64,000 nt of DNA from NCBI GenBank assembly GCA_035419245.1, contig DAOLSP010000001.1, positions 203,364-267,363 of the forward strand, written 5' to 3'. Source of the DNA: a bacterium. Lineage in GTDB: Bacteria > Zhuqueibacterota > Zhuqueibacteria > Residuimicrobiales > Residuimicrobiaceae. Shown one piece after another: positions 1-64,000 of the stretch (positions are counted from its first letter, which is position 1; every line of letters starts with the position of its first letter). The translations under genes and the position numbers were made by a program. The notes below the pieces were generated by a model. That model searched no databases and was not told the DNA's origin. It saw only the letters and a program-made list of their open reading frames with translations.

Positions 1-329
1 TCGCCTGCCATGTCCTGGGCCGCTGGAACCGCGAAGTGGCCAACCTCAGCGGCGTCCTAAAAATGTTCGCCAAGGTCCTCTACGGCGGACTTCCCCCGGC
101 CAGCAATGAAAAGGCGGTGGAGCTGTTTAAAAAAGCCATCGCCCTGAAACCGGATTACTGCAACCACTATCTCGAGCTCGGCATCACCTTCCAGGAGATG
201 GACCAGTACCAGCCAGCCAAAGAAGCCTTCGAAAAAGCCCTGGCCTGCCCCAACCTGGTCTTCAACGACGATGTCCACAAGAAAGAAGCCAAAGAACGCC
301 TAGACAAGGTGACGAAAAAGCTTCAGTAA
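1..329 (+). CDS. TPR-repeat protein, 5' truncated (RMDN/RMD1-like)
   Basis: The frame is open from the window edge (ACHVLGRWNREVANLS...LYGGLP...EKAVELFKKAIALKPD...HYLELG...AKEAFEKAL). TPR helix pattern; stop at 327-329. Confidence 0.75.
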   Translation, partial: ACHVLGRWNREVANLSGVLKMFAKVLYGGLPPASNEKAVELFKKAIALKPDYCNHYLELGITFQEMDQYQPAKEAFEKALACPNLVFNDDVHKKEAKERLDKVTKKLQ

Positions 330-344
330 TCGGTATGATCGCAA

Positions 345-379
345 AAAGGCCTCCCGGATGTTCTGTCCGGGAGGCCTTT
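345..379. terminator. Bidirectional intrinsic terminator
   Basis: 14-bp stem aaaggcctcccgga / tccgggaggccttt with a 7-nt loop, between convergent genes. Confidence 0.85.
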
Positions 380-404
380 CCATTTCATGCTTCGGCTGCG
401 GATC

Positions 405-3400
405 TCATTTGACAAAGGCCATGCGCCGCAGCTCGGTATATCCCGCCGCTTCCATCCTAAGCAGGTAGATCCCACTCACGACTTCCTGGCCCGACTCATT
501 GCGACCGTCCCAAATCCGGCGATAACTCCCCGCCTCAAAACGCCCCTCGGCCAGGGTGCGCACCGGCTGACCCAGGATATTAAGGACAACCACCCGCGCC
601 GTCCCGCTCTTCGGCAGCGAGAACCGCACCTCGGTGCGCCCGTTGAACGGATTGGGATAGTTCTGTGCCAACGCATAGCGTGTGGGGAGTTCGCTGATGC
701 GAAGCTGTCCGGTCTCGGGGGCTTGCGCCAGGATCCAGCTTCCCGGGCTGCGGAGATCCAGATTCTCCACCTTCCAGTCGCAGAGGGCCCCGGCGGCGCC
801 GCGCTCCTCCACCACGATGCGAACCAAGGCACCGGCGCCGCTCACCTCGGCGGCGCGGTTCTTCTCTGCGAGGCGGGCCAGAGCCAGATCGATAATCCCG
901 CAGCGGGATTCATGGTCGACCATCAGCGCCGTGGTGGCCCCACCCGCCTCCCATAAGGCGCCGGCGGTGATGGCACCGACCCGCAATTGTTCGGGATTAT
1001 AGCGCAGCCGCAGATGGGCCATGGCCAGACCCGAGATCTCCGACGCGATTAATTCACAGAGGTACTGCCCGTCGGCGCCGGGGAGCGGTGAGACCTTCCA
1101 GGCCAGCGGTGTTGCCGTGCTCCGGGAGAGCGCGGCGACCGCAACCGGCCGGGACTGGTACCAGTTCCACATCCGGGTGAAGACGAAGAGATCCTCAAAA
1201 TTGACCACACCGTCGTGCATCACCGTGAGCGCGGGGACACTCCCCGAAGCCGGGCCGATATCGCCGGCAGCGGAGTTCGCCGGCTGCCAATAGCCGGCAA
1301 GCAGGGTGAAATCGCGCAGATCGATGTCGAGATCGCCGTCGAAATCGCCGATCAAACCCACGGCGGTGGCGGCCTGGATATGCGCACCGCTGCTGGCAAC
1401 CGGCAGGTCGGTATTGTCCGGCTGGCGGAGTTGTACGGAGTTCAGATTCAGATCGCTAGCGCAGTCTGCCGTCAGCACCTTGAAGCGAACGCTCAGAAGA
1501 GTGCCGCTGCCACTGGCGCCGGTGGCGGCGCCGACTCGGGTCATGGAGACGTCAACCAGGCCCACCCCGTCGTCGGTGACGATCAGGGTCGGATCCGCGG
1601 CCCCCCCCTGCTTCAAAAAGTCGCCCGCCGCCCAGCTGACCACATCGATTTTGGTCGCGTTGTAGGCGAGGACAAAATGGACCAAGCCGAGGTTAACCAG
1701 CCCGTCGACTGTGACGCTTATATCGAAGGAGGCATCTTTGATGCCAATCAAGGCGGCTGGCGCGAGGGCAATGCGGCTGGCGCCGACATAGTAGCGGCCG
1801 ATATCGTAGCCCCCTTTGCTGCTGCGCTCGGCTACCACCGCGACCTGGCGCCAGGTATTATCCGGCACCGGATTGCTGGTGGTGTAGGTGATGACATACT
1901 GCGAGGTCAGCAGGGCACCAATGGCATCGATGATGCCCGCAAAGTCGGCGCTGATGCTGTACCATAACCCGCTGGTTCGCTCGGCAAGGCTGTGGAAGGG
2001 CGCACCATTCGGCCCGACAACGTGGGTGACGATGCGTTGGCTCTGCAGCAGGGAGATCATTGTCTCGGTCGTATAGGTCGTGGTGCCGCCGCCAGACTCG
2101 CCAGCTTGGTGGTAATCGGCATCGGTGATCAACACCGCCATCTTTTGGCTGGTCGCGCGATAGGAGAGCTTGCTCGCGCGGGCCAGTGCTTCGAGGGCGT
2201 TCTCTTTGGTATCCCCGCCGCCGGAGGCACGCAATCCGTCGATCCACGCCTTGAATTCGGCGGCATCCGCAGTGAAGTCATGCACCTCCTCTGTGCTGTC
2301 GCTGAAGGTGACCAGGCCGAGCCGGAAATCGATCCCCTTGGCGGCCAGGGCGTCGGCGAAACTAAGGGCGCGCGACTTCAATCCGGCGATCTCGTCCCCC
2401 ATGCTGCCGGTGACATCAAAGACGAAGGCGATGTCCGCGCGGGCTCCTGAACCGGTGCTGACCATCTCCACCTTGATCGGGGATTGCAGCAGGCCCTCTT
2501 CCCTCACCTTGAAATTCTCCGCGGTGAGGTCGGTGACCGCGGTATGGCTCGCGGAATCAACGACCGAGACGAAGCTTTTGATCACGGGGAAGGCCTCGGC
2601 GTCGACGCTGCTGACGGTTACATCAAGCCCTGAGTAGGCGCCTGCGCCCTTACGGCCGAACATAAGGATGGTGCCGCCATCGCCGGCGATCCAGCCGGAA
2701 TAAGCGTTCAGGAGGCAGACGGCATTCAGCCCAACGCTCACGCCGCTGGCCTCGAGAATCCAGGTGCCACCGCCGTCATGTGTCCGGTAGATCCGGCCGC
2801 CCTGGCCGACCGCCACTCCATTGCCGGCGTCCGCAAAATCGACGGCATGGAGGGGCAAGGAGCTGACGCTGGTGCTGCTCCAGGTCACACCGCCGTTACG
2901 GGTGCGTAGTACCTTGCCATCGCCGGTAACCGCCCAGCCCTGGTTGGCGTCGATAAAAACCACGCCGCGGATGGCGCTGGTCACGCCGCTGTTCTGACTG
3001 CTCCAGACGGCGCCGCCGTTGACGGTCCTGAGAATGGCCCCCGCCTCACCGACGGCCCAGCCGGTGTCGGGGTTGACGAAGGTGATGTCATAAAAGGTTT
3101 GCCCAGCGGCGCTGTACTGGGAGGTCCAGGTGCTGCCGCCGTTGACCGTCTTCTCGATCAGGCCCTGACTGCCGGCATTCCAGCCGAGCGCACTGCTCAC
3201 CATCTCGTTGGCATAAAGCACCCCCGCAGCGCTGGTCGGTGAGGAGATCCAGGAATCGCCGCCGCTGTTGGTCTTCATGCAGAGCCCCGCCCCGGCGCTG
3301 CTCTGGCCAACCAGCCAGCCGGTGGCAGGGCCGACAAAGGCGAGATCCCGGATCACGCTCTTGGCGGTGATGGCCGCGCTGTTCCAGCTCGCGCCACCGT

Positions 3401-6400
3401 TGGCGGTGCGCACGATCACGCCGTTATCACCCGCAGCCAGGGCATGCAGGGAATCGGCAATAATCGCATAGAGGTTGCTGGTTGTGCCGGAGGAGGCCAC
3501 CACCCAGCCGCTGGTTCCAGAATAAAAGGGCCAGGTGTGTGCATAACCACGGGCGCTGGTGGAAGCCTCGGCCACCTGGCCGCTGCTGTTATAGGTGAAG
3601 GCGCTGTAATAATAAGTGGTTTCGGGTGTCAACCCGGCATCGATGCAGGTGCTGTCGACGCCGGTGTAAACGATTTCCCCGTCGGCGGGATCTGCCGGGC
3701 ATCCACCCATCCGGCGCAGCACTTTGACACCCTCATGCGCTTTACCGGGCGGGAATGACCAGCGGCAGTAGATTTTATTATAAGCGACCGCCACAGCGGT
3801 AAAGTCGCGCACATTGGGCAGCTTGCCGGCAATGTAATAGCGCCCGCTATCCCAGCCGCCCCGGATGCCGCGCGCCGCGGTGATGATGACATCGCGCCAG
3901 GTGTTATCACGTATCGGATTATGGGTTGTGTAGCTCACCACATACTGCGAGGAGAGGGCGACGCTCAACTTATCAATAATCGCCTGAAAATCGCCGTTGA
4001 TATCGAAATAGAGCCCGCCGGTCTCCGCAGCCATCTGCCGGAATTGAGGATAATCAGGTCCGACCACATTACACATGATGCGCTGGGATTGCAGCAGAGC
4101 GATCATGCTGGTGGTGGTATAGGTGGTGGTGCCGCCGCCGCTCTCTCCGGCCTGATGGTAATCGGCATCGGTAATGAGGATGAAAATGCGCTGGCTGACA
4201 GCTCGGAAACTGAGGGTTGTCGCGCTGGCCAGCCCTTCCAGCGAATTCTCCTTGGTATCACCTCCGCCCGAGGCGTACAGGCTGTTGATCCATCCCTTGA
4301 ATGTGGAGATCTCAGCCGTGAAATCGTTGATCTTGTCCACGGCATCGCCGTAGGTTACCAGAGCGAGACGGTAATCGATCCCCTTGGCAGCCAAGGCGTC
4401 CGCAAAGGCCGATGCCCGTTCCTTGAGGCCGTTGATCTCTTCGCCCATGCTCCCGGTGGTATCGAAGACAAAGACGATATCGGCCTTGGCGCCGGAGGTA
4501 CCGCTGACCGATTCCACCGTGATCGGGGACTCTTTGGTTCCATCCTCGCGCACGCCGAAATTCTCTTTCGTCAGCCCGGTGATGGGCTCCATGGTCGCGG
4601 AATCGACGACGGAGACGAAAGATTTGACCACCGGGAAAACGCTGGCATCCACGCTGCTGACGGTCACCTTGTACCCGTGCAACTCAAAGCCCTCGTCGGT
4701 TCTGACCAGAGCCCTCGAGGTCGCGCCGAGGGGCGAATAGCGTCCAGCGCTGTTATAGGCGAAGGCGGCGTAATAGTAGGTGGTATTGGCGGTGAGCAGA
4801 GAGTCCCTGCAAAAGCTTCGGGTGCCATTGTAAATGGTGACGCCATCGCTCACGCTTGCTGGATAGCCGGTTGCGCTGCGAACAATCACCGTACCGGCAT
4901 ATTCATCGCTAGGATTCTCCCAAGTGAGCCCGACGGTATTGGGGCCGGTAGCGCGGGCCGTCAGGTTGGTGATGCTGAATGGATAGCTCGCGCCCTGATG
5001 CAGCCGGAGAATGACCCCACCGGCGCCGACAGCCCAGCCGCACGCGGGATGAACGATGAAAAGGTCGTTGAGCGTGGAGCCCACGGTGCTGCTCTCTTCG
5101 CTCCAGCTCTCTCCGCCATCGTAGGTTTTAAAGATCAGACCGCCATCGCCGGCCGCATAGCCGTGCCAGGAGGAGGTGAAGTGGATGGCGCGCAGTGCAG
5201 CGCTGCTCACCTGAAGCGCGCTCCATGTAGACCCGCCGTTGGTGGTGTGGAGGATTTTGCCGTTTTCGCAGACCGCCCAGCCGAGATTCTCATCGGCGAA
5301 CCAAATGTCATTAATCCGGACATTAATCCCGCTGGTCATGAGCTGCCAGTTGGCGCCGCCATCGCCGGTGCGGAGAATGACGCCGTTATCGCCGGCGACG
5401 ATGCCCTTCTCGGCGTTGAGGAAGTAAACCGCGTAGAGCCCGGCCGCAAGACCCGTGAACTGCTGCGACCAGGTCGCCCCGCCGTCGGTCGTGGTCTCGA
5501 TCTTGCCCTCGTAGCCGCTCGCCCACCCGAGCGTGCCATTGACCATGTGCAGGCTGAAGAGGCGTGCGGTGGTGCTGCTCAGGACCCTGGACCAGGTGAG
5601 ACCGCCGTCGGTGCTCCGGAGAATGGCGGCATTCTGCTTGCTGTCATAGCCCACCGCCCATCCATTCAGGGCGGTGGTAAAGAAGAGATCTTTCAGTGTG
5701 TATTTGGCATCGACATTGCGCACACTCCAGGTCGCTCCGCCGTTTTTAGTGAAGAGCAGTGTGCCGCCTGCGCCGCCTGCCCAAGCGGTCAGGGTGTCGA
5801 GGGCATGGACGGTGTAAAGATCCTGGGTAAGGGGTGCATACTGGCGGCTCCAGGAGACATCGGTGATCACCCCGGGCTGAACCGAGATATAGTTGTCCTT
5901 TCTCACCGAGTAGTCCCGGCTGCCATCGCTGACCCGCAGGGTGACCGAATAGAGGCCCGGTTTGCCGTAGGTATGGACCGGATTTTGGAGGTTGGAATCG
6001 ATGAAGAGGTCCCCGTCAAAATCCCAGTTCCAGGAGATCACGCCGCCGCTGCCGAGGATCTCATGATCGGCTGGCACCTTGGCGCGCCGCGCTGCCAGAG
6101 CGGCCGCGGGGACAGCCGGCTGGATGAGATTGCGCACCGTAACCGCGCCGGTGGCGCCATCGATTTCGCAGACATACCAGAAGGTGCCGGTTCCGGAGGT
6201 AGGAATGGTGATGGTCTGCAACAGCCCCGCCGAGGTGTAGATCTGCACACGCGCGTTGGCGCCGCTGAGCGCCGGCAGCTCGGAAAAATTCTCGACAAAA
6301 CAACGGTAGGTGCCCGGTTGCAGCGCGCCGATGGTGATCGTCTCCGGTCCGTAACCTTCCTGGTGATCGACATCGAGCAAAACGTAGGGTGCGCTTTCGA

Positions 6401-7721
6401 GATTGCCCTTGTTATCCCAATAGATTTCATGACTCACGCCCTCGATCACCGGCGTGCGCAGATGCAGATCGAGGTCCTTGGGCTGGTTGCCCCAATTAAG
6501 GATCAGGCGCATCTCGCCGGGCTTGATGACCGGCGAGAGTGAGATCTCCAAGTATTTGTCCTCGCTCTCGCTGAAGGCGAGAATCGACTCGGTACCCATA
6601 TAGTCGGTGGCGGAGACAAAAAGGGTGTAGCTGCCGACGCTTGAGAGGTCAGTGAACTGCACCTGGAGCGGTGCTTTGCCGGCGAGGGGTTCGGCGCTGA
6701 AATTGGCGGCAATCACACTGGTGGGAATATCCGTGATGGTATAATCGCCGTGGGCATCGGTCACGGTGTTCCGGCCCGCCAGCCAGACCGCCGCTCCGGC
6801 GATGCCTTCCTTGGTGATCGCATCGGTCACACGCCCCCGGAGGGTGGCGTAGGTGCTGGCTTCAACCGGTTTGCCGACGGCAAGGGTGAGTCGGCCAGTC
6901 TGGAAACCCGGCGCCTCAGCTGTGATAACCGAGGTGCAGCCCGGCTCTCTCGCAGCGGCCGATATCTTGAACTCCTGTTCCCGGGTGCCGCGGCTGATCG
7001 TCACCACCTCAGGCACATGCAGGCAGCCCGGATCCGAGGAGGTCAGCGTGATCTTGACGTCGGCAGACGCCACTGTGGCCAGAGAGATTTTAGCCAGGGT
7101 GTAGGAACCCAGTGGCACAATGAGCGGAGCTGCGCTCAATACCAGCTGGGTATTTTCACCGGAGGTGATTTCGATGAGGGCGGGATAATCGGGGTGGTCG
7201 GTCTTGAAATAAAAGGTTACCGCGCTCCCTTTGAGCTCCGACCAGTCGCCCGACCATGCAGGCGGCGCCACCGCCCAGTGCCAGTCGCCCGTACCCCAGT
7301 CGCTGACCTGCAGATATCCGCCCGGTCGGCCGCCGTAGGATTTCCATTCCAGCGTGCCGTCCCCCGAAGCACTCCACTCCTCCGTTCCCGAGCTGAAGCT
7401 GGCCGAATACCGCGAGCCGACGCGGATGCTGTCGATGCCGGCGATATCCTTGGCATCGCTCATTTCGGTGCGAATGCGGAAGGTCTGGACATTGGACAGG
7501 ACACGATCGAAGAGGCTGTCGGAGACCTTGAAAGTGCCCGCGGTGAGCGGAATCGAATAGGGCTGCCACTCGCTGTCCAGCGGCGGGCCGAAAGAGGTCC
7601 GCAAGGTATCCGGCGCCGCGGTGACGGCGATGCGGTTGGTTGCGGCCTGGGACAGGCCGGCAGCCAATAGGAGTAGGATTGTGATCAGTCCGATGACCGG
7701 TCTTGCACTCTTGTTCTTCAT
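405..7721 (-). CDS. Giant secreted multidomain surface protein (laminin-B-like, Ig, YfaP-like, PKD, 2x YCF48-type beta-propeller, 2x FN3-like, 2x VWA, cohesin-dockerin-cohesin, FlgD-Ig/T9SS-like CTD)
   Basis: 2438 aa with a signal peptide. Motifs: SxDGGxTW repeats; VWA MIDAS-like DTTGS and DVTGS; YfaP-like WGNQPKDLDLH...DVD..GYGPETI; PKD WNWDFDGD; dockerin GDFDGDLDIDLRDF...DGVVNFEDLF; C-terminal LAQNYPNPFN...WDGRNESGQEVVSGIYLLRM. Confidence 0.9.
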   Translation of the reverse strand: MKNKSARPVIGLITILLLLAAGLSQAATNRIAVTAAPDTLRTSFGPPLDSEWQPYSIPLTAGTFKVSDSLFDRVLSNVQTFRIRTEMSDAKDIAGIDSIRVGSRYSASFSSGTEEWSASGDGTLEWKSYGGRPGGYLQVSDWGTGDWHWAVAPPAWSGDWSELKGSAVTFYFKTDHPDYPALIEITSGENTQLVLSAAPLIVPLGSYTLAKISLATVASADVKITLTSSDPGCLHVPEVVTISRGTREQEFKISAAAREPGCTSVITAEAPGFQTGRLTLAVGKPVEASTYATLRGRVTDAITKEGIAGAAVWLAGRNTVTDAHGDYTITDIPTSVIAANFSAEPLAGKAPLQVQFTDLSSVGSYTLFVSATDYMGTESILAFSESEDKYLEISLSPVIKPGEMRLILNWGNQPKDLDLHLRTPVIEGVSHEIYWDNKGNLESAPYVLLDVDHQEGYGPETITIGALQPGTYRCFVENFSELPALSGANARVQIYTSAGLLQTITIPTSGTGTFWYVCEIDGATGAVTVRNLIQPAVPAAALAARRAKVPADHEILGSGGVISWNWDFDGDLFIDSNLQNPVHTYGKPGLYSVTLRVSDGSRDYSVRKDNYISVQPGVITDVSWSRQYAPLTQDLYTVHALDTLTAWAGGAGGTLLFTKNGGATWSVRNVDAKYTLKDLFFTTALNGWAVGYDSKQNAAILRSTDGGLTWSRVLSSTTARLFSLHMVNGTLGWASGYEGKIETTTDGGATWSQQFTGLAAGLYAVYFLNAEKGIVAGDNGVILRTGDGGANWQLMTSGINVRINDIWFADENLGWAVCENGKILHTTNGGSTWSALQVSSAALRAIHFTSSWHGYAAGDGGLIFKTYDGGESWSEESSTVGSTLNDLFIVHPACGWAVGAGGVILRLHQGASYPFSITNLTARATGPNTVGLTWENPSDEYAGTVIVRSATGYPASVSDGVTIYNGTRSFCRDSLLTANTTYYYAAFAYNSAGRYSPLGATSRALVRTDEGFELHGYKVTVSSVDASVFPVVKSFVSVVDSATMEPITGLTKENFGVREDGTKESPITVESVSGTSGAKADIVFVFDTTGSMGEEINGLKERASAFADALAAKGIDYRLALVTYGDAVDKINDFTAEISTFKGWINSLYASGGGDTKENSLEGLASATTLSFRAVSQRIFILITDADYHQAGESGGGTTTYTTTSMIALLQSQRIMCNVVGPDYPQFRQMAAETGGLYFDINGDFQAIIDKLSVALSSQYVVSYTTHNPIRDNTWRDVIITAARGIRGGWDSGRYYIAGKLPNVRDFTAVAVAYNKIYCRWSFPPGKAHEGVKVLRRMGGCPADPADGEIVYTGVDSTCIDAGLTPETTYYYSAFTYNSSGQVAEASTSARGYAHTWPFYSGTSGWVVASSGTTSNLYAIIADSLHALAAGDNGVIVRTANGGASWNSAAITAKSVIRDLAFVGPATGWLVGQSSAGAGLCMKTNSGGDSWISSPTSAAGVLYANEMVSSALGWNAGSQGLIEKTVNGGSTWTSQYSAAGQTFYDITFVNPDTGWAVGEAGAILRTVNGGAVWSSQNSGVTSAIRGVVFIDANQGWAVTGDGKVLRTRNGGVTWSSTSVSSLPLHAVDFADAGNGVAVGQGGRIYRTHDGGGTWILEASGVSVGLNAVCLLNAYSGWIAGDGGTILMFGRKGAGAYSGLDVTVSSVDAEAFPVIKSFVSVVDSASHTAVTDLTAENFKVREEGLLQSPIKVEMVSTGSGARADIAFVFDVTGSMGDEIAGLKSRALSFADALAAKGIDFRLGLVTFSDSTEEVHDFTADAAEFKAWIDGLRASGGGDTKENALEALARASKLSYRATSQKMAVLITDADYHQAGESGGGTTTYTTETMISLLQSQRIVTHVVGPNGAPFHSLAERTSGLWYSISADFAGIIDAIGALLTSQYVITYTTSNPVPDNTWRQVAVVAERSSKGGYDIGRYYVGASRIALAPAALIGIKDASFDISVTVDGLVNLGLVHFVLAYNATKIDVVSWAAGDFLKQGGAADPTLIVTDDGVGLVDVSMTRVGAATGASGSGTLLSVRFKVLTADCASDLNLNSVQLRQPDNTDLPVASSGAHIQAATAVGLIGDFDGDLDIDLRDFTLLAGYWQPANSAAGDIGPASGSVPALTVMHDGVVNFEDLFVFTRMWNWYQSRPVAVAALSRSTATPLAWKVSPLPGADGQYLCELIASEISGLAMAHLRLRYNPEQLRVGAITAGALWEAGGATTALMVDHESRCGIIDLALARLAEKNRAAEVSGAGALVRIVVEERGAAGALCDWKVENLDLRSPGSWILAQAPETGQLRISELPTRYALAQNYPNPFNGRTEVRFSLPKSGTARVVVLNILGQPVRTLAEGRFEAGSYRRIWDGRNESGQEVVSGIYLLRMEAAGYTELRRMAFVK

Positions 7722-7817
7722 ATGCGACTCTTTAGTTTTGATGACGAATGATCCTGGATATCGCCGGAGAACAACCCCTCCACCCCGGCCCTTCTGCCGA
7801 TCTCTGTTGAGAAGTAG

Positions 7818-8645
7818 CTACTGAATCACAATATGGCTGCCCAGCGCCACGGCTTGCATGGGATTGGCACGCTTGTCATACAAACCCAGATCCGTCCCCT
7901 TCAGGTTGAGGTCTATATCAGCTGTCGAAGTCGCGGTCGCTTTGAAAAGGATGCGGGCGATCTTGCCCTCACCGCTCACCGATTTGCCCGCAGGGAAGAT
8001 GCCCAGTTGCAAGATCACCTCGCCCGCAGTGTTGTCCTTGCTGAACTGCAACTGCGTGACCGCCCCGCCGTTCTTTTTAAGAAAATCGTCCTCGCGACCG
8101 AGCTCGACCACCTGCAGCTTGGCAGGGTCGAATTTCAATTTGGTACCGATCGTGCACAGGCTGTCCACATGATGGGCTTTGACATAGACCGTGAGGGTGC
8201 TGTTCACGGCCAGGGTGGTATCGATGGGGGTCAAGGTGAGGGCTGGCACCTGAAACTGCAGGGTCAGACGGAGCGCCGTTTTTTGCCCGGCCTTCAGGTC
8301 GAGGCTGTCTTTTCCGGTCAGAACCAGCAGGGTATCCTGGAAAGCTGACACCTGGAAGAGCCGGTTCTTGCCAGGCGTGACCTTGAGCGTGGTCTGGAAC
8401 CGCCCCTCTGCTGCAGCCGAAACGGTGGTATCCAGCGTCATGGTCTTCATCCCCGTTCCCGAGACGGTGATGACCAGCCGGCTGATCCCCGTCTTGAGCA
8501 CGGCGGCTTTGGAGAGCGAGAAGGTTGCCGTGACGCGGGCATCATCCGCGTTCTCCGGCTCGGTCGAGAGGGGCTGGCTGCAGGCAGCCAGTAGCGCCAG
8601 CAGGCCAGCGGCATACAGGCGGTATATTTTTTTAAGGGCAACCAT
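7818..8645 (-). CDS. Lipoprotein with C-terminal cohesin domain
   Basis: Lipobox LLAAC; SD aggag; the C-terminal half shows a cohesin pattern (LTVYVKAHHVDSLCTIGTKLKFDPAKLQVV...VSGEGKIARILFKA...LGLYD). Confidence 0.8.
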   Translation of the reverse strand: MVALKKIYRLYAAGLLALLAACSQPLSTEPENADDARVTATFSLSKAAVLKTGISRLVITVSGTGMKTMTLDTTVSAAAEGRFQTTLKVTPGKNRLFQVSAFQDTLLVLTGKDSLDLKAGQKTALRLTLQFQVPALTLTPIDTTLAVNSTLTVYVKAHHVDSLCTIGTKLKFDPAKLQVVELGREDDFLKKNGGAVTQLQFSKDNTAGEVILQLGIFPAGKSVSGEGKIARILFKATATSTADIDLNLKGTDLGLYDKRANPMQAVALGSHIVIQ

Positions 8646-8735
8646 GGAATGACTCCTATGAATAGAAGGCTTTCACCAGCGTTGCAACTCCATCCGGGCA
8701 GCAGATCCCGGGATTGGGGCCTGGCCCGGCGCACT

Positions 8736-9563
8736 TCACCAGCCGATGGTGACGCCGACCACGGCCTTTTTGGGTGCAGTATCGTCACTCCCGCTGGCGA
8801 GCATATAGATGATCCCGCCGCCGATTGCGGCTGTGGTGATCCAGAATGCCGGCTTGGCATAGAGGGATTTAGAAGTTCCTTTCGCGGCCGGACGGACGGC
8901 TGTTGCCTCTTTACCGCGGGTCAACGGGGTCGGTCCGCTGCGCCGTTCCTGCAATCGTGCAATCTCTTCATCGGTGAGCAGCCGGATGGGGATCTGATCG
9001 GTTTTGGCTTCATTGCCAAAATCATCGGTCGCGGTGATCTGGTAGGACAAACGTCCTCCGGCGGTGAGCTGCACCGGCAGGGTGATCCGGTAGGCCGCGC
9101 CGGACTCGACAATCTGGACCGCATCGGCCGGAATGTACCCCACCAGACCCGCCGCGCTGCGAATGCGGTAATAGGGTGGGTGCACCAGAGTGACCTCGAG
9201 CAGTTCACCCGGGGCAAGCTGCCCCAGAAGTTTGCCGTTGCCGCTAGGCGTTGCATAAAGCGCCACTGCTTCGGTACCGGTTTGCACCACCACCGGCACG
9301 CTCGAGGCGCTCTGTACCGGATTCATTTCGTGCTGGATCTGTTGCCCGTCATGCTGGACGGTGATGCGCACGCTCTTGACGCCGGAGTTATCGCTTACAT
9401 TGGCGAGAATGGGCAAGATTTTGCCGACCCGGCCGAGACGGACCGGCTGATGGGCGATTTTGGGCGGCGTGGTATCAAAGACTTGCGCCCCGGCCGCCAA
9501 CGGCAGTATCAGCAGCGCGAAAAACCAGCGCCATTTTGTTTCAGAGTTTAGCAGGTGTTCCAT
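8736..9563 (-). CDS. Exported protein: Ig-like domain with inserted SH3b domain, C-terminal hydrophobic anchor
   Basis: Signal peptide; DTTPPKIAHQP...SDNSGVKSV Ig start; SH3b-like LYATPSGNGKLLGQL..GELLEV...YYRI...GYI; C-terminal AFWITTAAIGGGIIYMLA segment. Confidence 0.7.
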   Translation of the reverse strand: MEHLLNSETKWRWFFALLILPLAAGAQVFDTTPPKIAHQPVRLGRVGKILPILANVSDNSGVKSVRITVQHDGQQIQHEMNPVQSASSVPVVVQTGTEAVALYATPSGNGKLLGQLAPGELLEVTLVHPPYYRIRSAAGLVGYIPADAVQIVESGAAYRITLPVQLTAGGRLSYQITATDDFGNEAKTDQIPIRLLTDEEIARLQERRSGPTPLTRGKEATAVRPAAKGTSKSLYAKPAFWITTAAIGGGIIYMLASGSDDTAPKKAVVGVTIGW

Positions 9564-9605
9564 CGTATGACATTCTCCCTGGATTGGGCGAATAGTTTAA
9601 AATAT

Positions 9606-9628
9606 TTATTATATTGATGATATAATAA
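9606..9628. promoter_or_regulatory. Perfect 9-5-9 AT-rich inverted repeat, candidate operator upstream of the surface-protein locus
   Basis: TTATTATAT-TGATG-ATATAATAA, 43-65 nt upstream of the SH3 gene start. Confidence 0.5.
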
Positions 9629-9718
9629 TTGGAAGATGGCCCGGTCCTTTCCCCTTGCAGAAAGGCAAATTCCAGTCCACGATTACAGAAGTGTCCCAAT
9701 GCGCGGCAAATTTATGCA

Positions 9719-9750
9719 TAAAAAAGCCCGGCTTCATACGAAACACGGGC
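9719..9750 (-). terminator. Intrinsic terminator downstream of greA
   Basis: Minus strand gcccg(t)gtttc-gtat-gaagc-cgggc followed by TTTTTT. Confidence 0.7.
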
Positions 9751-9887
9751 GGTTCGTCGCGAAAAGCGTCTGGCAACGTATGAAAGAGAATGGATGCAAA
9801 GCCCGATGCTGTACGTTCAAGAACAAAAACCGGATTCTCGGGATCCCCGTTCCAGACCGGACTACGGTGGTACCCCTGGTTGCTCGC

Positions 9888-10358
9888 TTATGAAATCTTT
9901 TTAACGCGATAGGTGATCTCCCCTGCAGGCACACGGATCGAGACAATATCGTCCACACCCTTGCCGACCAAAGCCTTGCCAACCGGTGAATCGATGGAGA
10001 TGGCATCTAGATCATAGGAATGGAATTCTGCGGTCGGCACCAGCTCGTAGACCGTCTCCTCCTCGGTTTTAAGATCGACCAGCAGCACGCGGCTGCCCAC
10101 ATGAACCTGCTCGGTCCCCATCATCTCTTCGCTCAATATCCGCGCCCGCGAAAGGGTCTCCTCCAGCCGGGCGATCTTGCGCTCGATCAGCAGCTGCTTC
10201 TCCTTGGCGGCATCATATTCGGCATTCTCGCTCAGATCGCCCTTTTCGCGCGCCTCGGCAATCTCCTTGATCACCTTGGTGCGTTCGTTGCGCTTGAGAT
10301 GATGCAATTCAGTCTGTAATTTGTTCAACTGCTCTTTGGTCAGGTACAGGGGTTTCAT
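9888..10358 (-). CDS. greA: Transcription elongation factor GreA
   Basis: IAEAREKGDLSENAEYDAAKE motif and ISIDSPVGKAL C-terminal motif. The ATG at 10358 has GAGG 7 nt upstream (alternative GTG at 10361). Confidence 0.97.
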   Translation of the reverse strand: MKPLYLTKEQLNKLQTELHHLKRNERTKVIKEIAEAREKGDLSENAEYDAAKEKQLLIERKIARLEETLSRARILSEEMMGTEQVHVGSRVLLVDLKTEEETVYELVPTAEFHSYDLDAISIDSPVGKALVGKGVDDIVSIRVPAGEITYRVKKIS

Positions 10359-10421
10359 CACCAGGCCTCTTCACTCTCTTTGCACGGTTCAATGGATATG
10401 TCGGGAGACGGATCCAAGCGG

Positions 10422-10470
10422 AATAAAAACGCAAACCGAACCGGCGTTAGGACACCGATTCGGTTTGCGT
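10422..10470 (-). terminator. Intrinsic terminator in the greA 5' leader (attenuator)
   Basis: Minus strand 18-bp stem acgcaaaccgaatcggtg / cgccggttcggtttgcgt (2 G-U pairs), 6-nt loop, then TTTTTATT. Confidence 0.8.
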
Positions 10471-10476
10471 GTTGTT

Positions 10477-10505
10477 AAACTAATAATAAATACGCAATTT
10501 GTCAA
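10477..10505 (-). promoter_or_regulatory. Sigma70-type promoter of greA
   Basis: TTGACA (10505-10500), 17 nt, TAGTTT (10482-10477). Confidence 0.7.
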
Positions 10506-10553
10506 GAAAAATTTAAAGAATTCCCTACCGGCGCAAGCGCGAAAACAAATTCC

Positions 10554-10582
10554 TTGGCTTTTTAGCCCGCTTGTACTAAATT
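10554..10582 (+). promoter_or_regulatory. Candidate sigma70 promoter for asparaginase-pepD
   Basis: TTGGCT, 17 nt, TAAATT. Confidence 0.4.
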
Positions 10583-10612
10583 GAATAACGGATCACCAGA
10601 AAGAAGGCCTCC

Positions 10613-11137
10613 ATGCCCGCAAAAAAAGTCAAGATCTACGTCATCACCACCGGCGGCACCATCGAAAAGATCTACGACGAAGAGAGCGGCACCCTGACCA
10701 ACCGCGGCTCACTCCTGCAGCAGATGCTCGCCCGGCTACGTCTGCCCTATACCACCATCCAAAGCTACGATCTGCTCTGCAAAGACTCGCTGGAGATGAC
10801 CGACAAGGACCGGCAGATGATCCTGCTCGCCGTCGAGAATCTCCTGGAGCATGATGCCCCCATTCTCATCCTCCATGGCACCGACACCATGGAAAAGACA
10901 GCGGAGTATCTCCATCACAATCTTGCCGGATTGCGGGTGCCTATCGTCCTGACCGGGGCGATGAAGCCTTTCGGCTTTGAAAACTCCGACGCCCTGCAGA
11001 ACTTTACCGAAGCCCTGCTGGCCTGCTCCCTGGTTGCACCCGGGGTCTACATCAGCATGCATGGACGTATCCATCCCTTGCCCGGGGTGTTCAAAAACCG
11101 TGAAAAAGGCACCTTTGAAAAACGAGAATCCATCTAA
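10613..11137 (+). CDS. Short-chain L-asparaginase (N-terminal catalytic domain only)
   Basis: TTGGTI and HGTDTM catalytic motifs and VLTGAM; only 174 aa. Confidence 0.85.
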   Translation: MPAKKVKIYVITTGGTIEKIYDEESGTLTNRGSLLQQMLARLRLPYTTIQSYDLLCKDSLEMTDKDRQMILLAVENLLEHDAPILILHGTDTMEKTAEYLHHNLAGLRVPIVLTGAMKPFGFENSDALQNFTEALLACSLVAPGVYISMHGRIHPLPGVFKNREKGTFEKRESI

Positions 11138-11174
11138 CTCGTTAACGATATCCATCCTAAATCAGGAGGCAGCC

Positions 11175-12626
11175 ATGTCTGTAACAGCGCATCTTGAACC
11201 CAAAGCACTCTGGAAGCATTTTGAGGAAATCTGTAAAATTCCCCATGGTTCGGGCAATGAAAAAGCGATCGGTGATTATGTGCTCAAGGTAGCCCAAAAT
11301 TTGGGCTTGAAAGCGGTACGCGATGAAACCGGCAATGTGATCGTTTATAAAAAAGCCTCTTCCGGCCATGAAAAATCCACCGGCGTTGTGCTCCAGGGTC
11401 ACCTCGACATGGTCAATGTGAAAGAACCGGGCTCCCCGCATAATTTCGACAAAGACCCCCTCCGTTTAATCCTCAATGGAGATTGGCTGAAAGCGGATGG
11501 CACAACCCTGGGGGCCGATAACGGTATTGGCGTCGCAGCTGCTCTCGCGGTTCTGGAGGATGACAAGCTTGTCCACGGCCCGCTTGAAGCCCTCTTCACC
11601 GTTTCCGAAGAGACCGGGCTGGATGGTGCGCGTACCCTCTCCCCGGATGCCATCAAGGGCCGCATCCTGCTCAACCTCGACAGCGAAGAGCTTGGTAATT
11701 TCTCGATTGGCTGCGCCGGCGGCGCTGATTCCAATCTTCAGCTGCCGATCAAACGTGCCGAAGCCAAGGGCGACAAAGCCCTCACCGTGACGGTTACCGG
11801 CCTGAACGGCGGGCACTCCGGCATTGAGATCCATCAGGGGCGCGGGAATGCCATCAAGATCCTCAACCGCCTCATCTGGCAGCTCTCCAGGGAGGTGAAA
11901 GTCGAGCTGGCCAGCTTCAAGGGCGGTACCAAGCATAATGCCATTCCGGATACGGCGGTGGCAGAAATCGTCCTGAAGAAGAAAGAGGTTGAAAAAGCCA
12001 AGGCCTGGTTGAACAGTACGCTCGATGATATCCGGCTTGAATTCAAACCGGTGGAGGGAAAAATCAACCTAATCATCGAGGAGTCCAAGGGGAAAATTCC
12101 CACTGTGCTCGATAGCGAATCAAAAGAGCAGCTGTTGGGCCTGATCTTTGCACTTCCCCACGGTCCTCTGGCGATGAGCCGGAGCATCAAGGGTCTGGTC
12201 GAAACCTCAAATAATGTCGCCATCATCGATACCAAGGAGAAAAAGGCGACGATTCTGTGCAGCAGCCGCAGTTCCAGCATGCCGGCGCTGCGCGCCACGC
12301 GCGACAAGTTGGCAGCGATCGCCAAGTTGGCCGGTGCTAAAATCGAGCAGCCCGAGGGCTATCCCTCCTGGATGCCCAATGTCGACTCCCCACTGCTCAA
12401 GGTAACGGCGGAAACCTACGAAGCGGTGACCCGCAAAAAGGCCAAATATTCAGCCATCCATGCCGGACTGGAGTGTGGCATCATTGGCGCCATCTACCCG
12501 GGGATGGATATGATCTCCTTCGGTCCGGACTTGCGGGATGTCCATTCGACGAAGGAACGGGTCGATGTCAAGAGCGTGGCCAAATTTTACGCCCACCTGC
12601 TTAAACTAGTCGAAACCCTCGCCTGA
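11175..12626 (+). CDS. pepD: Aminoacyl-histidine dipeptidase (M20 family)
   Basis: QGHLDMV, TLGADNGIG, SEETGLDGA and HAGLECG motifs; SD aggagg before the ATG at 11175. Confidence 0.92.
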   Translation: MSVTAHLEPKALWKHFEEICKIPHGSGNEKAIGDYVLKVAQNLGLKAVRDETGNVIVYKKASSGHEKSTGVVLQGHLDMVNVKEPGSPHNFDKDPLRLILNGDWLKADGTTLGADNGIGVAAALAVLEDDKLVHGPLEALFTVSEETGLDGARTLSPDAIKGRILLNLDSEELGNFSIGCAGGADSNLQLPIKRAEAKGDKALTVTVTGLNGGHSGIEIHQGRGNAIKILNRLIWQLSREVKVELASFKGGTKHNAIPDTAVAEIVLKKKEVEKAKAWLNSTLDDIRLEFKPVEGKINLIIEESKGKIPTVLDSESKEQLLGLIFALPHGPLAMSRSIKGLVETSNNVAIIDTKEKKATILCSSRSSSMPALRATRDKLAAIAKLAGAKIEQPEGYPSWMPNVDSPLLKVTAETYEAVTRKKAKYSAIHAGLECGIIGAIYPGMDMISFGPDLRDVHSTKERVDVKSVAKFYAHLLKLVETLA

Positions 12627-12640
12627 GAGGCCTTGCCCAT

Positions 12641-12670
12641 GCCCCGCGTGGTCCCGCGGGGCTTTTTTTT
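12641..12670 (+). terminator. Intrinsic terminator
   Basis: gccccgcg-tggtcc-cgcggggc followed by T8. Confidence 0.9.
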
Positions 12671-12781
12671 GCCTGGCCCCTCCCGCCCCTGCCACACTGA
12701 AACAAACAGCCGGGGGTTCCGTATATTTCACTAAACCGTTTTCTCCAGCAGTTGGCGGCACACTAGATGGAGTCCTCCGCT

Positions 12782-13885
12782 ATGTTGAAACGCAACAGAA
12801 AAAAATGGTACTGGTTGATCGCTGCCGTGGTCATTGTGATCCTCCTAGCGGCATCGATCATGGCTAAAGCGAAGAAGGGGGAGGAAAAGGGGCCGGCCAA
12901 GGTCAAGGTCGGACGCATGGATATCATTGACAAGGCTCTGGCAGTAGGCGCGATCGAGCCCCGGAATGAGATCGCGGTCAAATCTAAAACCTCCGGCGTC
13001 GTCGGCAAGCTCTACGTCGAGGTCGGCGATCACATCCAGGCCGGCGCCCCGCTGCTCGACGTCCGGCCCGATCCGACGCCCCTCGAACTGGCCGAAGCCA
13101 CCCGCGGTGTCGAAATCGCCGAGATCGAACTGGCCACCCTGAGCAAGGAACTCGAACGTCAGAAAGAGCTCCAGGCCAAGGGGTTGATCGCACAGCAGGA
13201 ATATGAGACCCTGGCGCAGCAACATGACCAGGCCTCCGTGCGCACACAGATAGCCCGTGAACGGCTGGCGCTACTCAAGAAGGGACGAATAAATATTGCC
13301 GGCAATGCCATCGAAACCACCGTCCGTGCCCCCATCACCGGCTACATTCTGCAAAAGTCGGTCAACCTCGGCGACCCGGTCGTCCCCCTGACTTCATACC
13401 AGGCCGGAACCGAATTGATGAAAATGGCCGACATGAAAGACCTGCTCTTCCGCGGCACCCTGGATGAGATCGATGTCGGCAAGATCACCGAGGGGATGCC
13501 CTGCGAACTGCAGATTGGCGCCCTGCCGGGCAAAACCGTCAAGGGTCATGTCTCCCTGATCTCACTAAAGGCGCGCAAGGAGGAAAACACCACCCTCTTC
13601 CCGGTGGAGATCGCGATCGACGATGCGGCGGGCGCCGTGCTCCGCGCCGGATTTTCCGCCAATGCTAGCGTTATCATCAGCAAAAAGGAAAAAGTGCTGG
13701 CCATCCCGGAACGTGTGGTCACCTTCCGCAATGACTCCGCCTTCGTCCAGATCAGCACCGGCCCCGAGAGCAGCAAGGAGCAGTACATCAGGACCGGTCT
13801 CAGCGACGCCATCAACATCGAGGTGATCTCCGGGCTGCAAGAGGGGCAGGAGGTTCTCGAGAAAAAGGTCAAGCCCATCGTTTAA
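12782..13885 (+). CDS. Periplasmic adaptor (MacA-like membrane fusion protein)
   Basis: N-terminal TM; GAIEP..EIAVKSKTSGVV lipoyl motif; RAPITG; coiled coil. The start is chosen by the GGAG SD (ORF extends to 12767). Confidence 0.9.
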   Translation: MLKRNRKKWYWLIAAVVIVILLAASIMAKAKKGEEKGPAKVKVGRMDIIDKALAVGAIEPRNEIAVKSKTSGVVGKLYVEVGDHIQAGAPLLDVRPDPTPLELAEATRGVEIAEIELATLSKELERQKELQAKGLIAQQEYETLAQQHDQASVRTQIARERLALLKKGRINIAGNAIETTVRAPITGYILQKSVNLGDPVVPLTSYQAGTELMKMADMKDLLFRGTLDEIDVGKITEGMPCELQIGALPGKTVKGHVSLISLKARKEENTTLFPVEIAIDDAAGAVLRAGFSANASVIISKKEKVLAIPERVVTFRNDSAFVQISTGPESSKEQYIRTGLSDAINIEVISGLQEGQEVLEKKVKPIV

Positions 13886-13923
13886 GGCCCCAATCGGCCC
13901 GTGCCAATCCGGGAGCAGCGACC

Positions 13924-15162
13924 ATGAGTCATTTGCTAGAAACCATCAAAGAGATCCTGTATTATCTGCGCCAGTACAAGGGCCGCACCTTCATGACCCT
14001 TTTCGGGATTATCTGGGGCACGGTGAGCATCGTCGTGCTTCTGGCCTTCGGCGTAGGCGTGCACACCTCGATGAGTAAGAACATGCACGGCATGGGGGAG
14101 TCCATCGCCATCCTTTGGCCGGGGCGCACCGCTCTCCCCTACATGGGCTTCGGCCGCGACCGATTTATCAGCTTCATCGAGGAGGATGCGGAACTGTTAC
14201 GCCGCGAGGTGCGCGAAATCCGCCGGATCAGTCCGGAATATTCCAAATGGAACGCCCCGCTGCGCTTCGGCGAGCAGATCAACAAGCCGAACGTCGCCGG
14301 CGTTATCCCCGAGTATGCCGAGATGCGCAACATCCAGACCCAACCCGGCGGGCGCTGGATCGATGATATCGATCTTAAGGAGCGCAAACGGGTGGTCTTT
14401 TTGGGGGACGAACTGGCCAAATTCCTCTTTGGCGAAGGCAGCAATCCCGTCGGCAAATACCTCTACGTCGCCGACTCGCCCTTCCTGGTCATCGGCGTGC
14501 TGACACATAAGACTCAGAACTCCTCTTATAGCTCTCGCGATCAGGACCGCGCCTTCATTCCGGCCTCGACCTTTCAGTCCATGTTCGGAGCGCGGCGGAT
14601 CGAAAATATTGTCTACCAGATCGGCAATCCGCTCGATTCGCAGCTGGCGCAACAGCGGATTTATGAGGTGCTCGGCAAAAAGAAGGGCTTCGATCCCAAG
14701 GACAAGGAGGCCCTGGGGATCTGGGATACCACCGAGATGGACAAATTCACCTACTATTTTTCCCTTGGATTCAACATCTTCATGGGCATCATCGGTGTGA
14801 TGACACTGACCGTCGGCGGCATCGGCCTGGCCAATATCATGTATGTCGTCGTCCAGGAGCGCACCGCGGAGATCGGGGTGCGGCGATCCGTTGGCGCCCG
14901 GCGTTCCCATATCATGTCCCAGTTCCTTCTCGAGTCCTTCATCATTGTTTTGGCCGGCGCGGTCATCGGCTTCCTTCTCGCCGCGCTGATCATCAAGGGG
15001 ATCGCTGCAATGCCCTATGAAGAATATGTCGGCGATCCCGCACTTAACGTACGCGTCGCGCTGATCACCGTGCTGATCCTCGGCCTGGTCGGGATGGTCG
15101 CTGGCTGGTTTCCGGCCCGCAAGGCCTCCCGACTCAGCGTCATCGAGTGCCTGCGCCACTAA
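13924..15162 (+). CDS. ABC transporter permease (MacB/FtsX family)
   Basis: FLSGIIWG-type N-terminal TM (MTLFGIIWG), periplasmic core, GGIGLANIMYVVVQERTAEIGVRRSVGA. Confidence 0.92.
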   Translation: MSHLLETIKEILYYLRQYKGRTFMTLFGIIWGTVSIVVLLAFGVGVHTSMSKNMHGMGESIAILWPGRTALPYMGFGRDRFISFIEEDAELLRREVREIRRISPEYSKWNAPLRFGEQINKPNVAGVIPEYAEMRNIQTQPGGRWIDDIDLKERKRVVFLGDELAKFLFGEGSNPVGKYLYVADSPFLVIGVLTHKTQNSSYSSRDQDRAFIPASTFQSMFGARRIENIVYQIGNPLDSQLAQQRIYEVLGKKKGFDPKDKEALGIWDTTEMDKFTYYFSLGFNIFMGIIGVMTLTVGGIGLANIMYVVVQERTAEIGVRRSVGARRSHIMSQFLLESFIIVLAGAVIGFLLAALIIKGIAAMPYEEYVGDPALNVRVALITVLILGLVGMVAGWFPARKASRLSVIECLRH

Positions 15163-15185
15163 CCCCTAATCGCGGAGGAGTCAGG

Positions 15186-16433
15186 ATGCATCTCTGGATG
15201 CTGATCAGGGAATTTCTGCAAGACATAAAGAAGCAGCGGCTGCGCGCATTTCTCACCACCTTTGCCATCACCTGGGGAACGCTGGTGGTGATCCTGCTGA
15301 TGTCCTTCGGCGCCGGACTTTCCTTTCGCATGCGCGAGGGCTTGCTCAATGCCGCCGACCGGGTGATCACGGTTTGGCCCAACCAGACGACCATCAAGTA
15401 CCAGGGCCTGCCAATCGGCCGCCGCATCGGTCTCACCGAAGAGGACGTCGAGCTACTACAGCAAAGCCTTCCGATGGTCAGCCAGGTTTGTCCCCAGCAA
15501 GGCAAGCACGGCACCCGGCTGCGGAATGGCAGCCGTACGGCTTTGACCTATATGGAAGCGGTCTACCCCAATTTTGAATGGATGCGACGCATGTATCCGG
15601 CCGCGGGCGGCCGCTTCCTCGATGCCATGGATCAGCAGGAAAAACGGCGTGTCGTTTTTATCGGCAGCGAGATCGCCAGGGAGCTTTTTGGCGAGGAAAA
15701 TCCGGTCGGCAAGGGCTGCGAACTGGACGGCCTGCCCTTCACCGTCGTCGGTGTCCTGCCCAAAAAGATGCAGACCTCGATGAACAACGGCCCCGATGAC
15801 CGTCGCGCCGTCATCCCGTATTCGACCTTTCAGAGCATTTACGGGTGGCGCTACCTCAATAGCATCATCCTCCAGCCGGCCAATCCCCAGGAGGGCAAAC
15901 TGATCAAGGAGGAGATCTATCGGGTTCTCGGCCGCAAACACCGCTTCGACCCCAAGGATGATAAGGCCCTCTTCGTTTGGGACGTCGCCGAGACCGTAGC
16001 CATCCAGGATAAGATCTTTCTCGGACTGAATATCTTTATGGGCGTGGTCGGTTCGATGACCCTGATCATCGCCGGCGTTGGTGTGGCTAATATCATGTAC
16101 GTTGTCGTTAAGGAACGCACCCGCGAGATCGGCATCAAACGCGCGGTAGGCGCGCGGCGCTGGCACATCATGCTCCAAATCATCTTTGAGTCCCTGCTGA
16201 TGTCCACCATCGGCGGGCTTGTGGGCATCCTGGCAGCCACAGGAATCATCAAGGCGATCTGGCTGATTCCGGCGCAAGACGGGGCCATGCAGTTCCTCGG
16301 ACGCCCCCTGCTCTCAACCTCCGTGATGGTCATCGCCGTCTCGCTGTTGGCACTGATCGGCCTCCTCGCCGGCTTCTTTCCAGCGCGGCGCGCCGCTCAT
16401 ATCGATCCGGTTGAAGCCTTGCGCTACGAATAG
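15186..16433 (+). CDS. ABC transporter permease (MacB/FtsX family)
   Basis: GVGVANIMYVVVKERTREIGIKRAVGA and PARRAAHIDPVEALRYE; SD gaggag before the ATG at 15186. Confidence 0.92.
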   Translation: MHLWMLIREFLQDIKKQRLRAFLTTFAITWGTLVVILLMSFGAGLSFRMREGLLNAADRVITVWPNQTTIKYQGLPIGRRIGLTEEDVELLQQSLPMVSQVCPQQGKHGTRLRNGSRTALTYMEAVYPNFEWMRRMYPAAGGRFLDAMDQQEKRRVVFIGSEIARELFGEENPVGKGCELDGLPFTVVGVLPKKMQTSMNNGPDDRRAVIPYSTFQSIYGWRYLNSIILQPANPQEGKLIKEEIYRVLGRKHRFDPKDDKALFVWDVAETVAIQDKIFLGLNIFMGVVGSMTLIIAGVGVANIMYVVVKERTREIGIKRAVGARRWHIMLQIIFESLLMSTIGGLVGILAATGIIKAIWLIPAQDGAMQFLGRPLLSTSVMVIAVSLLALIGLLAGFFPARRAAHIDPVEALRYE

Positions 16434-16435
16434 AG

Positions 16436-16464
16436 TTGCGCCGTATCCGCAAAATTTGTACATT
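16436..16464 (+). promoter_or_regulatory. Candidate ssrA promoter
   Basis: TTGCGC, 17 nt, TACATT, about 40 nt upstream of the mature tmRNA 5' end. Confidence 0.5.
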
Positions 16465-16505
16465 TAAGGAACAAATCCCGGCAGAGATTCGTTTCAGCAG
16501 TACAT

Positions 16506-16869
16506 GGGGACGAATATGGTTTCGACGGGAATCATGACGGTAGTGGACGCATGCCGAGGACCCCGGTTGGCCTCGTTAATCATCCGGGACAATAAGTAGA
16601 TGCAGACGATTATTCGTATGCACTGGCTGCCTAATTAAAGGTGGCCACGTTCCCTATGGTTTGCGCCCGCAGGGGCTGTAGAGGAGCGTCGATCACTGCA
16701 GGATAGCCTCCGGGCATGCTCTGGGCCCCGAGGCGAACCTTAACAGGGCTGGACCGCATCCGCTTGGTCTGTTGCGCGTGGTGCGGTCGAGATCCAGCAG
16801 CAGACTATGCATGTAGTGGCTGCTACGGCCGGGTTTTCGGACGTGGGTTCGACTCCCACCGTCTCCACC
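16506..16869 (+). ncRNA. ssrA: tmRNA; tag peptide (A)ADDYSYALAA*
   Basis: 5' GGGGACGAATATGGTTTCGAC. 3' T-arm GTGGGTTCGACTCCCAC and CGTCTCC-A-CC pairing with GGGGACG including the G3-U pair. Pk1-like ccgagg...cctcg. Tag ORF 16602-16634 ends in ALAA-TAA. Confidence 0.95.
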
Positions 16870-16871
16870 TC

Positions 16872-16901
16872 AAGCCTTGTTGAACAAACAAGGCTTTTTT
16901 T
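16872..16901 (+). terminator. ssrA intrinsic terminator
   Basis: aagccttgtt-gaaca-aacaaggctt with a T-run. Confidence 0.85.
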
Positions 16902-16924
16902 ATCCGCCCCAAGAAGGAGGGACC

Positions 16925-17740
16925 ATGACCCGAGCGGTGATCACTGAAGAGTTATTGCGCACGGCCTTTGCCCTCGCTGAGGGCGGCGAAATCCATTTGC
17001 CGTACGGCAGCGAGCTGACACCCGCTGCGCGGCAGCTTCTCTCTGAGCGCCACATCGTGGTCCGATACATCGACAATCAGGGCCGGGTCTTCGCCGGCGC
17101 CGCGCCGGACCAGCCTCTTGTGCGTCTCAACCCCCTGACCGGACGCAGCGCCGCCCAGGAAAAGCGCGATCCCTCGACGCACAAGCAGAACGAGGCTGAT
17201 GCGGAGCTGATCACCCACCTCGATGCCCACACTCTGGTCGCCAAGACCCATCCCCGCATCGTCCTCCGCGGCAAGCTGGATACCCTCATCGCTTTTACTG
17301 TTCTCGCTCAGAGCGATTTCGACCCGGAAAAACGCTTCCCCTGGCTGCATCCCTATCTGGCGGAGCTGCGCTCGCGGATGGGCACTCTGCTGAAATCCGA
17401 GGTGACCGGGGAGACCCTCGCTCCACCCGGACTGGCTGGTATCGATGCGGAACAGCTGCAGGCCCTCTCGCATTACCCGCTCCGCTATCTTGGTCATGAT
17501 CATATCGTTCCGGAGGAATCCCAGGGAAGGAATGTCGCACGGCTCAACGTCCTACGCGCGTTGTGCCGTGAGGTGGAGATCGCTATCGTGCAAGCCTTTA
17601 CCGGGCCGGATGGCACCATGATCCGGCCCGATCTGCTGACGGCCGCCAACCGGCTGAGCAGCGGCTTGTATGTGCTGATGCTCCTCACCGTGCTGGCAGA
17701 AAAGGGAAAAAAGGTCGAGCTGGAAACGATCAAATTCTAA
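16925..17740 (+). CDS. eutT: EutT-like ATP:cob(I)alamin adenosyltransferase
   Basis: ITEELLR...LAEGGEIHLP...LTPAARQLL N-terminus, THL...VAKTHPRI.LRGKLD, LSHYPLRYLGHDHIVP and RPDLL.A.NRLSS.LYV all follow the EutT pattern; SD ggagg. Confidence 0.82.
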   Translation: MTRAVITEELLRTAFALAEGGEIHLPYGSELTPAARQLLSERHIVVRYIDNQGRVFAGAAPDQPLVRLNPLTGRSAAQEKRDPSTHKQNEADAELITHLDAHTLVAKTHPRIVLRGKLDTLIAFTVLAQSDFDPEKRFPWLHPYLAELRSRMGTLLKSEVTGETLAPPGLAGIDAEQLQALSHYPLRYLGHDHIVPEESQGRNVARLNVLRALCREVEIAIVQAFTGPDGTMIRPDLLTAANRLSSGLYVLMLLTVLAEKGKKVELETIKF

Positions 17741-18192
17741 TGGTCGTCGTGGGGATGGTCGTGCTCATGTGCCTGCAGCCCCTGCAGCAGGGTCCGCCAG
17801 GCGAGCATAGCGCACTTGACCCGGGTGGGGAATTCGCATACTCCGGCGAAGGCCTCGATCTCATCGAACTCCTCTTCCTCCGGCCGCTCATAGCGGCCTT
17901 CCTTGACCAGCCGGGTGAATTGGTCGGCGATCTTTTCAATCTCCTCCACCCGCAATCCCTTGATCTTTTCCGTCATCACCGAAGCCGAGGCCTGACTGAT
18001 CACACAGCCATGACCTTCAAAGGCGGCTTTCTGCACCCGTCCGTCCGCCATTTTCAGGGTCAGCAGAATTTCGTCCCCGCAAAAGGGATTTTTCAATTCC
18101 AGACGGACGTCCGCATCGGCAAGCTCCCCCCGGTTGCGCGGTTGCCTGTAATGGTCCAGAAGCACTTCCTGATAGAGTTGATCTAAAGCCAT
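17737..18192 (-). CDS. sufU: SufU Fe-S/sulfur-transfer protein
   Basis: LYQEVLLDHYRQPRN, NPFCGDE, GCVISQASAS and RVKCAML; His-rich tail. Confidence 0.92.
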   Translation of the reverse strand: MALDQLYQEVLLDHYRQPRNRGELADADVRLELKNPFCGDEILLTLKMADGRVQKAAFEGHGCVISQASASVMTEKIKGLRVEEIEKIADQFTRLVKEGRYERPEEEEFDEIEAFAGVCEFPTRVKCAMLAWRTLLQGLQAHEHDHPHDDH

Positions 18193-19406
18193 TTTTCAAA
18201 GTAATCCTTTGCCTGTAACAAACCGTTAACCAGACGTTCGACATCCTGTTCGCTGTTATAGAGATAAAAGCTGGCTCGAGCGGTGGCCGGGACCTGCAGC
18301 TTGTGCATGACCACCTGGGCACAGTGATGGCCTGAACGGATGGCAATCTGCTGCTGATCGAGAAATGTGGCCAGATCATGGGGATGGATAGAGGCCAGGT
18401 TGAAGGAGAGCGCCGGGCCACGCTCGGTACGCGGGCCGTACAAGATGATCCCTTCCAGGGAGGCCAGCTTCTCCAGAGCCAGCTGCGTCAACGCATGATC
18501 GTGTTCCGCAATGGCCGTCATGCCGATCTCCTCCAGGTAGTCGATGGCTGCCGCCAGACCGACCGCTCCCGCCACATTCTGGGTGCCCGCCTCGAATTTC
18601 CATGGTACATCGTTCCACTCGGAGTGCATGTAATCGACGCTGCTGATCATGTCGCCCCCAAAAAGAAAGGGATTCATCTTCTCCAGATGGGCCATCTTGC
18701 CGTAGAGGACACCGATGCCGAGAGGTCCGAGCATCTTGTGTCCGGAAAAGGCCAGAAAATCGGTGTCGAGCGCCTGCACATCGACCGCCATATGCGGTAC
18801 ACTTTGGGCGCCATCGACCAGCACCAGAGCGCCGGCAGCGTGGGCCTTGTCGATGAAGCGGCCCAGCGGGACAATGGTTCCCAGCGCGTTTGAGGTCTGG
18901 GTGATGGCCAGCAGACGAGTCCTCGGCGTAAGCAGATCATCCAGCTGGTCGGAAGAGAGCCGGCCCGCCTCGTCAATTTCGAGAAAGCGCAGCCGCGCAC
19001 CACACCGCTGTGCGACCATCTGCCAGGGCACCAGATTGCTGTGGTGCTCCAGCTCGGTTACGATGATCTCATCGCCCTCCTGCACCGCGCGTTCCGCCCA
19101 GCCCCAAGCGACCAGATTGACCGCCTCGGTTGCATTGCGGGTGAAAATGATCTCCTCGCTGCGTCCGGCGCCGATGAAGGCCGCCACGCGCGCCCGCGCC
19201 GCCTCGTAGGCCGCCGTCGCCCGCTCGGCGAGGCGGTAAGCTCCGCGGTGGGGATTGGCATTGTCGCGCCGGTAAAAGTCCTCCATCGCCTCCAGAACCT
19301 GGCGCGGCCGGTGCGTGGTGGCTGCGCTGTCTATATAGACGAGATCGCGGTTCTCCGGCCGCACCAAAAGGGGAAAGTCGGAGCGAATTTTTCTGACATC
19401 CAGCAT
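18183..19406 (-). CDS. sufS: Cysteine desulfurase, SufS subfamily
   Basis: YIDSAAT, ELEHHSNLVPW, FSGHKM (PLP Lys) and IRSGHHCA. Confidence 0.96.
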   Translation of the reverse strand: MLDVRKIRSDFPLLVRPENRDLVYIDSAATTHRPRQVLEAMEDFYRRDNANPHRGAYRLAERATAAYEAARARVAAFIGAGRSEEIIFTRNATEAVNLVAWGWAERAVQEGDEIIVTELEHHSNLVPWQMVAQRCGARLRFLEIDEAGRLSSDQLDDLLTPRTRLLAITQTSNALGTIVPLGRFIDKAHAAGALVLVDGAQSVPHMAVDVQALDTDFLAFSGHKMLGPLGIGVLYGKMAHLEKMNPFLFGGDMISSVDYMHSEWNDVPWKFEAGTQNVAGAVGLAAAIDYLEEIGMTAIAEHDHALTQLALEKLASLEGIILYGPRTERGPALSFNLASIHPHDLATFLDQQQIAIRSGHHCAQVVMHKLQVPATARASFYLYNSEQDVERLVNGLLQAKDYFEKWL

Positions 19407-19407
19407 G

Positions 19408-19722
19408 CTACGCCTCTCCTTCCACCTCAACCATGCCCGCCGTCACACGTACCTGCCGTACCGCCACCGCCTCATACGCCGGCGGCGTCAGAACCTCGCC
19501 GTTGCGCAGGTCAAAGGCGGCCCCGTGTTGCGCGCAACAGATCCGGCCGGGCTCCAGGTAGCCCTCTGAGAGCGGCACGGCCTCGTGCGAACAGGCATCC
19601 ATCAGGGCATACCACTGGCCTTGCTGATGAACGACCACCAGGGCTTCTTTTCCCGCCATCACACGGCGCATTTCGCCTTCCGGCAGATCAGCCGCAGGAA
19701 AGAGCGTGATAAACCCGGACAT
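19408..19722 (-). CDS. Rieske-type [2Fe-2S] ferredoxin
   Basis: CSH...CAQHGAAFDL (CxH...CxxH), 104 aa. Confidence 0.9.
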   Translation of the reverse strand: MSGFITLFPAADLPEGEMRRVMAGKEALVVVHQQGQWYALMDACSHEAVPLSEGYLEPGRICCAQHGAAFDLRNGEVLTPPAYEAVAVRQVRVTAGMVEVEGEA

Positions 19723-19734
19723 CCTCTATGCTCC

Positions 19735-20058
19735 TTAAAAAAGGCCCAGTTCCAGCCTCGCTTCTTCACTCATCCTCGAGTCATCCCAGGGAGGCTCCCA
19801 GGTCACCGTGACTCGAACCGCGCTCACCCCCGGGATGGCCGACAACCGCGACTCGATCTCCGGCGGCAAGCTCTCTGCCACCGGGCACATCGGCGAAGTG
19901 AGCGTCATCAGGATATCGACGCGGCCTTCCTCGTCGATATCAACATGATAAATGAGACCGAGGTCATAGATGTTGACCGGAATCTCGGGGTCGTACAGAT
20001 CCCGCAGGGTCAACACGACCTGGTCCATCAGCGCTTCCCGGTCAAGGGCGTTCGCCAT
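19735..20058 (-). CDS. sufT: SufT / DUF59 Fe-S assembly protein
   Basis: YDPEIPVNIYDLGLIY, MTLTSPMCPVA and WEPPW. Confidence 0.92.
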   Translation of the reverse strand: MANALDREALMDQVVLTLRDLYDPEIPVNIYDLGLIYHVDIDEEGRVDILMTLTSPMCPVAESLPPEIESRLSAIPGVSAVRVTVTWEPPWDDSRMSEEARLELGLF

Positions 20059-20061
20059 GCG

Positions 20062-21369
20062 CTACTCCTCCCGGCCGAGACGTTCATGGACCATCCGCCC
20101 GATCCGCTCGCGCAGAGATCCGAGACGGATCGACTCCGTGATTTCACCGGCAAAGGCATGCACCATAATCTGCCGCGCCCGCTCCACCCCGATACCGCGA
20201 GACTGCAGGTAAAAGAGGCCCTCCTGATCCATCTGGCCGATCGTTCCCCCATGGGTGCAGCGCACATCGTCGGCAAAAATCTCGAGCTGCGGCTGGCTGT
20301 CCGCGAGGGCTTCATCGGAGAGGAGCAGATTCTTGTTGTGCTGGATCGCGTCGGTGTGCTGCGCCTCCCGGGCGACCCAAATCCGGCCGTTGAAGACCGA
20401 ATGCGACGTGTCCTGCAGCACCCCCTTGTAGAGCTGACGGCTAAAGGTGTGCGGCTGCAGATGGCGTAACGTCGTGTGGTGGTCAATGTGCTGCCGCTTC
20501 TTCGGCATGTAAAGGCCGAAGAGGTTCGCCTCAGCCGCCGAATCCGCCAGTTCGACCTCGAGGTCATGCCGCACCAGCCGCCCGCCAAAATCGCAGATCC
20601 AGCGTGTATATCGGCTGTCCCGGCCCAGGGTGGCGCGTGTCGAGGAGATGTGGTAGGCCGCGGCGCCCTCATTCTGAAGGATGTAGTGATCCAGGCGGCT
20701 CGCTTCTCCTACCACAACATCGGTCAGGGGATTGGTGAAATGGTCTGAACCGGCGCTGCCGCCATAGACCTCGAGCAGCTGCGCCTCCGCCCTCTCTCCC
20801 ATCAACAGCAGAACGCGCGGATGAACCGCCGCCGCTGGCGCATCCGTGTAATGAACGATCTCAATGGGCACGAGCAGCGTGAGTCGGTCCGGAATGGTCA
20901 GAACCACACTCTCGGCCGCCAAAGCGGTGTTGATCTGGGCGAAGGGTGCATCCATGGTCGCGGCCGTCTCGCGCATCCGCCGTTCCACGCGCGCCAGAAA
21001 TCCATCGCGAAGCTCCGTCGCCATGCGGATAGAGAAAGAATCCGCCGCCCCGGGCAACCGGGATTCTGGGCTGAGACGGCCGTTGATGAAAACCAGGCGG
21101 TAGGCGGAGGGTTCGAGCAGCGCGGTCATCGTCTCCGGCAGGCCCGACGGCGCGGGACTCTCCGCAATCCGCTTCCAGCTGCTTCCGCCGAGAGCGGAGA
21201 CATCGGTGAAACGCCAGCGCTCCTGCTTTAGGGTCGGAAAACCATGCGCAGTGAAACGCGCCAGCGCCTCCCGGCGCAATTCAGCGAGGAACTCCGGTGC
21301 GGAAGCCGCTGCTTGTTCCAGCGCACGATGATGCAGTTCGGGCCACAGGGGGCCAACGCTCTCTTCCAT
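20062..21369 (-). CDS. sufD: Fe-S cluster assembly protein SufD
   Basis: GFPTLKQERWRFTD, QLYKGVL, NKNLLLS and PQLEIFADDVRCTHGGTIGQ; start at MEESVGPL. Confidence 0.93.
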   Translation of the reverse strand: MEESVGPLWPELHHRALEQAAASAPEFLAELRREALARFTAHGFPTLKQERWRFTDVSALGGSSWKRIAESPAPSGLPETMTALLEPSAYRLVFINGRLSPESRLPGAADSFSIRMATELRDGFLARVERRMRETAATMDAPFAQINTALAAESVVLTIPDRLTLLVPIEIVHYTDAPAAAVHPRVLLLMGERAEAQLLEVYGGSAGSDHFTNPLTDVVVGEASRLDHYILQNEGAAAYHISSTRATLGRDSRYTRWICDFGGRLVRHDLEVELADSAAEANLFGLYMPKKRQHIDHHTTLRHLQPHTFSRQLYKGVLQDTSHSVFNGRIWVAREAQHTDAIQHNKNLLLSDEALADSQPQLEIFADDVRCTHGGTIGQMDQEGLFYLQSRGIGVERARQIMVHAFAGEITESIRLGSLRERIGRMVHERLGREE

Positions 21370-21382
21370 GGGCTGCCCTCGC

Positions 21383-22156
21383 CTATGCCGTTGGCGCCGG
21401 CTGGCCGGCGCGTTCTTTGATCTCATCGTAACCGTTGGCCTCAAGCTCAAACGCCAGGGATTTATCACCGGACTGGACGATGCGGCCGTCGTAAAGCACA
21501 TGAACGAAATCGGGGACGATATATTCGAGTAGGCGCTGGTAATGGGTGACGACCACAAAGGCGTTATTCGGTGTGCGCAGCTTGTTGACGCCGCCGGCGA
21601 CGATCCGCAGGGCGTCGATATCGAGCCCCGAATCGGTCTCGTCGAGGATGGCCAGATACGGCTCGAGCACGGCCATCTGCAGGATCTCGTTGCGCTTCTT
21701 TTCGCCGCCCGAAAATCCCTCGTTGATCGCGCGGTTGAGAAAAACGGGGTCCATCTCCACCAACTTCATTTTGGCGCGCACCATCTTGAGAAAATCGGCG
21801 GCGCCCAAGCGGCTCTCGCCGCGATGCGTGCGCACTTCGTTCAACGCCGTGCGCAGAAAGTAGGAGGTATTTACTCCGGGGATCTCCACCGGATACTGGA
21901 AGGCCAGGAAGAGGCCTTCCCGCGCGCGTACCTCCGGCGTAAGCTCAAGCAGATCCAACCCCCGATAGCGGACCTCTCCGCTGAGCATCTCATAACCCGG
22001 GCGCCCCGCCAGTACCTGGGCCAGGGTGCTTTTGCCCGATCCGTTCGGTCCCATGATCGCATGCACCTCGCCCGGCTGGACCGATAGCGTAATCCCTTTG
22101 AGAATCTCCCGCCCCTCAATGCCCACCCGCAAATCGCGTATCTCAAGCATAACCAT
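21383..22156 (-). CDS. sufC: Fe-S cluster assembly ATPase SufC
   Basis: GPNGSGKST, FSGGEKKRNEILQ and ILDETDSGLDIDAL. Confidence 0.97.
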   Translation of the reverse strand: MVMLEIRDLRVGIEGREILKGITLSVQPGEVHAIMGPNGSGKSTLAQVLAGRPGYEMLSGEVRYRGLDLLELTPEVRAREGLFLAFQYPVEIPGVNTSYFLRTALNEVRTHRGESRLGAADFLKMVRAKMKLVEMDPVFLNRAINEGFSGGEKKRNEILQMAVLEPYLAILDETDSGLDIDALRIVAGGVNKLRTPNNAFVVVTHYQRLLEYIVPDFVHVLYDGRIVQSGDKSLAFELEANGYDEIKERAGQPAPTA

Positions 22157-22185
22157 TCTCCACTAAAGTACGTATCAGGTCCGAT

Positions 22186-23631
22186 TCATCCCACACTGCC
22201 TTCCAGACTGACACTCAGCAGCTTTTGCGCTTCCACCGCGAACTCCATCGGCAGCTCGGCCAACACCTCGCGGCAGAAGCCATTGACGATCATCGAGACC
22301 GCATCCTCCCGCGAGACGCCGCGCTGATTGAGGTAAAAGATCTGATCTTCGCCAATCTTGGAGGTGGTCGCCTCGTGTTCAACCCGGGCAGTGCTGTTTT
22401 TCACCTCGATGTAGGGAAAGGTGTGCGCCCCGCAGCGATCTCCGATCAGCAGGGAATCGCATTGGGAAAAATTGCGCGCCTGTGCGGCACTTTTCAGCAC
22501 CTTCACCTGACCGCGGTAACTGTTTTGGCTCACCCCGGCAGAGATGCCCTTGGAAACGATGGTGCTGCGCGTATGGCGGCCGATATGAATCATCTTGGTG
22601 CCGGTATCCGCCTGCTGATGATGGTTGGTCATCGCAACCGAGTAAAACTCCCCGATCGAATGGTCGCCCTTGAGGATGCAGCTCGGGTATTTCCAGGTGA
22701 TGGCCGATCCGGTCTCGACCTGAGTCCAGGAAATGTGCGAATGCGCACCTGCGCACAGGCCGCGCTTGGTGACAAAGTTATAGACCCCACCACGCCCCTC
22801 CTTGTCGCCGGGAAACCAGTTCTGGACCGTGGAATATTTGATCTCGGCATGCTCCATCGCAATCAGTTCGACGACGGCCGCATGCAGCTGGTTCTCCTTG
22901 CGGATCGGGGCGGTGCACCCTTCGAGGTAACTGACATAACTCCCCTCTTCGGCGATAATGAGGGTGCGCTCGAACTGCCCGGTGTTGACCGCGTTGATGC
23001 GGAAGTAGGTCGAGAGCTCCATTGGGCAGCGCACCCCTTTGGGCACATAGATAAACGATCCGTCGCTGAAGACCGCCGAATTGAGGGCGGCATAAAAATT
23101 ATCAGTCGCGGGCACCACCTTGCCCAGGTACTGTTTCACCAGATCGGGATGGTTCTGAACCGCCTCCGAGAAGGGGCAAAAAATAATCCCGAGCTGCGCG
23201 AGTTTCTCCTTAAAGGTCGTCGCCACCGAGACGCTGTCGAGCACCGCATCAACAGCCACACCGGCGAGAGCCTGCTGCTCCTCGAGCGGAATGCCCAGCT
23301 TTTGATAGAGCGCCAGAATTTCAGGATCCACCTCGTCCAGGCTCTTCGGCCCGCCGTGGCTCTTCGGGGCCGAATAATAGCTGATATCCTGATAGTCGAT
23401 AGGCGGATACTTGACGTTGGCCCAGCGCGGCTCCTGCAGGGTCAGCCAGTGCCGGTAGGCCTTGAGCCTCCATTCGAGCATGAAGGGGGGTTCCTTTTTC
23501 CTGGCCGATATCGCGCGGATGATTTCCTCATTAAGCCCCTTCGGCAGGGTTTCGGCCTCGATATCAGAGGTGAATCCGTATTTGTATTCCTGGTTGGCCA
23601 GGGATTCCAGTTTTTCAACTTCTGTGCTCAT
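22186..23631 (-). CDS. sufB: Fe-S cluster assembly protein SufB
   Basis: [38 protein letters not shown] and VEHEAT; no intein-length insertion. Confidence 0.97.
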
Positions 23632-23638
23632 CCGGTCC

Positions 23639-24049
23639 TCACAATCCCGCAGTTCGTTCCAGATCGGCCAGGGTGACCGACTGCAGGTAGGTGAATATCT
23701 GCCGTTGCAGCGGCCGCACGGCACCCCTGAAATCGCAGAACGCGGCGCGTTCGCACCCGGTTTCCCGGGCCCCGCAAGCTGTGATCCCGAAGGGACCCTC
23801 AACCGCCTCCATCACCTCAGCAAGGTTGATGCCGTCCATACGGCGCTCGAGGCAGTAGCCGCCATTGACACCCTGGAGGGATTGGACCATGCCCGCTTTG
23901 GCCAGGCGCTGCATCAGTTTGGCCAGGAGGGCCAGCGGGATGCGGCAGGTCTCCGCAATTTCACGCACGGTCGCTGTACCCGCGGCGCTCTGGTGCAGAT
24001 GGCGCAGCGCCAGGATGCTGTATTCAGTCTTTTTGGATAATCTGAACAT
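23639..24049 (-). CDS. Rrf2-family transcriptional regulator heading the suf operon
   Basis: [25 protein letters not shown], three Cys (C-x6-C-x5-C). Confidence 0.9.
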
Positions 24050-24054
24050 TTTAT

Positions 24055-24075
24055 ATAGGACCTTTTTAGTCTTAT
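24055..24075. promoter_or_regulatory. Candidate Rrf2/IscR-type operator
   Basis: ATAGGACC-TTTTT-AGTCTTAT, an imperfect palindrome with a GACY-N5-RGTC core, 6 nt upstream of the rrf2 ATG. Confidence 0.6.
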
Positions 24076-24206
24076 TTAAATCTATTAACAACACCTTCCG
24101 GCCTTTTGTTCCCGGCGATCTCTTTCATTTCATTCAAAAAAAAACCCCAGCGTCGATGACGCCGGGGAATGAAACTGCAGAATGGCCGGAGTGGCTGGCC
24201 TGCATT

Positions 24207-26009
24207 CTAGAGATAATTCTTGCGGAAATCGTCGATTTTCGATTGGTCCTTCAAGCCGGTGTACCACTGTCCGAAGACGGCCTGCTGCTTGCGCTGCAGC
24301 AGCTGGCTGCGCAGCGACTCTTTTTGCGCGGCGAATTCCGACTCGACAAAATTGCTCTTGTTCAACAGCTTAATCAGATAATAACCCCGGCTCCCCTCTA
24401 CCGGCTGCGAAATGGTGCCGGGCTGCAGCGCAAAAGCCGTTCCAACGAAGCGCGGCTCGCGGCCGATGCCGGAGATGTAGCCGGAAAAGGTAAAATCGCC
24501 GGTCTGCTGAACTTTGGCGCCAATCTGCGCTGCCACCCCGTCGAGGGAATTGGCCGAAAAAGCCTGCTCGTAAAGCGCCTGGCATTTACTCCTCGCCAGC
24601 TCCATGGCCTTGTCATTCTTCAGTTTGGCGCTGATGGTCTCCTTGGCTTCGACCCACGACTTTACATGCTCGGGGATCACATCGACCACCTGCACGATCA
24701 TATAACCGCGTTCCGCATAGATCACATCGCTGACCGCGCCTTTTTTGCTGCGGAAAACGAATCCGCTGACGCGAGGTTCCATGCCGACGCCGGGGATGAA
24801 ACCGCCGGCGACAAAGGGCTCGGTGCGTTCGACCTTTTTATTCTCGGTGGCGGCGACGCTTTTCAGATCCTGTTCCTTGGCCGTCTCGGCGATATAATTG
24901 GCCTCTTCCTGCAGCGCCTCGCGCGTCCGCGGCGACATCTCATATTTAAGCAGAATATGGCTCGCCTGGACCTTTTCCTGGCCTGCTTCGGTCTTGCGCT
25001 CACCCACCTTGATGATATGCAGGCCGAACTGGGAGGTCACGGGGCCGACAATATCGCCCGGGCGGGCGGCGAAAGCGGCATCCTCAAAGGGTTTGACCAT
25101 GGCACCGCGGGCAAAGAAGCCAAGGTCCCCGCCCTTTTCGGCGGAACCCTGATCCTGCGAGTTGAGCTTGGCCAATTCGGCAAAATCGCTGCCGGAGCGG
25201 GCTTCCGCCAGGAGCTCGCTGGCCTGCTGCCGGACCGCCTCAGAATCGGCTTTGGTCGGCGTGAAATCGAACAGGACATAATCGATCGCGCGCTTTTCCG
25301 GCTCCTTGAACTCCTCCTCGTTCTTTTTATGATAGGCTTTGATCTCGGCATCTGTGGGGTCAGCGACCGAAGCGAGAAAATTGCTGGCAGGAACCAGCAC
25401 ATATTCCGCCTGAGCCTTGAGGGCACGCTTCATGTACTCCGCCCGGAGCTCCACCTCACTGACAACGGCCGTAGCCCGCAGCAGATTGTCCAACTTGCGC
25501 ATCGGCAGGGTCGTGCGCAGATATTCCTCGACCGAGGACCAGAATTCACCGGCGCCCGGATTGTTCAAGGCCGCCTGATAGCGCTGCATATCGAACTTGC
25601 CGGTCGAATCCTGAAACGCCTGATTCTGGCGCAGCTCTTCCGGGGGATTGTTAAAAATCTCCTCGATGATCTCCTGGTCCGAAGCATTTAGCTTGACCGC
25701 CTTGACTTCGCGGTTGAGCAGCCGTTGCTGTACCAGATTATCAAAAACGCGATTCTCAATCTGCTGCAGCTGATAACCCTCGGGATCGCTGCCCGATTGC
25801 TGGCGATAGGCCGTCAGCTCGTTTTGCAGGCGGCTGGAAAACTCTTCATAATGAATCGGCTGGCCATCCACCTTGGCGATCACACCCCGGGGCTGGTTGG
25901 ACTTGAAACCGCCCATACCCCAATCCACAATGATCGTTAAAATGAAGGCAACGACCAGGACCAAGAGGATGGTCTTCATGCTGTTACGCATGCTTTTCAT
26001 CAAAGCCAT
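24207..26009 (-). CDS. PpiD/SurA-like periplasmic chaperone with parvulin PPIase domain(s)
   Basis: N-terminal TM and SurA_N-like region; FAELAKLNSQD.GSAEKGGDLGFF.RGAMVKPFEDAAF...SQFGLHIIKV. Confidence 0.9.
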   Translation of the reverse strand: MALMKSMRNSMKTILLVLVVAFILTIIVDWGMGGFKSNQPRGVIAKVDGQPIHYEEFSSRLQNELTAYRQQSGSDPEGYQLQQIENRVFDNLVQQRLLNREVKAVKLNASDQEIIEEIFNNPPEELRQNQAFQDSTGKFDMQRYQAALNNPGAGEFWSSVEEYLRTTLPMRKLDNLLRATAVVSEVELRAEYMKRALKAQAEYVLVPASNFLASVADPTDAEIKAYHKKNEEEFKEPEKRAIDYVLFDFTPTKADSEAVRQQASELLAEARSGSDFAELAKLNSQDQGSAEKGGDLGFFARGAMVKPFEDAAFAARPGDIVGPVTSQFGLHIIKVGERKTEAGQEKVQASHILLKYEMSPRTREALQEEANYIAETAKEQDLKSVAATENKKVERTEPFVAGGFIPGVGMEPRVSGFVFRSKKGAVSDVIYAERGYMIVQVVDVIPEHVKSWVEAKETISAKLKNDKAMELARSKCQALYEQAFSANSLDGVAAQIGAKVQQTGDFTFSGYISGIGREPRFVGTAFALQPGTISQPVEGSRGYYLIKLLNKSNFVESEFAAQKESLRSQLLQRKQQAVFGQWYTGLKDQSKIDDFRKNYL

Positions 26010-26063
26010 GGTTTGTATCCTTTAAGGTGAAAATGAAGGGGTTTATTTCTAATAAAACCAATG

Positions 26064-26092
26064 AATATAGCATTAAGACGCCAAAAATGCAA
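26064..26092 (-). promoter_or_regulatory. Candidate sigma70 promoter (extended -10) for the PpiD-like gene
   Basis: TTGCAT, 17 nt, TGc-TATATT. Confidence 0.55.
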
Positions 26093-26168
26093 GGCTTTTT
26101 TCCCTGCGTCGGCCTCCCGGTCTCATGAAATCCGCGCCGGCGGCGCGGGGTCAGCCGGAATGCAGCAT

Positions 26169-26197
26169 AAAAAAAGCGGGACCCTGGTGGGTCCCGC
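26169..26197 (-). terminator. Intrinsic terminator
   Basis: gcgggaccc-acca-gggtcccgc followed by T7 on the minus strand. Confidence 0.85.
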
Positions 26198-26316
26198 GCT
26201 CTCAGGCGTCAAGCGGGCATAGCCCTCTCCCCTCGACGCCGGGCTGCATAGGTCATCAGACGGGGAGGGACCATCTGATTGCCTATCTGGAGATTGGTTA
26301 CTGCTGTGTTCGTCCC

Positions 26317-27276
26317 TTACTTGACCAGCAGCATCTTTTTAACATCGTGGAACGAGCCCATGGTGATGCTGTAGACATAGACCCCGGAAGGCAGGGCGTG
26401 CGCATCAAAGGTGACCCGATGCACGCCCGCCGTCTTTTTCTCATTGACCAGAGTCCGCACCTCACGGCCGAGCAGATCAAAAACCTTGAGGGTGACCATC
26501 CCCTCCTGCTTGACCCGGAAGACGATCTCGGTCTGGGGATTGAAAGGATTGGGGAAATTCTGCGTCAATTCATAGCGCTGCGGGGCTGTGACTTCCACCT
26601 CACGCACATCGGAGTAGGTGAAGGCGCCGTTGCGGTCGATTTGCCGCAGGCGGTAAAAATAGGTGCCCACCTCAACCTTGCTGTCGGTGAAACCGTAACT
26701 CTGCGCGAGATTGGTGGAGCCAGCGCCGGCGACGAAGCCCAGCCGGGTAAAGGATTTACCATCCAGACTGCGTTCGACGTCGAAGCCGAGATTGTTGCTT
26801 TCGCCTACGGTATGCCACTCCAGCAGGACCACATCACTGAGGGAGGTGTTCTTCACCGCGGCGGTGAAGGTAGTGAGCTCGACGGGCAGCGAGACACTGC
26901 CAACAATCTCATAGGGATCCTCCGTGGTGACATAGGAGATCGATTTGGCAGCGCCGTAAAAGGGGCTGGTCGTCAAAACGTTTTCGAACTTGACCACCAG
27001 GGTATCCCCGGCCTGCCAGTTGGCATAAGAAATCATCGGGGTTTGCTTGAGTTCAACACTCCATCCACCCCCCGTGGCGCAGTAATTGGCCTGACTGGTA
27101 TCGCCCGGCGATTTGGTCAGAAAGGCCTGAAACCTGATCTCGCCGGCGGCGGGCACCGAGCCGTCCGGATTGAGGAATTTTCCACCCACGATATGGGGCA
27201 TCATATCACCCTGCGCGTACAAGGTGCCGATCTGACCCAACGCAAACAAGGCCAGCGCGAAATATTTGAGTCTCAT
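26317..27276 (-). CDS. Secreted protein with Ig-like domain and T9SS-like/FlgD-Ig C-terminal sorting domain
   Basis: Signal peptide; LPVELTTFTA...LEWHT..ESNNLGFDVERS Ig motif; QNFPNPFNP...SGVYVY...KKMLLVK. Confidence 0.88.
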   Translation of the reverse strand: MRLKYFALALFALGQIGTLYAQGDMMPHIVGGKFLNPDGSVPAAGEIRFQAFLTKSPGDTSQANYCATGGGWSVELKQTPMISYANWQAGDTLVVKFENVLTTSPFYGAAKSISYVTTEDPYEIVGSVSLPVELTTFTAAVKNTSLSDVVLLEWHTVGESNNLGFDVERSLDGKSFTRLGFVAGAGSTNLAQSYGFTDSKVEVGTYFYRLRQIDRNGAFTYSDVREVEVTAPQRYELTQNFPNPFNPQTEIVFRVKQEGMVTLKVFDLLGREVRTLVNEKKTAGVHRVTFDAHALPSGVYVYSITMGSFHDVKKMLLVK

Positions 27277-27291
27277 GACGATCCCTCCTGA

Positions 27292-30200
27292 TTAACGAGT
27301 ATATGTGGGCCAGACGGCTGGCGCGGTCTTGTTGACCTGGATCAGAACCGGATCACCCGGGGCGACACTGAACGGGGTCATCGGATTGCCGAAGTTGAGC
27401 GACGGCAGCCAGTACTGGCTGAATCCGCGGCCGTCGGCGCCGACCTTGAGCAGCACTTCCACACCACCGATCTCGGCAGCCAACTGACTGGCGTTGGTGA
27501 TCTCCGGCCGGTCTAACGGCACGATGATTTCGTTGTAGGTGTACTTGGCCGTCGTGCTCAACCTGAACTGAAGCTCGCCGGGGTTCGGCACTGCGCCGCA
27601 ATAGAACCACTTCTCCGGGGCGGTATCATCCGCCTGAATCAGGACCGGCATGCCGCTGTGGAGGGCGAAGGGCGTCGCCGGGAAATTCAGATCCGGCAAA
27701 TAATAGGTGCTGTAGCCGTTGGTTGCCGGGTTGATCTGCAGCACCACCTTGACGCCGGAGCCGATGGCCTCGGCGAGATCCTTGGCATTGCGGATCGGGC
27801 TCTCCAGCGGCAAGGAGAGATAATTATAGCGCGGTTTGGCTGCGCGGACTAGTGCAAAGCCATATTTGCCGACGCGGCGGGAAAGCGCGGAGTAGTTGTC
27901 GCTGTCGACGGCGCGGACGACATAATATTGACGCAGCGTTTCACTGTTGACCATCAGCGTAGTGTCCGAGGTGGCTGCCAGCAGCGTGCCTTCCACATCC
28001 GGGTCGAAATAGGGTTTGGAGTCATGCACATAGACGCGGTATCTGATGGTGCCGGTGCGTTCGAGCGAGCCATTGACACCGCGGGTCACCGGATTCCAAT
28101 GCAGATTGACGGCGGCGCCCTTCTTATCCGCAGCCAGCCGTGCCGGGGCCATCGGCGCAATGTTGTCTATCGCCCGGCCGCTGCCCATGGCAGCGCCGGA
28201 AACCACCGAACCGCCCATGGTGCCGAGCACCGAGGTGACCGGGTTCGAGCCCTCCTGGCTGTGAATGAGCAGGGGAACCGCCCCCGCCGTAGTCTGCGGC
28301 AAGGCGGCCAGCGTCGCGCCACCGCCCTTGACCGCAGCAGCCGGAGGCACCCAGACCGCCCGCACATAAAAAGCCATCGTGTCGCTGCTGACAACCGGCA
28401 GATCGACCGCCATGACCGTCGAGCCTGTGCCGGAGGGATTGTAAGCGGCGATTTGCTGCGGCCAGTAGTGGAGCGTATCCTCGCCGTTGATCGTGTAAAA
28501 GATCTCGTAATAGTTAATCACCGGCGTGGCGCCCATGCCCTGATGGTTGGCCGAGAACGGCCACTTCAGGGTAATCCAGCCGCCCTGATCGCCCGGCACA
28601 TCCTGCACCGTCAAATAATCCGGCTGATCGATGATCGGATCGATCACCGTGATCGCGCTCGAAGAGGCGGAATCCAGAGGATAAATATCCGTGCCGATCG
28701 AAACAGAGAGGATGAGGTTGTTGGTGCTCACCCAGCTGGTGAAGCGGAAGACGCCGATGCCTTCGGTCAGCTTCTTGGGACCGCTGGGCATGACGATCTC
28801 GCTCGACTGGAGATTGCTCGAGAAGGTCAAATAGCCGGCGAAATTCTTGTCGATCACACCATACTTGTCGCGAGCGATCACCTGCACATCAAAGGGGACG
28901 CCACGGACCTGGGCGCCGGCGACTACCGGCTGGATCACAAAAGAGCAGGCGGCGTTGCTCGTCACAGCGACCCAGCTGGTCTGGGTATTGCTGTTCGAGA
29001 CCGGCGTCACCAGATCTTCCTCGACCCCCGGTGCATCGTAGCGGAGGATGCCCTCGGCCTTGGGATCCCAACCCAGGGAAGAACTATAGGAGAAAGTGTT
29101 GAGCAGGACCTTGCCCGGGGAGACCTCCCGCGCATCGCTAATGGGCCAGGCGCCGACGTAATTGGCTCTGGGGGCCATGTTGAGATAGAAATCGGTGCTG
29201 TAGACCGACCAGTCGGCCAGATCCTCGCTCATAAATACCTCGACGTCAAAGCGGCTGATCGTCTTGGCGCTCATGATGGCCGGACCGGCATTGTCTTTTT
29301 CAGCCGTCAGGCCCACCGGGAGCGGGGCCATGGGGTTGTCCGCCCAGTCGGTGAAGCCGTTATTGGCTGTAACCACCACATCCGGCACATCACCGGTATC
29401 GCCACCATAGGGTGTCAAGGCCGGTCCGCTGCCAGTGGTTTCATCAAATTGGATATAGGCCGCAACCGTATCCCCATAAGTGTTGATAGCCGCAGGCTGG
29501 TAATAGGCATAGCCCGGATTGTAGACATTGAGGTCCACCACCAGGTTTTTCTTCAGGCCATCATAACCCGTGATGGTCCAGTTGGCCGGCCTGAAGGAGC
29601 GCTTGGGATAGATCGGCGAGAGATCATCATAGATGAAGCGGTAGTGATCGATCTTGCCATCGGCATCCAAGTCCACCGTCGCCAGGCTGAGGAGGATCGG
29701 CGGAATGTTGTCGCGTTCAACCTTGACATCCGAACCCAGCAACGTCCGGGTGGTGCCGCTGAGGCTCAGCTCGTTGTCATATTGCATGTTGCCGTTGGGC
29801 GTAACGGCCAGATCGTTGACCAGCGATTGCGCCCTGAAGTTGATGGCGCCGCTGTCGTTTTTGGTCCAAGCCAGCCCGGTATGATTGAGATAGACGATGC
29901 TGTCGGTGCGCGCCGGGGACATGCCAGTGAAATAGATCTGAATCCCGGAGACGTCATAGTTGGAGAGGCCCACGAACCACTTGAAAAGAGGCGAAGGCAT
30001 GCCGGGCGTTGGACTGATCGGCCAGCTGGCCGTGTTGACCTTCTCGCTGAAGACCAGGCGGATGCGCTTGGTCCCAGCCGTCAAGGCGCGGATGATCGCG
30101 GGGCCGGCGGTATCGAGAATCTGCACCACCTGCGCGTTGTTCGCCGAAAGGGCGATATCCGAGCTGTAAAGGGCTTCCACCAAGCCGTTGTTGACCGGCT

Positions 30201-31827
30201 CATTGAGGCCGTTGGGATCGCCGGGATTGGTGTAGGTCACCCGCGGGATCAAGCCGGTGTTGGCCACTTTGGGCGAGGTAGCCGTCAGGATCACGCGCAG
30301 GGTGTTGGCGGAAATCCAGGCGCCGGTGCCACCGATCGTCAGCAGCCCTTCGCCACTGATTTGGAGGCCGGCCGTGCTGACGCGTGCGGTGTTCATGGCA
30401 TGGTCAAAAACGATATCGGCATAATCCAGATAGCCCCAGCCATTGGGACCGCCGGTGGTCAGGTCTGCGGGCAAAATGGCGTCGTGGGTCATGACTTGCG
30501 TGATGATCGGGTAAATGCCGTCGGTGATGGGCACCACAGCGCCGGGCCCATTGGTCGGAGCGGTGGGGGGTGCCAGGGCCAGCGATTCGCCATTGTAGTT
30601 GCCGACGGCGTCGGTGACCTGGCGATCGGCCACGTAGACGATGGTGCCGACTTCATTGCCGGACGCATAGTCGGTGGTCAGCTGAAACTCGTAGGTGGCC
30701 GATGGAGCCAGGCCGGAATTGGGAGAAACGATCACACTGATCGGATTGGGCGAGGGGCTGGTGGTCGTAGTGATCACCGTGAAATCAACACCTTGCACGC
30801 TGGCATAATCGAGCGGTTCGCTGAAGGTCACCTCGATGCGCTTGGTTGCCAGGGCGGCGGCCAGGGGCTGACGACGGGTGGCGCGCTTGGTATGGGCACT
30901 GATGATCGCCGGACCGGCCTTGTCCGTCAAGGTGCGCGAGTGGCTTTCGGCATAGGCCTGGAACTGCGAGGTAGTCGCCTCGCGGAAACGGTCGGTTGTG
31001 CTCAGCGGCTTGGTGTAGGTCAGGGTCGGGGTGATGCCGCTGTTGGGCGCGCTAGAGCGCACCCACAAGGTGAAGCGCTTGGACATGCCGCCCACCAGAT
31101 TCCAGACGCCGATCGATTCCATGCTGTGGATGGTGCTGCCGAGACCGCTGAAGATTTGATCGTTGACCGTGACGTTGGAGGGATTCATCGGCTCGCTCCA
31201 GATCAGGTCGATGCGATCGATATAGCCGTCAAACGCCACGCGGTTGCCGACATGGACACCACTCACCGGATTCGAATTGCCGCTGCCGTCGTCATAATAG
31301 AGAGCCTGGCGGATCGTAGGGGTAATGCCGTCGTCGCATTCGATATAGACGGAGGGGTATTGAATCACGCCCCAGGGGCCGGAGATTCCGGTCCCGCTGA
31401 TCTGCAAGCCGCCCCCTTCAACCAACCAGATCCAGGGACGCAAATTGGTGTCGTACGGATAAGGCGTCGAGGTCCCCTGCCGGATGGGCAGATAAATGGC
31501 ATCATCATTGTTGCCGCCCGGCACTCCCGGGGGCGATGTGAAGATGTCGCCAGGACCGCGCAGGGTGTAGAGATCACCCGGATTGGTGCTGATGTTGTTG
31601 TCGCCATCGACATTCAAATCGATGCGAAATTCGGTGCCGGTAAAGTTGTCGTTGAGGTAGGTTCTTGTGCCACCGGCCACATTGAAGACGACCTTGATCC
31701 AGGCCGCCGTGCCCGTCTGCAGAGGATCGGCGGTCTCCCGGCGCAGAATTTGCGCTGAAAGGTCTGCCGCGGCCCCGAACAAGAGCGCAAGGACGAACAT
31801 GATGCGTAACATCGGAGTCAACTTCAT
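27292..31827 (-). CDS. Large secreted Ig-like repeat surface protein (1511 aa)
   Basis: Signal peptide after SD ggagg (MKLTPMLRIM). Six approx. 135-aa units start with D.xGP.I / D.IxP.I; FN3-like DVPGDQGG and DNIAP segments; two C-terminal approx. 95-aa repeats. Confidence 0.85.
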   Translation of the reverse strand: MKLTPMLRIMFVLALLFGAAADLSAQILRRETADPLQTGTAAWIKVVFNVAGGTRTYLNDNFTGTEFRIDLNVDGDNNISTNPGDLYTLRGPGDIFTSPPGVPGGNNDDAIYLPIRQGTSTPYPYDTNLRPWIWLVEGGGLQISGTGISGPWGVIQYPSVYIECDDGITPTIRQALYYDDGSGNSNPVSGVHVGNRVAFDGYIDRIDLIWSEPMNPSNVTVNDQIFSGLGSTIHSMESIGVWNLVGGMSKRFTLWVRSSAPNSGITPTLTYTKPLSTTDRFREATTSQFQAYAESHSRTLTDKAGPAIISAHTKRATRRQPLAAALATKRIEVTFSEPLDYASVQGVDFTVITTTTSPSPNPISVIVSPNSGLAPSATYEFQLTTDYASGNEVGTIVYVADRQVTDAVGNYNGESLALAPPTAPTNGPGAVVPITDGIYPIITQVMTHDAILPADLTTGGPNGWGYLDYADIVFDHAMNTARVSTAGLQISGEGLLTIGGTGAWISANTLRVILTATSPKVANTGLIPRVTYTNPGDPNGLNEPVNNGLVEALYSSDIALSANNAQVVQILDTAGPAIIRALTAGTKRIRLVFSEKVNTASWPISPTPGMPSPLFKWFVGLSNYDVSGIQIYFTGMSPARTDSIVYLNHTGLAWTKNDSGAINFRAQSLVNDLAVTPNGNMQYDNELSLSGTTRTLLGSDVKVERDNIPPILLSLATVDLDADGKIDHYRFIYDDLSPIYPKRSFRPANWTITGYDGLKKNLVVDLNVYNPGYAYYQPAAINTYGDTVAAYIQFDETTGSGPALTPYGGDTGDVPDVVVTANNGFTDWADNPMAPLPVGLTAEKDNAGPAIMSAKTISRFDVEVFMSEDLADWSVYSTDFYLNMAPRANYVGAWPISDAREVSPGKVLLNTFSYSSSLGWDPKAEGILRYDAPGVEEDLVTPVSNSNTQTSWVAVTSNAACSFVIQPVVAGAQVRGVPFDVQVIARDKYGVIDKNFAGYLTFSSNLQSSEIVMPSGPKKLTEGIGVFRFTSWVSTNNLILSVSIGTDIYPLDSASSSAITVIDPIIDQPDYLTVQDVPGDQGGWITLKWPFSANHQGMGATPVINYYEIFYTINGEDTLHYWPQQIAAYNPSGTGSTVMAVDLPVVSSDTMAFYVRAVWVPPAAAVKGGGATLAALPQTTAGAVPLLIHSQEGSNPVTSVLGTMGGSVVSGAAMGSGRAIDNIAPMAPARLAADKKGAAVNLHWNPVTRGVNGSLERTGTIRYRVYVHDSKPYFDPDVEGTLLAATSDTTLMVNSETLRQYYVVRAVDSDNYSALSRRVGKYGFALVRAAKPRYNYLSLPLESPIRNAKDLAEAIGSGVKVVLQINPATNGYSTYYLPDLNFPATPFALHSGMPVLIQADDTAPEKWFYCGAVPNPGELQFRLSTTAKYTYNEIIVPLDRPEITNASQLAAEIGGVEVLLKVGADGRGFSQYWLPSLNFGNPMTPFSVAPGDPVLIQVNKTAPAVWPTYTR

Positions 31828-32128
31828 TTTCGCCTCCATTTGGTTCTTCGTTGATGACGGAGTTGCGCCGCTACCGGTTTTGCAGCCCGAAAACCGGGGG
31901 CGCAAAGCAGCCATAGTAGTATACTCTGCGGGCCTCATCGCAAATTCAATGCCATAGATAAATGCAACCTTTTTTTCGCTTATGGATTGAGATCGTCGTC
32001 ACAAAGTGCTATCGCGCCCAGAGCACGCCCTTTGTTATTAATGTAATTAGCCCTTTTCCAATTCTGCGGTCAACACCATCATTTTTGACGATTTATAGCT
32101 ATTACTGACAGAGTCTATCCCCGTTCCG

Positions 32129-32162
32129 TGTTTCCATGAAACATTGTTCAGCGATGAAACAT
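32129..32162. promoter_or_regulatory. Cluster of TGAAACA half-sites, candidate operator array
   Basis: TGTTTC-CAT-GAAACA palindrome (32129-32143), and ATGAAACAT directly repeated at 32136 and 32154. Confidence 0.35.
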
Positions 32163-32378
32163 GTAAGGCCCCGCGTCGCTGCGCCCGCGCCCGTCTGTAT
32201 GATATTACTCCATTTCGATCAATTTTCGGCGGAAGCCGTATGCTTTTACTTTTATTTTTAAACACGAATGGTTACATTAGGTTATCCGTTTCCTAACCGC
32301 CTCCGGCACCATGCCGCCTCTTCCGGGAGCCCTGCAGCGCAGAACTTGCGGAGGCCTGAAGCATACCCTTTCGAGAAG

Positions 32379-33791
32379 ATGAAAAAGAAGAGACCACACT
32401 TTGATGTTCCCATTCTCAGAGCCATCGGTGCGGTGGCCGACCACGCCGGCTGCGCAGCCTATGCTGTTGGCGGCTATGTCCGCGACCGCTTGCTCGGTAG
32501 AACCGGCAAGGACATCGATATCGTGGTGGTCGGCGATGGTACGGCCTTCGCCCAGCAGTTGGCCGACCACCTTAATATAGCAAATATTTCGATATTTAAA
32601 AAGTTCGGCACAGCGATGCTGCGCTACCGCGGCCTGTCGATTGAGGTGGTCGGAGCTCGCCGCGAGAGCTACCGCAGCGATTCACGTCATCCCGAGGTGA
32701 GCAGCGCCGATCTCGAGACCGATTTGGCGCGCCGCGACTTTACCATCAATGCCCTGGCGGTGTCCCTGAACGGAGCCCGCTACGGCGAGGTGATCGATCC
32801 CTTTGCCGGACGAGCCGATCTCGAAGCCGGCATCCTGCGCACACCGCTCGATGCGGTCCGGACTTTCAGTGACGATCCGCTGCGGATCCTGCGCGCCATC
32901 CGCTTTGCGGCGCAACTGCAGTTCGAGATCGAACCTCTTACCTTTCAGGCTCTGGGCAGCGAACGCGAGCGCTTGCACATCATCTCGCAGGAGCGCATCA
33001 GCGAGGAGCTTGTGAAGATGATCGCCAGCCGCAAACCCTCGATCGCGCTGCGGCTGCTGAGCGACAGCGGCGTCCTCGATCTGGTTTTACCGGAGGTCGC
33101 CGCCCTCAAGGGAGTCGAACAGATTGCCAGCTTCCGCCACAAGGATGTCTTTGAGCATACGCTCAAGGTCGTCGACAATGTGGCCCAGGTCTCGGATCAG
33201 CTCGGGCTGCGGTTCGCCGCCCTTTTTCATGACATCGCCAAGCCGCAGACTAAGGAATTCAAACCCGGCACCGGCTGGAGCTTTCACGGTCACGAGGAGC
33301 TGGGCGCCCGCCTTTTCCCGGCTATCGGCCGGCGGCTGCGTTTGCCCCAGGAGATGATCGACTATATTCAAAAACTCATCCGGCTGCATTTGCGGCCGAT
33401 TCATCTAGCCGAGGAAGGGGTGACCGATTCAGCGATCCGCCGTCTGATCTTTCTCGGCGGAGCGGACCTGGACGATCTGATCACCCTTTGCCGTGCCGAT
33501 ATCACATCCGGCAATGCCGGGCGGGTCGCCCGCCATCTCGCCAACTTTGACATCGTGGTCAAACGCATGCAGGAAGTGGAAGAGCGGGACCGGCTGCGCG
33601 CCTTCCAGCCCCCCGTCCGCGGCGACGAGATCATGTCCACGCTCGGTCTGGCACCAGGTCCAATGGTCGGCACGATCAAGAAGGCGCTCGAGGAAGCCAT
33701 CCTCGATGGTCTGATCCCCAACGAACACGACGCCGCCTTTGCCTACATGCTGCAGGTCAAGGACCGGCTCCTGACCGGGCAGACGGAATAA
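32379..33791 (+). CDS. cca: CCA tRNA nucleotidyltransferase with HD domain
   Basis: VGGYVRD...DIDI, DLARRDFTINALA, DDPLRILRAIRF and FHDIAK. Confidence 0.9.
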   Translation: MKKKRPHFDVPILRAIGAVADHAGCAAYAVGGYVRDRLLGRTGKDIDIVVVGDGTAFAQQLADHLNIANISIFKKFGTAMLRYRGLSIEVVGARRESYRSDSRHPEVSSADLETDLARRDFTINALAVSLNGARYGEVIDPFAGRADLEAGILRTPLDAVRTFSDDPLRILRAIRFAAQLQFEIEPLTFQALGSERERLHIISQERISEELVKMIASRKPSIALRLLSDSGVLDLVLPEVAALKGVEQIASFRHKDVFEHTLKVVDNVAQVSDQLGLRFAALFHDIAKPQTKEFKPGTGWSFHGHEELGARLFPAIGRRLRLPQEMIDYIQKLIRLHLRPIHLAEEGVTDSAIRRLIFLGGADLDDLITLCRADITSGNAGRVARHLANFDIVVKRMQEVEERDRLRAFQPPVRGDEIMSTLGLAPGPMVGTIKKALEEAILDGLIPNEHDAAFAYMLQVKDRLLTGQTE

Positions 33792-33860
33792 TCCGAAACT
33801 TTTCCATCCCTAATTCGTCTTTGTATTAGTTGCTTTTTACATCATGAAGGAGGCATCACA

Positions 33861-34589
33861 ATGCAGCCCAATTCGACTCCCGGTGTCCCCCCCACAACCG
33901 AAGGCAACCTGAGTTTTCTGCAGCGGCTCATCCAGCTCTTCATCAAGCCCAGTGCGGCGTTTGCGGCCGTGCGCCAGAATCCGCGTTGGATCACCCCCGC
34001 GATCGTGGTGCTGCTGCTCACAGCGGGAATGACCTGGTATCTCACCCCGGCCATCCAGAAGGAGCAACGTGAGCGCATGACCGCGCAGATGGAAAAGCGC
34101 GGTATGGATCAGGAGCAAATCGCCACGGCCGTCGAGGGGATCAACAAGCCCTGGATGAAGTATATGATGCTCGGCTCCGCGGTCGTCGGCAGCCTGCTGG
34201 TCATCCTGGCGATGGCGGGCATCTGGCTCCTGGTGGCCAAGAGCGTGCTTGGCGGCGAGGCCTGTTATGCGCACATGCTGGAGGTTGTCTCCCTCAGCAT
34301 GATCATTCCGACGCTGGGCATGTTATTCAAGGCGCCCATCATCCATTACAAGGAGACGATGAACGTCCATTTCAGCCTGGCCACCTTCATGCCGGACTCA
34401 AGCCGCGACAGCTTTCTCTACAAATTTCTCATGAACAGCGATTTTTTCAACATCTGGTTCATCGCGGTGCTTTGCATCGGCATCGCCGTCGTCTCTGGTC
34501 TCAAGGTGCAGAAGGTCTGGCCGGTCGTGGTCGGCCTGCTGGTCGTCTGGTATCTGGCCTCCGCAGCCATCGGCGGCCTCTTCGCCTGA
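33861..34589 (+). CDS. Yip1-family membrane protein (YknW-like)
   Basis: F.KPSAAF...PRW; about 5 TM segments; SD ggagg; heads an export operon. Confidence 0.8.
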   Translation: MQPNSTPGVPPTTEGNLSFLQRLIQLFIKPSAAFAAVRQNPRWITPAIVVLLLTAGMTWYLTPAIQKEQRERMTAQMEKRGMDQEQIATAVEGINKPWMKYMMLGSAVVGSLLVILAMAGIWLLVAKSVLGGEACYAHMLEVVSLSMIIPTLGMLFKAPIIHYKETMNVHFSLATFMPDSSRDSFLYKFLMNSDFFNIWFIAVLCIGIAVVSGLKVQKVWPVVVGLLVVWYLASAAIGGLFA

Positions 34590-34629
34590 TGTCCCCCCAC
34601 GCATTGGATCTCAACAGGAGTAGCGTTTC

Positions 34630-36006
34630 ATGAACAAGTGCACGGCTCTGATTTTGACCCTGCTTCTCGGCGCCGGCGCCCTCCTCGCCCAGGAAACCGC
34701 CCCGGCGGATCTGACCCTGCAGGAGTGTATCGCCATCGCCCTGGAAAACAACTCTACCCTGCGCGTCGCGCAGAAAAACCTCGCCATCGCCGGAACCAGT
34801 GTCACGACGGCCACGGCGGCCTGGCTACCGCAGATCAACAGCTCCTTCAGCACCGGCAAATTCATCCAGGGCGCGCGCGTCGACAAGACCGATGTGCCGT
34901 CCGGGATCGATCCGGTGACCGGACGCGTCATTTACAAGCAGCAGTCGATCTATCAGGAACAGATCGAGCGCAACTCGCATTCCATGCGGCTCTCGCTGAA
35001 TCAGAACATCTTTGATTTCGGTCAAACCCTGAACAGCATCAAGGCGGCCAAAACGGAGCAGCAAGCCAGTGCCCAAAATGTCGAGAACACCCGCCAGGCG
35101 GTGATCTTTAACGTCAAGAGCGCCTATTACGAACTGCTCAAGGCGATCCACCTCGAACAGGTCTATCAGGATGCCGCCAAGCTGGCCGAAGAAGAAGTCA
35201 ACCGTGCGCAGACTATGATGGATATCGGCATCTCCTCGCAATCAGAGGTCTATCAGGCCAAAGTCACGCTCGGCTCCGCCCGCACCGCCCTGATCACACA
35301 GCAGAATGCGGTCGAGGCCGCCAAGGCCGACCTCAATAATGCGCTCGGCCGCAATCCCAGCACCCCGGTAGGGGTGCGTGAGGAGGAGAGCCAGACGATC
35401 TTCCCGACAATCTCCTTTGAGGAAGCCGCCCGGACCGCCATCCAGAACAATGCCGCCCTCAAGGCCTATGAACTCCAGTCCAAGGCGAGCCTCTTTTCCC
35501 TGCGCATGGCCCAGATGCGCTACATGCCGAGCATCGGCGGTAGTGTCAGTTACTCCCGCTCCAACGAAGACATCGGCCGTGTATTTTCTTCCAAACTGGA
35601 TCAGGATTTCAGCGCCACCCTGGGCCTCGGCATCGATCTCAATATTTTCAACGGCCTCTCCGACAAAGCGGGCGTGCAGCGCGCCAAATTGAATCATCAG
35701 ATCGATGAGGAAAATCTGGCGGAGCAGAAACGCCTTCTCACCGCCCAGGTCAAACAGTATTTTCTGCAGCTCGAGGCCTACAAGGATTTTCTCGAGATCA
35801 ATCAGCAGAACATCGAGGCGGCTCGTGAAAGCCTGCGGTTACAGCAGGAAAAACGCCGCGTCGGTTCCGGTACCGAGCTGGAAGTCACCCAGGCGCAGGT
35901 CGAACTGACCAAAGCCTTGGCCAATCTGGTCAATGCCGAATATGAAGCCAAGATCGCCAGAGCCCGGCTCGAATCCGCCATGGGTGTAGCTGAAGCGGGA
36001 CTATAG
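34630..36006 (+). CDS. TolC-family outer membrane channel
   Basis: Signal peptide, LTLQECIAIALENN, two OEP repeats and GTELEVTQAQ. Confidence 0.92.
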   Translation: MNKCTALILTLLLGAGALLAQETAPADLTLQECIAIALENNSTLRVAQKNLAIAGTSVTTATAAWLPQINSSFSTGKFIQGARVDKTDVPSGIDPVTGRVIYKQQSIYQEQIERNSHSMRLSLNQNIFDFGQTLNSIKAAKTEQQASAQNVENTRQAVIFNVKSAYYELLKAIHLEQVYQDAAKLAEEEVNRAQTMMDIGISSQSEVYQAKVTLGSARTALITQQNAVEAAKADLNNALGRNPSTPVGVREEESQTIFPTISFEEAARTAIQNNAALKAYELQSKASLFSLRMAQMRYMPSIGGSVSYSRSNEDIGRVFSSKLDQDFSATLGLGIDLNIFNGLSDKAGVQRAKLNHQIDEENLAEQKRLLTAQVKQYFLQLEAYKDFLEINQQNIEAARESLRLQQEKRRVGSGTELEVTQAQVELTKALANLVNAEYEAKIARARLESAMGVAEAGL

Positions 36007-36042
36007 CGCAGAGCAGATGCCAATCCAAGAGGGAGTAACTCC

Positions 36043-37302
36043 ATGTCCAACAAAGTAAAGATCATCATCGGCCTTGCCGCCATCGCCATCATCGCCGCCA
36101 TGGTCGTGGTCAACCTGCGCAAGAGCCGAGGTGAAGTGATCGAAATCACCTCCACGGAGGTCAAACGCGGAGATATCAGCCGGACCGTCTCCGGCTCGGG
36201 CAAGGTTCAGCCCGTCACCGACATCAAGATCGCCGCCCGCATTTCGGCCGAGATTAAAAAGATCCACGTCAAGGAGGGGGATGCAGTCAAACAGGGCCAG
36301 CTGCTGGTAGAGCTGGATCGTGCGAGCTATGCCGCCTATGCCGAACAGATCCAGTCGCAACTGAGTTCCGCCAAAGCAGCGGTGAAAAAGGCGGATGCCG
36401 ACTATGCCCGCATCAAGGGGCTCTTCGACAAAAACCTCGCCTCCCAGGCGGAACTGGACGCGGCGGAGGCGACCCGCATGTCGGCGGCAGCCAGCCTGGA
36501 TCAAGCGCGCGCCGCGCTGAAGCAGGCGAATGATGATCTCGATAAAACTAGACTGCTCTCCCCGATTGACGGCACGGTTACAAAACTCAACAAGGAAGAG
36601 GGGGAGATTGCCGTGGGCTCGCAATTTCAGGCCGATATCATCATGAACCTGGCCAACCTGAAGGATATGGAGGTTCTCGCCGATATCGATGAAAACGAGG
36701 TCGTTCTAGTGCATCTCGGTGATAAAACCACGATCGAGGTGGATGCCATTCCAGATACCACCTTCCAAGGCCGGGTGACCGAGATCGCCCACGTCGCCAC
36801 GACGACCAACGCCGGCACCCAGGAACAGGTGACCAACTTTGAGGTCAAGATCGGCGTCACCTCGGATGTCGCCAAGCTGCGGCCGGGAATGTCCGCCACC
36901 GTTGATATCCTGACCGAAACCCGGCCCAATGTCCTCTACGTGCCGATCCAGTCGGTCACTGCGCGCGATCTCAAGGCGGACTCGTTGAAGAATAATACCG
37001 CCCAGAAAAAGCCGGAGAAGGACACGGCCAGCAGCGAAACGAACGCGGCTAAAAAGAGCAAAAAAGAGAGCAAAACCGATCTGACCGAGATCGTCTTCGT
37101 CGTCCAAAACGGTACCGTCAAAGCCGTCCCGGTCAAGACTGGTATCAGCGATGACAACAATATCGAGATCATCTCCGGCTTGACCGAAGGCCAAAAGGTC
37201 GTCACCGGCAGCTACAAAGCGCTCTCCAAACTCCTCAAGGACGGCAGCCAAGTCAAGGAGAAAAAGAGCACCGGCGTCGAGGAAGAGGAAGCGAAAAAGT
37301 GA
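36043..37302 (+). CDS. Periplasmic adaptor (MacA-like)
   Basis: SGSGKVQP...[16 protein letters not shown] and [11 protein letters not shown]. Confidence 0.92.
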
Positions 37303-37312
37303 GGAATGCCCC

Positions 37313-37993
37313 ATGCTAATCAAGCTTGACAAGATAGAGAAGGTCTATGAAGTCGGCACCGTGCAGGTGGCGGCGCTGCGCGGCATCAATCTCAATGTCG
37401 ATAAGAACGAATACCTCGCCATCATGGGACCCTCCGGCTCCGGAAAATCGACCCTGATGAATATCATCGGTTGTCTGGACACCCCATCGGGCGGCGATTA
37501 TCTGCTCAACCAGCACAATGTCAGTACCATGGATGATGATGAGCTGGCCGGGATCCGCAACCGTGAAATCGGCTTTGTCTTCCAGACCTTCAACCTACTG
37601 CCGCGCGCCACCGCCCTCCACAACGTCGAGCTGCCGATGATCTACAACGGCACCCCGGCGGCTATGCGGCGTAAAATGGCCGAGGAGGCACTGGAAAAGG
37701 TGGGGCTGGCCGATCGCATGCACCACAAACCCAATGAGCTCTCCGGCGGCCAGCGCCAGCGTGTCGCCATCGCCCGCGCCCTGGTCAACCGCCCCTCGAT
37801 CATCCTCGCCGACGAGCCGACCGGAAACCTCGACAGCCGCACCGGCGACGAGATTATGGAGATCTTTGAGGACCTGCACGAACAGGGCAATACCATCATT
37901 CTGGTCACACATGAAGAGTATATCGCCGAGCATTCCAACCGGATCGTCCGGTTGCGTGACGGACTCATCGAACGTGACGAATCGATCCACTGA
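37313..37993 (+). CDS. ABC transporter ATP-binding protein (MacB/LolD-like)
   Basis: [34 protein letters not shown] and VTHE. Confidence 0.96.
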
Positions 37994-38005
37994 CAGGGCC
38001 GTCTT

Positions 38006-39238
38006 ATGCGCATTCTGATCTACATGTGGGAAGGGATCCGCATCGCCTACGACGCCTTGCGCTCTTACAAGATGCGATCCATCCTGACCACCTTGGGCAT
38101 CGTCATCGGGGTGACCACCGTCATCACCATCGTCGCCCTCATCCAGGGATTGAACGGGGCTTTCTCCAAAGAGATCTCCTCCATCGGCACCGATACGGTC
38201 TACATCCAGAAATTCCCGTGGGTGATGAAGGAGGATGACTGGCTCAAATACCGCAATCGCCCGAATCTCACCCTGGAGGAGTCCAACAAGATCAGGTCTG
38301 CCTCGCGCCTGGCGATCGCCGTCGCCCCCCAAATCAATACCGCCCGCACGGTCAAATACGGAGAAAAGGCGGTGGAACGGGTCATCATCACCGGCACCAC
38401 CGCAGATTATCTTTACACCTCGAATGCCAATCCGGAATACGGGCGCTTTTTCAGCGAGAACGATGTCAACAGCAACCGCCGGGTCTGTGTCCTCGGCTAT
38501 GAGGTAGCCGAGAAGCTTTTCGGCCAGTCCGATCCGCTCGGCAAGCGCATTATCATCGGCGGGCGCAAATTTCGCGTCATCGGGGTTCTCGATAAAAAGG
38601 GCTCCTTTTTCGGCTGGAACATGGATATCCTGGCGATCATTCCCATCGGGGCGTTCAAGTCCGCCTTCGGCGCCCAACGCCGCTCGATCGAGATCGAGGT
38701 CAAGCTGAATTCGCCGGATCAGATCGAGGAAGCCGAGTATGAACTCACCGGACTCATGCGCCATATCCGCAAGCTCACCCCAGGCAAAGAGAACAATTTC
38801 GCCATCAACAAGCAGAGCATGCTCCTCGATACCTACAACCAGTTGACGGGCACCCTCTGGGCGGTCGCCATCGGGGTCGGTGCCATTTCCCTGCTGGTCG
38901 GTGGCATCGGCATCATGAACATTCTGCTGGTCTCGGTGACCGAACGGACGCGCGAAATCGGCGTCCGCAAGGCCCTGGGGGCGCGTAAATCGGACATCCT
39001 CTGGCAGTTTCTGATCGAGGCGATGATGATCTGCGCCCTCGGCGTTCTCATCGGCATCGCCCTGGCCGTCGGCATCGCCAAGCTCGTCGCGGCCACCACG
39101 CCGGTCCCTGCGGCGATTACGTGGTGGGTCGCCATTCTCGGTCTCTTTTTTGTCGTCGCCATCGGGCTCTTCTTCGGGATCTATCCGGCCAGCAAAGCGG
39201 CCCGGCTCAATCCCATTGAAGCCTTGCGCTACGAATAA
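38006..39238 (+). CDS. ABC transporter permease (MacB family)
   Basis: RSILTTLGIVIG, GGIGIMNILLVSVTERTREIG and LNPIEALRYE. Confidence 0.94.
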   Translation: MRILIYMWEGIRIAYDALRSYKMRSILTTLGIVIGVTTVITIVALIQGLNGAFSKEISSIGTDTVYIQKFPWVMKEDDWLKYRNRPNLTLEESNKIRSASRLAIAVAPQINTARTVKYGEKAVERVIITGTTADYLYTSNANPEYGRFFSENDVNSNRRVCVLGYEVAEKLFGQSDPLGKRIIIGGRKFRVIGVLDKKGSFFGWNMDILAIIPIGAFKSAFGAQRRSIEIEVKLNSPDQIEEAEYELTGLMRHIRKLTPGKENNFAINKQSMLLDTYNQLTGTLWAVAIGVGAISLLVGGIGIMNILLVSVTERTREIGVRKALGARKSDILWQFLIEAMMICALGVLIGIALAVGIAKLVAATTPVPAAITWWVAILGLFFVVAIGLFFGIYPASKAARLNPIEALRYE

Positions 39239-39259
39239 CTCTTGCAGGCAGGTTGATCC

Positions 39260-40486
39260 ATGATTTTCACCGACACCCTCAATCTGGCTTTGGCAGCCTT
39301 CCGCACCAACAAGATGCGTTCGATCCTGACGCTGCTGGGCATCATCATCGGCGTAATGACCATCATTGCCATGCAGTCGCTGATCACCGGACTGCGCAAG
39401 AGCATCGACCAGCAAGTCAGCGGTCTGGGCAACAATGTCTTTCAGGTGCAAAAGTGGCCGGCCATCAACATGGGACCACATGACCGTGACAAGTATCGCA
39501 ACCGCAAGGACATCACCTATGAGGATGCCATAGCGGTGCGTGAGCGCGTTTCCGCAGCGAGGGCGGTTGGCGCCGAGGTCTGGAACTGGGGGCAGGAGAT
39601 CCGCTACAAAGACCGTAAAACCCTGGCCAACGTCCAGACCGCCGGAGTGACGCCTGAATTCCTTGAGAACAATGGCTTGGAGATCGCTGAGGGGCGTTTC
39701 ATCACCGCCGAGGATGTCGAACTCAACGTCGCGGTTACCGTCATTGGCGCCGATGTCGTCGACAAGCTCTTTCCCATCGAGGACCCCCTGGGAAAAGAGA
39801 TCAAGATCATGGGCAGGCGGTTTGAAGTGGTCGGCATCTTCGCCAAGAAAGGGAGCGTTTTCGGCCAGAGCCAGGACAACAAACTGGCCATCCCCTTTTT
39901 CCAGTTCGTTAAGCTCTTCGGCAAGGAACGCTCAGTCAACATCACGGTTCAGGCGGTGACCCCGGCGCTGCTCGAGACCGCCATGGACCAGACTATCGGG
40001 GTCATGCGGACCCAACGCAAGGTCAAGCCCGGCGTGGAAAACGATTTTGAACTCTATTCCAATGACACCATCACCGGCTTTTTTGACAATCTCACCAAGT
40101 ATGTGCGCATCGTTGCCATCGCCATCGCCTCGATCTCGCTCCTGGTGGCCGGGGTCGGCATCATGAATATCATGCTGGTATCGGTGACCGAGCGCACACG
40201 CGAGATCGGCATCCGCAAATCCGTGGGCGCTAAACGCTCCGATATTCTCTGGCAGTTCCTGATCGAGGCGATCGTCCTCAGCGAGGTCGGCGGCATCATC
40301 GGCATTGTTTTCGGACTGGGCATCGGCAAGCTGGTCGACGCCTTCACCCCGGTGCCCGCAGCCGTGCCCATCTGGACTGTCATCCTCGGACTGGTGTTCT
40401 GCTCCTTTGTGGGTTTGATTTTTGGGGTCTATCCGGCCATGAAAGCCGCCAAGCTGGATCCCATCGTCGCACTGCGATTCGAGTAG
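39260..40486 (+). CDS. ABC transporter permease (MacB family)
   Basis: RSILTLLGIIIG, GVGIMNIMLVSVTERTREIG and LDPIVALRFE. Confidence 0.94.
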   Translation: MIFTDTLNLALAAFRTNKMRSILTLLGIIIGVMTIIAMQSLITGLRKSIDQQVSGLGNNVFQVQKWPAINMGPHDRDKYRNRKDITYEDAIAVRERVSAARAVGAEVWNWGQEIRYKDRKTLANVQTAGVTPEFLENNGLEIAEGRFITAEDVELNVAVTVIGADVVDKLFPIEDPLGKEIKIMGRRFEVVGIFAKKGSVFGQSQDNKLAIPFFQFVKLFGKERSVNITVQAVTPALLETAMDQTIGVMRTQRKVKPGVENDFELYSNDTITGFFDNLTKYVRIVAIAIASISLLVAGVGIMNIMLVSVTERTREIGIRKSVGAKRSDILWQFLIEAIVLSEVGGIIGIVFGLGIGKLVDAFTPVPAAVPIWTVILGLVFCSFVGLIFGVYPAMKAAKLDPIVALRFE

Positions 40487-40513
40487 GTAGTTCTTCTTTC
40501 GACTGGAGGTCTC

Positions 40514-40852
40514 ATGGAAATCGATATGAAAAATGAAGCGGGCGTCTTGATTTTTACCCTGCGGGGTGATCTGATGGGCGGTCCGGAAGCCGAATCCTTT
40601 CACAAAGCGGTCGAGTCGGCCATTGAAAAGGAACAGGTTCAGGCGATCGCCGATCTTAGCCAGGTCCACTGGATGAACAGCTCGGGACTGGGCATGCTGA
40701 TACGCGGCATGATCAGCCTGCGCAGCAGCGGCGGCGATCTGCGCCTCACCGGCATCTCCGAGCGCGTGCGTCGTACCATGGAGATTGCCCGCCTGGATAC
40801 AGTTTTTCATCACTTCAATTCAGTCACAGAGGCCATCAATAGCTATAAATAA
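40514..40852 (+). CDS. STAS-domain anti-sigma-factor antagonist
   Basis: 112 aa with DLSQVHWMNSSGLGML (phosphorylatable Ser motif). Confidence 0.9.
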   Translation: MEIDMKNEAGVLIFTLRGDLMGGPEAESFHKAVESAIEKEQVQAIADLSQVHWMNSSGLGMLIRGMISLRSSGGDLRLTGISERVRRTMEIARLDTVFHHFNSVTEAINSYK

Positions 40853-40863
40853 AGGAGGGGCGT

Positions 40864-41442
40864 ATGATCCAGCTAAGCCGGGAAGAAATCATCGCAAGGC
40901 TCCATAGCGGCCAGCCGCTGGCGGATGTCAACATGGTCGGTGTCGATCTCTCCTATGAATCGCTTAAGGGTATCGATCTCTCCGGTCTCGACCTGCATGA
41001 CGCCCACTTGCAGAACTGCAACCTCGAAGGCGCCAACCTCGCCGGCAGCAACCTGGAGAAGGCCTTTCTCTTTGGGGCCAATTTGCACAAGGCCAACCTG
41101 AATGGCGCCATACTGAATGAGGCCAACCTTCAGGATAGCAATCTCGACGAAGCCACTCTGGTCAAGGCCCAGCTCTGTCATGCCTCTCTTTTCGGTTCAA
41201 GCCTGGAGAGAGCCGACCTCACCGATGCCGACCTGAGCCGTGCCCGGATGAAACGGGCCAATCTGCGCTATGCCCGTCTGCACCGCGCCAACCTCCAAAG
41301 CGTCCACCTCGAGCGCGCTGTTCTGATCGGTGCCACCCTCGAGGGTGCCGATCTCTCCAATGCCAACTTCATCAATGCCGAAATCCAGGAGGCCAACCTG
41401 GCCGGGACCCGGCGCGAAGGGGCCATCGGCCTTCCGGCCTGA
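40864..41442 (+). CDS. Pentapeptide repeat protein
   Basis: Continuous A[D/N]LxX pentapeptide repeats over about 170 aa. Confidence 0.95.
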   Translation: MIQLSREEIIARLHSGQPLADVNMVGVDLSYESLKGIDLSGLDLHDAHLQNCNLEGANLAGSNLEKAFLFGANLHKANLNGAILNEANLQDSNLDEATLVKAQLCHASLFGSSLERADLTDADLSRARMKRANLRYARLHRANLQSVHLERAVLIGATLEGADLSNANFINAEIQEANLAGTRREGAIGLPA

Positions 41443-41476
41443 CTGGCCACACCAGCCTGCTCCGTTCTATTACACC

Positions 41477-41508
41477 AAGCCCCGGATGTATCGGGGCTTT
41501 TACTTTTT
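41477..41508 (+). terminator. Intrinsic terminator
   Basis: aagccccgg-atgta-tcggggctt followed by a T-rich tail. Confidence 0.75.
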
Positions 41509-41564
41509 GCTTGATTCTCATCCCCGCCCGTCGTACCTTTTTAAAAAGAAGCATAGGCTGAACC

Positions 41565-42548
41565 GTGATCCCGACGCTTGAAGAAAGATTGGCCGCCTGC
41601 AGGGCTCTCATCCAGGAGCACTTCCAGCACCTTGTATCGCAGGACGATCCTCCTGAACTTTATGAGCCCATGCGCTACGCCCTGGCCCAGCCAGGCAAAC
41701 AGTTGCGCCCGACTCTGTTGCTCCTTTGTGCCGAAGCAGCCGGCGGCCGCATGGAACAGGCCCTGGATGCCGCCCTGGCCATCGAGGTGATTCATACCTT
41801 TACCCTGGTCCACGACGATATCATGGATCATGACGAACTGCGCCGCGGACGGCCGACCGTGCACCGTCGCTGGGATGAGAATGTCGCACTGCTCGCCGGA
41901 GACGGCCTTTTGGTTCTGGGATATGCGCTGCTCGCCCGCCTGGAACCCCGCCGGGTTCCGGAAATTCTGCAACTTTACTCGAGTGCCATTCTCGAAATCT
42001 GTGAGGGCCAGGCCCTCGACAAGGCCTTTGAGACACGTTCGGAAATTTCCCTGGAGAGTTATTACCGCATGATCCACAAGAAAACTGGACGGCTCTTTGC
42101 GCTCGCCTGCGAGGCGGGCGCCATCCTGGGCGGCGGGGATGCCGGGACGGTCGCCGCACTTGGGACGTATGGCGCCATGGTGGGCCGGGCTTTTCAATTG
42201 CAGGACGATTTGCTCGATGTTCTCGGAGATGAAAAAACAATTGGCAAGGATGTCGGCAGTGACCTTGAGGAGAATAAAAAGACCTTTCTCATCACCCACG
42301 CCCGGGGTACAGCCAGCCCAGGACAGCGGGAGCGGCTGAATGAGCTGACAGCGGCCAGGCCTCTCACGCGGGAGCGGCTCGCCGAAATCATCGCCCTTTT
42401 TAACGAAATCGGCTCCATCTCGGCCGCCCACGCCGAAATCGGCCGCTCCCTCCAGGCTGCGCGAATCGCCCTGAGCCCGCTGCCGCAGAACGCTGCCTCC
42501 CGCGATCTTACCAGCTTGCTCGAAACCATAGCCGGGCGGACCTTTTAG
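41565..42548 (+). CDS. Polyprenyl (probably geranylgeranyl) diphosphate synthase
   Basis: GKQLRP, FARM HTFTLVHDDIMD with Phe at -5, RRGRPT, KTG and SARM FQLQDDLLD; GTG start. Confidence 0.9.
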   Translation: MIPTLEERLAACRALIQEHFQHLVSQDDPPELYEPMRYALAQPGKQLRPTLLLLCAEAAGGRMEQALDAALAIEVIHTFTLVHDDIMDHDELRRGRPTVHRRWDENVALLAGDGLLVLGYALLARLEPRRVPEILQLYSSAILEICEGQALDKAFETRSEISLESYYRMIHKKTGRLFALACEAGAILGGGDAGTVAALGTYGAMVGRAFQLQDDLLDVLGDEKTIGKDVGSDLEENKKTFLITHARGTASPGQRERLNELTAARPLTRERLAEIIALFNEIGSISAAHAEIGRSLQAARIALSPLPQNAASRDLTSLLETIAGRTF

Positions 42549-42570
42549 CGCGGCCCGTTCCCGGTTATCT

Positions 42571-42602
42571 AAAAAAAGCCCTGGCATGCCAGGGCTTTTT
42601 TT
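42571..42602. terminator. Bidirectional terminator (perfect 32-bp palindrome)
   Basis: aaaaaaagccctggca|tgccagggcttttttt between convergent genes. Confidence 0.9.
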
Positions 42603-42639
42603 GGGGCTGAACGCGGTCGTACGGCGGCCGGAACAGCTT

Positions 42640-43392
42640 TCAGGACTCCACAGCGGGTCGCCGCTGCTGTGAGAGCAGCATGCAAATCGGCACGTGCGGC
42701 GACCTCTTGCGCGAAAAAGCGGAGGAAGGACGACCGCGCCGCTGGCTGCGCCGCGCCTCTTCGCGCAGAACGATCGCTTTGAACGAGCTCAGCCGCAAGG
42801 CCTCTTCGCTCGGGCCGCCGGCGCTGCGCTGCGAGATGCGCAAATAATCTGCGGCTATGCTCTGCACACCGCGGTCAAGATAATAGATAGCCCGCTGGGT
42901 CTGGGCCGCCTCAAGACTCATCGCGCAAAGAGCGAAGTAATAGGTCATATGCAGGGTTGGCATCATTTCGAGCGCATTCTCCGCTGCCGTACAGCCTCTG
43001 CTGAAGCGATAGGAGAACCGCACCAGTTCCATGCAATGGTGCAGATCCTGCGCGCAGGCCTTGTACTCTCCCAATTTGAGAAATGCCAGCGCACGCGGAA
43101 AGTAACTGAGCAATTCCTCCTCAAGATGGCGCTGCTCCTGGGTAGTGAGCGCTTTACTCTCCCCCCGGCGATGCAAGGCCCGAACCTCCTCGCGATAGAG
43201 CAGGAGATAGCTGCCGAACCCCCTGGCGGACATGCCATCCGGCCGGCCGCTCCAAAGTAAACGGTAAAAGACCGCATTTTCGAGGTTAATCTGGAGCCGT
43301 TGGCGGCCCTCCACCTTGCGGATCCGTCGCACCCGCATGCTGTTGGCACTCTGGAGCCAGTAATACAGGATTGGCTCGGTTTCCTGATTCAT
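42640..43392 (-). CDS. Hypothetical protein (GRPDG motif, helical C-terminal half)
   Basis: 250-aa ORF with SD-like gggatgagag. It resembles, from memory, a planctomycete-type family annotated as UvrB/UvrC-motif proteins, but shows no clear UVR tail. Confidence 0.55.
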   Translation of the reverse strand: MNQETEPILYYWLQSANSMRVRRIRKVEGRQRLQINLENAVFYRLLWSGRPDGMSARGFGSYLLLYREEVRALHRRGESKALTTQEQRHLEEELLSYFPRALAFLKLGEYKACAQDLHHCMELVRFSYRFSRGCTAAENALEMMPTLHMTYYFALCAMSLEAAQTQRAIYYLDRGVQSIAADYLRISQRSAGGPSEEALRLSSFKAIVLREEARRSQRRGRPSSAFSRKRSPHVPICMLLSQQRRPAVES

Positions 43393-43636
43393 TCTCTCAT
43401 CCCTTCATCCCTCCACCCAACCGCGGCGGGTTGCCCCCCGCCGGTCACCTCAAATGAAACCTATGGTGCCCGAAGAAACCGAATAACAGCCGTCCTTCCC
43501 ATCCCCTACGGCGATGCTCTCGAGAATGCGCCCTTATTAAGCCCTATCACATACTTGTAAAGTATAGCGGCAGAAGCGTAAAACTGCGTATACTTTTTGC
43601 TGTATTTATTTAAACCCGCCGCCGGCTGGCGACATC

Positions 43637-45175
43637 CTAATGCCGGTGCAGGTCCTTGTGCATCAACTTGCGGGTCTCCTCCAGTCGATCATCGGCGGGC
43701 AGGTGCAGCAGATGATTGTTGAGATCCTCATCCTGTTCGGCAAAAAGAAGCCTGGCCATGTAGTCAATGATGCTACTCGGGAAGATCCCATCGCGCTCAT
43801 AAAGCATCCTTTTTTCCAGCAGCAGCTTGGCCGATTCGACACAACTCTTGGGCAGGGCCTGCAGCCGTTTGAGCAGTTCCGGATCTTCAAAAATGTTCCC
43901 CTTGACGTAGAGCTGATCGGCCAACTTCGCCGATTGCGGGTGGGTGAGTCCCCATTCGGCGGCCATGGTCATGCCCGCGAGCAGGAGATGAACGGCGGCG
44001 CTGCCATCGGGGCTGCGCAGCTCGACCGTCTGCCGTCCTGCCGCCGTACCGCTCTCCTCCTGTTGCTGCGGATTCAGCTTGTGCCCCAGGTCGTTGGCGC
44101 TGACCCACCCAAGCGGCACGCGGATCATCGCCGAACGGTTGCAGTCGCTCCAACAGATGCGGGTGGGAGCCTCCTGGTTGGGCACCAGGCGCAGATAGGC
44201 GGAAGAGATGGTGTTGCCGAAAGCGGTGAGGGAATCGGCATAGGTGCAGAAGCCGCCGATCAACTGCCGGGCTTCTCGGGTCAGCCGTCCGTCAGGGCCG
44301 AGCATCGCGTTTTTATGATCGCGGCACAGCTCCACATGAACATGCATCCCATTTCCAGCGATCCCTTCCTCCAGCTTGGGCGTGAAGCTGGCGACACAAT
44401 TGTTGCGATAGGCGACATTGCGGATCAGCCATTTGGCCAGCACCAGGATATCACCCGCCTCATCGATCGGGGTTGGCAGAAATTCGATCTCGAGCTGTTC
44501 GGCCCGTTTGCCGCTGATCTCCGCTAGATTGCTGTGAACCGTTTCGAGATATCCGACCTCACTATGGGCGTACTTGACCGAACCAGTGATCTGGGTGATA
44601 TACCGCACCATCTCATCCAACACCTTGCCGCTCTTGATGAAAGGTGCGGAAGCGTGATAACCGCGTTGTTTGCCAGCTAGAAAAATGTGGCTTTCCGGTT
44701 CGGCCAGAAGATAGAACTCAAGCTCGCCCAGCGCATTTAAAGAAAAGCCCGTTCTCTTTTGGAAGTGAGCATGGGCATTGAGGAGAATATTGTCCGGAGC
44801 GAAGGCGGCATATCCACCGCTACTATCCAGATAGCGGCAGATGAAATCGAGGCTGCTGGGATCGAACGGATTGAGGAAAGCCGTCTTGTAAAGCGGCACA
44901 ACATAGAGATCGGAGACCGAGGCATCGACCATGCCCTTGAAAAGGGAGGAGCCGTCCGCGCGTTCGCCGTCGGCTAGAATATGTTCAGCCTGATTCCGGT
45001 TGGCGAGCGGGAGCTTGAGTTCCTTGAGCTTGCCGTCCAGGGCCGTATAATGCAGGGTGATGCGTTCGATCCCGCGCTCTTCGATGAGGCGAATCAGATC
45101 TCGGCGCGTGAATTCTTCCCGCGGCTTGTCGAGGATCACGGAAACCGGATTTGCCAGGGCATAGGGTTCATTCAT
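43637..45175 (-). CDS. Glutamine synthetase family protein (Bacteroidetes-like type I)
   Basis: DGSS, GELEFYL, HSEVG, EIEF, PK...GNGMHVH, RLVP..EAP, NRSAMIRVP and ELRSPD. Confidence 0.9.
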   Translation of the reverse strand: MNEPYALANPVSVILDKPREEFTRRDLIRLIEERGIERITLHYTALDGKLKELKLPLANRNQAEHILADGERADGSSLFKGMVDASVSDLYVVPLYKTAFLNPFDPSSLDFICRYLDSSGGYAAFAPDNILLNAHAHFQKRTGFSLNALGELEFYLLAEPESHIFLAGKQRGYHASAPFIKSGKVLDEMVRYITQITGSVKYAHSEVGYLETVHSNLAEISGKRAEQLEIEFLPTPIDEAGDILVLAKWLIRNVAYRNNCVASFTPKLEEGIAGNGMHVHVELCRDHKNAMLGPDGRLTREARQLIGGFCTYADSLTAFGNTISSAYLRLVPNQEAPTRICWSDCNRSAMIRVPLGWVSANDLGHKLNPQQQEESGTAAGRQTVELRSPDGSAAVHLLLAGMTMAAEWGLTHPQSAKLADQLYVKGNIFEDPELLKRLQALPKSCVESAKLLLEKRMLYERDGIFPSSIIDYMARLLFAEQDEDLNNHLLHLPADDRLEETRKLMHKDLHRH

Positions 45176-45250
45176 CTCCACCTCCAGGGTCATGCAAGAG
45201 CCGGTTACCGATCCATCTGTTTTCGAGGCAACCGGGAGTGCAATTTACAG

Positions 45251-46609
45251 CTATAGGCCGTCAGGAACAAGCACATTTTTCCTGAGGGAAGGCAGGCGTA
45301 GACGTCGCAGATTCTCCTGGCGCACGTAGATAAAAAGCTCGATCAACTTGGCGCGCGGCAGCAGAGCGCTTTCGACTGCGAAGGCGGTGGAGCGGTAAAG
45401 ATTCCAGTCCGCGCGCGTCGCCGCCGGCAGATCCAGGCGATCATACACAGGGGTGCCGGGGGGTATGTAAAAGATGGAGGGGCCGACCAGGACACCGAGA
45501 TCCAGCAGGTAGTCGATACTCGTCTTGATCTCGCGTTCGTTCTGTCCCGGGAGGCCGAGGATGATATAGACGGTGACCTGGAGGCCGAGCCGCTGCGCCC
45601 TGGTGATGACCGTATCGAGGCCCTCTCCGACGTGAGGGCGATTATAGGCCTGACGCAGGCCAGGGTCCCCGGTTACAAAGGAGAGATTGAGCCGTTGGAA
45701 GCCCGCCGTCTGCATGAGCTCCAGGATCTCGGCGTCCAGGGTAGGGTAGCAGAGGCCGTTCATCGCGGTCAATTCAATGCCCGCCAGCCGGGGCGTAGCA
45801 CGGATGGCGAGCAGCAGCGCCTTGAACCACGACCGGCGCAGAGTCAGATTGTCGTCCTCGAAATTAAAGATCCGGACACCCCGGGCATGGAGAAGCTGCA
45901 TCTCCCAGAGCACATGGTCCACACTCCGGCAACGCAACCTCCGTCCGAACATCTTCTCCACACCACAAAAATCGCAGCCATGGGGGCAACCACGGGTGCA
46001 CTGCAGGGAGGCGTAGGGAATCCGTCCGATAAGGTAGCGTTCCGGTTCGACCAGATCGTGTGCGGGTGTCAGGGTGCGCCAATCGACTGCTTCCGCAAGG
46101 AGGGGTCCCTCACGGCCAAGCGTCAGATGACGAATCCCGGTTTCTGCCGGGCCGATGCAGACCGCATCGAGCGATGGGGTCCGTTTCAGGCATTCAGCGC
46201 CAAAGGCCGTGGCGTGATGGCCGCCGATGAAGACCGGGCACCCCACAGCCCTCTTGATGCGTGGCACCAGATCGTCCACATTTTTATAATAGGCGGTGAA
46301 CTGACTGGATATTCCCACCGCATCCGGGCGTGCCGCTGCAATCTCTGTCAACAGCGCCTCATCCTCGCGGCCAAATCGGTAGTAATGGCTGAAAAAGTGG
46401 GGCGTGGCGCCCAGGAAAGGTCGGAGATGGCGCAAGCCGGCTGGAAGCGCCAGGGTGCGTTTTTTCAGCGGCGTGAGGGCATCCACCAGTGTCACTTCAT
46501 GCCCGGCCCGGCGCAGCACAGCCGCTGTATAGAGCAATCCCAATGGATAGAGCCGGATGGGCGTGGTATAAAAATCCTCAAGAGGCGGTTGCAGCAGCAA
46601 GATGCGCAT
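45251..46609 (-). CDS. B12-binding radical SAM protein
   Basis: N-terminal cobalamin-binding-like region (PLGLLYTAA...DAVGIS) and CxxxCxxC in TRGCPHGCDFC. Confidence 0.9.
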   Translation of the reverse strand: MRILLLQPPLEDFYTTPIRLYPLGLLYTAAVLRRAGHEVTLVDALTPLKKRTLALPAGLRHLRPFLGATPHFFSHYYRFGREDEALLTEIAAARPDAVGISSQFTAYYKNVDDLVPRIKRAVGCPVFIGGHHATAFGAECLKRTPSLDAVCIGPAETGIRHLTLGREGPLLAEAVDWRTLTPAHDLVEPERYLIGRIPYASLQCTRGCPHGCDFCGVEKMFGRRLRCRSVDHVLWEMQLLHARGVRIFNFEDDNLTLRRSWFKALLLAIRATPRLAGIELTAMNGLCYPTLDAEILELMQTAGFQRLNLSFVTGDPGLRQAYNRPHVGEGLDTVITRAQRLGLQVTVYIILGLPGQNEREIKTSIDYLLDLGVLVGPSIFYIPPGTPVYDRLDLPAATRADWNLYRSTAFAVESALLPRAKLIELFIYVRQENLRRLRLPSLRKNVLVPDGL

Positions 46610-46726
46610 TGTTAATTTATCAGGAATTATTTGGCCGTTATTGCTTGTTTATTATGATAAATGACGCGAGGGGCGCAGATAAAGAACCGCCGCTCACTCA
46701 AGCGGCCCAGATGATAGTGAAAATTT

Positions 46727-47284
46727 ATGCAGATTCTCATCACCTACAGCAGCGGGTATGGAACTACCCGGGAAGTCGCCGAAAGGATAGGCCAGGTCCT
46801 TACGGTGGAACCGCTTTTTCATGTAGAGCTGGTTTCGATCGACGAGGTCACCTCGATTCGCCCCTATGAGGCGGTCATCCTCGGCAGTTCCGTCCGCGCC
46901 AGCCATCCCTTGGCCAATGTCGTGGACTTTTTGGCGTTGCATCGCCACGAACTGGAGAACAAGCAGGTCGCGCTCTTTCTCGTTTGCCTCGAAGCTAATT
47001 CCGCTGAAGGCCGTTGCAAGGTTCGACACGAGCACCTGCCTCAACTCCTGGACCGCTTTCCAACAATCCATCCCATTGCCGCGGAAGCCTTCGGTGGCAA
47101 GATCGACTTCGCCCGACTCAATCCGGTCATGCAGAGTCTCATGCGCCGGGTCCTTGAACAAACCGCCCTGCCTACAGAAGGCAGTGTCGATACCCGCGAT
47201 TGGGCTTTCATCGAACAATGGGCGGCCGATCTGCGGCAAAAACTGCTCTCCCTACAGCCCTCCTCCCCTGTGGAAAACCCCTGA
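46727..47284 (+). CDS. Flavodoxin-domain protein (HemG-like)
   Basis: YSSGYGTTREVAERI FMN loop, ILGSSV, FGGKID and DTRDWAFIEQWA. Confidence 0.85.
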   Translation: MQILITYSSGYGTTREVAERIGQVLTVEPLFHVELVSIDEVTSIRPYEAVILGSSVRASHPLANVVDFLALHRHELENKQVALFLVCLEANSAEGRCKVRHEHLPQLLDRFPTIHPIAAEAFGGKIDFARLNPVMQSLMRRVLEQTALPTEGSVDTRDWAFIEQWAADLRQKLLSLQPSSPVENP

Positions 47285-47330
47285 ATCGTAATGCTTCCAC
47301 GGCAGGCTTTGGCGCCTGGCAGCAGGCGCT

Positions 47331-48602
47331 TTACTGGCTCTGAACGAGCAGCGGCAGGTATTTGCCCGCCCTGGGCATAATATAGCCGGCTGGCCATTGC
47401 GGCAGACCGGGCCGGGCCAGCGCCCAAGCCTCATCCAGTGATTTCGCCGGGATCATCCCGATGCGCTGAACCACTTCCGGGGCCAGAGCAGAGACCAGAA
47501 TGATCCGCGCCGCCTCCGTCTTGCTCTTCATTGCCAGAGCCGTGTGACCGTTGATCAGATAGGAACGCAGCAGCTCCTTGCCCATCTCCGCAGCCGTCCC
47601 CCCCGTAAAGTAATTCAAAAAAGTGGAAGAACCGATCCCCTCGCGGCATTCGGCCAGGATAACAAGGGTGCCGCCCGGCTTTAAAGCCTGGTAGGCATGA
47701 TGAATCGACTTGTGCGACTGGATGAGGTTGACATCGCCTGGATAACCACCGGCGCTGGCAAGGACGATGTCCGCCTGGGCATAAATGGGGATACTATAGA
47801 GACGGCGCACGACAGGAAGAAGATGCCGTTGCGTCGGCAGGATGGGGCCGGCGGCCGCCGCAGCAATCTGCCCCTCAGGGGAGAGAACCAGCTGCAGCGA
47901 GAGCGCCTGCGGGAAAAAAGTGCAGATCTCAGCCAGATCGAGGTAAACCGGATTGCGATCGATTTCGCCTTCACGGCAGTCGGGATGGAACTGGCCGGTA
48001 GCCGGATCGAGAGTGAAACGATGGTTTTGAAGGATGCTCTCCTGACCGGCGATGCCGGGAAGAAGCATTTTCGGACCGCCCCCAAAGCCGGCGAAATAAT
48101 GGTAAAGGATGCCCCCGATCGTCACCACCCAATCCGCCTCGAGCGCCATGCGGTTGATGGTAATAGGGGTGCCGCGGGAGGTCGTGCCGAGGAGTTCGAG
48201 CCGCTTCTCTTCACGGCAGTCATGCTGGGTCACCGGATAGGCATCATAGACCTCGGCGCCGATGACCTCGCGCACCAGTGATTCCGGCTGCAGCACATGG
48301 CTGCCGTTGGCGACCAGAATGCGGGTTCGCAGAGAGAGGGCATCCTCGAGTTCGGGAAGGAGCCGGGGCAGGAGTTCATCGAGCCGGCAGCGCCGGGTGT
48401 GATCGGGGACCACCAGCAGCAGCGTGTCGCCTCGGGAAGCGCCCATCGCTTCCAGCTGCCGGACCAGGTCGGCGATGGCTGCGCCGCTGACATCGGGCTG
48501 GCCGGGTGCAGCCGTACCGGGTACCTCCTCGGGGAGCACCCGCCAGCTGATGCCGGAGTCAGGCCGAAACTCAACTCCGCGAGAACCATATAAAAGCTGC
48601 AT
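47331..48602 (-). CDS. LarA-family nickel-pincer racemase/epimerase
   Basis: PDHTR, ANGSH, HYFAGFGGGPKMLLPGI, NH and GGYP.D.NLIQSHK. Confidence 0.88.
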   Translation of the reverse strand: MQLLYGSRGVEFRPDSGISWRVLPEEVPGTAAPGQPDVSGAAIADLVRQLEAMGASRGDTLLLVVPDHTRRCRLDELLPRLLPELEDALSLRTRILVANGSHVLQPESLVREVIGAEVYDAYPVTQHDCREEKRLELLGTTSRGTPITINRMALEADWVVTIGGILYHYFAGFGGGPKMLLPGIAGQESILQNHRFTLDPATGQFHPDCREGEIDRNPVYLDLAEICTFFPQALSLQLVLSPEGQIAAAAAGPILPTQRHLLPVVRRLYSIPIYAQADIVLASAGGYPGDVNLIQSHKSIHHAYQALKPGGTLVILAECREGIGSSTFLNYFTGGTAAEMGKELLRSYLINGHTALAMKSKTEAARIILVSALAPEVVQRIGMIPAKSLDEAWALARPGLPQWPAGYIMPRAGKYLPLLVQSQ

Positions 48603-48620
48603 ATCGGCCCTGAACAGGAT

Positions 48621-49085
48621 TTACTGGATCAGCTGCAGGATCTCTTCGCCATGTCCCTCGGGCGAAACCTTGTGGAAGACCTTCTCGAGCGTGCCTTCTT
48701 TACCGACAATGAAGGTTTTGCGGATGATGCCAAAATACTTTTTCCCGTACATCGACTTCTCACCCCAGGCTCCATAGGCCTCCGCGACCTGATGATCGGG
48801 ATCCGAAAGCAGAGGAAAATTGAGACCATACTTTTCGATGAATTTCTGGTGCGACTTGAGATCGTCAGGGCTGACGCCGAGCACCACAGTATCCCGGGCA
48901 TCAATACGCGGCAGGGTGTCGCGGAAAGAGCAGGCTTCCTTGGTGCAACCGCTGGTATCGTCCTTGGGATAAAAATAGAGCACAACCCGTTTTTTCCCCG
49001 CATAATCGCTGAGCGAAATCGTCTTGCCGGTTGTCGCTGCCAGGGTGAATTCCGGTGCCTTGTCGCCTGCTTTTAACTCCTTCAT
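48621..49085 (-). CDS. bcp: Thioredoxin-dependent thiol peroxidase Bcp
   Basis: YFYPKDDTSGCTKEACSFRD. Confidence 0.95.
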   Translation of the reverse strand: MKELKAGDKAPEFTLAATTGKTISLSDYAGKKRVVLYFYPKDDTSGCTKEACSFRDTLPRIDARDTVVLGVSPDDLKSHQKFIEKYGLNFPLLSDPDHQVAEAYGAWGEKSMYGKKYFGIIRKTFIVGKEGTLEKVFHKVSPEGHGEEILQLIQ

Positions 49086-49237
49086 AAAGACCTCCCGTGT
49101 GACATCGCATCTTTAGTGTATATCATTCTTAGCAACAGCAGGACGACGCGGCCTATTCCATCCCGAGCGGGACGGCGGCATACAGCACGGCCCGGCAGGG
49201 AGCCGGGCCGCTGGAGGTCTTATTTTTGTTCGCGCCA

Positions 49238-49483
49238 TCAGGGTATGGCCGGATCAGCCAGATGGAGCAGCGCCTGATGAATCTTTTTGCAATCGAGGCG
49301 TGCAGCCAGGCGCCGACATCCGGCGTCATTCAAGTGCCGTCGTGCCGCCGCGGAAAAGGCGATGGTGATTTGAACGAGGGGCTCGATCTCCATGTCGTCG
49401 CTGCTGGCGGCGGCGTGATAGATCAGCCGGCCATCGCCCTCACGCTCCCAATAATCTTCCAGGGTGATCCGCTCATCCTTCAT
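49238..49483 (-). CDS. Small hypothetical protein
   Basis: 81-aa ORF starting 4 nt after the upstream stop; no recognisable motif. Confidence 0.4.
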   Translation of the reverse strand: MKDERITLEDYWEREGDGRLIYHAAASSDDMEIEPLVQITIAFSAAARRHLNDAGCRRLAARLDCKKIHQALLHLADPAIP

Positions 49484-49487
49484 ACGA

Positions 49488-49964
49488 TCACATCAGCCAG
49501 TGCAGCTGCGTCTGGCCGCTCCTTTGATCAATGATGTACTCGCCAAGATGGGTTGGGACCTTGCTGGCATCGCGAATCCGGAGCGGACGCTTGGGGGCTA
49601 CGGCATAAGTGTGGCACCCGGGATGACCACGGATCTCCGCCGGAATGAGGGGCAGCAGCTCCGGACCGCCATCGCAGACCTGTCCATCCGCTTTATCCTC
49701 CAGTACCCTCTCGATGGTCTCATCCTCCTCCACCTCACAGATCCGGTCATTTTCATCCGCCGCCTCGGGATTTAGGCCATGCCAGAAGTGGCTGCCGAGG
49801 GTATGGGTTTCCGGTGTCGTATAGAGGCGGTCGATGGCGACGTCACTCTGCTTGAGCAGCTCGCCAATCTCGCGCGCCTTGTCGGCCTGATCCTCCCCGA
49901 CCAGGATGAAAAAGACGCGGGTTTCATAGGGATAAAGCACCCGCCGGCAGGGTAAAGAGTTCAT
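49488..49964 (-). CDS. Hypothetical protein, possibly a degenerate histidine-phosphatase (SixA-like) fold
   Basis: SD ggagg before the ATG at 49964; RVFFILVGE...AREIGELLKQSDVAIDRLYTTP. Confidence 0.5.
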   Translation of the reverse strand: MNSLPCRRVLYPYETRVFFILVGEDQADKAREIGELLKQSDVAIDRLYTTPETHTLGSHFWHGLNPEAADENDRICEVEEDETIERVLEDKADGQVCDGGPELLPLIPAEIRGHPGCHTYAVAPKRPLRIRDASKVPTHLGEYIIDQRSGQTQLHWLM

Positions 49965-50162
49965 GGGAACCTCCCCAGGCCATAAACGCCTGCAGTTGGA
50001 TTCGTCCAACAGGAATGAACCGGTGATGGCAGAAGAAATTTCCCGCAAATTCGGATAAAAAATTGAGGAGTGCTGTGGCAGTACTACTAGGGACAACGGG
50101 GAATGCCATCTATTCGGGTAACACGGGTTGATGTCCGGGATATTCCCATTCGCAAATTAATC

Positions 50163-50200
50163 GGAGAAGGGGCCAAATCTTGCGATGCGGCCCCTTCTCC
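50163..50200 (-). terminator. Hairpin downstream of the RND operon
   Basis: 12-bp stem ggagaaggggcc / ggccccttctcc; weak U-tail. Confidence 0.6.
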
Positions 50201-50211
50201 CGGTTGTGCGA

Positions 50212-53348
<3,137 letters not shown>

Positions 53349-53352
<4 letters not shown>

Positions 53353-54479
53353 AGACTGGCCTCCCCCTTGGAGATGATCTTCACCGGGGTACCATCACGC
53401 AGACTGCCTTGACCGACTGTAACCAGCTGATCGCCTATAGTCAGGCCGCCGGTGACGGCCAGCTGCAGATGATCCACATAAGAGACCTGCAGCTGGCGCT
53501 GCACCGCCTTGTCTCCTTGGACGACAAAAACCAAGTAATGGGTAACTACCTTCTCCTCACCGTCGATCATCTCGATGGCGCTTTTCTCGACGGTTGCATA
53601 CCGCGGCACGGCAATCGTATTCTCGATCACGCCGGTGACGATCCGGACGCGCGCAAACATGCCTGGTTTCAGACGGCGCTCCGGATTGTTGACCAGAACT
53701 TCCACCGTGGCCATGCGGGTCAGCGGATCGAGCACTGGGCTGATCTTGCTGATCTTGCCGCTGAAGGATTCGTGTTCAAAGCTGCGCACTTGAATCTCTG
53801 CATCCTGCCCGAGACGAATTTTGCCCAGATCATTTTCAGTCGCATCAATGGAAATCTTGACCCGTTCCATTTGAACCACAGTGGCCACGGGCATGGCCGG
53901 ATTGGCCATATCCCCTGCCTCGTAATAGCGTTTACCGATGATGCCGGAGATCGGGGCTGTGATGGTCGCATCGGCAAGCGTGCTCCGGGCTGTAAGCAGA
54001 CCGGCCTGCGCCTGCTCCAGGGCCGCCTTGGCCGCTTCATATTGCGTCACCACCAGGTCATATTGCTGCTTGCTCATCGCGTTCTCTTTAAAAAGCCGCT
54101 GGGCGCGTTCATATTCGACGGCGACATTGGCCTCCTGGGCTCTGGCGGCGCTGAGCCCCGCTTCGGCCTGACGCACCCCCTGTTCAATGGTGGCGGCAAA
54201 GATGCGGGCGATGGGAGCGCCCTGGCGAACCAGGTCTCCTTCGTCGACATAGTATTTCTCAATCCGGTCGGGGATCTTGGAAAAAACCTTGACCTCGAAT
54301 TCCGCCTCGACATCGCCATTGAAGTTCAGGGACTGGACGACCCTGCTTTTCTGAACGGATGCCACCTCCACTGGGACGCGCATGACCTCTTCAGCTTTGC
54401 CCTTGTTGTTGTTGCATCCCGCGCCCCACAACAACAGGATGGCGCTAAGGAGCAATGCATATACCAAACGACGTTGCAT
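53349..54479 (-). CDS. RND periplasmic adaptor (lipoprotein MFP)
   Basis: Lipobox GAGC, APISGII and LKPGMFARV; SD aggag; overlaps the permease start. Confidence 0.93.
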
Positions 54480-54503
54480 GGGGTTTCTCCTTTTCACGGT
54501 AGT

Positions 54504-55898
54504 CTAGAGAACGGCGGTTAGTTTGCCGACAGCCCGGCGCAACTGGTAGCGGGCCATCTGATATTCATAGAGCGAGGAGACATAATTCAGCTTGGCGCGA
54601 TTGACCGCCAGTTGGGAATTGAGCACATCCAGCTGGGTATTAGCACCCTCTGCGTACATCAGGTTAGCGAGGCGCAAGGCCTCCTGGGCCAGGCTGGAAG
54701 ACTCCTTCGCCGCGAGGTATTTTTGCTTCGCCTCCTGAAACTTGTTGTAACTCACCTCGGCATCGGCGGCGATGCCGTCGAAAAGTTGCTTTTCGGTATC
54801 GCCCATGATCTTCTGATCCAGCCGCGCCTTCTGGTACTGCTTGCTGTTCTTGAATCCGGTGAAGAGCGGCAGCTGCAGACTCACCGCCGAAGTAAAGCCT
54901 TTGCTGAAATCTCCCTGGGTGAACCTCATGCTGTTCTTCATCGCCATATAGGAATAATCGGTCTGAAAGAAAAGTTTGGGCATGAACGCGCTTGCAGCAA
55001 CCGTCACCCCCTTGCTGCTGATGAGCTTCTGCTCCTTCATGGCCAGGATCTCCGGCCGGGCGGTCAGGGCGCGGTTCTGAAATTCCTCAAGCGTCATGTT
55101 ACTGAAATCATCCTCGGCATAGGCCAGGCTCCCTTCCATCTGGATTTCAGTCGCGCGCGGCAGACCGAGCACCGTGCGCAATCCGGTGACCGCCAGCTGA
55201 AGATTATTCTTCGCCGAGATCACCTCGGGCTTGAGATTGGCGACCTCCACCTCCGCGCGCATCTTGTCAAACCCGGAGGCCGAACCGACACTGAATTTTT
55301 TCGTCACCACATCGAGATTGGCCTGGGCCTGCCCCAGGGCCTCCTCTTGAACAGCGGCCAATTCCTGGGCCAGCAGGCAGGCATAGAAGGCGCTGGCGGT
55401 CTGGTAGATCAAATTCTGGCGTTTTGACTCGAGGTTCTGCTCAGCGGCCCGTTTGCCGGCAGCAGCCATCTTGATCGCCGATACCCCGGCGCCGCCGAGA
55501 AAAAGCGGCTGGGTCAGCGTGGCACCATAGGTCAGGGTATTTTCCATGCCGAAGGAGAGCTGGACGTAGTCGGGCATTCCCGAAAGCTCGGGAATCATAT
55601 TCACCAGGGGACCGAGCATCGGCTTGAGAAAATTGGGGATCGTCTGCCGCTGAATGTCCCAGGCGTGCTGCAAATTGGCGTAACCGTTCACCTGTGGCAG
55701 GATATTCGAGGTTGCCTCCCAGACCCCGGCACGGGCTTTGGCCAATTCTTTTTCGGCCATCCGGATTTCGGGGTTCTTGGCCAGGGCCATATCGACGCTC
55801 TCCTGGATGGTCAGCGTCACACGCTCTTGCGCACTCAGGTTCAGAGCAGCCACCAGGATCAGGATGGCGATCCCGGGAGCAGTTCTATTTCTCCTCAT
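54504..55898 (-). CDS. TolC-family outer membrane channel
   Basis: Signal peptide, LTIQESVDMALAKNP and two OEP repeats; SD ggagg. Confidence 0.93.
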   Translation of the reverse strand: MRRNRTAPGIAILILVAALNLSAQERVTLTIQESVDMALAKNPEIRMAEKELAKARAGVWEATSNILPQVNGYANLQHAWDIQRQTIPNFLKPMLGPLVNMIPELSGMPDYVQLSFGMENTLTYGATLTQPLFLGGAGVSAIKMAAAGKRAAEQNLESKRQNLIYQTASAFYACLLAQELAAVQEEALGQAQANLDVVTKKFSVGSASGFDKMRAEVEVANLKPEVISAKNNLQLAVTGLRTVLGLPRATEIQMEGSLAYAEDDFSNMTLEEFQNRALTARPEILAMKEQKLISSKGVTVAASAFMPKLFFQTDYSYMAMKNSMRFTQGDFSKGFTSAVSLQLPLFTGFKNSKQYQKARLDQKIMGDTEKQLFDGIAADAEVSYNKFQEAKQKYLAAKESSSLAQEALRLANLMYAEGANTQLDVLNSQLAVNRAKLNYVSSLYEYQMARYQLRRAVGKLTAVL

Positions 55899-56081
55899 CA
55901 ATTCCTCCAAAGGGCATGCGTGAAATAGGAAAACAGGCATCGGGCAAAAAATAAGGTTTGCCGGCACGGGTTTCCCGGGTATACAATCTCTAATATACTC
56001 TTTTTCATGCTCAATTGTTACAAAAAATACGCACAGTGCTCAACGATTTTGATACCTGCCCAACGGCCCCTGTTTTGCAGC

Positions 56082-56110
56082 TTGCAATTCCCTCTCTTTT
56101 TAGCTACATT
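56082..56110 (+). promoter_or_regulatory. Candidate sigma70 promoter for rarA-lptD
   Basis: TTGCAA, 17 nt, TACATT. Confidence 0.55.
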
Positions 56111-56140
56111 TAATAAATAAAAACTGGATGTGGGTGAGCA

Positions 56141-57469
56141 ATGGATCTTTTCGAAGAGGCGGCGCCGGAAACAAAGAGTGCGGGAAGCGATGCCCCCCTG
56201 GCGGAGCGTCTGCGTCCTACTTCCCTGGATGAGTTTGTCGGGCAGGCGCATCTTCTCGGGCCGGACAAGATCATCCGCCGCGCCATCGAGAGCGGCCAGC
56301 TGGTCTCGATGATTTTCTGGGGTCCGCCCGGTACCGGAAAAACCACCCTGGCGCGGATCATCGCCCGGGAGAGCCACTCCCATTTCAGCGCCCTGAGTGC
56401 CGTCACCGCCGGGGTGGCCGATGTCCGCAAGATCATCACTCAGGCCAGAGAGAGGCGGCGCATCGGCAGCCGCGGCACGATCCTCTTCATCGATGAAATC
56501 CACCGTTTCAACAAATCGCAGCAGGACGCCCTGCTGCACAGTGTCGAAGATGGGACACTGCTGCTGATCGGCGCTACTACCGAGAACCCGAGCTTCGAGG
56601 TGATTCCCGCCCTGCTTTCGCGCTGCCGCGTGTACAAACTGGAAGCGCTCACCCCCGACGAGTTGGGCCGCATCCTCGATCGTGCTCTGACCGCCGAGGA
56701 GGGCTTGAAAGCGCAGAATTTGCGCCTCGACCCGGAGGCCCGCGCCATGCTGATCACCCTGGCCGGCGGCGACGCCCGCAATGCCCTCACCGCCCTCGAA
56801 CTCGCCGGCCGCCTCGCCCATCCCGACGAGGCGGGTATCCGCGCCATCGACTGCGCCCTGGTCCAGGAAGCGATGCAGCGCCGAACCCTGCTCTATGACC
56901 GCCAGGGCGAATACCATTATGATGTCATCTCCGCCTTCATCAAGAGCGTCCGCGGCTCCGATCCCGATGCCGCACTCTACTGGTTGGCGCGTATGCTCGA
57001 CGCTGGCGAGGACCCCCTCTTCATCGCTCGACGCCTGATCATTCTCGCTTCCGAAGACATCAGCAATGCCGATCCCCATGGTCTCATGGTCGCCTCGGCC
57101 GCTTTTCAGGCCGTGCATGCTGTCGGCATGCCTGAAGGCCGCATCGTGCTCGCGCAGGCGGCCACCTACCTCGCCTGCGCCCCCAAGAGCAATGCCTCCT
57201 ACCTGGCACTGGAGGCAGCCAGCGAGCGCGTCCGCCAGGGCGATTCCGTGGACGTCCCGCTGCATTTGCGCAATGCACCAACCAAAATGATGAAGGATTT
57301 CGGCTACGCCAGCGGTTATCATTACCCCCACGACTTCGGCGGCTTTACCGACCAGAACTATCTGCCGGAAGCACTCAAGGGCACCGTCTTTTACCATCCT
57401 ACAGAAAACGGCATCGAGAAGAAAATCAAAGAGCGGCTGCTGCAGCTCTGGCCGGGGCGAAAGCGATGA
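56141..57469 (+). CDS. rarA: Replication-associated recombination protein A
   Basis: PLAERLRP, WGPPGTGKTT, FIDEIHRFNKSQQD and SAFIKSVRGSDPDAA. Confidence 0.96.
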   Translation: MDLFEEAAPETKSAGSDAPLAERLRPTSLDEFVGQAHLLGPDKIIRRAIESGQLVSMIFWGPPGTGKTTLARIIARESHSHFSALSAVTAGVADVRKIITQARERRRIGSRGTILFIDEIHRFNKSQQDALLHSVEDGTLLLIGATTENPSFEVIPALLSRCRVYKLEALTPDELGRILDRALTAEEGLKAQNLRLDPEARAMLITLAGGDARNALTALELAGRLAHPDEAGIRAIDCALVQEAMQRRTLLYDRQGEYHYDVISAFIKSVRGSDPDAALYWLARMLDAGEDPLFIARRLIILASEDISNADPHGLMVASAAFQAVHAVGMPEGRIVLAQAATYLACAPKSNASYLALEAASERVRQGDSVDVPLHLRNAPTKMMKDFGYASGYHYPHDFGGFTDQNYLPEALKGTVFYHPTENGIEKKIKERLLQLWPGRKR

Positions 57470-60135
57470 TGCGGCAGCACCCCCTCTTTGCATTCGGCTG
57501 GATCACGCTGCTCTTGAGCACATTCCTTGTTTTGCTGCCGGATCAGCCGCAGGCGCAAACCAGGCGTGCCAGCACCCCCGCCCTGCCCTCGGCGCAGCCG
57601 GTCCCGACCGCCGATTCACAGAAGGCGGCCAAGCCTAGGCCGGCATCCGGCATTGATACCACCATCATTTACCAGGCCCAGCAAATCGACAACGATGTCC
57701 AAGCCCGCAAGAGCTATTTCACTGGCGATGCTCAGGTCCATTACAAGAACATGACCCTCAAGGCCGGCCGAATCACTATCGATTGGGACACTCAGACCCT
57801 CACCGCCGAAGGAATCCCCGACACCGTTTGGGTCAAAAATCCGGCCGGGGGTGACTCCACACGCCGAACCTCTTTCCGCGGTCTGCCGGTCCTGGTGGAG
57901 AACGGCTCGGAAATGACCGGCGACAAAATGATCTACAACTACAAGACCGAACGCGGGCGGGTCCTCCGCGGCCGCACCACCTTCGAGGATGGCCGCTACC
58001 TCGGTGCACAGATCAAACTGGTCGGTAACAAGACCTTTAACGTCTCCAACTCCATCTACACCACCTGCGATCTCGACAGCAACCCCCATTTTCATTTCAA
58101 GGCGCGCCGGCTCAAGATGATCGTCAATGAACGAGTCATCGCCAAGCCCATCGTCCTCTATCTCGGCCATATCCCGGTGGCGGCCCTTCCCTTCGCATTT
58201 TTCCCGACCAAAACCGGCCGCCATTCCGGCATCATCATCCCCCGTTATGGCGAAAGCACCCAGGAGGGGCGCCACCTTCGCGGCCTCGGCTATTACTGGG
58301 CCCCAAACGACTATTTCGACGCCCGCGCCACCGTGGATTTTTTCGAAAAATCGGGTTGGCTGATGGAACTGGGGACCAATTACGCCGTCCGCTATCTTCT
58401 GAACGGCAGCATCGAGGGGTCTTTCACCCGCAAGAATTTTACCTCCGGATATAACGACCGGCGCTGGGACCTGACCGTTCGTCACAGCCAGGAGTTCAGC
58501 CCAAGCTCGCGCTTGAGCGCCAGCGGCTATTTCATCAGCGACAACAGCTACTACAAGGATCTCAGCACCAGTCTCTATACCCGGCTGACCCGCGAACTCC
58601 GTTCCAACGCCACCTACAGCAAATACTGGGCGGAACAAAAACTCAGCCTCAGCGTCAACCTCTCACAAGTACACGACCTCCAGGAAGATGTCACCCAGAC
58701 CACGCTACCGCAACTCTCGCTGCGTAAAAGCCAAACCCAGCTCTTCAAGCCCGGCAAAGCCAAATCAGGTGCCGGAACTCGCCGCATGAACAAATGGTAC
58801 AACAACCTTTATCTCTCCTATGGGGCCAACTACAGCAATACGCGCCGGGAGTACCTGGTGATCACCAGCTCCGACACCACCAAAAAGGCGGATGTCAACC
58901 GTTCGCTCAATAATTCCCTTGATCTCTCTCTGTCCAGCCCCAATAAATACTTCGGTTTTCTCGCGATCAACCATGCCTTGAGCGTCGAGCAGGACTGGTA
59001 CGATAGGATCCACACCTTTGCCCTCAATCCAGCGACCGGCGGGATCGACGACCAGGAGGAAAGCCGGCTGGCGGTTCGCCACACCTTCAATTATAGCGCT
59101 TCGGCCAATACCAAAATCTACGGCGTCATCGCACCGGGAATCGGCGATATCCAGGCCATCCGCCACGTCATCACTCCCTCGGTCTCCTTCAGCTATCGTC
59201 CGGACTTTTCCGACCGCAGCTGGGGCTATTATGTTTATCTCAAGGATGCCTCAGGAAAAACAGTCAAAAGGGACCGCTTCGGAGGGAGCACCGGCAGCGG
59301 CGGTTCACAGATGGTGAGCATGAGCGTACGCAACCTCTTCCAGATGAAACGGGGACGCGGGGAGAAGACTAAAAAAGTCGATCTTTTCAATATGGATTTC
59401 AGCACAAGTTACAATTTCAGGGCGGAGCAATACCGTCTCTCCGATCTGCGCAGTTCCTGGCAGGCCAATCCGGCGCGCAATTTCAGCCTCAGCGCCGGAA
59501 CGACCCATTCCTTTTATGCATGGGATAAGAACATCGCCCGCCGCGTTAACCGCTATCTCTTCGAGTCCGGCGGATGGCGCAGCGGTGATCTGGCGCGGCT
59601 GACCGCTCTAAATTTGAATTTTTCGCTGCGATTTGAAGGCAAGGGCGATAAAAAGCAGAAACCAGGGGCCGGCGCCGATTCCAGCCGTGCGGCAGGCGAC
59701 AGCCTGAGGTGGGACGACAATCTGACGGTGGAGGAAGAGAACATGCTCCGGCGCGGCCGGAGGTTTCAGGACGACCGGGCCTTCTCCCAGCAGAGCATCC
59801 CGTGGCGTCTCAACACAACCTTCAACTTCTCCCTCGACAAATCCAACCCCGACCGCCCGGTAAAACGCTATTATCTGGATATTTCAGGGGCTGAACTAAG
59901 CCTGAGCCGGAACCTCCGCATCGGCTACAGCGCCCATCTTGACCTCGAAAAGGGAAGTGTCACCTACCATCGCATGACCTTTTATCGCGATTTGCACTGC
60001 TGGGAGGCTTCCGTCGACTGGGTGCCTTCCGGACCTGGAAAACGCGTCTATTTCCGCATCAACATCAAATCCCCGAGCCTCAGCGACATCAAGCTCGAGC
60101 GTTTCGGCGGCGCTGGCAGTGTGCTGGGATACTGA
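57466..60135 (+). CDS. lptD: Putative LPS-assembly protein LptD
   Basis: Signal peptide, OstA-like N-terminal region, YTTCD..PHF and RDLHCWE; ATGA overlap with rarA. Confidence 0.8.
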   Translation: MMRQHPLFAFGWITLLLSTFLVLLPDQPQAQTRRASTPALPSAQPVPTADSQKAAKPRPASGIDTTIIYQAQQIDNDVQARKSYFTGDAQVHYKNMTLKAGRITIDWDTQTLTAEGIPDTVWVKNPAGGDSTRRTSFRGLPVLVENGSEMTGDKMIYNYKTERGRVLRGRTTFEDGRYLGAQIKLVGNKTFNVSNSIYTTCDLDSNPHFHFKARRLKMIVNERVIAKPIVLYLGHIPVAALPFAFFPTKTGRHSGIIIPRYGESTQEGRHLRGLGYYWAPNDYFDARATVDFFEKSGWLMELGTNYAVRYLLNGSIEGSFTRKNFTSGYNDRRWDLTVRHSQEFSPSSRLSASGYFISDNSYYKDLSTSLYTRLTRELRSNATYSKYWAEQKLSLSVNLSQVHDLQEDVTQTTLPQLSLRKSQTQLFKPGKAKSGAGTRRMNKWYNNLYLSYGANYSNTRREYLVITSSDTTKKADVNRSLNNSLDLSLSSPNKYFGFLAINHALSVEQDWYDRIHTFALNPATGGIDDQEESRLAVRHTFNYSASANTKIYGVIAPGIGDIQAIRHVITPSVSFSYRPDFSDRSWGYYVYLKDASGKTVKRDRFGGSTGSGGSQMVSMSVRNLFQMKRGRGEKTKKVDLFNMDFSTSYNFRAEQYRLSDLRSSWQANPARNFSLSAGTTHSFYAWDKNIARRVNRYLFESGGWRSGDLARLTALNLNFSLRFEGKGDKKQKPGAGADSSRAAGDSLRWDDNLTVEEENMLRRGRRFQDDRAFSQQSIPWRLNTTFNFSLDKSNPDRPVKRYYLDISGAELSLSRNLRIGYSAHLDLEKGSVTYHRMTFYRDLHCWEASVDWVPSGPGKRVYFRINIKSPSLSDIKLERFGGAGSVLGY

Positions 60136-60230
60136 GACATCCCCCCAAAAAACGTGCCCATGAAGGACGCGTTGTCATAGCTGCGGATCGGTCAATCCTT
60201 CTGGTCCGAGATCGCTCTCTCTTTTTGTTC

Positions 60231-60662
60231 CTAATCGCTGAATTCCGCCTCGCCGGGCGAAGCCTCCCCTTTTTCCAGATACTGAATCCATTGGGCATTG
60301 ACCTGAACGGGGAAATAATTGCGCTCAGGGGCATGGTTCGGCATCGATTGCAACTCACCGATGACCATTACCGAGTTCCCCTTGCGCAGAAATTTATTGC
60401 ACTGCACCGCTTGCTGGGCCCAAACGACAATGCTGATATAGCAGGGCGGCCGTTCCAAGCCCTCGGGCAGATTGGGTTCGCTTTCTGGCGAGGTGACGAT
60501 GACAAAGTTGGTGACCGGCACGCCTCGTGTCGTCCAGCGCAGCGGCGGATCCTGAATCAGGCGGCCGGCGATAGCCACACGGTTGACGCTGGGGAAGGCA
60601 TACTCCTTGGAGTCCACAACTACGCCGGTTGAACGGGGGTGCACTTCCATTCCATTCTTCAT
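60231..60662 (-). CDS. Short single-stranded DNA-binding protein paralog
   Basis: VNRVAIAGRL..DP.LR.T..G.PV.NF, IVVW...A and LRKG..V.V.GEL; no long linker or DDDIPF tip. Confidence 0.85.
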   Translation of the reverse strand: MKNGMEVHPRSTGVVVDSKEYAFPSVNRVAIAGRLIQDPPLRWTTRGVPVTNFVIVTSPESEPNLPEGLERPPCYISIVVWAQQAVQCNKFLRKGNSVMVIGELQSMPNHAPERNYFPVQVNAQWIQYLEKGEASPGEAEFSD

Positions 60663-60675
60663 CAAGATAACCTCA

Positions 60676-61452
60676 CTAAAAAGTCAGTAGGGTCGCGGCG
60701 AACAGGTCCAGGGCACCATAAGCCGAGGGACTGACCCGGGACTTGTGCTGCCTCAGAAATTCCGCGATCTCCACCGCCTCTGCAGGCAGAGTCAAAAGCC
60801 GGGTATATTCGTAGCGGTCCTGTGCCTCTACTGCAGCCTGCAGCAGCCTGTCGCTGTGCAGCCGGCTGTGGGCGCGGAAGATCAGCTCGGGCTTGCGGGT
60901 CTGGCGCGCCAGCAGCAGTCCTATGCAGCGCAGAACGTAGTCCTCTGCAGCCAGGGCCAGCTCCTCGGCGAGCTCTCTCTCCATGCTGGCGAAGGGATCG
61001 GGCCGTCCGCTGCGCGCGGGCGCTTCAATATGGCCGCCGAAAACATCAAAACAGCCAGGATATTCTCCCACCAGCTCGCTTCGCTGCATCAGAATCAGCA
61101 GCCCGTCCGCGCTCAGCACCACCGCGCTGATGCCCAGGGCTTTTGCCAACGCCTCTTCCCCCCACTGTGCGACGATCTCCTCGACATGCCCGTTGGAATA
61201 GAGCAGAGTCTTGTAGTCGGTCGGGCGCAGCTGCAGTTCGAGCGTGCCCCGTTCCACCGCCCAAGCTTCTAGCCGCGCGATCCGGCCGTTGAAGTGTGGA
61301 TTGGGCTGGAGTCCCTTCCAGGCGGCATCGACAGCCCGTTGCAATTGTGGCGGCCGGGCTTCGGCCCCGTTTTTCCACGAAACCTGAACCTCAGGGGCGG
61401 AGAAATGACCGGTGACCAGGGGAATATACGGGAGATGGGCTTGTACACTCAA
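60676..61452 (-). CDS. Nudix-fold hydrolase (NUDT22-like)
   Basis: FNG...RL, TDYK, LGISAVVLSADG and FGGHIE...RELAEEL. The TTG start overlaps the ogt stop (TTGA), with GAGGGG 8 nt upstream. Confidence 0.75.
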   Translation of the reverse strand: MSVQAHLPYIPLVTGHFSAPEVQVSWKNGAEARPPQLQRAVDAAWKGLQPNPHFNGRIARLEAWAVERGTLELQLRPTDYKTLLYSNGHVEEIVAQWGEEALAKALGISAVVLSADGLLILMQRSELVGEYPGCFDVFGGHIEAPARSGRPDPFASMERELAEELALAAEDYVLRCIGLLLARQTRKPELIFRAHSRLHSDRLLQAAVEAQDRYEYTRLLTLPAEAVEIAEFLRQHKSRVSPSAYGALDLFAATLLTF

Positions 61453-61952
61453 AGTGCAATCCCCTCGAGATGCAACAGCGCCCGTTTCACCTCGAGCCCG
61501 CCGCTGTAGCCGCCGAGACGGCCATGGGCCGCCACGACTCGATGGCAAGGGATGATGATGGCCACTGGATTGGCACCGTTGGCGCCCCCGACCGCTCGCA
61601 TCGCCTGCGGTTTGCCCAGCCGGGCGGCCAATTCACCATAGGTACTGGTCTGGCCCCAGGGGATTCTTTGCAGCTCCTGCCAGACCGAGCGCTGAAAGGC
61701 GGTACCATAGGGAAGTTCGATTTTGACCCGCCACTCCACCCTCTCGCCGGCAAGGTAACGCCGTAGTTGTTCCTGCACCTCTGGCAGAAAACCGGGCGCC
61801 TTGCGCACGGTGCACTGCCCCCCGAAGGGAAGCAGCAACTCGGCTTCGCTCCGCCCGCGCATGAAACCGAGTCGGCTCAGCGCCCCCTCCGGTCCGGCAA
61901 TCAGGATATCCCCTGAAGCCCAGGGGATGATCGTATACAAGATCTCTTTCAT
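61449..61952 (-). CDS. ogt: Methylated-DNA-protein-cysteine methyltransferase
   Basis: GTAFQRSVW, IPWGQTSTYGELA, RAVGGANGANP and IIPCHRV (active Cys). Confidence 0.95.
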   Translation of the reverse strand: MKEILYTIIPWASGDILIAGPEGALSRLGFMRGRSEAELLLPFGGQCTVRKAPGFLPEVQEQLRRYLAGERVEWRVKIELPYGTAFQRSVWQELQRIPWGQTSTYGELAARLGKPQAMRAVGGANGANPVAIIIPCHRVVAAHGRLGGYSGGLEVKRALLHLEGIAL

Positions 61953-61958
61953 GGGCAA

Positions 61959-61987
61959 AACTTATCCATATTTATGCTTTTTGTCAA
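61959..61987 (-). promoter_or_regulatory. Sigma70 promoter placed for a leaderless ogt mRNA
   Basis: TTGACA (61987-61982), 17 nt, TAAGTT (61964-61959), then 6 nt to the ATG; no SD. Confidence 0.65.
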
Positions 61988-62015
61988 GTTAAATGTTGCC
62001 GGGTCTGCACATGGA

Positions 62016-62048
62016 AAAGGGTTGCCGGGCAAAACCCGGCAACCCTTT
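62016..62048 (-). terminator. Intrinsic terminator after the TonB-dependent receptor
   Basis: 14-bp stem aaagggttgccggg / cccggcaacccttt. Confidence 0.8.
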
Positions 62049-62085
62049 CTCGAAGATCCGGTGGGGCTAATAATTTTGGTTGAGC

Positions 62086-64000
62086 TCAGTTGAAATTATA
62101 GCGCAAACCGAACTGGACTCTGTAGACATCGCTGAGGGTCGCGTTGTAGTCAAAGGTGTGATCCATCAGCTTGCCACTGAAGCTGCGCAGCGTATAGGTC
62201 GCCTTGCCCTCGGAATCCGCAGCGCCGGTTTTCGGTACCACCAGCGGCGAGTTGGATACCATCTTTTTACTCACACCCCAGTTCTTGTTGATCATGTTGG
62301 TGAAATTGATGAAATCAACGCGGAACTGCAGGGTGTTGCGCTTGCCGAGGAAGTCGGTGAACAGGTCCTGGGAGATCGAGAGATCCGCACGATAGACCAT
62401 CGGTAACCGGACCGCATTGCGGCCGGCATACTCACCGCGGTGCTTGCTCAGATACTTGTCCTGCTTGATGTAGGCATCCCAGGCGTCCGCCTGCTGGGCC
62501 GCAGTGAAGGTGACACTGCCCGATTTGTATTCCTGGAAATTCATCTCGGACTTGTCTTTGTGGATGTAGATCAGATCATTGCCGGTGGCACCGTCGCCAT
62601 TCAAATCGCCGCTGAAAATGTAACTGGCGTTACCGACCGAGAACCCATCCAGAAAGAGGGCCACCGTCGTGGCACCCATCTTGAGATATTCGAAGCGGTA
62701 GGAAAGGGCGCCGATAATACGCGATCCGGCGGAGGTAGCGGAATAGGCGTTCACAGGATTGTTGGGATCCCAGTTGATCGCATTGCCCGTCCAGGAGCCG
62801 GAGGCGATGGAGCCCGGATCGACCGTGTTCTTGGCGATGCCGTAGCTGTAGGCCACCTTGCCATAGAAACCATTGCTGAAGGGTTTTTCAAGGGCGGCGA
62901 TGATGTTATAGGAATAGCCGACATTCTGGTTCTTCAGGACGATCGCATTCTCAACCACGTTGCCTTTGGTGTTGTTGATGCGGTTGCTGGTATAGCGCGG
63001 CCGGTTATCAGCGCCGTTGAAATTAGTCTGCGCTTTCGGCAGATTGGCGTTGATGTAGTAGATGCCGTTGACGTCGCGGCCATACAGGACTTCAGCTGTT
63101 CCAATTAGGCCCCAGGGCAGCTTCTGGTCCACACCGAGGTTGCTTCTCCAGATCTGCGGGAACTTGAAATTGGGATCGGTCAGAGCCAGCTCGTAGCTCG
63201 CGGCAGGCGCTCCGGTCACATTTGCGGGCTCGTAAGCGTGGGGATTGGGATTGAAAGGACGCGCTGTGGTATTGGTGAGTTTTTCAAAGCCGGTCAGCAT
63301 GCCGGTGTTGCCGATCTGGTTGGAGATCCAGACGTAGGCGGGTTTGCCGGTGAAGATACCGGTACCGCCACGGACCTGGGTCGATCGATCGCCCTTGACA
63401 TCCCAGTTGAAACCAAAACGCGGCGAAAAATGGATGTTGGCGTCTGGCAGCTTGTCGGTTTTGTACTGGACGACGTCGCCGTTCTCATCGAGGAAGTGGG
63501 TGGTGTCGGCATTGACGTTGTCAAAGCCGGTCTTCTCGAAGAAGGGCACATCCAGCCGCAGACCAGCAGTCAGGCGGATATTCTTGTTGATCTGCATCTC
63601 ATCCTGGCCGTAGATACCGGCATACCAGACTTTGAGAGGCTGGATCGGCTTCTTCATGCCGGGGATGTTGATCCAGCGCTTCTGGAAGGTCGCCAGCTTG
63701 ACCGGGGAGACGGTGCGATTGGGATTGGCAAGGTAATCGTTGGCATCGGTGTAGAAATCAGCCAGCGAATTGTAGACATAAATGCCCTGAGATCCCGGGA
63801 AGAAAACGTTTTCCGAATAGTAGCGCTCGAGGCTGGCGCCGAAGGTCCAGTTGTGCTTGGGACCATAGATTGTCCAGGTGTCCTGCAGCTGGAAGGTCTT
63901 GTAGCGCAGTTCATTGTTCGGCGTGAAGGGTTCGAAGCCGAAGGTGGTATAAACCGAACCGCCCTCGAGGATGTCGACCATCGGGAAGAGCTCGCCGCGC
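62086..64000 (-). CDS. TonB-dependent receptor (Oar-like), 3' part only
   Basis: YAGIYGQDE...LTAGLRLD, FSPRFGFNWD, GDLNGDG..GNDL.YI and a C-terminal QFGLRYNFN; the frame is open to the window edge. Confidence 0.9.
   Translation of the reverse strand, partial: RGELFPMVDILEGGSVYTTFGFEPFTPNNELRYKTFQLQDTWTIYGPKHNWTFGASLERYYSENVFFPGSQGIYVYNSLADFYTDANDYLANPNRTVSPVKLATFQKRWINIPGMKKPIQPLKVWYAGIYGQDEMQINKNIRLTAGLRLDVPFFEKTGFDNVNADTTHFLDENGDVVQYKTDKLPDANIHFSPRFGFNWDVKGDRSTQVRGGTGIFTGKPAYVWISNQIGNTGMLTGFEKLTNTTARPFNPNPHAYEPANVTGAPAASYELALTDPNFKFPQIWRSNLGVDQKLPWGLIGTAEVLYGRDVNGIYYINANLPKAQTNFNGADNRPRYTSNRINNTKGNVVENAIVLKNQNVGYSYNIIAALEKPFSNGFYGKVAYSYGIAKNTVDPGSIASGSWTGNAINWDPNNPVNAYSATSAGSRIIGALSYRFEYLKMGATTVALFLDGFSVGNASYIFSGDLNGDGATGNDLIYIHKDKSEMNFQEYKSGSVTFTAAQQADAWDAYIKQDKYLSKHRGEYAGRNAVRLPMVYRADLSISQDLFTDFLGKRNTLQFRVDFINFTNMINKNWGVSKKMVSNSPLVVPKTGAADSEGKATYTLRSFSGKLMDHTFDYNATLSDVYRVQFGLRYNFN

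Follow-up and report, generated by a model that had tools for sequence, protein, structure and literature searches.

A cohesin lipoprotein encoded beside a dockerin-bearing, T9SS-type adhesin in diderm bacteria: a candidate cargo-specific surface anchor

Few known protein-protein bonds are as strong as those of cohesin-dockerin pairs, which serve as extracellular assembly modules. To our knowledge, nearly all characterised pairs come from the cellulosomes of Gram-positive bacteria, and the many non-cellulosomal occurrences are without assigned partners. The question arises what such modules would do at a locus in which a small lipoprotein with a cohesin is encoded next to a giant secreted protein that carries a dockerin-like module between two cohesins of its own. 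The locus lies in a window of 64 kb (the whole stretch of DNA that was analysed), and since LptD, AcrB, TolC-like proteins and SurA are encoded in this window, its host is a diderm; this host is uncultured and probably belongs to the candidate phylum KSB1. From our point of view, the cassette could represent a cargo-specific lipoprotein anchor for an adhesin of the type IX secretion system (T9SS), that is, cellulosome-like anchoring without enzymes, a reading of the sequence to which we would give an even chance.

A sequence-only reading of the window had described three co-oriented minus-strand genes, and both the ORFs and, to within about 50 nt, the domain coordinates were borne out. The genes encode an SH3/Ig protein, a 275-aa lipoprotein and a 2438-aa secreted giant, and share one terminator, a hairpin that a consensus terminator scan did not list. 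Scanning for sigma-70 promoters returned no match beyond chance expectation, and such a scan is ill-suited to promoters of the FCB group. The features are the following:

8736..9563, minus strand: gene 1, 275-aa envelope protein (ORF; SH3_3; homologs)
8739..8849, minus strand: C-terminal anchor of the SH3 protein (alignment of 28 homologs)
7818..8645, minus strand: gene 2, 275-aa lipoprotein (ORF; Pfam; AlphaFold2)
7824..8243, minus strand: cohesin of the lipoprotein (PF00963, Foldseek)
405..7721, minus strand: gene 3, 2438-aa secreted adhesin-like protein (ORF; Pfam and NCBIfam)
2001..2435, minus strand: second VWA domain, aa 1763-1907, directly N-terminal of Coh1 (PF00092, TIGR03436)
1377..1730, minus strand: cohesin 1 (Coh1), aa 1998-2115 (PF00963, AlphaFold2, Foldseek)
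1155..1358, minus strand: dockerin-like module, aa 2122-2189 (PF00404, hhalign, PDB sequence matches)
690..1109, minus strand: cohesin-like domain 2 (Coh2), aa 2205-2344 (fold level)
408..686, minus strand: T9SS type A C-terminal sorting domain (CTD), aa 2346-2438 (TIGR04183, FlgD_ig, AlphaFold2; motif QNYPNPFN)
343..377, minus strand: intrinsic terminator hairpin 3' of the giant gene, read from the sequence as AGGCCTCCCGGA-cagaaca-TCCGGGAGGCCT, then TTTT

The lipoprotein begins with a signal peptide, the lipobox of which is LAAC (Cys22), and continues with an Ig-like beta-sandwich (aa 36-126) and a cohesin (aa 135-274); the sequence-only reading had already assigned its C-terminal half to a cohesin. 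Cys22, read from the sequence, is invariant among 17 homologs, as in bacterial lipoproteins, and in the lipoprotein homologs of other loci a Cys is present where the hydrophobic region ends. The cohesin matches PF00963 over aa 143-267 with 33.0 bits (cut-off 24.1), and when the AlphaFold2 model of the lipoprotein (pLDDT 79) was compared with the PDB by Foldseek, every top match was a cohesin (E 4.5e-10, target TM 0.75-0.79). The models of the lipoprotein and of Coh1 both match the nine-stranded jelly-roll beta-sandwich fold of cohesins (target TM 0.75-0.80). Behind the lipobox Cys the proportion of Asp plus Glu is raised (20% vs. 10.6%), most strongly in a class of loci with short lipoproteins; this acidic stretch brings to mind the export signal of Bacteroidota surface lipoproteins, which we take as a lead only. 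We infer that the lipoprotein would face the cell surface.

The giant starts with a signal peptide (read from the sequence), which is followed, according to Pfam and NCBIfam, by CarboxypepD_reg, PKD, two BNR/Ycf48-type propellers, fn3 and two VWA domains, and ends in the order VWA-cohesin-dockerin-cohesin-T9SS type A CTD. Both VWA domains have MIDAS-like DxTGS motifs. The second one (PF00092, 84 bits; TIGR03436, 141 bits over aa 1717-1966) has a counterpart N-terminal of the cohesin-dockerin module in all family members examined, namely five others and the protein of locus L001. The CTD exceeds the cut-offs of TIGR04183 (27.4 vs. 23 bits) and FlgD_ig (35 vs. 27 bits), is modelled by AlphaFold2 with a pLDDT of about 90, and falls short of that of Pfam Por_Secre_tail (16.8-19.4 vs. 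27). With a TIGR04183 domain at the extreme C-terminus and a signal peptide at the N-terminus, the giant has the make-up of a T9SS type A cargo. The FlgD-Ig/T9SS-like CTD and the adhesin-like cargo domains (VWA, beta-propellers) of the sequence-only reading were both recovered in this way, and so was its statement that cellulase cargo is absent: no glycoside hydrolase (GH) or other catalytic family scored above its cut-off in the giant with Pfam and NCBIfam, and no GH, CE, PL, peptidase or CBM passed the threshold in the giant and five other members of the family. As part of the reading of the whole operon, the giant could be an integrin-like adhesin that is not an enzyme and is built from VWA/MIDAS domains, beta-propellers, PKD and fn3, which in our estimation may equally well hold or fail.

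The dockerin is weaker than had been claimed. Of the two EF-hands then described, loop 1 (DFDGDLDIDLRD) is a canonical EF-hand-like DxDxDxDxDxxD with an invariant Asp at all six ligand positions, whereas loop 2 (GD-IGPASGSVPALTVMH-DGVVNFED) has an insertion of ~12 residues that breaks the Ca2+ loop; its positions 5, 9 and 12 are kept, and a candidate for the position-1 Asp is located about 15 residues from position 5. A helix, LFVFTRMWNWY, forms the C-terminal end. The module stayed below the curated cut-offs of PF00404 (17 bits and E 0.007 for the isolated segment; cut-off 22.9) and NF041540 (16.5 bits; cut-off 29), whereas hhalign against canonical dockerins gave 93.5% (E 2.2e-7) with an alignment that covers both repeats, and 10 of the 17 weak PDB sequence matches of the segment were dockerins. 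In the AlphaFold2 model of the 464-aa C-terminal module, which was based on an alignment of 9 sequences, the dockerin appears as two helices with a pLDDT <50 and is left unfolded. While the HMM and fold comparisons confirm the cohesin of the lipoprotein and Coh1, support for the dockerin comes from profile-profile comparison.

The two cohesins that had been assigned to the giant fared differently as well. Coh1 matches PF00963 over aa 1998-2105 with 28.4-32.8 bits (cut-off 24.1), is modelled with a pLDDT of about 80 and finds cohesins in Foldseek at a target TM of 0.8. Coh2 has no match in Pfam and weak cohesin matches among PDB sequences (E 0.015), and stands at the level of the fold: AlphaFold2 gives a beta-sandwich of moderate pLDDT (58-86), and its assignment is supported by the alignment to the type II cohesin dyad 3l8q, the best Foldseek match of the whole C-terminal module (E 3e-12). 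PDB sequence searches with family profiles yielded only marginal cohesin and dockerin matches, and fold comparison was required.

Whether the lipoprotein is linked to dockerin-bearing genes can be judged from 57 related loci, most of them from KSB1 and the others from Zixibacteria, Calditrichaeota and Marinimicrobia; a search of species-representative genomes by the dockerin alone gave 48 loci. Wherever the 5' flank is present in the dockerin-found loci (about 36 of them), a homolog of the lipoprotein cohesin is encoded directly 5' of the dockerin gene, and where loci were found by the lipoprotein alone, a dockerin protein follows downstream in 6/6 usable cases, so that the synteny asked of this pair was strongly confirmed. 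The exceptions are L047, in which the lipoprotein is lost, and the divergent L050, whose protein is a dockerin-Coh2-CTD without Coh1 and without an adjoining lipoprotein. Species representatives have one or two dockerins of this type, and genomes with two systems (L015 and L019; L022 and L052) encode one lipoprotein for each dockerin protein. In L001 (38% identity) the pairing is kept despite another neighbourhood and another cargo. Coh-Doc-CTD proteins with canonical dockerins (L063, L064) have no cohesin lipoprotein adjoining them, and the pairing is therefore specific to the present dockerin family.

Across these loci the cargo is exchanged: the proteins are between 1117 and 3309 aa long and differ in their N-terminal domains, whereas the C-terminal module is constant. 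Within the module and the lipoprotein, the dockerin is the most conserved element (mean pairwise identity 66.5%), followed by the CTD (43%), the lipoprotein cohesin (41%, 38 systems), Coh1 (34%) and Coh2 (26%). As such, the lipoprotein cohesin, being ahead of both cohesins of the giant, is the best conserved candidate partner of the dockerin. Taken as a whole, the conserved operon might constitute a self-contained surface-display system, a proposal for which we see as much chance of being right as of being wrong.

If so, the giant would pass the inner membrane via Sec and the outer membrane via the T9SS with its type A CTD. The lipoprotein would be a dedicated outer-membrane protein with an Ig-like stalk bearing one cohesin, and most likely the cell-bound receptor for the dockerin of the adhesin; its part would be comparable to that of an anchoring scaffoldin of cellulosomes, except that a lipid anchor would replace the SLH repeats. 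The exported adhesin, its CTD probably removed, would then be held on the cell by a cohesin-dockerin bond, the partners and Ca2+ dependence of which we infer from the domains. The linker between Coh1 and the adjoining dockerin is about 5 residues long, and Coh1 may have a part comparable to that of the X-module in type II X-dockerin dyads; or else both internal cohesins could take the dockerins of further copies, which would give chains. The sequence-only reading had proposed both a lipoprotein tether and such chaining, and its interpretation is partly supported. In Bacteroidota, T9SS type A cargo is covalently anchored to anionic LPS, and for this reason the need for a second anchor is not obvious. 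That a natural outer-membrane lipoprotein cohesin acts as a cargo-specific, non-covalent anchor, with a receptor gene per adhesin and a Coh-Doc-Coh-CTD module reused in KSB1 and neighbouring candidate phyla to display interchangeable adhesin cargo, and that such anchoring would differ from the covalent A-LPS linkage of Bacteroidota, is a joint proposal that we rate slightly short of an even chance.

Since the giant has two cohesins of its own beside the dockerin, binding in cis or between copies is a simple alternative. The dockerin might bind a flanking cohesin of its own chain and form a clasp or stalk, i.e. a rigid CTD-proximal module, with another ligand or role for the lipoprotein cohesin; we consider this unlikely, if worth serious weighing. 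The combination of cohesin and dockerin in a single protein with a T9SS CTD is widespread in uncultured diderms, where PF00963, PF00404 and PF13860 co-occur in many matches (P0091, P0129, P0137, P0026), and some support for cis or self binding is offered by L050 and L047, with dockerin-cohesin-CTD proteins that lack an adjoining lipoprotein. In distance-matrix (mirror-tree) comparisons, moreover, the dockerin correlates with Coh1 as well as with the lipoprotein cohesin (r 0.81 vs. 0.80, indistinguishable). However, one would not expect an obligate intramolecular partner to show identities as low as those of Coh1 and Coh2 compared to that of the dockerin. AlphaFold2 (single chain, 9-sequence alignment) found no confident pose of the dockerin on either flanking cohesin, and it would go unexplained why the linkage to a cohesin lipoprotein is strictly one-to-one. 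A homotypic polymer, in which the dockerin engages a cohesin (Coh1 or Coh2) of the next adhesin and the copies form a lattice or head-to-tail chains, either on one cell or between cells, and in which the lipoprotein is a membrane primer or uninvolved, appears less probable again. It would agree with the presence of two cohesins for one dockerin on the same chain, and self-interacting proteins with both cohesin and dockerin are known from Archaeoglobus fulgidus; 2xdh, the cohesin of this organism, is among the best Foldseek matches of both the lipoprotein model and the giant-module model. For ANME/SRB consortia, cohesin-dockerin adhesins have been proposed to act in aggregate formation (PMC10553843). 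Against it, Coh2 is not recognised by Pfam and has the lowest conservation of all the domains compared.

A role before secretion seems more doubtful still: a periplasm-facing lipoprotein, together with the anchored SH3 protein, could hold or pilot the giant before its export by the T9SS. Both accessory genes are cassette-specific and situated 5' of the cargo gene, the SH3 protein is predicted to be a membrane-anchored envelope protein, and the logic would be like that of type B CTD cargo, where SprB and similar proteins are known to have cargo-specific accessories encoded nearby (SprF and other PorP/SprF-like partners). However, in known cases cohesin-dockerin pairs act extracellularly, the SH3 gene is missing from the short-lipoprotein class, and the acidic stretch behind the lipobox Cys hints at surface export. 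An ordinary cellulosome-type enzyme complex, lastly, is very improbable. Cohesin and dockerin modules are present, and a cellulosome-like reading with CTD-anchored scaffoldins has been proposed for Cloacimonadota (PMC8542988), but the domain content contradicts it here, with none of the enzyme, peptidase or CBM families named above reaching the threshold in the giant and its five relatives, a single cohesin in the lipoprotein, no multi-cohesin scaffoldin in the cassette and a one-to-one ratio of dockerin protein to lipoprotein.

The proposed lipoprotein anchor finds its closest parallels in several known systems. In the cellulosome of Clostridium thermocellum, the X-Doc of CipA is bound by the type II cohesins of SdbA, Orf2p and OlpB. 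By analogy, a cell-bound cohesin protein would hold a large secreted protein via its dockerin in the present case, and in both systems the anchor is a different polypeptide from the cargo and a beta-sandwich module directly precedes the dockerin; type II cohesins and the cohesin dyad of ScaA, 3l8q, are likewise among the structural matches. Unlike in C. thermocellum, the host is a diderm, the anchor a lipoprotein instead of an SLH protein, and the cargo a T9SS adhesin instead of an enzyme scaffold; the dockerin is internal, between two cohesins and followed by a CTD, and contains the loop 2 insertion, and the anchor and cargo genes adjoin one-to-one. The pair of SprB and PorP/SprF is similar in that the gene of a giant T9SS adhesin is found beside those of small dedicated envelope proteins thought to be needed for surface attachment, whereas here the CTD is of type A (TIGR04183), a cohesin lipoprotein takes the place of the PorP-like beta-barrel as partner, and the predicted contact would be cohesin-dockerin and not CTD-barrel.

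In non-cellulosomal cases such as Archaeoglobus fulgidus (2xdh), cohesins and dockerins also occur apart from cellulose degradation and sometimes in one polypeptide, but those cases are isolated and have no defined anchor partner, in contrast to the conserved operon with dedicated lipoprotein and T9SS signal described here; a survey of such proteins is that of Peer et al. (2009), as cited in PMC8542988. For Cloacimonadota, cohesin/dockerin proteins with T9SS CTDs have been inferred, with the scaffoldin thought to be CTD-anchored and the dockerins on enzymes (PMC8542988), and cohesin/dockerin adhesins have been described for Seep-SRB and ANME (PMC10553843). These cases resemble ours in that uncultured diderms are concerned, one of them in the FCB group, that cohesin, dockerin and CTD are combined, and that surface attachment or adhesion was proposed; a lipoprotein cohesin partner, a fixed Coh-Doc-Coh-CTD order and a gene-pair linkage were not described in that work. 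Surface display by cohesin-dockerin has been engineered in E. coli (Ko et al., 2021, PMC9705933; reviewed in PMC12484212), and a literature search for natural lipoprotein cohesins returned such engineered systems only. There, as would be the case here, cohesin-dockerin keeps a passenger on a Gram-negative outer membrane.

The cassette provides a genetically linked candidate pair of lipoprotein cohesin and dockerin in diderms and turns a vague annotation into a testable binding hypothesis. If this hypothesis is true, it would indicate how T9SS lineages outside Bacteroidota retain giant adhesins, represent a natural counterpart to the synthetic Gram-negative display systems, and offer protein engineering a new, orthogonal pair of cohesin and dockerin in which the second Ca2+ loop is unusual. 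It further informs the surface biology of KSB1, of which we know no cultured member.

The SH3/Ig protein of gene 1 comprises a signal peptide, an Ig-like domain, SH3b, a second Ig-like domain, a linker and a C-terminal anchor, in agreement with its earlier description as an SH3/Ig protein with a C-terminal anchor, with SH3_3 (aa 99-149, Pfam) slightly below the cut-off (25.8 vs. 27 bits). The anchor is composed of a GGG-containing hydrophobic segment (aa 239-258), a polar stretch and an alternating strand with a terminal Trp (aa 267-275), and its pattern, KKPxFW-[hydrophobic]-...-KK-x-V-x-V-x-V-x-W, is conserved in the alignment of 28 homologs; it could be either a helix that spans the membrane or a beta element of the outer membrane. 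Homologs occur solely on contigs that also carry the lipoprotein, with the SH3 gene 5' of the lipoprotein gene in 28 loci. Judging from the sequence, the protein would be a cassette-specific accessory, possibly one that links to the cell wall.

With regard to the T9SS itself, none of SprA/Sov, PorK, PorL, PorM, PorN, PorU and PorV is encoded within the 64-kb window, and a literature search combining KSB1 and T9SS found no papers. A second T9SS CTD protein is encoded in the window (26317..27276), which suggests that a T9SS is in use. An in-frame split of this second cargo at 27292 was considered and rejected, as the ORF downstream has its own start and signal peptide.

The main new result of the present analysis is the linkage of a cohesin lipoprotein gene to the gene of a dockerin-bearing, adhesin-like giant protein. 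The cassette comprises three co-oriented minus-strand genes, and the open reading frames lie exactly where the sequence-only reading had placed them:

8736..9563, minus strand, SH3 protein gene (ORF, 275 aa)
7818..8645, minus strand, lipoprotein gene (ORF, 275 aa)
405..7721, minus strand, giant protein gene (ORF, 2438 aa)
343..377, minus strand, intrinsic terminator directly 3' of the giant gene (strong, clear hairpin read from the sequence; not listed by a consensus terminator scan)

The genes are spaced by 90 and 96 nt, a 324-nt gap separates the upstream end of the cassette from greA (9888..10361), and we infer that the three form one operon. The remaining genes of the window serve housekeeping and envelope functions (Suf, MacB/HlyD/TolC, AcrB, LptD, SurA, glutamine synthetase, tmRNA), and since envelope genes such as AcrB, LptD, SurA and TolC are among them, the host is a diderm. 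The flanking order MacB-HlyD-M20 peptidase-asparaginase-GreA is common to the window and related KSB1 loci, which places the source organism in or next to this candidate division. The tmRNA gene (16506..16870, plus strand; ARAGORN; Rfam RF00023 at 201 bits) encodes the tag peptide ADDYSYALAA.

Homologs of the lipoprotein are scarce (17 clusters; 22 representatives with E values no higher than 1e-30 in a set of 1.84 billion proteins), and on every contig examined among them the order is SH3 gene, lipoprotein, giant. This order is kept even in locus L001, where a 38%-identical lipoprotein homolog lies in a different neighbourhood and the giant carries FG-GAP and PKD cargo, yet ends in an identical VWA-Coh-Doc-Coh-CTD arrangement. 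Scanning one genome per species with a dockerin profile yielded 48 loci, mostly from KSB1 with some from Zixibacteria, Calditrichaeota and Neomarinimicrobiota. In an HMM search of six-frame ORFs, the gene directly upstream of the dockerin gene encoded a lipoprotein homolog in about 36 of the 48, that is, in all loci with the 5' flank present save two (L047 and L050); conversely, a dockerin gene followed in 6/6 usable loci retrieved with the lipoprotein. The synteny in relatives that the sequence-only reading had proposed to check is thus borne out, with these two exceptions. Genomes with two systems (L015 with L019; L022 with L052) hold one lipoprotein per system, and a subclass with short lipoproteins (about 190 aa, without the Ig stalk) has cargo proteins of about 1130 aa and no SH3 gene.

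L047 and L050 make the case for a strictly one-to-one pairing of lipoprotein and dockerin weaker. L047 (7382..10936, KSB1 MAG Zod_Metabat.28) encodes a shortened, 1184-aa dockerin protein at a GreA-adjacent site, which we regard as the ancestral position from which the SH3 and lipoprotein genes were lost. The genome in question has a complete cassette at another site (L014); either one lipoprotein is shared in trans or the L047 copy is decaying. L050 (1245..10253) encodes a divergent 3002-aa protein with Doc-Coh2-CTD. Together with L051, L053 and the protein P0030 it represents Marinimicrobia-like proteins in which the same unusual dockerin (37-41% identity) is followed by a beta-sandwich and CTD, with no Coh1 and no adjacent lipoprotein, and whose cargo consists of long tandem repeats.

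Across the family, cargo length varies between 1117 and 3309 aa, and all cargo proteins examined carry a VWA domain N-terminal to Coh1. Among the elements compared, the strongest sequence constraint falls on the dockerin, and of its three candidate partners the lipoprotein cohesin varies least.

Mean pairwise identity of cassette elements in 38 complete systems
Dockerin: 66.5%
CTD: 43%
Lipoprotein cohesin: 41%
Coh1: 34%
Coh2: 26%
Lipoprotein stalk: 26%

The dockerin is also the weakest element of the domain assignment, as it scores below every cut-off of the curated models and is unstructured in the AlphaFold2 model. Its homology to canonical dockerins is supported by a profile of eight family sequences that aligns both repeats with canonical dockerins of other Coh-Doc-CTD proteins (hhalign 93.5%, E 2.2e-7), by its marginal PDB sequence matches, 10/17 of which are dockerins, and by an Asp that is invariant at all six EF-hand positions of the first loop. 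The second loop retains positions 5, 9 and 12 and is broken by a conserved insertion (IGPAxGxxPxL), so that the earlier description as a two-EF-hand dockerin goes beyond the sequence evidence. An invariant aromatic helix (FVFTRMWNWY) forms the C-terminal end.

The signal peptide of the lipoprotein ends in LAAC, with the Cys invariant in 17 homologs, and residues 143-267 match Cohesin at 33 bits (cut-off 24.1). Its AlphaFold2 model (pLDDT 79) has an Ig-like sandwich at the N-terminus and, after it, a domain for which every top PDB match is a cohesin (target TM 0.75-0.79, E down to 4.5e-10). In the giant, Coh1 (residues 1998-2105) matches Cohesin above cut-off. In a model of the last 464 residues, Coh1 reaches a pLDDT of about 80 and the second beta-sandwich, Coh2, 58-86, and the CTD is confident; in the structural comparison a type II cohesin dyad ranks first, and single cohesins come next (TM 0.8). 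Since Coh2 has no Pfam match, the second cohesin claimed for the giant is assigned by its predicted fold only.

The reading that we favour is a cargo-specific anchor, in which the adhesin would be exported by the T9SS and its dockerin captured at the outer membrane by the cohesin of the lipoprotein, much as cellulosomes are anchored by type II cohesin/X-dockerin pairs; Coh1 would take the place of the X-module. We hold the chances of this reading to be about even, because the binding and the lipoprotein orientation are predicted, because the dockerin may instead be bound by cohesins of the giant itself, in cis or from one copy to another, and because a mirror-tree test gave no decision between the lipoprotein cohesin and Coh1 as the partner. 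An enrichment of acidic residues just after the lipobox Cys is a weak hint at surface export of the lipoprotein. Within the search for its homologs, the SH3 protein family is confined to lipoprotein-bearing contigs. Its C-terminus (8739..8849, minus strand; homologs in 28 loci) has a conserved KKPxFW, a hydrophobic run of about 16 residues with GGG at its centre, a polar stretch and KK-x-V-x-V-x-V-x-W(E/N), an alternating strand ending in Trp that is closer in appearance to a beta-signal of the outer membrane than to a cytoplasmic tail.

The cassette is not a cellulosome, since it falls outside that class on both enzymes and scaffoldin. Cohesin, dockerin and T9SS CTD on one chain are common in metagenomic proteins, and proposals of a cellulosome-like or adhesive role exist for Cloacimonadota (PMC8542988) and for ANME/SRB consortia (PMC10553843). 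In a 2025 cellulosome review, cohesin-dockerin display on Gram-negative cells appears solely as an engineering application (PMC12484212). The literature searched describes neither a lipoprotein cohesin partner nor the three-gene cassette, which we would place among cohesin-dockerin anchoring systems as a new form.

By curated models, the N-terminal part of the giant comprises a signal peptide, CarboxypepD_reg, PKD, two BNR/Ycf48-type propellers and fn3; two VWA domains with DxTGS MIDAS-like motifs and a type A T9SS sorting domain (TIGR04183 27.4, cut-off 23; FlgD_ig 35, cut-off 27) were also found. The absence of cellulase domains noted earlier agrees with these searches, as no catalytic family reached its cut-off in the giant and no hydrolase occurred in any cargo protein examined for domains. 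The giant's sole match to a family that NCBIfam describes as glycosylhydrolase, NF045728 on the first propeller, scored 55 bits (cut-off 175). A conserved module at residues of about 400-535 (window about 6115..6520, minus strand; LILNWG..DLDLHL..GYGPETITI..GTYRCFV..), for which no Pfam family was reported, is present in two copies in the L001 giant and presumably recalls YfaP/DUF2135-type domains.

Several cassette-bearing MAGs are titled 'uncultured Cytophagia bacterium' (L006, L011, L013, L017 and other loci), and one 'Actinomycetota bacterium' (L010); since their cassettes and flanks match KSB1 genomes, the records seem to have been mislabelled or mis-binned. Within the window, a second T9SS cargo of 319 aa (26317..27276, minus strand; Por_Secre_tail at 36.7 bits) is encoded directly after, and in frame with, the gene of a 1548-aa Big_5 protein (27292..31938, minus strand). 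A split gene was excluded, and the two are separate genes, because the smaller ORF begins with a start codon and signal peptide of its own.
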